Below, one piece after another: positions 1 through 32,000 of a stretch of 32,000 nt of DNA; position 1 is the stretch's first letter, and each line of letters begins with the position of its first letter. The position numbers and the translations under genes are program-made. The stretch is from Microcystis aeruginosa NIES-2549 (lineage in GTDB: Bacteria > Cyanobacteriota > Cyanobacteriia > Cyanobacteriales > Microcystaceae). The DNA lies in contig NZ_CP011304.1 of assembly GCF_000981785.2 (NCBI RefSeq), forward strand, positions 930,001 through 962,000, read 5' to 3'. The notes below the pieces were generated by a model. The model had not been told where the DNA came from and made no database searches. It worked only from the letters and a program-made list of their open reading frames with translations.

Positions 1-491
1 GCTTGGGAGACAATCCAAGCAGGACTGTCAGAAATGCCGATATAAAGCACTTTTCCCATCCTGACCAAATCATCGAAAGCACGCATCACTTCCTCGATAG
101 GAGTGAGAGAGTCCCAAATATGAAGCCAGAGTAAATCGATGTAATCAGTGCCTAAACGCTTTAAACTAGCTTCTACCGCCTGAAAGAGGTTTTTTCGATG
201 ATTTCCGCAGGCATTGACATCGCCGGGGCGGGTGTTGAGAGAATATTTCGTGGCAATTACCCATTTTTCTCGATCGCCCTTGACAAATTCCCCCACTAAT
301 GTTTCACTGGTTCCGTTAGTGTAGAAATTAGCAGTATCGAGAAAATTGCCCCCCGCTTCCGCAAAAGCCTGAAAAACCGCCCGACTTTCCTCTTTATCCG
401 ACCCCCAACCCCAATCTTCCCCGAATGTCATCGTTCCTAGACATAGTTCCGAAACTCGCAGACCACTATTACCTAAAAGTTTGTAACGCAT
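1..491 (-). CDS. aldo/keto reductase family oxidoreductase, N-terminal part (gene runs off the left edge)
   Basis: My translation of the minus strand from the ATG at 491-489 gives MRYKLLGNSGLRVSELCLGTMTFGEDWGWGSDKEESRAVFQAFAEAGGNFLDTANFYTNGTSETLVGEFV...LKRLGTDYIDLLWLHIWD. The frame is open to position 1. LGTMTFG, GGNFxDTA and DYIDLLxLH are typical AKR motifs. Confidence 0.8.
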   Translation of the reverse strand, partial: MRYKLLGNSGLRVSELCLGTMTFGEDWGWGSDKEESRAVFQAFAEAGGNFLDTANFYTNGTSETLVGEFVKGDREKWVIATKYSLNTRPGDVNACGNHRKNLFQAVEASLKRLGTDYIDLLWLHIWDSLTPIEEVMRAFDDLVRMGKVLYIGISDSPAWIVSQ

Positions 492-840
492 AATTAACTA
501 AAATTTTGAATAATGAAGTTAATTATAATTGAATTTGATCGACATTTTTACTACAGCATCCAGTCTTTTTTGTCAAGTACATTTGATACAAGTTTCATAA
601 GCTAACCCCAGTGAAAGCTATGACCTTAAAGGAGGATAAACCACCTCGGTGGGGGGGTCATTCCCCCGTTAACTGGGCGATTCTATTTAGGGTTTGCTGA
701 ATAAATCTAAAAACCTTGTTGGGTAAGACTTTTAGACTTTTTGTCAATCAAAAAGTACCAGGTATGGGAGTGATCAGGGGGAAAATTCCGGGACTTTTTC
801 CCTAAAAATTAGGTAATTGGCCACCTCAAAACCGGTAAAA

Positions 841-867
841 TCCCACACCCCACACCCCACACCCCAC
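841..867. repeat. heptamer tandem repeat (CCCCACA)n, about 4 units (STRR-type)
   Basis: Direct reading: cccaca ccccaca ccccaca ccccaca, then a degenerate ccctgcccccacc. Confidence 0.9.
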
Positions 868-1053
868 ACCCTGCCCCCACCGAAAAACTTTTTCAGCAGA
901 CCCTATTTAGTTGCTTGATTACCTTGGTTCGTCGTGGAGGGTTTCGGACGCTTCCCCAAGCTCGGCGTTTATGGGCCAAGCAAGTTGACACAATGCCTTA
1001 CTTTTATGAAACCATCCTCCTAAATTGCCCTTAAAAAGGGGTATTTAAAGCTG

Positions 1054-1074
1054 AAAAAAGGGGCTTTGCGCCCC
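1054..1074 (-). terminator. putative rho-independent terminator of ndhF
   Basis: The minus strand reads ggggcgcaaagcccc (5-bp GC stem) followed by tttttt, about 30 nt downstream of the ndhF stop. Confidence 0.6.
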
Positions 1075-1103
1075 AAAAAATCTTTAGTCAACGGCTTAAA
1101 AAT

Positions 1104-3155
1104 CTACACCAGACTATAGACAATTACTAAACCCAAAACTGCGGCAAAGACAATTAAAGCGTAGAATTGGGCGCGACCATTTTCGAGGTATTTGAGACCT
1201 TCACCACTGACAAGAGTAGCTAAACCGGTTAAATTCACTGCCCCATCGATAACGCGATAATCCACTTCCATAATTTGCCGTGCGAGACGACGACAACCCT
1301 GGACAAAAACTCGATCATAGAGATTATCAATGTACCATTTGTTCAGGGAAAAACGATACAAAGCGGGGAATTTTTCCGCAATAGTTGCGGGGTCAATTTT
1401 CTTCTGGAGATACATCAAAGAAGCGACAGTAATCCCGATTAAAGCAATCCCCACCGAATTACCCGCCATAATCAGAAACTCTGTCCAATCAAAAGCATGA
1501 ACTTCTTCCACCACTTCGTTAGGAACATGAATAAAACCCTCGAAGAAATTCTGCCAAGGTTTACCCACCAAACCGATTAACAAAGAGGGAACCGCCAAAA
1601 TCATGAGAGGTAAAGTCATAGTAATTGGCGATTCGTGGGGTTCATGGGCATGATGGCCGTGGTTGTCTTCTTCCTGTGCTTCCGAGTCTAATTGCTTAAC
1701 ATTCATCGCCCCCGGTCCAAAAGCTGGAATCGCGCCCGCATTGGCTAACAGTCGGCGTTTAATCTCCTTATTAGTCCCTCTAAACTCCCCTTCAAAGGTG
1801 TTAAAGTACATCCGGAACATATAAAAAGCTGTTAAACCCGCAGTAGCCCAACCGATTAACCATAAAGACGGGTTCGCCTCAAAAGCTAAACCGAGAATTT
1901 CATCCTTAGACCAGAAACCGGCGAAGGGAGGAATCCCACAGATGGCCAGAGTTCCCACCAGGAAAGTCAGGGCAGTAATGGGCATATACTTGCGTAAACC
2001 GCCCATCATCCGCATATCTTGCGCTAAAACCGGCTCATGACCGACCACATCCTCCATACCGTGGATGACCGAACCGGAACCGAGGAACAACATCGCTTTA
2101 AAATAAGCGTGGGTCATCAGGTGGAATAACCCGGCACTATAAGCGCCGATACCCATAGCCATAACCATGTAACCCAATTGGGAGATGGTGGAATAGGCTA
2201 AACCCTTTTTGATATCATTCTGGGTGAGGGCGATACTTGCCCCTAGGAAGGCGGTAAAGGCCCCCGTCCAAGCAATTACCGTCATCGCCGTGGGAATTGG
2301 CTCAAAAACGGGATACATCCGAGCAATCAGGAAAACTCCGGCGGCCACCATCGTGGCGGCGTGAATCAGGGCCGAAATTGGGGTCGGACCTTCCATGGCA
2401 TCCGGTAGCCAGACATGAAGGGGAAACTGGGCTGATTTGGCCACGGGTCCAAGGAAGACTAAAACGGCGAATAATGCCGCTAAACTGCCGGCAATGGCTC
2501 CAGAAGAGACTAATTCCTCTAGACGTTCACCCATGATATCAAACTCGAAGCTACCAGTGGCCCAGAAAAGCCCCAGCATTCCCAGTAATAAGCCAAAATC
2601 GCCGACGCGGTTGGTAACAAAGGCTTTTTGACAGGCCTCGGCAGCCGCCGGACGAGTGAACCAGAAACCTACTAGCAGATAGGAACACATCCCCACCAAT
2701 TCCCAGAAAACGTAGATCTGGACGAGGTTGGGACTGATGACCAAACCGAGCATAGAACTGCTAAAAATGCTCAGATAGGCGTAAAAACGCACATAACCGG
2801 GGTCGTGGGCCATGTAACCATCGGTATAAATCATCACCAAAAAGGCCACGGTGGTGACGATAACCGACATTAAAGCACTGAGGTGATCGATCGTATAACC
2901 CATTTTCAGGTGAAAGTTACCCGCCGATGCCCAATCGATCATTTGGTTGTAGGGAGCGTGTCCATTGATTTGACTCCACAGCAGCGCAAAAGACAGCACC
3001 ATCGACGCGCCGAGGGTAGAAATGATCAATACAGCATTCACCTGTCGCAGACGATTGGTGACTTCATTAAAGGAAATTAAGCCCGCGCCCACTAGGGTAG
3101 CGCCTACCAAAGGCAGGACGGGAACTAGCCACGCGTACTGATAAAGCGGTTCCAT
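1104..3155 (-). CDS. ndhF: NAD(P)H-quinone oxidoreductase (NDH-1) subunit 5, NdhF1-type
   Basis: 683-aa polytopic membrane ORF. The N-terminus MEPLYQYAWLVPVLPLVGA and conserved NuoL/NdhF antiporter-like motifs (WLPDAMEGPTPISALIHAATMV) are present. The length and the His/acid-rich loop fit NdhF1. Confidence 0.95.
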   Translation of the reverse strand: MEPLYQYAWLVPVLPLVGATLVGAGLISFNEVTNRLRQVNAVLIISTLGASMVLSFALLWSQINGHAPYNQMIDWASAGNFHLKMGYTIDHLSALMSVIVTTVAFLVMIYTDGYMAHDPGYVRFYAYLSIFSSSMLGLVISPNLVQIYVFWELVGMCSYLLVGFWFTRPAAAEACQKAFVTNRVGDFGLLLGMLGLFWATGSFEFDIMGERLEELVSSGAIAGSLAALFAVLVFLGPVAKSAQFPLHVWLPDAMEGPTPISALIHAATMVAAGVFLIARMYPVFEPIPTAMTVIAWTGAFTAFLGASIALTQNDIKKGLAYSTISQLGYMVMAMGIGAYSAGLFHLMTHAYFKAMLFLGSGSVIHGMEDVVGHEPVLAQDMRMMGGLRKYMPITALTFLVGTLAICGIPPFAGFWSKDEILGLAFEANPSLWLIGWATAGLTAFYMFRMYFNTFEGEFRGTNKEIKRRLLANAGAIPAFGPGAMNVKQLDSEAQEEDNHGHHAHEPHESPITMTLPLMILAVPSLLIGLVGKPWQNFFEGFIHVPNEVVEEVHAFDWTEFLIMAGNSVGIALIGITVASLMYLQKKIDPATIAEKFPALYRFSLNKWYIDNLYDRVFVQGCRRLARQIMEVDYRVIDGAVNLTGLATLVSGEGLKYLENGRAQFYALIVFAAVLGLVIVYSLV

Positions 3156-3525
3156 TCAGTAATACCTAGTTTACAACTTCACACTATTTGGTTTATCTTC
3201 ATCTATTGTGACATAGGTTAATTCTTAAGAAAGTGTTTATACCTAGTTTTGCTCAATAGGGCGGCGAAAGGTCAAAGGATCTTATCAATTTGGCAGTTTA
3301 GCGAGCGGGACGGTAATTTTTAGGGAGAAGCGGGAAAATTATCGAATAACCACGAAAGCAAGAGAAAGACCAAATACGGGTTTCCCCTAGCTAATACGAC
3401 AATTTATTTAGTACAATTTAACTATACCGATCAAAATTAGTCCAAAAGGGAAATTATTCTTTGTATAGTGCCTGTCACAGTTAAAATCATTGAGTATGAT
3501 GGGGAGTTTAACTTAACGAGGTATC

Positions 3526-4512
3526 ATGTCCACCGCTCGCCATATCCTAGCACTTCTAAAAAGTCATGTAGAAGGCGAAGAGCAGCAATTTTATTCTGCT
3601 GCCCTACAGATGGCTGCACACGAAGCAAGACAAGGACATGGTAAGTTAGCCCAAGAAATTCGCGAATTAATTGACCAAGCAAAGGCTAGTAAATCGGTTA
3701 TTGAAAAAAAATCTGATCCAATTCCTTTAGTACAACCAAAAGGAGATTTAGCCAATCTGGTTTCGGTCAGATATCCCGATATTCGATTATCGGATATGAT
3801 TTTAACCTCTGACCTTGAATTTAGACTTAAACGAGTATTAACTGAACAAAGACAAGGAAAAAGACTCAGAGAACATAATCTTATGCCTCGTCGGAAACTG
3901 TTGTTAGTAGGTCCACCGGGTTCTGGTAAAACAATGACGGCTGAAGCTTTAGCAGGAGAGCTTAAATTACCTTTGTTTACGACTTTATACGATAGTCTAA
4001 TGGGCAAGTATATGGGAGAAACGGCTAGTCGTTTAAAAGTGATTTTTGAGGCAATGACAATAACAAAAGGGGTCTATTTTTTTGATGAATTTGATGCGAT
4101 TGGGACTCAACGTCATAATTCTAACGACGTGGGAGAAATTCGTCGCATTCTCAATTCTTTTTTGATGTTTTTAGAACAAGAGCAAGGGGATAGTTTGATT
4201 TTAGCAGCGACTAATCATCCTCAGTTACTAGACAAAGCTCTTTTTAGGCGTTTTGATGATGTAATTGAATATCAGCTTCCCGATGCCGCAATTATTCGTG
4301 AATTGATTGAATCTCGTCTTATTTCTTTTGAAATTGACTGGAAAGATTGGTCAAACATTCTTAATCAAGCCAATGGACTCGCTCAAGCTGAAATTGTCAG
4401 AGCGACAGATGACGCAGCCAAGCAAGCTGTTTTGTCAAATAGTCAGAAGGTAAGCGAAGATTCTCTGATTTCAGCTATTATGGAACGTAAGGATCTGAAC
4501 TTCAATGAATAA
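3526..4512 (+). CDS. classical AAA+ ATPase, IetA-like partner of the downstream S8 protease
   Basis: 328 aa. Walker A is GPPGSGKT (aa 129-136). Walker B is VYFFDEFD (D187/E188). Sensor-1 is LILAATNHP and the Arg-finger region is ALFRRFD. GAGG lies 5 nt upstream of the ATG. A 14-nt gap separates it from the next gene on the same strand. Confidence 0.85.
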   Translation: MSTARHILALLKSHVEGEEQQFYSAALQMAAHEARQGHGKLAQEIRELIDQAKASKSVIEKKSDPIPLVQPKGDLANLVSVRYPDIRLSDMILTSDLEFRLKRVLTEQRQGKRLREHNLMPRRKLLLVGPPGSGKTMTAEALAGELKLPLFTTLYDSLMGKYMGETASRLKVIFEAMTITKGVYFFDEFDAIGTQRHNSNDVGEIRRILNSFLMFLEQEQGDSLILAATNHPQLLDKALFRRFDDVIEYQLPDAAIIRELIESRLISFEIDWKDWSNILNQANGLAQAEIVRATDDAAKQAVLSNSQKVSEDSLISAIMERKDLNFNE

Positions 4513-4526
4513 AACCTAATCCCATA

Positions 4527-7019
4527 ATGTCGCAACGTTCTCGCCGTCTTCCTCACTTGTATCTACGGAATAACGATAAATTTCGTAAAAGCGCCGATTA
4601 TACTTCACCGCGCTCAGTTAATGCTCCACCACCACCCGATCGGAACAGAATAGAACACGCTGCAAAATTAGAACTTGCTATTGGTGAAGCGATTACGAAA
4701 GCTCGTCAACAATTAGAATCCCGTTTATCGGCAATTGCCGTCGGACAACCCGGATTCTATTTAGAATTTCAGGTAACAAAAGATCAAGCGAATGCTTTTG
4801 AAAATTTAGGAGATAAACGCAAAAAAATTGAATTAGTTGCTGTTAAGCCTTCTCCTGAACAAGAAAATATAGTTAAGGCTACTGTTTTTGTACCAGAGTC
4901 AGCGACAGAATTTTTTGAGAACAAAGTAGAAGAATATCGTGATGAAGAAACAACAAAAGGAAACCCAAAAAATGCAGCCCTAATAACACGACTAGAAAAC
5001 GTTGAAATTGGTACAGTTCAATCATTATTTACTGATGATCCTGCTTTATTTCCTCAGAATGGACAATCAATATGGTGGGAAGTATGGTTACGTCGTGGAC
5101 AACTTGAAGACTTCCAAACCATTGCTCAAAGACTCGATATTATGACTAAATTTCATATACATTTTCCCGAAAGAACTGTTACTTTAGCTATGGCTAATGT
5201 AGAAAAAATACAGCAAGTTCTTCAAAATTCTGATACGGTTGCAGAATTAAGAATTGCTAAAGATACGCCTTCCTTTTTTCTTGATATGAAATTAATTGAA
5301 AAGGAGGAATGGGTCGAGGATTTATGGAATCGAACTTTACCTCCTAGAGATAATGCTGTTGCTGTCTGTCTTCTTGATTATGGAGTTAATAGACGACATA
5401 AACTGATTGAAAAAGGTCTTGATAGTAGTGATTTATATACTTGTGATCCTAATTGGGGAACTCATGATCCTCATAATACACATGGTACAGAAATGGCGGG
5501 TTTAATTCTTTATGATGATTTATTTAATGCTTTACAAACACAAGGATATATAACGCTTATTCACCGTTTAGAATCAGTTAAAATTCTCCCTCCTGTCGGA
5601 CAAAATGATCCTGAACTTTATGGCGCAATTACAGAGCAAGCAGTCTCTCGTCCAGAAATACAAAATCCCAAGCGAAAACGTATTTTCTGTATGGCTGTAA
5701 CTAGCGAGCAGCCATCACCAAATTATGGAACTCCCTCCTCATGGTCAGCAGCAATAGATCAACTATCTTTTGGTGAAGATAATTTTAAGCGATTAATCAT
5801 TATTTCAGCAGGAAATATCAGAGAAGAAATATCTTTATCTGATTATTTAACCCGCAATGATGTGGCAACAATTGAAAACCCAGCACAAGCTTGGAATGCT
5901 CTTGTTGTGGGAGCTTACACTGAAAAAGTTAATATCAGTCATCCCGACTTTCACGGTTGGCAACCTGTAGCTCCTTGGGGTGATTTATCTCCTAAAAGTT
6001 GTACTTCTGTTTCTTGGGAAAATCAATGGCCAATTCGTCCTGATATTGTTTGTGAAGGGGGAAATTATGCCTCAGATGGGGAAAATTATGCACAAATGAT
6101 TGACGATTTATGCTTATTAACAACTGCTCATAGTCATAACTATAAATTGTTTACTTATATGTGTGATACCAGTTGTGCAACTGCACTCGCTAGTTATATG
6201 GCTGCTCGAATTCTTTCAGAAAATCCCAAATATTGGCCAGAAACAATACGCGCTTTAATCGTTCATTCAGCCGAATGGACTGTTAGGATGATAGCTAATT
6301 TTCCAAAGAAATTGAAGCAGCAAGATAAAAAAAATTTGATTCGTCGCTATGGATATGGTGTTCCTGATTTAGACAGAGCTTTAAAAAGTTCAAATAGTGA
6401 CTTAACAATGGTTATTGAAGATCAATTGACACCTTTTAAAAAAGATGGTAGTGTCATTAAAACAGACAAAATGAATCTTCATAGCTTACCCTGGCCAAAA
6501 GAAAAGTTAGAAGAATTAGGAGAAGCCAAGGTAGAACTGAGAGTAACTTTATCGTATTTTATAGAACCTAATCCAGGGGAGCGAGGTTATAAAAGAAAAC
6601 ACCATTATGCCTCTTATGGACTCAGATTTCAAGTAAAAAAACCTTTAGAGACCGATGACCAATTTCGACATAGAATTAATAAAGCTACCAGAAAAGAAGA
6701 AAAAAATATTTCTGGCAGTAAAGAGGAAGATAACTGGTTTTTGGGTCCTCATTTAAGGAGTCAAGGTTCACTTCATTCTGATATATGGACAGGAACGTCC
6801 GTCGATTTAGCAAGTAGAGGAATGATAGGCGTTTATCCTGTTGGTGGATGGTGGAAAGAACAAACACAAGAGGAACGCCATGATCAACCTGTTCGCTATA
6901 CATTAATTGTAACGATTCGAGTACCAGAAATTGAGTGTGATATTTACACCCCTGTATCTAATTTAATTTTAATCAGTCAAGATACACCCACTAACATACC
7001 AATAGAAACAGAGATTTAA
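4527..7019 (+). CDS. S8 (subtilisin-like) serine peptidase with long N- and C-terminal extensions, IetS-like
   Basis: 830 aa. The candidate catalytic triad is D284 (CLLDYGVN), H319 (HNTHGTEMAGL) and S549 (CDTSCATALASYMA), with oxyanion N430 (ISAGN). About 280 aa N-terminal and about 200 aa C-terminal to the S8 core have no motif I recognise. Confidence 0.85.
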   Translation: MSQRSRRLPHLYLRNNDKFRKSADYTSPRSVNAPPPPDRNRIEHAAKLELAIGEAITKARQQLESRLSAIAVGQPGFYLEFQVTKDQANAFENLGDKRKKIELVAVKPSPEQENIVKATVFVPESATEFFENKVEEYRDEETTKGNPKNAALITRLENVEIGTVQSLFTDDPALFPQNGQSIWWEVWLRRGQLEDFQTIAQRLDIMTKFHIHFPERTVTLAMANVEKIQQVLQNSDTVAELRIAKDTPSFFLDMKLIEKEEWVEDLWNRTLPPRDNAVAVCLLDYGVNRRHKLIEKGLDSSDLYTCDPNWGTHDPHNTHGTEMAGLILYDDLFNALQTQGYITLIHRLESVKILPPVGQNDPELYGAITEQAVSRPEIQNPKRKRIFCMAVTSEQPSPNYGTPSSWSAAIDQLSFGEDNFKRLIIISAGNIREEISLSDYLTRNDVATIENPAQAWNALVVGAYTEKVNISHPDFHGWQPVAPWGDLSPKSCTSVSWENQWPIRPDIVCEGGNYASDGENYAQMIDDLCLLTTAHSHNYKLFTYMCDTSCATALASYMAARILSENPKYWPETIRALIVHSAEWTVRMIANFPKKLKQQDKKNLIRRYGYGVPDLDRALKSSNSDLTMVIEDQLTPFKKDGSVIKTDKMNLHSLPWPKEKLEELGEAKVELRVTLSYFIEPNPGERGYKRKHHYASYGLRFQVKKPLETDDQFRHRINKATRKEEKNISGSKEEDNWFLGPHLRSQGSLHSDIWTGTSVDLASRGMIGVYPVGGWWKEQTQEERHDQPVRYTLIVTIRVPEIECDIYTPVSNLILISQDTPTNIPIETEI

Positions 7020-7116
7020 TCTTTACATCGAACTTCATCCATTAAATATATCTCAGGAATTGAGAAAATTGGTAACGATTCTCTGTCAGTTTCCCTACCA
7101 ACTTTTTCACCTTCCC

Positions 7117-7176
7117 TCCCCAACAACCCAACTTAATCAGCGCGATTTAGACATGGCTAGAGGAAATAGAGGTTTA
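7117..7176. repeat. about 60-bp direct repeat, copy 1 (partner at 7635-7694)
   Basis: tccccaacaacccaacttaatcagcgcgatttagacatggctagaggaaatagaggttta aligns with the second copy with about 5 mismatches. Confidence 0.8.
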
Positions 7177-7319
7177 GAGGAACTAAAGAGTTGGTCAATA
7201 ATGGGTAAAATGTTTGTGTATAGGACATTTTGAAACCCGCGGATTTGCCTCCCGATGGCAAACCATTCCCACTTCCATGGCGCGTTACGTCCCATAAATT
7301 CCCAACTCATTTTTTCCCC

Positions 7320-7529
7320 ATGACTAAACCCTTAGACTCCCTGAAACAGCCCAATCCCTCGGAAAAAACAGCCCCTAGAGATGATTGGTTAGATAGCGAA
7401 CTATCTCGTTTAGAAGATTATGAACCTTACGATTGGGGAGAAATAGATCCCTTAATGTTAGGCAAACCCGTACAATATGTTTCTAGTATTGGCTTAGTTG
7501 TAGAGGGTGGCAAAGATTGGGGTTGCTGA
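7320..7529 (+). CDS. small hypothetical protein (69 aa from the first ATG; the track ORF starts at a TTG at 7230)
   Basis: The ORF is MTKPLDSLKQPNPSEKTAPRDDWLDSELSRLEDYEPYDWGEIDPLMLGKPVQYVSSIGLVVEGGKDWGC. It is acidic and reminiscent of small cyanobacterial antitoxin-like proteins, but I recognise no family with confidence. Confidence 0.4.
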   Translation: MTKPLDSLKQPNPSEKTAPRDDWLDSELSRLEDYEPYDWGEIDPLMLGKPVQYVSSIGLVVEGGKDWGC

Positions 7530-7634
7530 TTTGCAATAGGAATCTTCTTGTGTGGGGTTTTTAAAACCTAGAGCCAAACTAACTTTTGGATAGGATGCAC
7601 AGTTGGCATTCATAGCTTGAGTCAGCAACACCCC

Positions 7635-7694
7635 TCCCCAGCAACCCAAGTTAATCAGTGCGATTAAAACATGGCTAGAGGAAATAGAGGTTTA
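7635..7694. repeat. about 60-bp direct repeat, copy 2 (partner at 7117-7176)
   Basis: tccccagcaacccaagttaatcagtgcgattaaaacatggctagaggaaatagaggttta. Confidence 0.8.
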
Positions 7695-7790
7695 AGCGAT
7701 GGTTAATCTTCTGGATCTTAGTCAGTTATACTAAGTATATCCATAACTTATACTTTTTAATAGCAGAACCGACTGAAGAGCAATATTTAC

Positions 7791-8507
7791 TTATTCAGGT
7801 ATTAGATACCCTAGCTGATCCATCTGCCAACCTAACTGAGTTGGCTGCTGATAAACCTTTTTTAAAGTGTTAATATCCCGGCTAGAAATCGGGGCAATAT
7901 CTCTAGTTTGAGCGAAATACATCACATCCGTCTCCAGGGGACTATGACCCCAAATTCCCAAAGCGTGACCTAATTCGTGCCGCGCTGCCGCTAAGGCCGA
8001 CCGATCGGCTAAATTAGGACTAATCTGGATACTCATCCGATGAGTTAGGCGATTTTCCTTGACAAAAATCTCGTATTGTGTTATGGCAGAACGCACCCGA
8101 GGCAGTTCTAACTTACCCGTTTCGGCATTAAAACGGACTCCCGACGGCGGTAACTCCCGTTTAATGAGGATATCGGCCAATTCTGCCCGATTTACCAACT
8201 CGATCGGCAAATACTGCCCCCATTCAGCGATCGCCTGTTGTACCAAACTCAGCCAAGAACTGCGATCGCTGTGAACATAAATCTTCACGGGAAATTGCGA
8301 CCAAATCAACGCCCCCACGGGACTGATTTCTACAGCATCAAAATAATCCCCGGACTGGTTTTGCTCTTGCCATTGGGCTAAATTAGCGGGTAAAGGATGG
8401 GTTTTTAACTCTGGTAGCGATCGACTGTCGGCGATCAAAGAATAGGAAAACAGCAAAAGACTCGCCAAGGCTGCGAGTCCTAGAAAAGAGAACCGACCTC
8501 TTAGCAT
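7791..8507 (-). CDS. secreted zinc metalloprotease, matrixin/M10-like (HExxHxxGxxH)
   Basis: 238 aa with an N-terminal signal-like segment (FSFLGLAALASLLLFSYSLIA). The zinc-binding motif is HELGHALGIWGH, with a downstream Met (DVMYF) as a possible Met-turn. Confidence 0.8.
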   Translation of the reverse strand: MLRGRFSFLGLAALASLLLFSYSLIADSRSLPELKTHPLPANLAQWQEQNQSGDYFDAVEISPVGALIWSQFPVKIYVHSDRSSWLSLVQQAIAEWGQYLPIELVNRAELADILIKRELPPSGVRFNAETGKLELPRVRSAITQYEIFVKENRLTHRMSIQISPNLADRSALAAARHELGHALGIWGHSPLETDVMYFAQTRDIAPISSRDINTLKKVYQQPTQLGWQMDQLGYLIPE

Positions 8508-8741
8508 TTAGCGATTTAACCAGCCGGCGCTCAGTACAATAGTTAGGGTGATAAATACCGTCCCCAAGGCCCAAGTCACCTGATTTAAAGTTTTTTCCGC
8601 CGTTTTTGCGCTGGTAAAAATCTGTGATTGACCGCCAATACCGCCAATACCATCCCCTTTGGGACTGTGTAATAACACCAAAATCGCCAGAAAGGCCGCC
8701 GCCAGCGCCCAAATAATCTGTACTACCAGCACCACTGTCAT
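8508..8741 (-). CDS. secG: preprotein translocase subunit SecG
   Basis: 77 aa with two TM segments flanking the Gly-rich loop LLHSPKGDGIGGIGG, as in SecG. Confidence 0.85.
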   Translation of the reverse strand: MTVVLVVQIIWALAAAFLAILVLLHSPKGDGIGGIGGQSQIFTSAKTAEKTLNQVTWALGTVFITLTIVLSAGWLNR

Positions 8742-8776
8742 GATTATTACTCTCTATTTTCCATTACAAAGTATAG

Positions 8777-8828
8777 CAGTTATCATCAGTTATCAGTTAT
8801 CAGTTATCAGTTATCAGTTATCAGATGT
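8777..8828. repeat. heptamer tandem repeat (CAGTTAT)n, 5 perfect plus 2 degenerate units
   Basis: Direct reading: perfect units at 8787-8821, with degenerate flanking units. Confidence 0.95.
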
Positions 8829-9002
8829 AAGTTTTAAATTTTTATGGCTCTCTCGGAAATTGGGTGAAAAATGTTCATTATCTTACATTCAAAGATGCCC
8901 TACGCCCTTTCTTCGATAAGACTTGCTGATCAGCATAACTACAAGAGAGCGGTTTTTATTGGTCATTTTTCTGCTAATTAGCCAATTTTTTAATTATTTC
9001 CA

Positions 9003-9033
9003 CTGATTACTGATTACTGATTACTGATCACTG
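9003..9033. repeat. heptamer tandem repeat (CTGATTA)n, about 4 units, abutting the gpmI stop codon
   Basis: ctgatta ctgatta ctgatta ctgatca ctg. The minus strand reads (CAGTAAT)n, a near-inverted version of the 8777-8828 array. Confidence 0.9.
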
Positions 9034-10632
9034 TTAAAGCGAGATGCGGACGGGAGTGCGACTGGCTTTAATTTCCACCTCGGCCGGTTTAATCAGCGAT
9101 CGCCCAGTCATTTCTATCGGGACGGGAATAGAGAGAATTTCCAGGATAGTGGGGGCAATATCAGCTAAACGACCATCATCCCGCAGCTGCACATCGCCAC
9201 CGTGGCCGGGTATTTTTCTTCCTTCCCCTTCAATTAAAATTAAAGGAACGGGATTAGTCGTGTGGGCCGTCCAAGGATTACCCGACTCATCCACCATCGT
9301 TTCCGCGTTACCGTGGTCTGCGGTGATTAACACTGTTCCCCCCAATTTATTGACGCTACTTAACAACTTAGCCAAGCATAGATCCACCGTTTCCACTGCT
9401 TTCATGGCCGCGTCTAAAATGCCCGTATGACCCACCATATCGGGGTTAGCGTAATTGACTACCACGAGACTATAGATCCCCTGTTCGATCGCCCCACAGA
9501 CCGCTGCTGTCACCGCGGCTGCCGACATGGCCGGAGCTTGGTCATAGGTGGCGACTTTTGGACTGGGGATTAATTCGCGCACTTCTCCCTCAAAGGGTTT
9601 TTCTAACCCCCCATTAAAAAAGTAGGTGACGTGGGGATATTTTTCGGTTTCCGCACAACGAAACTGTTTTAATCCCTGTTGAGCGATCACCTCTCCTAAA
9701 ATATTATTTAAATTCTGGGGGGCAAAGGCCACATCTACCGGTAATTTCGGATCGTATTGGGTAAAAGTGACAAAACTGAGCGGAGAAATTAAATCTCGAT
9801 CGAAATCTTCAAAATCGGGCATAGTCAGGGCATAACATAACTGTCTAGCTCGATCGGGACGGAAATTATAGAATATCACCCCATCGCCCGCTTCGATCGC
9901 CCCCGGGGCAATTCTGGTGGGGGGAATAAATTCATCGGTAATATTTTGATCATAAAATGCCTGTAATACTTCCGTGATCGATCGCCCGTCGATACCTTGA
10001 TCACTGGTCATCACGTTATAGGCTTTTTCCACCCGATCCCAACGGCGATCCCGATCCATGGCATAATAACGGCCACTGAGAGTCACCATGCGACCGAGAC
10101 TGATTTTATTAATATGTTCTTGAATCCGTTTAATAGCGAGCATCCCGTCGGTGACATTAGTATCGCGACCATCGGTGATGACATGAATGCAGACATCGCT
10201 AATCCCTTGCACTTTCGCTAAGTCTAATAATCCCAGTAAGTGATCGAGATGGGAATGGACTCCTCCCTCGGAACACAAACCAATTAGGTGTAATTTGCTT
10301 TTTTTAGGGCGAATCTCGGCGCAGAGTTTTAATAAAGCCTGATTTTGTTGAATCGAACCATCTTCGATCGCATCGGAAATCCGTACTAACTCTTGTGGTA
10401 CAACTCGCCCCGCTCCGATATTGAGGTGGCCAACTTCCGAGTTGCCCATCTGTCCTTCTGGTAGTCCCACATCCTTAGCGGAGGTGCGGATTAGGGTGTG
10501 GGGATAAACTTCCCAGAGACTATCCATAATCGGGGTTTTCGCCATTGCGATCGCATTATCCGACCTTTGCGGGCGATAACCCCAACCATCAAGGATAACC
10601 AGTACGACTGGGGATATAGGTGCGTGGGTCAT
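9034..10632 (-). CDS. gpmI: 2,3-bisphosphoglycerate-independent phosphoglycerate mutase
   Basis: 532 aa. The N-terminus VVLVILDGWGY and the motifs GNSEVGHLNIGAGR, SEGGVHSH and ADHGNAE are diagnostic of iPGM. Confidence 0.95.
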   Translation of the reverse strand: MTHAPISPVVLVILDGWGYRPQRSDNAIAMAKTPIMDSLWEVYPHTLIRTSAKDVGLPEGQMGNSEVGHLNIGAGRVVPQELVRISDAIEDGSIQQNQALLKLCAEIRPKKSKLHLIGLCSEGGVHSHLDHLLGLLDLAKVQGISDVCIHVITDGRDTNVTDGMLAIKRIQEHINKISLGRMVTLSGRYYAMDRDRRWDRVEKAYNVMTSDQGIDGRSITEVLQAFYDQNITDEFIPPTRIAPGAIEAGDGVIFYNFRPDRARQLCYALTMPDFEDFDRDLISPLSFVTFTQYDPKLPVDVAFAPQNLNNILGEVIAQQGLKQFRCAETEKYPHVTYFFNGGLEKPFEGEVRELIPSPKVATYDQAPAMSAAAVTAAVCGAIEQGIYSLVVVNYANPDMVGHTGILDAAMKAVETVDLCLAKLLSSVNKLGGTVLITADHGNAETMVDESGNPWTAHTTNPVPLILIEGEGRKIPGHGGDVQLRDDGRLADIAPTILEILSIPVPIEMTGRSLIKPAEVEIKASRTPVRISL

Positions 10633-10738
10633 GATATACAGTCCTAAATTAAGAGTGGATTTCCATGCACTAAGATAATATCATCGAAACTTCCATTGAT
10701 CACCGGTGTCCGGGCGATCGACCAGCGAATGTCAGCAA

Positions 10739-11716
10739 ATGATGGGTATGTCTCAAAAAAACGAAACAACTGCTTTAATAATCGCTCTTTTAGCCACTGC
10801 GGGCATTTTAGGTGGAGGTTACTTCTGGCTACAAAGTCAATGTGCCGCGGGTAAAGAATTTTTTCTCTGTGGCAGCAGTAAAAGTCCGCAAAAATCGCCA
10901 ACATCGGAAAGTGCCTCCTCTCCCCTACCCCCTCCCCCCTCACCCCAGCGAGTGGTCAGTTTTGCCCCACCGACTTCTATCCCCAGTGGCACGACAATTC
11001 GCATTAACGGCTCTACCAGTATGGTACAGATTAATCAAGCCTTAAAAGCCGCTTTAACGGCCAAATTTCAGGGGGTAGAGGTCTTGACAAATGCTCAAGG
11101 ATCTGATAAGGGATTAGAGGAAGTAGCCCGGGGGGCGATCGATATTGCGGCGGTGTCACGACCTTTAACCGAGTCGGAACGCTCTCAGGGATTGGCTTCT
11201 AGTCCGATCATCCGAGATGCGATCGCTATTGTGGTGGGAGTAAAAAACCCCTTTGCGGGGGGGTTAACCACTGCCCAAGTTAGGGGTATTTTTACGGGAA
11301 AAATCACCTCTTGGTCCGAGGTGGGCGGTTCTGCTGCTACTATTCAAGTGATTAATCGTCCTCCTATTAGTGGCACTTATCAAAGTTTTCGTCAGGAAGT
11401 GCTGCAAGGGGGAGAATTTGGTACAGGAACTAATTTTAAAATGATGGATAGGGATGCCACTACCCCAATTTTGCGAGTTTTGGGACTGAATGGCATTAGT
11501 TACGCAACCTATAGCCAAATTGCCGACCAAAAAACCGTCAGAGCGCTCGCTGTGGACGGAATTTCAGCCAGTGAACCTAATTATCCCTGGCAGCGTACCC
11601 TTTACTACGTTTACAAAGAACCTGCTAGTGAAGCGGTTAAAGCTTTTATGGGTTTTGTGGCCTCTAGTGATGGTCAAGAAGCGATTTTTCGGGCTAATGA
11701 AGACCTACAAAAGTAG
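10739..11716 (+). CDS. PstS-family (PBP-like) phosphate-binding protein with N-terminal membrane anchor and Pro/Ser linker
   Basis: The track ORF starts at a GTG at 10706. The first ATGs are at 10739, 10742 and 10748. A TM helix (ALIIALLATAGILGGGYFWL) is followed by a PS-rich linker and then a periplasmic binding domain (IRINGSTSM...IDIAAVSRPLT). Confidence 0.75.
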   Translation: MMGMSQKNETTALIIALLATAGILGGGYFWLQSQCAAGKEFFLCGSSKSPQKSPTSESASSPLPPPPSPQRVVSFAPPTSIPSGTTIRINGSTSMVQINQALKAALTAKFQGVEVLTNAQGSDKGLEEVARGAIDIAAVSRPLTESERSQGLASSPIIRDAIAIVVGVKNPFAGGLTTAQVRGIFTGKITSWSEVGGSAATIQVINRPPISGTYQSFRQEVLQGGEFGTGTNFKMMDRDATTPILRVLGLNGISYATYSQIADQKTVRALAVDGISASEPNYPWQRTLYYVYKEPASEAVKAFMGFVASSDGQEAIFRANEDLQK

Positions 11717-11733
11717 TCGAGGAAAACTAACTC

Positions 11734-11842
11734 AGAAGACAAAACAGGATAGACTTTTCTCTAGTCCGATTTAGTTTGAGGGCCATGAAGGATTTATTGG
11801 CGATTTTTAGCAAGGAATTAAGCTTTTGGTTAGCGGTACTAT
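11734..11842. repeat. 109-bp direct duplicate of the mlaE upstream/5' coding region (partner at 13549-13672)
   Basis: It is near-identical to 13549-13672 except for a few substitutions and a 15-nt deletion between two ttgg microhomologies. It contains a truncated MKDLLAIFSKELS... start (ATG 11785) that ends after 23 codons. Confidence 0.9.
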
Positions 11843-11859
11843 CAAGCCATAATTAGCCA

Positions 11860-12111
11860 ATGAACAAAAAACAGAGGAAAACCTATAATGCTATTTTTGC
11901 CGATCCCATCCGTTGTAACATCGTTTGGGATGATGTCCTTAACTTAATTCAGTCATTAGGAGGTAACATTACTCAAGGCGATGGCTCAAGAGTACGATTT
12001 GACCTTAACAAAATTTCCCTCAATATTCATTCCCCTCACCCCCAAAAAGAACTAAAAAGATACCAAATTAAAGCTCGTCGTGAATTTTTAATTAAAGCAG
12101 GAGTAAATTAA
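11860..12111 (+). CDS. hicA: type II toxin HicA family
   Basis: 83 aa. The pattern KTYNAIFADPIRCNIVWDDVLNLIQSLGG...GDGSRVRF...HSPHPQKELKRYQIKARREFL matches the HicA-family consensus as I remember it. Its TAA overlaps the ATG of the next gene (TAATG). Confidence 0.75.
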   Translation: MNKKQRKTYNAIFADPIRCNIVWDDVLNLIQSLGGNITQGDGSRVRFDLNKISLNIHSPHPQKELKRYQIKARREFLIKAGVN

Positions 12112-12329
12112 TGCAATACAAAGGCTATGAAGCTGTGATTGAATACGATGAAAGCGATCGCTTATTTTTTGGTCGTGTCATCAACATAGAAGATATTATC
12201 GTTTTTGATGGTCTTTCCGTTGATGAACTAGAACAAGCTTTTAAAACTGTTATTGAACAATACTTAGCAGATTGTCAAACCCTTAATAAAAACCCTAATC
12301 AACCGACTTATCCCTTATCTTCTCATTAG
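12111..12329 (+). CDS. hicB: type II antitoxin HicB family, short form (N-terminal HicB fold only)
   Basis: 72 aa. MQYKGYEAVIEYDESDRLFFGRVINIEDIIVFDGLSVDELEQAFKTVIEQYLADC is the typical HicB N-domain. It ends where full-length HicB proteins continue into an RHH/HTH domain. Confidence 0.7.
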   Translation: MQYKGYEAVIEYDESDRLFFGRVINIEDIIVFDGLSVDELEQAFKTVIEQYLADCQTLNKNPNQPTYPLSSH

Positions 12330-12408
12330 TTAGAAGGCGATTGCGTTTTGTGGTGAGTGATTAGGCGATCGCCTATAATAATTAGGATTATTGTCAAGTT
12401 CAGCCGCT

Positions 12409-12549
12409 ATGACTACCACAAACAATCAAGAAAGAAGAAACCAGTTGATGATGAAAGAAATCATTCCTTTCGATCAACGACTAAATTCTAGATTAAATAA
12501 ACAAAAAATTACCATATTACAAGTTAATTTAGGCAAACACTACAATTGA
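12409..12549 (+). pseudogene. possible 5' remnant of a radical SAM (ArsS-like) gene
   Basis: The 46-codon ORF MTTTNNQERRNQLMMKEIIPFDQRLNSRLNKQKITILQVNLGKHYN stops where radical SAM proteins of this type carry the CxxxCxxC cluster (LQVNLGKxCN...). This rests on recognition by memory only. Confidence 0.35.
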
Positions 12550-12609
12550 TATTATAATCATTGCCATTTATAACCGCTTCTTGAGGTTCTTTACTCGGCA
12601 GATAATCGG

Positions 12610-12912
12610 CTATTGCGATTGATGTTTGACGTAGGTTCGTAATACATCATTAATTAGGTCGTGATAGCTCTTTTCTTGAGCATGATTCCTAAACCACTCA
12701 AGGATTTCTGAATCCAACCTGATACTAATTTGCTCTGTTTGTGGATTTGGTTTGACCAGTTTAGCATTCTTGAAAAATTCATCATCTAGGGGAGGAATAT
12801 CTGAATAATCAATATCCTCATCGGACATTTGCATAAATTTCTCCTGTCGCTCTTTAGGAGGCATATCAAGGGAAAATTCAGGGTTGATCATAGCGTTTTC
12901 TCTCCCGTTCAT
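12610..12912 (-). CDS. brnA: BrnA antitoxin (type II TA)
   Basis: 100 aa (or 93 aa from the internal ATG at 12891). The motifs DEDIDYSDIPPLDDEFFKNAKLV and ISIRLDSEILEWFR are typical BrnA. It overlaps the upstream brnT 3' end. Confidence 0.8.
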   Translation of the reverse strand: MNGRENAMINPEFSLDMPPKERQEKFMQMSDEDIDYSDIPPLDDEFFKNAKLVKPNPQTEQISIRLDSEILEWFRNHAQEKSYHDLINDVLRTYVKHQSQ

Positions 12913-13165
12913 TGGCTTTTCTGGCTGATATGAGACGAATGGTTTGACTTATTTGAGTATGAATAACTACGATGATCGCTTTCTTTTCTTGGGTGGCAAG
13001 CGTTATTTGCCCTATTGAAACAAATCTCGTTTCCCCATAGTTGCATCGGGTATCCTCAAAGGTCAGGATAGAAGGATCAGCGAATATAGCGATCGCTTCC
13101 TCGAAACTGATACCGTGTTTGATGAGATTGCTTTGGTTTTTATTGTTGTCCCAGTCGAAGACCAT
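12878..13165 (-). CDS. brnT: BrnT toxin (DUF497 ribonuclease toxin)
   Basis: 95 aa. FDWDNNKNQSNLIKHGISFEEAIAIFADP...ETRFVSIG...IRLISARKANERERKRY is the classic BrnT pattern. The toxin-first order is as in brnTA. Confidence 0.85.
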   Translation of the reverse strand: MVFDWDNNKNQSNLIKHGISFEEAIAIFADPSILTFEDTRCNYGETRFVSIGQITLATQEKKAIIVVIHTQISQTIRLISARKANERERKRYDQP

Positions 13166-13548
13166 ATCATCAATATATACATTTTTGTGCGTACAAGATC
13201 AAAGCATCTGAACAATCGCTTTTTCTGGGAATGAAAAGTAATTCATTGATCTATTCGGCTCTTCTGGTTTCTGTGTGGAAACGAGGTCTATACTAGAGTT
13301 CTTCCATAATTAATTTTTGAGAGGGCAAAAATGAGAAAAATAGGCATAAAATTGCATAAAATCACTAAATAGAGCATTTAATTGATTAATGCTCATTCTT
13401 AATTTTCCTGACTCCGAGACTACTGGCTCCGTTCGGCTGAGCTCACGGCCGAAGCCTTAATCCTCACCTAACGGAAGATTTTTGATTTTTGCCAGAGGTC
13501 TAGTACAAAAATTCTGCACTATCCATAGCATGGTAGGGAATGGGAGTT

Positions 13549-13672
13549 AGAAGACAAAACAGGATAGACTTTTCTCTAGTCCGATCGATTTTGAGGGCCA
13601 TGAAGGATTTATTGGCAATTTTTAGCAAGGAATTAAGCTCTTGGTTTCGGCGCTGTTGGTTAGCGGTACTAT
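13549..13672. repeat. 124-bp direct repeat, intact copy at the true mlaE 5' end (partner at 11734-11842)
   Basis: See 11734-11842. This copy is continuous with the full-length mlaE ORF. Confidence 0.9.
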
Positions 13673-14406
13673 TAACCGGCAGGGTTTTTTACTTCCTATT
13701 CACACGCAAACCCGATTGGCGCGTCACCCAAGAACAAATGGTGGCAGCTGGGCCCGCCTCGCTGATTATCGCCATGATCACGGCCGCAGTGATCGGGATG
13801 ATCTTTACTATCCAAGTGGCCCGGGAGTTCCAAGCCTTGGGCGCCGGCAGTATGGTGGGGGGAATTTTGGCCCTGGCTCTCGGTCGGGAACTCTGTCCGA
13901 TTATGATGGCGATCGTGGTAGCCGGTCGGGTAGGATCGGCTTTTGCGGCGGAAATCGGTACCATGAAGGTGACAGAGCAGATCGACGCACTCTATATGCT
14001 CAAAACCGATCCCGTGGAATATCTGGTGCTGCCGCGTTTAATTGCCTGTTGTCTGATGGTTCCCGCTTTGAGTGTTATGGCATTGCTGATCGGTTTGGGT
14101 AGCGGTTTGCTGGTCGGCCAAAGTTTATACGGGATTGCTAATTCAGTTTTTCTCGACTCGGTTCGCGGTTTTCTGCGCGTGGGAGACGTGCTGAGTGGAC
14201 CAGTTAAAGGGGTGGTTTTTGGGGCTTTAATCGCGATTATCGGCTGTAATTGGGGTTTAACGACCGATGGCGGTGCTAAAGGAGTCGGCCAAGCTACGAC
14301 CGCAGCTGTAGTCACTATGCTCTTAGCGATTTTTGTATCTAATCTGCTGATGACTTGGATCTTGTTCCAAGGATCTGGTAATAGTTCGGTTTTGTTTGGA
14401 CAGTAA
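13600..14406 (+). CDS. mlaE: MlaE/YrbE-family ABC transporter permease (TGD1/Ycf63-like lipid transport)
   Basis: The ORF is open from 13540, and the first ATG at 13600 gives 268 aa. It is multi-TM, and the motifs GAGSMVGGILALALGRELCPIMMAIVVAGRVGSAFAAEIGTMKVTEQIDAL are typical MlaE. Confidence 0.85.
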   Translation: MKDLLAIFSKELSSWFRRCWLAVLLTGRVFYFLFTRKPDWRVTQEQMVAAGPASLIIAMITAAVIGMIFTIQVAREFQALGAGSMVGGILALALGRELCPIMMAIVVAGRVGSAFAAEIGTMKVTEQIDALYMLKTDPVEYLVLPRLIACCLMVPALSVMALLIGLGSGLLVGQSLYGIANSVFLDSVRGFLRVGDVLSGPVKGVVFGALIAIIGCNWGLTTDGGAKGVGQATTAAVVTMLLAIFVSNLLMTWILFQGSGNSSVLFGQ

Positions 14407-14667
14407 TTTCAGTTAAAAACGCTCATTTTCTAGCCATTGTTCTAAGTCCTCTACTGACTGAAAATCTAATAAAGCTTCTCCTAAGTTTTCTAAATTTTCT
14501 AGAGAAAGACTTGAGAGCTTGGCGGATAATTCGGCAGAAATGCCACCTATACGCCGATTTAATTGACGTAGAAGCAAATTGATGGCTTCTTCTTGTCTTC
14601 CTTCCCCTTTGATTTCCTGATAGATGACAGATTCTTTCATAATGTCCTTCCTCAACAATTGTTGAAT
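14401..14667. repeat. about 267-bp direct repeat, copy 1 (partner at 15081-15346, roughly 90% identical by eye)
   Basis: The copy starts at the mlaE stop (cagtaa) and runs through a duplicate of the Rpn/DUF4351 gene 3' end. Confidence 0.9.
14413..14658 (-). pseudogene. stand-alone DUF4351-like fragment, a duplicate of the C-terminal 81 aa of the Rpn-family protein at 15092-15907
   Basis: LRKDIMKESVIYQEIKGEGRQEE...LENLENLGEALLDFQSVEDLEQWLENERF is near-identical to the C-terminus of the 271-aa ORF. The track start is a TTG, and the first ATG is at 14640. Confidence 0.6.
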
Positions 14668-14700
14668 ATTGATTATCCCTAGGTTGAGATTAAATTATCT

Positions 14701-15042
14701 CTAATATCCATCGGGGAAATATTTAGCAAGACAAGCGGAACAAATTCCTGCTTTGCTAAAATCATCTCCATAGTCTTGTACGTTAGCTGATGCTTGACGA
14801 CAGTAGGAACAAATTTGAAATATCGTTGCTATCGTTCTCTGTTCTTCCACATCATCAAAATCATAAAAACACTCATTACTGAGAATTTCACCGATATTGA
14901 CATCGCAACGGAATGATTCTTTAATTATGTCCAAAACTATCGACTGTTGTTCTTCAAAACTTAGGGACTGAAACGCCTTATTTTTCAAATACAATCGACC
15001 TAACATTGCATTGACGGCATAACTAGCTTGATGATCTGACAT
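14701..15042 (-). CDS. hypothetical Cys-rich protein (113 aa) with C-terminal CxxC...CxxC zinc-ribbon-like motif
   Basis: The ORF is intact, with CSYCRQ-(17 aa)-CSACLAKYF at the C-terminus. I recognise no family. Confidence 0.5.
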   Translation of the reverse strand: MSDHQASYAVNAMLGRLYLKNKAFQSLSFEEQQSIVLDIIKESFRCDVNIGEILSNECFYDFDDVEEQRTIATIFQICSYCRQASANVQDYGDDFSKAGICSACLAKYFPDGY

Positions 15043-15080
15043 AATGATAATAGAGGGAATTAATAGAATAAAAATAACCG

Positions 15081-15346
15081 CAGTAAATTAGTTAAAAACG
15101 CTCATTTTCTAGCCATTGTTCTAAGTCCTCTACTGACTGAAAATCTAATAAAGCTTCTCCTAAGTTTTCTAAATTTTCTAGAGAAAGACTTTGGATATTG
15201 GCAGATAATTCGGCAGAAATGCCACCTATACGCCGATTTAATAGACGTAAAACCAGGTTAGCCTCTCCTTCTTGTCTTCCTTCCTCTTTGATTTCCTGAT
15301 AGATGACAGATTCTTTCATAATGTCTTTCCTCAACAATTGTTGAAT
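15081..15346. repeat. about 266-bp direct repeat, copy 2 (partner at 14401-14667)
   Basis: cagtaaattagttaaaaacgctcattttctagccattgttctaagtcc... aligns with 14401 onward. Confidence 0.9.
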
Positions 15347-15907
15347 GATGTCTTTGTTTAATACTAATCCAGCGAGAATTGCGGTGGAGGCAGCCAGATT
15401 GCTTTGTTCTCGACTGTCGCTGATTTGTTCGATTTTTTGGGCGATTTGCCGCAGTAAATTCTCTTGCTCCTCAGCTTGAGCTAGTATAGCAAAGGGCAAT
15501 AGTCCTGGTGCTTGCAATAAGGGTTGATAGGGTTGTTCCCATAGTCTAATCACCTCAAATTGATGATAAGTTTTTCCCTGTTGATAGTCATTCTGTCTGA
15601 CTAGGGGTAAGGTACTCCTCCTTAGATAAATCACTACCTGATGGATAGGTTTGCCTTGATAGCGTCGATAGAGTCTTGTGGCATAATCGAGCATTCTATA
15701 GGGAATATCCTCTTTAGGGTCGGTTTGGAACTCAATATGTAAGATTAATTCTTCTGACTCTAAAAAGATTAAACTATCGGCTCTTATCGGCTCCAATGAC
15801 AACTCTGAGGGTTTAATTTCGGTTAAATCTAAAGGTTTACCTAATAACCAAGTGGCTAAATCTCTCGAATATTCCAGGGCGATAAATTTACAAGTAGAAT
15901 CATACAT
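15092..15907 (-). CDS. Rpn-family recombination-promoting nuclease/putative transposase (PD-(D/E)xK) with C-terminal DUF4351
   Basis: 271 aa. The pattern EPIRADSLIFLESEELILHIEFQTDPKEDIPYRMLDYATRLYRRY...HQVVIYL is the typical cyanobacterial Rpn/YhgA-like core. Confidence 0.8.
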   Translation of the reverse strand: MYDSTCKFIALEYSRDLATWLLGKPLDLTEIKPSELSLEPIRADSLIFLESEELILHIEFQTDPKEDIPYRMLDYATRLYRRYQGKPIHQVVIYLRRSTLPLVRQNDYQQGKTYHQFEVIRLWEQPYQPLLQAPGLLPFAILAQAEEQENLLRQIAQKIEQISDSREQSNLAASTAILAGLVLNKDIIQQLLRKDIMKESVIYQEIKEEGRQEGEANLVLRLLNRRIGGISAELSANIQSLSLENLENLGEALLDFQSVEDLEQWLENERF

Positions 15908-16090
15908 TAGTCTTGACTATATTTTACCTAAAATGTCGGATGAATGCCCCCGCTAAATTTTTCGACAAGATACTCACCTTTGCGGGGGATGAAATCCGAC
16001 CAGGATATTGACTGCGAAGCACGATTTTAATTCTACCATTTGTAGGTAAACTGTGTTATACTTAATTGATACAGGGTCGAGGATTAATCG

Positions 16091-17473
16091 ATGCTAGTCG
16101 TAGAAGCCAAGTTAAAAAACGGGACACCAGAGCAATATCAACGGCTTGATGAAGCTATCAAAACTTCTCAGTTTGTGCGTAACTCTTGTGTTCGTCATTG
16201 GATGGACAATAAGGGGACAACCCGCAATGATCTCCAAAAACTTTGTGCGGTACTAGCTAACAATAAAGAGACCCCTTGGGTTAACAAATTAAACTCTCAA
16301 GCTCGTCAATCGGCTGCTGATAGAGCCTGGCAATCAATTAGTACATTCTATAAAAATTGTCATGCTAAGATACCGGGGAAAAAGGGGTTTCCTCGATTCA
16401 AAAAGCATAGCCGTTCGGTTGACCCTTCGGCTTCGCTCAGGGTCAACGTCGAGCGAAGTCGAGATGTTGAATACAAACTAACGGGCTACAAACTATCAGA
16501 TGATCGACGTAAAATCAGATTTACTGACGGTTTTAAAGCAGGAGAATTTGATTTATGGTGTAGTCAAAAGACATTAGTTTATTATTCAGAACAACAGATT
16601 AAACGGGTAAGAGTTGTTAGACGTGCTGACGGTTATTATTGCCAGTTTCTGATTGACGTAGAACGGCAAGAATACCATAAACCGACGGGACAAATAACAG
16701 GAATTGACTTAGGGTTAAAAGAGTTTTATACTGACGCTCAAGGTAATACTGTAGAGAATCCACGTTATTTAAGAAAGTCAGAAAAACGACTGAAAAAAGC
16801 ACAAAGACGATTATCCAAAAAGTTTCGCAAAGGAAAGAAACAGTCTAAAAACTATCACAAGCAACGGATAAAAGTAGCTAGGCTTCATCTTAAAGTGTCA
16901 AGACAACGTAAAGACAAAGCAATTAAAGACGCTTTGGCGTTAGTCCAGTCTAATGATCTGGTAGTTTATGAAGCTTTAAAGGTAAGAAACTTAGTCAAAA
17001 ACCGTAAGCTTGCCAAGTCGATTAGTGATGCTTCTTGGTATCAATTCACTGAATGGTTGAATTATTTTGCCAAGATTTATCGGATTGTTTGTATTGCTGT
17101 TCCTCCCCATTTCACGACTCAAGATTGTTCAGTTTGTGGGACGAGAGTTCAAAAAACATTAAGCACTAGAACTCATCAATGTCCCAATTGTAAAACAGTC
17201 TTAGATAGGGATCATAATGCAGCAATAAATATTCTTAAAAAAGGGTTGCAATATTTGGGAAAACATCTCAATGCCTCGACTTCGCTCGGCATTGACACTG
17301 AGCGAAGTCGAAGTGTCAATGGTACTGTTGGGCAAACAGAAACCGACCTAAACGCCTTGGGAGAGTCCGACCTCTGGGTTTTTAATGGAGACATTGAGAA
17401 TCTAAGTTGTCTCGTTGAACAAGGAATTTCTAACAGCGATGTGGAAAGAATCCCCCGTCACAGCGTAGCTTGA
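16091..17473 (+). CDS. tnpB: TnpB (OrfB) RNA-guided endonuclease, IS605/IS1341 family
   Basis: 460 aa. The RuvC triad candidates are GIDLGLKEF (D), VVYEALKV (E) and DRDHNAAINI (D). The zinc finger is CSVCG...CPNC. The N-terminal OrfB_IS605 pattern is MLVVEAKLKNGTPEQYQRLDEAIKTSQFVRNSCV. Confidence 0.9.
   Translation: MLVVEAKLKNGTPEQYQRLDEAIKTSQFVRNSCVRHWMDNKGTTRNDLQKLCAVLANNKETPWVNKLNSQARQSAADRAWQSISTFYKNCHAKIPGKKGFPRFKKHSRSVDPSASLRVNVERSRDVEYKLTGYKLSDDRRKIRFTDGFKAGEFDLWCSQKTLVYYSEQQIKRVRVVRRADGYYCQFLIDVERQEYHKPTGQITGIDLGLKEFYTDAQGNTVENPRYLRKSEKRLKKAQRRLSKKFRKGKKQSKNYHKQRIKVARLHLKVSRQRKDKAIKDALALVQSNDLVVYEALKVRNLVKNRKLAKSISDASWYQFTEWLNYFAKIYRIVCIAVPPHFTTQDCSVCGTRVQKTLSTRTHQCPNCKTVLDRDHNAAINILKKGLQYLGKHLNASTSLGIDTERSRSVNGTVGQTETDLNALGESDLWVFNGDIENLSCLVEQGISNSDVERIPRHSVA
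16418..16463. repeat. palindromic mini-insertion (SDR/MITE-like) inside tnpB, in frame
   Basis: Interleaved inverted repeats are gttgaccc/gggtcaac and cttcgctc/gagcgaag. The insertion encodes DPSASLRVNVERSRD, which interrupts the conserved FPRFKK..SVEYK segment. Confidence 0.65.
17275..17320. repeat. second palindromic mini-insertion of the same family inside the tnpB 3' region
   Basis: Interleaved repeats are ctcgacttcgctc/gagcgaagtcgaag and attgacact/agtgtcaat. It shares the cgacttcgctc...gagcgaagtcga core with 16418-16463. Confidence 0.65.
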
Positions 17474-17486
17474 CGGTGGGAGTATG

Positions 17487-18059
17487 TCAATCAAAAATGG
17501 AGATAAATAAACTAAAGCCTGGTAAGACATCCTCTCCGCTTAAATTAGCGGGTAGTTCCATAATTTCTAAGGGTTGCTGAGGACGATAAATTTCCACCTG
17601 TTGTTGTTGAGGATTAACTAGCCAACCTAATCGCAAACCACTGTGGAGATATTCCCGCATTTTAGCTTGAATTTCTGGGAGGGAATCGCTACGGGAGCGC
17701 AGTTCAATAACGAAATCGGGACAAATAGGCGGAAATTTCTCCTGTTCTTCTCGACTTAGAGCTTGCCAACGGGTTAAACTCACCCAAGCGGCATCAGGAG
17801 CGCGATATCCGCCTTTCGGCAAACGAAAAATCGTCGCCGAACTAAAGACTTTACCCAATCGGGTTTGACGATTCCAGATACCTAAGTCAATGATAAAATC
17901 GGCTTCTCGGTTGCCGCTAATTCCCCCAACAGGTGGCATCACAATTAATTCTCCTTGGGCGTTTCTTTCCAGTTGCCAATCTGGGTTAACTTGACAGAGA
18001 CGGTAAAACTGCTCATCGCTGAGATTGACTGTATCTAAGTTTAAAATCACTGCTGCCAT
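17487..18059 (-). CDS. Uma2-family (DUF820) restriction-endonuclease-like protein
   Basis: 190 aa. The patterns NPDWQLERNAQGELIVMPP, APDAAWV, PDFVIELRS and LGWLVNP are typical Uma2. Confidence 0.85.
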   Translation of the reverse strand: MAAVILNLDTVNLSDEQFYRLCQVNPDWQLERNAQGELIVMPPVGGISGNREADFIIDLGIWNRQTRLGKVFSSATIFRLPKGGYRAPDAAWVSLTRWQALSREEQEKFPPICPDFVIELRSRSDSLPEIQAKMREYLHSGLRLGWLVNPQQQQVEIYRPQQPLEIMELPANLSGEDVLPGFSLFISIFD

Positions 18060-18146
18060 AGCTATATTTCGCCCTAGAAAACACTCTAGTCTTAATTATA
18101 GTCAATTATACTAAATCCGGTTATTAAAAACTGATTATTTATTCCT

Positions 18147-18174
18147 CCTCTTGCCTCTTGCCTCTTGCCTCTTG
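18147..18174. repeat. heptamer tandem repeat (CCTCTTG)4
   Basis: Direct reading: four perfect units. Confidence 0.95.
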
Positions 18175-18213
18175 CCCATCCTGATATGTAGCATATACTC
18201 AACGGATTTAGTC

Positions 18214-19227
18214 TTAGATTCCCCGCCAGATTGCGATCGCACCGTCTCGATCTCCAGTGACTAACCAACGACCATCTTGACTGGCAACCATTCTTAAGAT
18301 GACGTTTCCCTTCAGGGTATTCAAGCGCCGACGGGTATTAACATCCCAAAATTTGACGGTTCCATCCCCGGAAGTGCTGGCCAAAACTTTGCCCCCATCG
18401 AGCAGGGCCATATCAGTTACAGCGTCGTTATGGGCGAGAATAGTAGTGGTGCCGATGCCACTTTTCACTTGCCAACTGCGGATCGAACCGTCTTGACTAG
18501 CAGTACCGGCGATCTTACCATCCTTGGAAAAAAGCACCCGATAAACGGGGAATAAATTACCCGCATAGGCACGAATAAAGCGACCGGTACTCACTTTCCA
18601 CAGTTTAACGAAACCATCGTAATCGGCGCTCACAATTCCTTTACCATCGGGACTAAATGCGATCGCCTGAATCGGATGATTATGGCCGTGCAGGGTTTTT
18701 AACAGTGTACCCGTCTGAAAATCCCAGAGTTTAACAGTACGATCCCAGCTACCCGTAGCCAAAATTTTGCCATCGGGAGAAATAGCGGCATCGGTAACGA
18801 GAAAAGCATGGCCAGTATAGGTCATTTCTAATTTTCGCGTGCGCGTATTCCAGCGTTGCACTTTTCCCCCCGCATCGGCAGTTACGAAAGTCTCACCATC
18901 GGGACTAAATTGGATAGCATTGACAGTATCTCCTAGTTGCCAAGTCCTGAGAGGTTTTTGAGTTTTTAGGTCCCATTCCCTGACAGTACCGTCAAAACTA
19001 CCACTTAGCAGCAAGGAGTTATCGGGACTAATGGCCAAAGCATAGATGGGATCCTGATCGGCTTTTAAAATAGTAACCCGTTCCACCATCTGCCAAGGAA
19101 CGATTTCTGCTAGGGGAGACGCTTGCGGAGTGATGGTTTTCTCTTTTTCCCGATTGACTGCACAACCACCGGATAGCAACAGCAGCAATAATAAAGATAA
19201 TGTCGGTTGATAAAGGGTTATTTTCAT
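18214..19227 (-). CDS. WD40-repeat beta-propeller lipoprotein
   Basis: 337 aa with a signal peptide and lipobox (LLLLLLSGGC). About 7 WD repeats follow (SGSFDGTVREWD, GSWDRTVKLWD, ADYDGFVKLWK, SGDGTVKFWD and others). Confidence 0.85.
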   Translation of the reverse strand: MKITLYQPTLSLLLLLLLSGGCAVNREKEKTITPQASPLAEIVPWQMVERVTILKADQDPIYALAISPDNSLLLSGSFDGTVREWDLKTQKPLRTWQLGDTVNAIQFSPDGETFVTADAGGKVQRWNTRTRKLEMTYTGHAFLVTDAAISPDGKILATGSWDRTVKLWDFQTGTLLKTLHGHNHPIQAIAFSPDGKGIVSADYDGFVKLWKVSTGRFIRAYAGNLFPVYRVLFSKDGKIAGTASQDGSIRSWQVKSGIGTTTILAHNDAVTDMALLDGGKVLASTSGDGTVKFWDVNTRRRLNTLKGNVILRMVASQDGRWLVTGDRDGAIAIWRGI

Positions 19228-19263
19228 AGAATTTTGCCGTTGTCAAAATCATCTTAAACTACT

Positions 19264-19470
19264 TTAAACTTGAATGGGTAAAATTTGCAGAGAATAACGA
19301 CAACGAGGAACAAGATAAATGACAAATTCTTGATTGGTTGTGTTGGCTTCTTCCAGAACATTCTGTAAATTTTCACCGTGAGCAATCACCCCTTTTTCAT
19401 TATAGGCAATGTATTGATTTTTATACAAATCAAGCACGGTGTCACGATTTTTGTTTAACCAACGTAACAT
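19264..19470 (-). CDS. DUF5678-like small protein (possibly 5'-truncated by an in-frame stop)
   Basis: 68 aa. LDLYKNQYIAYNEKGVIAHGENLQNVLEEA resembles DUF5678. An upstream in-frame ATG at 19506 is separated from the ORF by a TAA at 19497-19495. Confidence 0.45.
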   Translation of the reverse strand: MLRWLNKNRDTVLDLYKNQYIAYNEKGVIAHGENLQNVLEEANTTNQEFVIYLVPRCRYSLQILPIQV

Positions 19471-19513
19471 TTCTTGGGCTTGTTCTTGAGAGATTTAGTC
19501 TGTCATAATCTTT

Positions 19514-19945
19514 CTAGGGAGAGACGTTTTTGATTAGAAGAAAAGCATCACTAATCAGTTTATTTTTGTCAATTATAGCTTCTAGTTGCTCCGATTGATA
19601 CCGACCTGATTCGACTTCTAAAGAAGCGGCATCCAAAGCATTAAGATAAGCATCGTTTAAAGTGTCTGTTAATTCCTGATCACTTAAATAATATCCTGAT
19701 GCTTTTCGGCGTTTATTGTGGCGTTGAATTTCTCTAACACTATTGCGAATGGAGACATCCCAAGAACGAGTGGTTCGGTTTTCTGCCTGTTGTTTAATTA
19801 AATGCAGTAATAAGATAACAGCATAACTACGAATGGTGCTAATAATCCCATTTTTGCTCATATCTTCAAGGTCTTCTACAATCGCCAGTGAACCTTTAAT
19901 ATCACCTTTTAAGAGCAAAGCTTTTAATTCTAAAAGTTCTTCCAT
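19514..19945 (-). CDS. helical hypothetical protein, DUF29-like
   Basis: 143 aa. LLLHLIKQQAENRTTRSWDVSIRNSVREIQ resembles the DUF29 core (LLxHLLKWQYQP..RSRSW...I..QR). The family assignment is tentative. Confidence 0.45.
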   Translation of the reverse strand: MEELLELKALLLKGDIKGSLAIVEDLEDMSKNGIISTIRSYAVILLLHLIKQQAENRTTRSWDVSIRNSVREIQRHNKRRKASGYYLSDQELTDTLNDAYLNALDAASLEVESGRYQSEQLEAIIDKNKLISDAFLLIKNVSP

Positions 19946-20296
19946 AATCCAATTTCTTCCCCAAAATATACCTTAATTATATCTTGCCACAAGTCTCTCT
20001 ATCCCAAAGCTCATTTAAGGCCATCTTGAGCAAAAAGTTAATCATTTTTTCATTTATTTTAAGTTTTTATGTGCTATGGTGTGGCCGTTCTTGTGAAAAT
20101 GGAGTTTTTAATATTGAATATATTGTAGGGGCGAATTGCATTCGCCCTCTTTGAATAACTTCTGCTGCTCACCTATTATGTGAGAGAAAGTCACCAATAG
20201 GAGATGCACCCGTCCGTCTATCTATTCAACCGACAAAAAACGGTGAAGCGAAAGCTGATCAAGTTAAACAATTTTTAAAAATACAGGAGGAAGAAA

Positions 20297-20518
20297 ATGA
20301 ATCCAACCACCGACGATTTTAACGGTTTTAGCATTAATATCTTCCAAGATGAGGAGAGAGATTGGATAGCATACTTAGTAGAAATGCCTAGCGTTTCCGC
20401 TTTTGCTGATAGCCCCCAAACAGCACTCAATCAATTAATTCTAGCTTGGGAAGGCGTTAAAGAAAGTTATCGTCAACATGGTGAAGAAATTCCTCATTTA
20501 GCTATGACAAAAAATTAG
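20297..20518 (+). CDS. HicB-like (UPF0150) antitoxin-fold protein, orphan
   Basis: 73 aa. FSINIFQDEERDWIAYLVEMPSVSAFADSPQTALNQLILAWEGVKESYRQHGEEIP is the HicB N-domain pattern. A good RBS (aggagg) precedes the ATG. No intact hicA is adjacent. Confidence 0.6.
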   Translation: MNPTTDDFNGFSINIFQDEERDWIAYLVEMPSVSAFADSPQTALNQLILAWEGVKESYRQHGEEIPHLAMTKN

Positions 20519-20594
20519 GCACACTAGCAGGGTCTTGAAAAAAAATAGTACAAATGCTCGGACTTTTTTTTCCAACCCCTAACCCCAAATTCTG

Positions 20595-21971
20595 CTACTC
20601 AGATTCAGGTTTTTTAGCGTCTTTTTCCGGGGTATTAGGGGCGGGATTTGGGGCTATTGTCGCAATTTGGGCGGCCATTCTTGTCATTGCTTGACCTTGG
20701 GCGAATTCCTGCTGTAGTTGTTCGCTAGAAGAAACCAAACGACTTAAACCCTGGATTAAACGGATAATTTCCTGTCGCAGTTGCGGATTACCGGTAATTT
20801 CATCCACATCCGAGGTGATTTTCTGAAGATTGGCAAAAGCAGCGCGAGAGGAGTCGAGGAGTTGCTGTAGGGTGACAACAGTGGCAGGATCGGAGAGATA
20901 GGCGGTAAAGTTGCCCAAATTTTCGCTTAATTTAACAGCATTTGCCGAAATAGTATTTAAATTCTCAATAATTTGGCTTTTCTGCACTTCCGTGAGGATC
21001 GGATCCAAAGCAGCGAGAGTAGTTTGTAGGCGATCGCTAGTAGTTTTGATACTATCGAGAGTAGCAATTAAACGATTTTGATTAGCTGCCAAAAAAACCC
21101 GCAGTTCTTCGGTGGTTTGTCCCACCAAAAGCAGCGTTTTTCGGGCCTCTACCAGGGTAGCGTCTAAATTTCTCAGGCCGCCACTTCCCTGTAAACTTCT
21201 CAGTAAAGTAGTCGCTTCCTGACTCAATCCCCCGACACCGGAAAGATCACTAGAAAGGCGATCGAGAGAACCGGATACTTGCGGTAAGGATTCTAGGGAT
21301 CTCATCCCCGAATTAACTTTACCTAGAGTACCGCTGCGACGTACCTCGCTTAAAGCCGTGGTTGCCTCACCACTAAAGCGATCGAGTCCCCCCAAGGCAT
21401 TGGCAGCGCGTTGGGTGAAGGAACGAAATCCAGCCACCATATCGGGATCGCTAACTAGATTAGAAATTCTCAGTAAAGATCTGATCAAGGTATTGACATT
21501 TAGCGCCGATTGCCCTTGTAAACGGGAACCGTTACAGATAATCACCTCCCCATTACAGTTAGGACTCAAAGGGGGTTCTTTGACACCACCGACGGGTAAA
21601 GCTTGCAGGGGAGTAATATCGATCGTGGTTTCACCCACTAAACCGGATTGAATGGCTTCGATGAGGGAATTACTGGGAATTAGGCGATCTGCTGGCGAAA
21701 TCTCCACTTCTACCGCGACTCCCTCCGGTTCTGGGGTAATTGCCGTCACTTGTCCGATTCTCACTCCCCGATAACCGACGCGGGTTCCCACCATCATGCC
21801 ACCCACATTAGGAAAAAGGAAGCTGGCGCGATAACTGCGTCCCCCGAAGCTAAAATTACTTAACCAGGCGACAAACCAGATTAATATTCCCCCCGATGCC
21901 AGTAACATTAAACCGATACCACTTTGCCGCAGAGTTGGGGAAATCCCTCGTTGTGAACCGCCAGCTTCCAT
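20595..21971 (-). CDS. mlaD: MlaD/MCE-domain protein (TGD2/Ycf22-like) with long C-terminal helical region
   Basis: 458 aa. An N-terminal TM is followed by an MCE domain (FPNVGGMMVGTRVGYRGVRIGQVTAI...VEVEI...IPSNS). The C-terminal part is repetitive, Leu/Ser/Thr-rich and helical. Confidence 0.8.
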   Translation of the reverse strand: MEAGGSQRGISPTLRQSGIGLMLLASGGILIWFVAWLSNFSFGGRSYRASFLFPNVGGMMVGTRVGYRGVRIGQVTAITPEPEGVAVEVEISPADRLIPSNSLIEAIQSGLVGETTIDITPLQALPVGGVKEPPLSPNCNGEVIICNGSRLQGQSALNVNTLIRSLLRISNLVSDPDMVAGFRSFTQRAANALGGLDRFSGEATTALSEVRRSGTLGKVNSGMRSLESLPQVSGSLDRLSSDLSGVGGLSQEATTLLRSLQGSGGLRNLDATLVEARKTLLLVGQTTEELRVFLAANQNRLIATLDSIKTTSDRLQTTLAALDPILTEVQKSQIIENLNTISANAVKLSENLGNFTAYLSDPATVVTLQQLLDSSRAAFANLQKITSDVDEITGNPQLRQEIIRLIQGLSRLVSSSEQLQQEFAQGQAMTRMAAQIATIAPNPAPNTPEKDAKKPESE

Positions 21972-22097
21972 AAATAATTACTCCTCATCTCTACACAGTA
22001 TCTATGATAAGAAATTATTCAATCAATCGATCGGGTGACATTCTAGGCTATGATTTCCCTGACTATAGTTATTTCTCTACATTAAGGAAAATCTACG

Positions 22098-23999
22098 ATG
22101 ACAGCCTTTCCCATCGATTTGAGTGCCTATAAACCCATCAGTCTTGACCCCAGTAACCCCACCCTCACCGACGAGCAAAGAAGCGCCCTAAAAGCCAATA
22201 TCCAACTCTGTCGCGATGCTATCATCTTTTTTACTGCCACGGGTGCGGCCCGGGGTGTGGGTGGACACACCGGCGGCCCCTACGATACCGTCCCGGAAGT
22301 GGTGATTCTCGATGCTCTTTTCCGCAGTCAACCTAGTCAATTTGTACCAATTTTCTTCGATGAAGCGGGACACCGCGTCGGTACTCAATATCTCATGTCT
22401 GCGTTAGAAGGTTCTTTACCCCCAGAACAATTAATGCACTACCGCGAGGCCAATTCTAAACTCCCCGGACACCCGGAATTAGGATTAACCCCCGGCGTCA
22501 AATTTAGTTCTGGCCGTTTAGGACATATGTGGCCCTACGTTAACGGTGTCGCTTTAGCTAACCCCGGAAAAACCGTTTTTTGTTTAGGTTCCGATGGTTC
22601 TCAACAGGAAGGCAATGACGCGGAAGCTGCCCGTTTAGCCGTAGCTCAACACATCAATGTTAAGCTGATTATTGATGATAATGATGTGACGATTGCTGGT
22701 AATCCTTCCAAATATTTACCCGGTTATGATGTGGCTAAAACTCTTGTTGGCCATGGCGTAAAAGTGTTAGTGGGAGATGGGGAAGATATCGATAGTTTGT
22801 ATCGCAATATCTGTGAAGCAATTAATACTCCTGGCCCGATTGCGATTATTAATAAACGTCCCATGTGTCCCGGAATTGAAGGTTTAGAAGGTTCTAACCA
22901 CGGCCATGATGTGATTTCTGTTCCCTTGGCTTTGAAATATTTAGAGGCAAAAGGACACAGCACCGCCGTGGAATATCTCAACAGTATTAAGAAGCCTTCT
23001 AATGACTATAAATTCCTCGGTTCTGGGGATAAATGGGGTTCTAACCGCAACGTTTTCGGCGAAGCGGTGGTCAGTCTTTTAGGCAAAATGAGCGAAGAAG
23101 AACGCAAGGCTAAGGTATTAGTAGTAGATAGCGATTTAGAGGGTTCCTGCGGTCTGAAAATTATCCACGATAAACATCCCGAAGTGTTTATTCCTTCCGG
23201 TATTATGGAACGGGGCAATCTTTCGGCGGCTGCTGGTTTTGGTATGGAAAAAGGTAAACAGGGAATTTTCGCCACCTTTGCCGCTTTTCTAGAAATGTGT
23301 ATTTCTGAAATCACCATGGCGCGTTTGAATTATTCTAATCTTTTATGTCATTTTTCCCATTCTGGTATCGATGACATGGCGGATAATACTTGTCACTTTG
23401 GTTTGAATAATTTCTTTGCCGATAATGGACTCGATGACGGTTACGAAACCCGTCTTTATTTTCCAGCCGATGCGGCACAAATGACCGCTTGTGTCGAGGC
23501 AACTTTCCATCAACCCGGTTTACGTTTTATCTTCTCGACTCGTTCTAAAACTCCCAATATTCTGGATACTAAAGGCAATAATTTCTTTGGCGATGGTTAC
23601 ACCTTTGTCCCCGGAAAAGATGAAGTAATTCGTGAAGGCACTGCCGGTTATATCATCAGCTTTGGCGATGGTTTATACCGCGCTTTGGATGCAGTGGAAC
23701 GTCTAAAACAAGAAGGTATTGACGTGGGTTTAATTAATAAACCGACTCTCAATGTAGTGGATGAAGAAATTATCACTAAAGTTGGTAATTCTCCCTTTGT
23801 TTTAGTGGTAGAAGCATTTAACCGTCGTACAGGTTTAGGTAGCCGTTATGGTTCTTGGTTACTCGAACGCGGTTTAACTCCTAAATACGCCTATATCGGT
23901 ACTCACCATGAAGGTTGTGGCGGTTTATGGGAACAATTCCCCCACCAAGGTATTGACCCAGTTGGTATCATTAGTAAAGTTAAATCTTTAATCGCTTAG
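22098..23999 (+). CDS. transketolase-family thiamine-diphosphate enzyme (non-canonical, single-chain, 633 aa)
   Basis: The TPP-binding signature is GSDGSQQEGNDAEAARLAVAQHINVKLIIDDNDVTIAG, followed by Pyr and C-terminal transketolase-like regions. The N-terminal motif is GGHTGGPYD rather than the canonical TktA SGHPG. Confidence 0.8.
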   Translation: MTAFPIDLSAYKPISLDPSNPTLTDEQRSALKANIQLCRDAIIFFTATGAARGVGGHTGGPYDTVPEVVILDALFRSQPSQFVPIFFDEAGHRVGTQYLMSALEGSLPPEQLMHYREANSKLPGHPELGLTPGVKFSSGRLGHMWPYVNGVALANPGKTVFCLGSDGSQQEGNDAEAARLAVAQHINVKLIIDDNDVTIAGNPSKYLPGYDVAKTLVGHGVKVLVGDGEDIDSLYRNICEAINTPGPIAIINKRPMCPGIEGLEGSNHGHDVISVPLALKYLEAKGHSTAVEYLNSIKKPSNDYKFLGSGDKWGSNRNVFGEAVVSLLGKMSEEERKAKVLVVDSDLEGSCGLKIIHDKHPEVFIPSGIMERGNLSAAAGFGMEKGKQGIFATFAAFLEMCISEITMARLNYSNLLCHFSHSGIDDMADNTCHFGLNNFFADNGLDDGYETRLYFPADAAQMTACVEATFHQPGLRFIFSTRSKTPNILDTKGNNFFGDGYTFVPGKDEVIREGTAGYIISFGDGLYRALDAVERLKQEGIDVGLINKPTLNVVDEEIITKVGNSPFVLVVEAFNRRTGLGSRYGSWLLERGLTPKYAYIGTHHEGCGGLWEQFPHQGIDPVGIISKVKSLIA

Positions 24000-24024
24000 A
24001 GAGTATTTTAGGGTGAGCTTTAAT

Positions 24025-24059
24025 CAGTTATCAGTTATCAGTTATCAGTCAACAGTGAA
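24025..24059. repeat. heptamer tandem repeat (CAGTTAT)3 plus 2 degenerate units, the same unit as at 8777-8828
   Basis: Direct reading: cagttat x3, then cagtcaa and cagtgaa. Confidence 0.9.
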
Positions 24060-24094
24060 CATCTTTAATAATTAAGTAGGTAGGCGTTAAAAAT

Positions 24095-24179
24095 TATCAG
24101 ACACCCCCCTTATCAAGGGGGGCAGGGGGGATCCCCCCGCCTATCAGCACCCCCCTTATCAAGGGGGGCAGGGGGGATC
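24095..24179. repeat. tandem pair of about 38-bp G/C-hairpin units
   Basis: tatcag(a)caccccccttatcaaggggggcaggggggatc occurs at 24095-24133 and 24142-24179. Each unit contains the hairpin cccccctt-atc-aagggggg. The palindrome ggggggatcccccc lies at 24125-24138. Confidence 0.9.
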
Positions 24180-24236
24180 GAACCTAAAATTCATTTTTAA
24201 TTTAATTATAACCAGCTACTTAAGATTTTAGCTTGG

Positions 24237-24264
24237 TTGATAATCCGAGCATTTGTACTAAAAT
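24237..24264 (+). promoter_or_regulatory. candidate sigma70-type promoter upstream of clpB
   Basis: TTGATA (24237-24242), a 16-nt spacer, then TAAAAT (24259-24264), about 165 nt upstream of the clpB ATG. This is a sequence match only. Confidence 0.25.
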
Positions 24265-24429
24265 TTCCAAGACACAGTTTAAATCCCTGACAGCTTATAA
24301 ACTTTAGCCGCTTAAATCGCACCATTGAGGGGAAATCCCCCCTGAACTAGGTACGGTAAGCCCCTAGGAGCCAACAAACCGGTCAATCTAGAATAATCTT
24401 TAGGGTATAAAAGTAATCTCTTATAGAAA

Positions 24430-27054
24430 ATGCAGCCAACCAATCCACAACAATTTACGGAAAAAGCTTGGGAGGCAATCGTCAAAACGCAGGACATTGC
24501 CAAACAGCACAGCCAGCAACACATCGAAAGCGAACATCTCATGAAAGCCCTTCTCGAACAGGAGGGATTAGCGGGCAGTATCTTTAGTAAAGCTAATATT
24601 AGTCTAGCCCGTTTGCGGGATCGAACCGATGACTTTATCCGTCGTCAACCGAAAATATCTAACCCCGGCGACTCGATTTATTTAGGTCGTAGTTTAGATA
24701 GTTTACTCGATCGAGCGGAAAATTATCGTCGAGAATTTGGAGATGACTTTATCTCGATCGAGCATTTAATTTTAGGTTACGCTAAAGATGATCGCTTCGG
24801 TAAAAATATTTTTCAAGAATTCGGACTTACCGAAAACAAACTCAAAGAAATTATTCAACAAGTCAGAGGTAGTCAAAAAGTGACCGATCAGAATCCAGAA
24901 GGCAAATACGAAGCCCTAGAAAAATACGGACGGGATCTGACCCAATTGGCACGGGAAGGTAAATTAGACCCCGTAATTGGACGGGATGACGAAATCCGTC
25001 GCACCATTCAGATTCTCTCGCGTCGGACTAAAAATAACCCGGTTTTAATCGGAGAACCGGGAGTAGGAAAAACGGCCATTGTCGAAGGATTAGCCCAGCG
25101 GATTATTAACCGTGATGTGCCAGAATCTCTATTAGATCGGACTCTTATTTCTCTCGATTTAGGTGGCTTAATTGCGGGAGCAAAATATCGCGGGGAATTT
25201 GAGGAAAGATTAAAAGCTGTCCTCAAGGAAGTCACCGAGTCCCAAGGCAATATCATCATGTTTATTGACGAAATTCATACCGTTGTCGGTGCGGGAGCCA
25301 CTCAAGGGGCAATGGATGCGGGCAATTTATTAAAACCAATGTTAGCCCGGGGTGAATTACGTTGTATTGGGGCCACTACCCTCGATGAGTACCGCAAATA
25401 TATCGAAAAAGATGCGGCGTTAGAAAGACGTTTTCAAGAGGTTTTAGTGGATGAACCAAATGTGGTCGATACTATTTCGATTCTTCGCGGTCTCAAAGAA
25501 CGTTATGAGGTGCATCATGGGGTGAAAATTGCCGATAATGCTTTAGTGGCAGCGGCGCTGCTTTCTAATCGTTATATTAGCGATCGCTTTTTGCCCGATA
25601 AGGCCATTGATTTAGTTGATGAAGCGGCAGCCAAATTGAAGATGGAAATCACTTCTAAACCGGAAGAACTCGATGAAATTGATCGCAAAATTCTCCAGTT
25701 AGAAATGGAAAAACTTTCTCTACAAAGGGAATATGATCCAGCTTCGCGAGAACGGTTAGAAAAGTTAGAAAAAGAACTGGCTAACCTCAAGGAAGAACAA
25801 TCGGGATTAAATGCCCAATGGCAAGGGGAAAAAGAGATTATCGATAAAGTTCGTGGGGTTAAAGAAGCGATCGAACAAGTTAATCTCAAAATTCAGCAGT
25901 TGGAACGAGATCCTAATGTGGATCTGGGTAAAATGGGTGAGTTGCGCTATGGTAAAATTCCCGAACTTCAGAATCAACTCAAAGAACTAGAAACTCAATT
26001 GGCCGACAAACAAACCACCGGCAAAAGTTTATTAAGGGAAGAAGTTCTCGAATCGGATATCGCCGAAATTATCTCGAAATGGACGGGAATTCCTCTCAAT
26101 AAATTAATCGAATCGGAAAAAGAAAAACTCCTCAATCTGGAAGAGGAATTACACGAAAGTGTCATCGGTCAAGAGGAAGCGGTCACAGCCGTAGCCGAAG
26201 CGATTCAACGTTCCCGCGCCGGTTTATCGGATCCCAACCGTCCCACGGCCAGCTTTATTTTCCTCGGTCCGACGGGTGTTGGTAAGACAGAATTGGCGAA
26301 AGCTTTAGCTCGCAATCTCTTTGACACCGAAGAGGCTCTAGTTCGCATCGATATGTCGGAATACATGGAAAAACACAGCGTTTCCCGTCTCATGGGTGCG
26401 CCTCCGGGATACGTCGGCTACGATGAAGGGGGACAATTAACCGAGGCAATCCGGCGTCGTCCCTACTCTGTCATCCTTTTTGATGAGATTGAAAAAGCCC
26501 ACCCCGACGTTTTTAACGTTATGTTACAAATCCTTGACGATGGGCGCTTAACCGACTCTCAAGGTCATCTGGTTGATTTCAAAAATACCATCATTATTAT
26601 GACCAGTAATATCGGTTCTCAATACATTTTAGACGTGGCCGGTGATGAGTCTCGTTACGAGGAAATGCAGTCCAGGGTGATGGAAGCAATGCGGAATAGT
26701 TTCCGTCCCGAATTCCTCAATCGTATCGATGAAACGATCATTTTCCATAGTTTACAAAAAGTGCAACTGCGATCGATTGTCAAACTACAGATAGCCAATC
26801 TCAGCGATCGCTTGATGGAACAAAAATTAGCCCTGAAATTTGCCGATATTGCCCTCGATTATCTAGCAGAAATTGGTTACGATCCAGTGTACGGTGCGCG
26901 ACCCCTAAAACGGGCAGTACAAAGATATGTGGAAACTCCGATCGCTAAGGCAATTCTGCGCGGCGAATTCAAAGGGGGAGACACGATTTTTGTCGATGTG
27001 GCCGATGAAAGATTGACCTTTAAACGGTTAGCTTCCCCGGTAGTAACTGCTTAA
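24430..27054 (+). CDS. clpB: ATP-dependent chaperone/disaggregase ClpB
   Basis: 874 aa with a Clp_N domain, two AAA modules (GEPGVGKT and GPTGVGKT Walker A), a long coiled-coil middle domain, and the signature [10 protein letters not shown]. Confidence 0.95.
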
Positions 27055-27060
27055 TTAAGT

Positions 27061-27083
27061 AAGGGTGGGCCATGCTCACCCTT
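27061..27083 (+). terminator. possible clpB terminator hairpin
   Basis: aagggtg-ggccatgct-caccctt is a 7-bp stem. It is followed by tgattattat, a weak U-tract. Confidence 0.4.
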
Positions 27084-27165
27084 TGATTATTATAGAAGCA
27101 GGGGATTTTTGCTTGAATCTATGACTGTAACACTGTTTGCACCACGTCAAAGACCCGAAGGTTAA

Positions 27166-27248
27166 TGCGGATGGAGGGACTCGAACCCACACATCGAAAA
27201 GATACTAGAACCTAAATCTAGCGCGTCTACCAATTCCGCCACATCCGC
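27166..27248 (-). tRNA. tRNA-Leu (anticodon UAG), class II with long variable arm; CCA not encoded
   Basis: The minus strand reads GCGGATGTGGCGGAATTGGTAGACGCGCTAGATTTAGGTTCTAGTATCTTTTCGATGTGTGGGTTCGAGTCCCTCCATCCGCA. The acceptor stem is 7 bp. The anticodon stem is CTAGA/TCTAG with loop TTTAGGT. The T-loop is GGTTCGAGTCC, with one U-U mismatch in the T-stem. Confidence 0.88.
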
Positions 27249-27321
27249 AAATATGTCAGCTTATTCCATCATAGCATAAGATACTATAGGAAAGATAAAA
27301 TTTTTTATTCTTAATAATTTT

Positions 27322-28173
27322 ATGCTCTTAGGTTTTGTCTTTCAGTCTCCCGGCCCCGTCCTCTGGGAGATTGGACCGATTTCGGTGCGCTGGTATGGAT
27401 TTCTGATTGCTATGGCGGTATTATTGGGTGTCACCCTCTCCCAGTACCTCGCCCAAAAAAGAGCGATCAATCCCGATTTAATCGCTGATTTGGCCATTTG
27501 GTTAGTAGTAGGGGCCATACCTGCAGCCCGTCTGTACTATGTTCTGTTTCAGTGGCAAGAATACGCGCAAAATCCTGCTGATATTATCGCCATTTGGAAG
27601 GGAGGTATCGCTATTCACGGGGCAATTATCGGGGGTTTGCTGGCAGCCCTAATCTTTGCTCGCATTAATCGGGTTTCTCTTTGGCAATTACTCGATCTGG
27701 TGGCCCCTTCCGTCATTCTCGGTCAAGCGATCGGACGTTGGGGTAACTTTTTTAATTCGGAAGCTTTTGGCAGTCCGACTAATTTACCCTGGCGGTTGTT
27801 TATTCCTCCGGCTAGTCGTCCTTTGAAATATATCGCCGTCGATTATTTTCATCCCACCTTTCTCTACGAATCTCTCTGGAATCTGGCAGTTTTTGCCCTA
27901 CTCATCTATCTATTTTTTTGGGGTTTAAAATACCCTAGTAAATTAAAAATTGGCACCCTTACCCTAGTTTATTTTATTGCCTACAGTCTAGGTAGATTCT
28001 GGATCGAGGGGCTACGCACTGATAGTTTAATGTTTGGTCCTTTGAAAATGGCGCAAATAATTAGTTTAGGAGCGATTGCTGTCGGTCTTTTCGGTTTATT
28101 CTGGTTATATAAACTCCAGCGTCCTTTACCGGATGTGGTGGCGACTGTCGGTTATAATCAAAAGTTACCCTAG
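27322..28173 (+). CDS. lgt: prolipoprotein diacylglyceryl transferase
   Basis: 283 aa. [27 protein letters not shown] and [18 protein letters not shown] are the Lgt signature. Confidence 0.9.
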
Positions 28174-28185
28174 CTAACCCTGACA

Positions 28186-29136
28186 ATGGATTTAGTAACG
28201 ATTTTTCAACAGGTTTTAAACGGTTTATCGATCGGTAGTGTCTATGCTATTTTTGCCCTTGGTTACACTTTGATTTTTTCCATTCTAGGTATTATCAATT
28301 TTGCCCATGGCGCAATTTTTACTCTCGGGGCCTATTTTACCTACGCTCTAGCGGGGGGAGTTTTCGGTTTTAATGGTTTATTGGCTAATGCCAAATTACC
28401 CTTTTCCTTACCCTTTTTTTTAGCACTCTTGCTAGGCTGTATCCTTTCAGGTTTCACCTCGGTTATTCTGGAAAGATTGGCCTTTAAACCCCTCCGGGTA
28501 AGGGGTTCCGATTCTCTCTTAACTTTGGTTTCTAGCCTAGGGGCAGCCGTGGTGATTGTCAATGTTATTCAATACTTAGTCGGGGCAGAAATTTATACTT
28601 TTCCCGATGATATCTATGGCAATCTTCCCCCCGCAATTAATTTCGGTACAGCTGATCGCCCCGTGGCAATTCGCACAATTCAGATTATTATTTTTCTGGT
28701 TTCAGCAGTTATGGTGGCTTTACTAACTTATTGGGTTAATTTTACCAAAATGGGCAAAGCTTTACAAGCGGTAGCTGAAGATGTCACCACGGCCAGTTTG
28801 TTGGGGATCAATCCCGAAAAGTTTATCGTGATTACCTTTTTTATCAGTGGTGCCTTGGCAGGTTTAGCAGGAACTTTAGTCGGTTCTAGTGTTAGTATTG
28901 CTGGACCCTATTTCGGCATTGCTTTCGGATTAAAAGGTTTAGGAGTGATCGTTTTAGGGGGATTGGGAAGTATCCCCGGAGCGGTCATCGGTGGTTTATT
29001 ATTGGGTATTGCAGAAGCTTTTGTTCCCGCAGAATATTCCGGTTATCGAGAGGCGATCGCTTTTGCTATTCTCTTTATTATGTTGTTAGTTCGTCCCCAG
29101 GGTTTACTAGGCAGAAAGTTAATTGAAAAAGTCTAA
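28186..29136 (+). CDS. branched-chain amino acid (LivH/NatD-type) ABC transporter permease
   Basis: 316 aa. The N-terminus QQVLNGLSIGSVYAIFALGYTLIFSILGIINFAHGAIFTLGAY and the C-terminus LLVRPQGLLG are typical of the LivH family. Confidence 0.85.
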   Translation: MDLVTIFQQVLNGLSIGSVYAIFALGYTLIFSILGIINFAHGAIFTLGAYFTYALAGGVFGFNGLLANAKLPFSLPFFLALLLGCILSGFTSVILERLAFKPLRVRGSDSLLTLVSSLGAAVVIVNVIQYLVGAEIYTFPDDIYGNLPPAINFGTADRPVAIRTIQIIIFLVSAVMVALLTYWVNFTKMGKALQAVAEDVTTASLLGINPEKFIVITFFISGALAGLAGTLVGSSVSIAGPYFGIAFGLKGLGVIVLGGLGSIPGAVIGGLLLGIAEAFVPAEYSGYREAIAFAILFIMLLVRPQGLLGRKLIEKV

Positions 29137-29142
29137 GTCCGG

Positions 29143-30141
29143 TTAATTGGCCGAGAGAAAAACTGTTTTTCCCGACAAGGAAGATTGATAGGCAGCGTAT
29201 GCCACTTCTAGGGCATAAAGACTGGCTTGGGGAGTAACATAGAGAGGAACCCGATCGAAGAGATAATCTAGCACCATAGCGGTATCTTTGGCAAAAAGAC
29301 CGCGACGGGTTTCCACTTCTAAAGCTTGGCTACCTTCACTATTAATTAACTGCCCTTTTTCCCCTTCAAAAATTAAGCTACCCCCCTCACCATGAATAGT
29401 GAAAGTTCGCTCATTTTGCCAAAAAACTTCGCCTTTACCGTAGGTAACTTCAGCAATTAAGCCATTTTTAAATAATAACTGCGCCTCACACAAACAGGCC
29501 AGAAAATAATCGGATTCTGGAGCATTCCAATAACGACAATGACAGGATACGGACTCCACTTCCCCAAATAAATTAGTAAAGCGATGGATACGAGAAAGGG
29601 CTGCAATCAAAGGAAAACCGAATAAATCCCGATGAAATGTCCAGCGCCGGGGTGCTGGTCTGCCTGGGACGATCGTGGTATAACGGGCTAGGTGGATATT
29701 GCCAAGGCCGGCTAAATATTGCTGTTGGGTTTGATGCAGTCCCCCCAAAAGCTCAATATGTTCGACGTGCAGTAATTTGTTCTCGGTTTCGGCTAGGGTG
29801 ATTAATTCTGCTGCCGCTGCCGGGTGAAAAGCCAGGGGATACTCGACGATAACGTGCTTACCGGATTTTAAGGCAGTACGGGCGATCGAGGCATGGGCCT
29901 GATTAACGTTGGCAATGACAATCAGATCGAGATCGGGATGGCTGGCCAGGCTTAGTGCCGAATCTAGGGCAGAAATTTGGTATTTTTGCGAGAAATTAGC
30001 GATCGATTCGGGACTATTACCGCTAACATACAGAAGCTGGGCGCGATCATCGGCTTGCAAGCTTTCAGCGCGACGTTGAGCGGCGAACCCTGTGCCAACT
30101 ATACCAATTTTTAGGGAACGATGAGAAGTCATCAGGGGCAT
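29143..30141 (-). CDS. bvdR: Gfo/Idh/MocA-family NAD(P)-dependent oxidoreductase, probably biliverdin reductase
   Basis: 332 aa. The Rossmann motif is IGIVGTGFAAQRRAE. HVIVEYPLA, LLHVEHIELLGG and FGFPLIAALSRIHRFTNLFG closely resemble cyanobacterial BvdR as I remember it. The symbol is tentative. Confidence 0.6.
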   Translation of the reverse strand: MPLMTSHRSLKIGIVGTGFAAQRRAESLQADDRAQLLYVSGNSPESIANFSQKYQISALDSALSLASHPDLDLIVIANVNQAHASIARTALKSGKHVIVEYPLAFHPAAAAELITLAETENKLLHVEHIELLGGLHQTQQQYLAGLGNIHLARYTTIVPGRPAPRRWTFHRDLFGFPLIAALSRIHRFTNLFGEVESVSCHCRYWNAPESDYFLACLCEAQLLFKNGLIAEVTYGKGEVFWQNERTFTIHGEGGSLIFEGEKGQLINSEGSQALEVETRRGLFAKDTAMVLDYLFDRVPLYVTPQASLYALEVAYAAYQSSLSGKTVFLSAN

Positions 30142-30160
30142 TCTGGCGACCTTAATTATC

Positions 30161-30240
30161 GGGAAGTGGGGTGTGGGGTGCGGGGAGATGGGGAGAATAA
30201 ATAAAAATAATCTCCTGACTCCTGAATCCTGACTCTTGCC
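30161..30240. repeat. degenerate heptamer repeats (GGGGTGT-like, then TCCTGAC-like)
   Basis: gggaagtggggtgtggggtgcggggagatggggag includes the reverse complement of the 841-867 unit. ctcctgactcctgaatcctgactcttgcc follows. Confidence 0.75.
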
Positions 30241-30372
30241 TTTCCCAGCTTTATCTTTACAATCAACCCATCTATTATCTCAAAAATAGCGCCCTAAAAG
30301 ATGTGGGGGGGGTGAATTCATATTTTGAATGGACAACGCCAATTTTTTACTCCTGTTTAGGGACCGGAACTT

Positions 30373-30648
30373 CTAAACTGCCATCGGTTGTCGGGGAGCA
30401 TGACGACTAGGGGAAACCACTACGGGAGTTGGCGACACCGTACAGGTTAATTCTAGAGACTGTTCTAAACTAACCACCCGATTGAGTTGTTGCCATTCAG
30501 TGCTAAAAGGAGGCATCGCTAGAGCGCAGGCTTTCCAATGAGCTTCGACGGGAACATCTAGTTGTTGACAAGTGCCACCGCGCCGACCTTGGGTTTGATA
30601 GTATCGGCAGTATCGACAGGAAGAAGTAAGAAAGTTTGCGGGTTGCAT
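30373..30648 (-). CDS. conserved-looking Cys-rich hypothetical protein
   Basis: 91 aa. The N-terminal part is SSCRYCRYYQTQGRRGGTCQQLDVPVEAHWKACALAMPPF. I recognise no family. Confidence 0.5.
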   Translation of the reverse strand: MQPANFLTSSCRYCRYYQTQGRRGGTCQQLDVPVEAHWKACALAMPPFSTEWQQLNRVVSLEQSLELTCTVSPTPVVVSPSRHAPRQPMAV

Positions 30649-31036
30649 GGGTTGGCTTTAAAAGGAAGATCATTATAGGGAACTCAAGGGATGACTCTCT
30701 TTTTGCTCTGTCTAATATTGTCCTACCCCGTGCCAAGGGTATTTTCCTGACTACCATAGCTAGAACTGTTATGCCATATAGTTTTTAGTGATCCCCCCAA
30801 AAAATTTTGTTTTTAGAATCTTTTAATAGTTACTTTGCAAAAAGCAGCACTGTCTCAAAACTGAAGAGTTTAACTCAGTTGTGTCCGAGGTTATTGGGTC
30901 TAGTATCGGCGATAACAGAACGGGGATCAAGCCTTAGCTCGATAGAATTGATGAATACAGGTTCAATTAAGACAGAAAAGATAGGCCAATTGATTCCCGA
31001 CTCAAAACCACTCTTTCCACAAGACTATAAAAAAAT

Positions 31037-31585
31037 TTAATCTTTTACACCGCCCGACTGGGCAAAACAAAAAGCACAACATTGCCAACGCTCAAGCTCT
31101 CCTGAGGGAGTGGGAGACTGACAACGAGGACAAATCGGCCAAGATCGGGTCCGGTGAACTATTTTCTGGCTCCAACTCTCTAAACTGTCCGGTTGCTGGG
31201 GATTTTCCGGCGGTTTTTCCGGGGTGACATAACTAGGATGATCTCTCAGGGAATTAGGCGCGATCGCTTCTGGGGGAATTAACTGACTATCTTGCTGCCA
31301 ACGGGCAGCAGAAAAGCGGATATCGCTCAGGGGAGTCTCTAACTGACTATTAAGCCGTTTTAATAAGCTATAGCGTTGTAAAGACAATTCCTGTGCTAAA
31401 GCGGCGCTACTGGTAGCCACCGATAAAACCCCACGATTGAGGGAAAAAGGCCGGGTTTGCTCGAGCAGACGGGGATTAATAATTTTTGGCCATAATTGCA
31501 GCACTTGATCATAGTGGCGATATTCTTCCCAACCCCCCTGTTGAGTAATAGCCGCCAAAATTTTGTCAAGAGAATGTAAAGACAT
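31037..31585 (-). CDS. DUF721 (DciA-like) protein with C-terminal zinc ribbon
   Basis: 182 aa. WPKIINPRLLEQTRPFSLNRGVLSVATSSAALAQELSLQRYSLLKRLN fits DUF721. The C-terminus is CPRCQ...CCAFC. Confidence 0.7.
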   Translation of the reverse strand: MSLHSLDKILAAITQQGGWEEYRHYDQVLQLWPKIINPRLLEQTRPFSLNRGVLSVATSSAALAQELSLQRYSLLKRLNSQLETPLSDIRFSAARWQQDSQLIPPEAIAPNSLRDHPSYVTPEKPPENPQQPDSLESWSQKIVHRTRSWPICPRCQSPTPSGELERWQCCAFCFAQSGGVKD

Positions 31586-31679
31586 CTGGAAAATCTAGAG
31601 AGTACCACGTTAGACTAGGACGAAAAAACCCCCTAACTTTTTAGCATAACCTTTAATACCCCTGCCCTAGTCATCTGCC

Positions 31680-32000
31680 ATGAAATCCGATCGATCCCCA
31701 TCCTCCCAAGATTTGCCTCTCTCGATCGTCCATCAGCCCAGTTCAGCCATCGATCCCGCTCAGGAACCAGAATACCTAGAAGCTGCTGTCATTAACGTCT
31801 ATCCCCAAGCTAAAGATATCTTTTTTACCCCTTGGGGTATCGGGGCAATGGCGATCTTTTTAATTGCTAATAGTCTCCTCTCTCTCAATCAATGGTTAAC
31901 CAACACCACCGCTACCCCGAGGAAAGCTGAGAATTCCCCCCGCGAGCAGCACCAAAATAACTCCCGCCACCTCGATCGATTGATAGCGATCGCTCGTCCA
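31680..32000 (+). CDS. hypothetical membrane protein, 5' part (open to the right edge)
   Basis: My translation from the ATG at 31680 gives MKSDRSPSSQDLPLSIVHQPSSAIDPAQEPEYLEAAVINVYPQAKDIFFTPWGIGAMAIFLIANSLLSLNQW..., with no stop to 32000. It is not in the ORF track, presumably because it is partial. Confidence 0.4.
   Translation, partial: MKSDRSPSSQDLPLSIVHQPSSAIDPAQEPEYLEAAVINVYPQAKDIFFTPWGIGAMAIFLIANSLLSLNQWLTNTTATPRKAENSPREQHQNNSRHLDRLIAIARP

Follow-up and report, generated by a model that had tools for sequence, protein, structure and literature searches.

An intact IetAS-type ATPase and subtilase gene pair, a probable toxin-antitoxin and anti-phage module, in a strain-variable chromosomal slot of Microcystis aeruginosa NIES-2549

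We analysed a window of 32,000 nucleotides from the chromosome of Microcystis aeruginosa NIES-2549 (contig NZ_CP011304.1, positions 930,001 to 962,000), and all coordinates given here count from the first nucleotide of this window. Two genes, here called ietA and ietS, and the non-coding sequence around them showed the following features:

3368..3525, + strand: 158-nt non-coding stretch at the upstream end of the cassette (left breakpoint 3367/3368 from strain comparison)
3526..4512, + strand: ietA, 328 aa, classical-clade AAA+ ATPase, putative antitoxin or regulator (ORF, HMM and Pfam matches, homologue alignment)
3910-3933, + strand: IetA Walker A, GPPGSGKT, residues 129-136, with K135 at 3928-3930 (translation, alignment)
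4006-4017, + strand: IetA pore loop 1, K161-Y-M-G164 (translation, alignment)
4072-4095, + strand: IetA Walker B, VYFFDEFD, residues 183-190 (translation, alignment)
4213-4215, + strand: IetA sensor-1 N230 (translation, alignment)
4246-4251, + strand: IetA R241/R242 pair (translation, alignment)
4513..4526, + strand: ietA-ietS spacer, 14 nt (ORF list, sequence reading)
4527..7019, + strand: ietS, 830 aa, comprising the features that follow
4527..4646, + strand: IetS conserved N-terminal tail, residues 1-40 (alignment, structure prediction)
4647..5336, + strand: IetS N-region, residues 41-270, Pfam PF27160 Y4kK_N in homologues (alignment, structure prediction)
5352..6359, + strand: IetS S8 subtilase catalytic domain, residues 276-611 (Pfam, alignment, structure match)
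5376-5378, + strand: IetS catalytic D284 (alignment)
5481-5483, + strand: IetS catalytic H319 (alignment)
5814-5816, + strand: IetS N430 (alignment)
6171-6173, + strand: IetS catalytic S549 (alignment)
6360..7019, + strand: IetS beta-rich C-terminal domain, residues 612-830, and stop (alignment, structure prediction)
7020..7117, + strand: downstream non-coding tail of the cassette (right breakpoint 7117/7118 from strain comparison)

The arrangement agrees with the first-pass annotation, which had described an AAA ATPase gene and a gene for an 830-aa subtilase in the same direction and 14 nt apart. No obvious Shine-Dalgarno motif could be read in the short spacer, which suggests an operon with translational coupling. 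A Shine-Dalgarno-like GAGG motif is located about 8 nt before the ietA ATG. Promoter and terminator scans of the cassette gave no signal above chance; this includes a weak sigma-70-like site at 3472-3500 upstream of ietA, and no terminator-like site was found in 7020..7117. The left flank is ndhF (1104-3155, minus strand), and on the right flank a gene for a 238-aa protein is followed by secG and gpmI. This right side had earlier been named a protease-secG-gpmI cluster. While secG and gpmI are present, the 238-aa "protease" had no match among Pfam or PADLOC profiles and showed only an HExxH-like motif, HELGHALGIWGH, found by inspection. The immediate neighbours of ietAS in this genome are housekeeping genes and not a classical defence island, which counts against a defence role.

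IetA carries a Pfam AAA domain (PF00004, residues 125-249, E 1.5e-30), and IetS a Peptidase_S8 domain (residues 276-611, E 1.2e-61), both with E-values far beyond chance. An ATPase with intact Walker A, Walker B and Arg finger had been predicted, and indeed both Walker motifs are present, with K135, D187 and E188 conserved in the homologue alignment. Across 71 IetA homologues the ATPase motifs, among them sensor-1 N230 and the R241/R242 pair, were invariant. The K-hydrophobic-M-G pattern of the pore loop was also kept; position 162 is Leu in 31 of the 71, a less canonical residue for a translocase. The closest solved relatives of IetA are the unfoldases AFG2, p97/Cdc48 and PAN. Residues 1-55 form a conserved helical N-terminal region, for which a Pfam scan of the isolated region gave nothing significant.

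The Asp/His/Ser triad of IetS, likewise called intact in the earlier reading, was found to be invariant in 75 homologues down to 36% identity. G429 and N430 were invariant in an alignment of 19 sequences and at least 90% conserved in that of 75, and N430 is taken to be the oxyanion-hole Asn. The N-terminal tail, with conserved residues R6, P9, H10, Y25, P37, R39 and R41, is followed by a disordered segment (30-39) and is ordered only in the full-length predicted model. The N-region behind it is predicted to fold as a long helix followed by two beta-alpha-beta-beta-alpha-beta units (ferredoxin-like, propeptide/ACT-like), with conserved motifs WWEVW (183-187), FPER (213-216) and AELR (239-242). 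Its assignment to PF27160 is precomputed on homologues of 90-92% identity and is weak or faint in the three alleles for which a strength is given. Scans of the isolated N- and C-regions against a Pfam copy lacking the PF27160 model gave nothing significant, and no sequence match of the N-region to Inhibitor_I9 was found. The C-terminal domain, with conserved motifs TLSYFIEPNPGERG (674-687), GSxHSDxW (747-754) and GGWWK (773-777), may by analogy resemble a P-domain or a beta-jelly-roll. In the PDB, sequence searches with IetS returned no match and the N-region profile only noise, and Foldseek against viral structures returned generic S8 proteases only. Kyte-Doolittle hydropathy revealed neither a signal peptide nor a transmembrane segment in IetS, the maxima being -0.80 (10-residue windows within the first 40 residues) and 0.93 (any 19-residue window), in line with the earlier statement that the protease has no signal peptide.

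Profile searches assigned both proteins to the same family. IetA matched PADLOC model PDLC02196 with E 8.7e-74 (residues 2-325 against profile positions 2-325 of 374) and three further PADLOC IetA models with E 6.5e-70 to 1.3e-39. IetS matched PDLC02198 with E 4.5e-37 (residues 193-812 against profile positions 175-777 of 795) as well as five further PADLOC IetS models. The first-pass annotation had matched the pair to the IetA/IetS architecture and proposed this HMM check, which bears it out. The top NCBIfam matches of the pair were the anti-phage IteA (NF042959) and IteS (NF042956) models, with scores under the equivalog cut-offs (209.8 versus 510 bits for IteA and 69.7 versus 900 bits for IteS), and, judged by these scores, the pair is not an equivalog but belongs to a subfamily that has diverged from the NCBI exemplars. 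Genetic linkage of homologous pairs, a second check proposed earlier, was strict: in 76 of 76 testable genomic loci from cyanobacteria and proteobacteria the gene directly before ietS is ietA, four other loci with too little upstream contig having been left out. The gaps between the two genes measure 6-81 nt, except for one of 313 nt, and IetA identity tracks IetS identity across the loci. In other genomes the neighbours of the homologues include CBASS, restriction-modification, Wadjet and Dpd genes. Judged by sequence, the pair is a typical, intact representative of the known IetAS toxin-antitoxin and anti-phage family. A standard annotator such as PADLOC or DefenseFinder would call IetAS here automatically, and for knowledge of the family this copy adds little.

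In Microcystis, ietAS forms a horizontally acquired cassette whose chromosomal slot is occupied by other cargo in other strains. The cassette is 3.75 kb long (3368-7117) with sharp breakpoints at 3367/3368 and 7117/7118, and strains lacking IetAS align to the window only as far as 3367. Among Microcystis strains with identical NdhF the same slot is a hotspot, holding either IetAS or a different cassette of three genes (TPR-protease type), the first gene of which also contains a protease module. Toxin-antitoxin modules (PemK, UPF0175/DUF3368, ParE) are other occupants of, or neighbours to, this slot. The earlier description of a pair inserted between housekeeping genes was right, and can be sharpened to an exchangeable cassette in a strain-variable slot. 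Base composition also sets the cassette apart, with a GC content of 0.372 versus 0.431 for the window and GC3 values of 0.21-0.27 versus 0.38-0.53. No flanking direct repeats, tRNA or integrase were found at its edges, and exchange therefore probably proceeds by homologous recombination in the conserved flanks. A 69-aa ORF at 7320-7529 was considered as a third component and rejected; it also accompanies the alternative cassette, and is bracketed by its own 63-nt repeat. Among the Microcystis alleles IetA is constant and IetS is a mosaic around the active-site cleft. Positive selection was tested as the cause of the divergence among IetS alleles and rejected: dS, too, is high in the segments that diverge, and a mosaic produced by recombination was preferred as the explanation.

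The pair can be compared with IetAS of the Agrobacterium Ti plasmid pTiEML4 (214,233 bp), which we take to be the founding plasmid pTiC58. Gene order is the same, IetA has 328 aa in both, and IetS has 830 aa in Microcystis and 836 aa on the plasmid. The pairs are colinear over their full length (60% identity over 323 aa for IetA, 47% over 830 aa for IetS) and share the ATPase and protease motifs as well as the N- and C-terminal regions of IetS, whereas the Microcystis pair is chromosomal in a cyanobacterium and the Ti-plasmid pair is located on a conjugative plasmid. With the anti-phage IetAS described from E. coli and Bacillus cereus (Gao et al. 2020; Stokar-Avihail et al.) the Microcystis pair shares its profile HMM matches and its two-gene architecture, but it scores under the NCBIfam equivalog cut-offs and by this measure belongs to a different subfamily. 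Its IetS is about 40% identical to an enterobacterial plasmid IetS over residues 37-824. The ietHAS system (Liu-DS4), an IetAS variant with a SNF2 helicase (PMC13069673), shares the IetA and IetS core; unlike ietHAS, there is no helicase gene in or beside the Microcystis cassette, and 3368-7117 holds two genes only. The mycoplasma pair TA132/133 (PMC8562856) is also chromosomal with the ATPase gene upstream of the S8 protease gene; its proteins differ in size (353 and 757 aa versus 328 and 830 aa), and its toxin and antitoxin roles were demonstrated experimentally. The best structural matches to the IetS layout of alpha/beta N-domain, S8 domain and beta domain are pro-form subtilases whose propeptide is intramolecular and whose C-terminal domain is a beta domain, namely Tk-SP (3afg), Kex2, PCSK9 and EpiP. 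These are secreted and self-processing and have no partner ATPase, unlike IetS; the domain orientations differ (rmsd 10-25 Å), and in IetS the N-region spans about 230 residues as a tandem unit, without an Inhibitor_I9 sequence match.

IetAS is reportedly among the anti-phage defence systems of Gao et al. 2020. According to the passages citing Yamamoto et al. 2009 in PMC8562856 and PMC13069673, it was first described as a plasmid-stability system on pTiC58. PMC13069673 assigns the toxin role to the protease and the antitoxin role to the ATPase, and states that defence needs protease activity and that cloning of ietA mutants did not succeed. The deletion of the antitoxin is lethal in the mycoplasma homologue (PMC8562856). 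Protection against phage, with a phage gene as the trigger, is known for family members of E. coli and Bacillus (PMC13069673; bioRxiv 10.1101/2022.08.27.505566), and IetAS was found to work by abortive infection triggered by SPbeta yosG (10.1101/2022.08.27.505566), a trigger without known counterpart for the Microcystis pair. That the system is mechanistically unexplained, as the earlier annotation had put it, still held in April 2026 (PMC13069673). Our literature searches found nothing on the mechanism of IetAS and no experiment on any cyanobacterial member.

We consider it probable that the locus encodes an intact chromosomal IetAS, a protease/ATPase toxin-antitoxin module giving abortive-infection defence against phage. 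IetS, as a cytoplasmic subtilase, would be the toxic effector, and IetA, as a hexamer-type AAA+ ATPase, the antitoxin that neutralises it enzymatically at the expense of ATP, probably by pore-loop threading. On IetS, the part most plausibly engaged by IetA would be the conserved N-terminal tail or else the N-region with its propeptide-like fold. On infection, IetS would become active, either through a phage protein or because IetA activity is lost, and would then cleave cellular or phage proteins so that the cell is stopped before phage release. Our own analysis shows that the pair belongs to the family, that its catalytic motifs are intact, that the genes are strictly linked, that they form a cassette in a hotspot, and how the domains are arranged. 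From the literature on other members would carry over which protein is toxin and which antitoxin, that protease activity is required, that infection is abortive and that a phage protein is the trigger; that the IetS tail is threaded, that lost IetA activity is a trigger and that the pair is active in Microcystis at all is what we infer. As a tentative extension, IetA may act as an ATP-fuelled "enzymatic antitoxin" and not as a stoichiometric inhibitor, continually threading or remodelling the tail and tandem N-region of IetS. Infection might then be sensed by anything that stalls the ATPase, be it a shortage of ATP, an inhibitor made by the phage or a phage substrate that competes. Once stalled, the ATPase might free a self-folding, zymogen-like protease, and the mosaic IetS alleles might represent shuffling of protease specificity.

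The pair might also be a pure addiction or stabilisation module, i.e. a selfish toxin-antitoxin system resisting loss of its locus as on pTiC58, with no phage defence in Microcystis. This would fit the description of the first member as a plasmid-stability system in the citing papers (PMC13069673, PMC8562856), the occurrence of homologues on 488 plasmids, most of them (341) conjugative, and the toxin-antitoxin modules in or near the slot. We nevertheless consider it unlikely, given the phage protection by E. coli and Bacillus members with its phage-gene trigger (PMC13069673; 10.1101/2022.08.27.505566) and the CBASS, restriction-modification and Wadjet genes adjoining homologues elsewhere; moreover, stabilisation and defence are not mutually exclusive. 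Another possibility is a reversed polarity, with IetA as an activator that responds to a trigger by unfolding the propeptide-like N-region of a zymogenic IetS or stripping it off, so that ATPase activity would turn the protease on. The ferredoxin folds of this region, the pro-form subtilases as best structural matches and the conserved pore loop and ATPase motifs are consistent with such a role, but in other members removing or mutating the ATPase kills the cell or defeats cloning, while deletion of both genes is tolerated (PMC8562856; PMC13069673), which identifies the ATPase as the neutraliser and makes an activator very improbable.

A housekeeping function is hardly to be expected, whether as a two-component, ATP-dependent machine for protein quality control in which an unfoldase supplies the protease, or as a secreted subtilase with its chaperone. 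ClpXP and HslUV offer a superficial parallel to the combination of an unfoldase-type AAA+ ATPase and a protease, but subtilases are not self-compartmentalised, IetS has no signal peptide for secretion, and the best matches of both proteins are defence-system HMMs. The pair is also low in GC, horizontally spread and often plasmid-borne, and its presence/absence polymorphism among strains with identical NdhF refutes a housekeeping role.

The analysis documents an intact IetAS in Microcystis, a cyanobacterium that forms blooms, and shows it to behave as an allele that can be swapped for others in a chromosomal cargo slot. This helps in understanding how strains differ in their resistance to cyanophages. 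What the family gains is a domain map of IetS, consisting of the tail, the tandem ferredoxin-like Y4kK_N region, the S8 domain and the beta domain. Together with the invariant pore-loop and ATPase motifs of IetA, this map narrows the hypotheses on the mechanism of IetAS.

In the window, genes for an ATPase and a protease lie in the same direction with 14 nt between them:

3526-4512, plus strand, ietA-type ORF, 328 aa
4527-7019, plus strand, ietS-type ORF, 830 aa

Pfam domains AAA (PF00004, IetA residues 125-249, E 1.5e-30) and Peptidase_S8 (PF00082, IetS residues 276-611, E 1.2e-61) agree with the co-directional AAA ATPase and subtilase described in the first-pass annotation. The proposed IetA/IetS identity was borne out by nearly full-length matches to the PADLOC models PDLC02196 (IetA, E 8.7e-74) and PDLC02198 (IetS, E 4.5e-37). 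Best NCBIfam matches were the anti-phage ATPase IteA for IetA (209.8 bits, equivalog cut-off 510) and the peptidase IteS for IetS (69.7 bits, cut-off 900). As both scores fall under their cut-offs, the pair represents a subfamily divergent from the NCBI exemplars.

The IetS family is large and comprised 3,704 clusters (50% identity) at E ≤ 1e-3 and 1,121 at E ≤ 1e-30; nearly all members among the top matches listed were 800-850 aa long, and the family was essentially missing from phage genomes. In a tblastn search, 488 plasmids, mostly of Klebsiella, Agrobacterium and Rhizobium, encoded IetS homologues; 341 of these plasmids were conjugative. The Agrobacterium tumefaciens Ti plasmid pTiEML4 (214,233 bp) encoded an adjoining "ATP-binding protein" (328 aa) and "S8 family peptidase" (836 aa) that were 60% and 47% identical to the window pair over their full length. 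This plasmid is presumably pTiC58, on which IetAS was defined and which has the same size.

We collected 80 genomic loci with IetS relatives from cyanobacteria and alpha- and beta-proteobacteria. An IetA homologue was encoded directly upstream on the same strand in 76 of them, with gaps of 6-81 nt except for one of 313 nt, and IetA identity (59-99%) tracked IetS identity (49-91%). The other four could not be scored, as their contigs extend only 3-203 nt beyond the start of IetS and leave no room for ietA. Linkage in every scorable locus (76/76) speaks decisively against unlinked homologues, which the first-pass annotation had named as evidence against its reading.

Among 71 aligned IetA sequences, all drawn from linked loci, there was no variation in Walker A (G129-T136, including K135), Walker B (D187/E188), sensor-1 N230 or the arginine pair R241/R242. 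Pore-loop-1 (K161-Φ-M-G164) was kept; family members have Leu, Phe, Tyr or Met at Φ, and this copy has Tyr. IetS residues D284, H319 and S549 did not vary among 75 homologues with identities down to 36%; G429 and N430, the latter taken to be the oxyanion-hole Asn, did not vary among 19 aligned sequences and were at least 90% conserved among the 75. The Walker motifs noted earlier as intact, and the catalytic triad noted as apparently intact, are invariant in these alignments. The protease had also been described as lacking a signal peptide, and indeed IetS showed no hydrophobic N-terminal segment; a predicted transmembrane helix was likewise absent.

The window was 99.7% identical to CP012375.1 (GCA_001704955.2), a chromosome of 4.29 Mb, and its closest relatives with a name belong to Microcystis. 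The IetAS pair is compositionally foreign, with a GC of 0.372 vs 0.431 for the window and a GC3 of 0.21-0.27 vs 0.38-0.53 in neighbouring genes, and its stretch is the lowest-GC 3.75 kb of the window. Contigs that share an identical NdhF or 238-aa neighbour with the window differ, even between very close strains, in what the ndhF/secG slot holds:

L099, L100, L105, L106: IetAS
L097, L098, L101-L104: three-gene cassette, strand opposite to IetAS
L088, L089: PemK and UPF0175/DUF3368 modules or DDE transposase

Cassette breakpoints were sharp, at 3367/3368 on the left and at 7117/7118, or in some strains 7730/7731, on the right. Fifteen of the 16 contigs with identical IetS were only 2-5 kb long, because assemblies are interrupted where the cassette begins and ends. 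Its edges carried no tRNA, no integrase and no flanking direct repeat; exchange therefore probably proceeds through homologous recombination within the conserved flanking sequences. Among the six nearest ORFs to IetAS in 25 other genomes were a CBASS cyclase with NucC, Wadjet JetA/JetB, DpdC, type II/III restriction-modification methyltransferases, PD-T4-2 and Tn7-like genes; their presence, given here as occurrence and not as enrichment, fits a defence-island or mobile-element context.

Microcystis alleles differed at 1-3 of 328 residues in IetA and at 71-81 of 830 in IetS. Compared with three other loci (L007, L100, L106), whose IetA was 99% identical, the window IetS differed mainly at residues 241-330 and 511-560, flanking the catalytic Asp/His and Ser. 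Positive-selection hot spots were rejected as the source of this divergence since dS was elevated in the same segments (0.34-0.47 vs 0.01-0.10 elsewhere), which identifies them as imported recombinant segments; the IetS alleles are mosaics. IetA dN/dS was 0.03-0.14. Segment 533-545 of the window IetS resembles a Geminocystis plasmid allele (P0012).

The three-gene cassette (L097:3888-7836, also L098, L101-L104; NdhF identical) sits in the slot that corresponds to 3368-7117/7730 of the window. It encodes a TPR protein of variable length (449-755 aa), whose C-terminus matches trypsin-like protease modules of the defence proteins RT-Protease_XI, LmuA (protease variant) and PDC-S45 (E ~1e-13), a 245-246-aa protein with a weak FlgD_ig match and a 379-aa protein, the latter two without PADLOC matches. 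It is possibly an uncharacterised protease-based system allelic to IetAS. On a metagenomic Microcystis contig (L089:998-2523) the slot carried a PemK-family toxin, a 66-aa partner and a UPF0175/DUF3368 pair, and several strains (L097, L100, L102) had a ParE-toxin pair between gpmI and secG; toxin-antitoxin modules accumulate across the whole slot neighbourhood. A 69-aa ORF (7320-7529) without family matches lies between the copies of a 63-nt direct repeat (7114-7176 and 7632-7694, 92% identical), and the IetAS cassette has its right breakpoint at the left copy. Whether this unit is present does not depend on IetAS; it was rejected as part of the system, as it has its own repeat pair and accompanies either cassette. 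Just upstream of the ORF, several contigs that are nearly identical elsewhere (L002, L004, L088, L100) lack a 76-nt segment of the window (7232-7307), which is a small indel or miniature insertion. Further genes followed:

7791-8507, minus strand, 238-aa gene, HExxH-like motif (HELGHALGIWGH), hydrophobic N-terminus
11860-12111, HicA toxin
12610-13165, minus strand, BrnT/BrnA
14701-15907, minus strand, DUF4351 proteins
16091-17473, IS605-family OrfB/TnpB
17487-18059, minus strand, Uma2-family putative endonuclease
18214-19227, minus strand, WD40 repeat protein
19514-19945, minus strand, DUF29 protein

The 238-aa gene, earlier designated a protease, was conserved beside secG in all strains examined and had no match in Pfam or PADLOC. 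Downstream of gpmI, accessory and mobile genes cluster at 11860-17473 and short repeated segments occur as well (~11734-11831 and 13549-13646; 14401-14667 and 15081-15346), and the genes at 17487-19945 also look accessory.

An AlphaFold2 model of IetS from the 75-sequence alignment was confident (mean pLDDT 89.8, pTM 0.76). Its best PDB matches were subtilases solved with propeptide and/or C-terminal beta domain, including ProN-Tk-SP (3afg, E 1.8e-17), Vpr, TKSP with propeptide, EpiP, Kex2 and PCSK9; alignments were long (500-690 columns) but of high rmsd, so that the layout is the same and the domain packing different. Modelled alone (pLDDT 87.9), the N-terminal region (residues 1-280) formed a long helix (41-64), beta-alpha-beta-beta-alpha-beta units (76-139 and 182-243) and two linker helices. 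Foldseek gave fold-level matches only, to tandem ACT and tandem BMC domains (E ≥ 8e-5, TM ≤ 0.38), and there was no sequence or profile match to solved proteins or the Pfam copy searched; IetS homologues carry PF27160 "Y4kK_N", a newer Pfam family. The conserved tail (1-28) formed beta strands in the full-length model only (pLDDT 74-84) and was coil in the N-terminal model (49-61), and therefore appears docked on the catalytic or C-terminal part of the protease. The closest solved relatives of IetA were the classical-clade unfoldases AFG2/SPATA5, p97/Cdc48, VAT and PAN.

The system had been described as mechanistically unexplained, and its anti-phage mechanism still "remains unknown" (PMC13069673, April 2026). 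The same study assigns the IetS-type protease as toxin and the IetA-type ATPase as antitoxin, with defence requiring protease activity and cloning of ietA mutants being impossible. Bacillus IetAS acts by abortive infection, for which the SPbeta gene yosG is the trigger (bioRxiv 10.1101/2022.08.27.505566), and in mycoplasma loss of the ATPase gene alone is lethal and loss of both genes tolerated (PMC8562856). Toxin/antitoxin roles and abortive infection are demonstrated for relatives of the window pair. Together with the invariant ATPase motifs and pore loop, the propeptide-like N-terminal region and the docking conserved tail, these roles lead to our preferred model, in which IetA neutralises IetS enzymatically: it would use ATP to engage the tail or N-terminal region, and infection would free the protease because IetA is stalled or diverted. 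In its specific threading form we rate this model as less likely than not. That the window pair is an IetAS toxin-antitoxin/defence module working in the general way of its family is probable; it represents a known family that HMMs detect, and is an ordinary member found in a new host.
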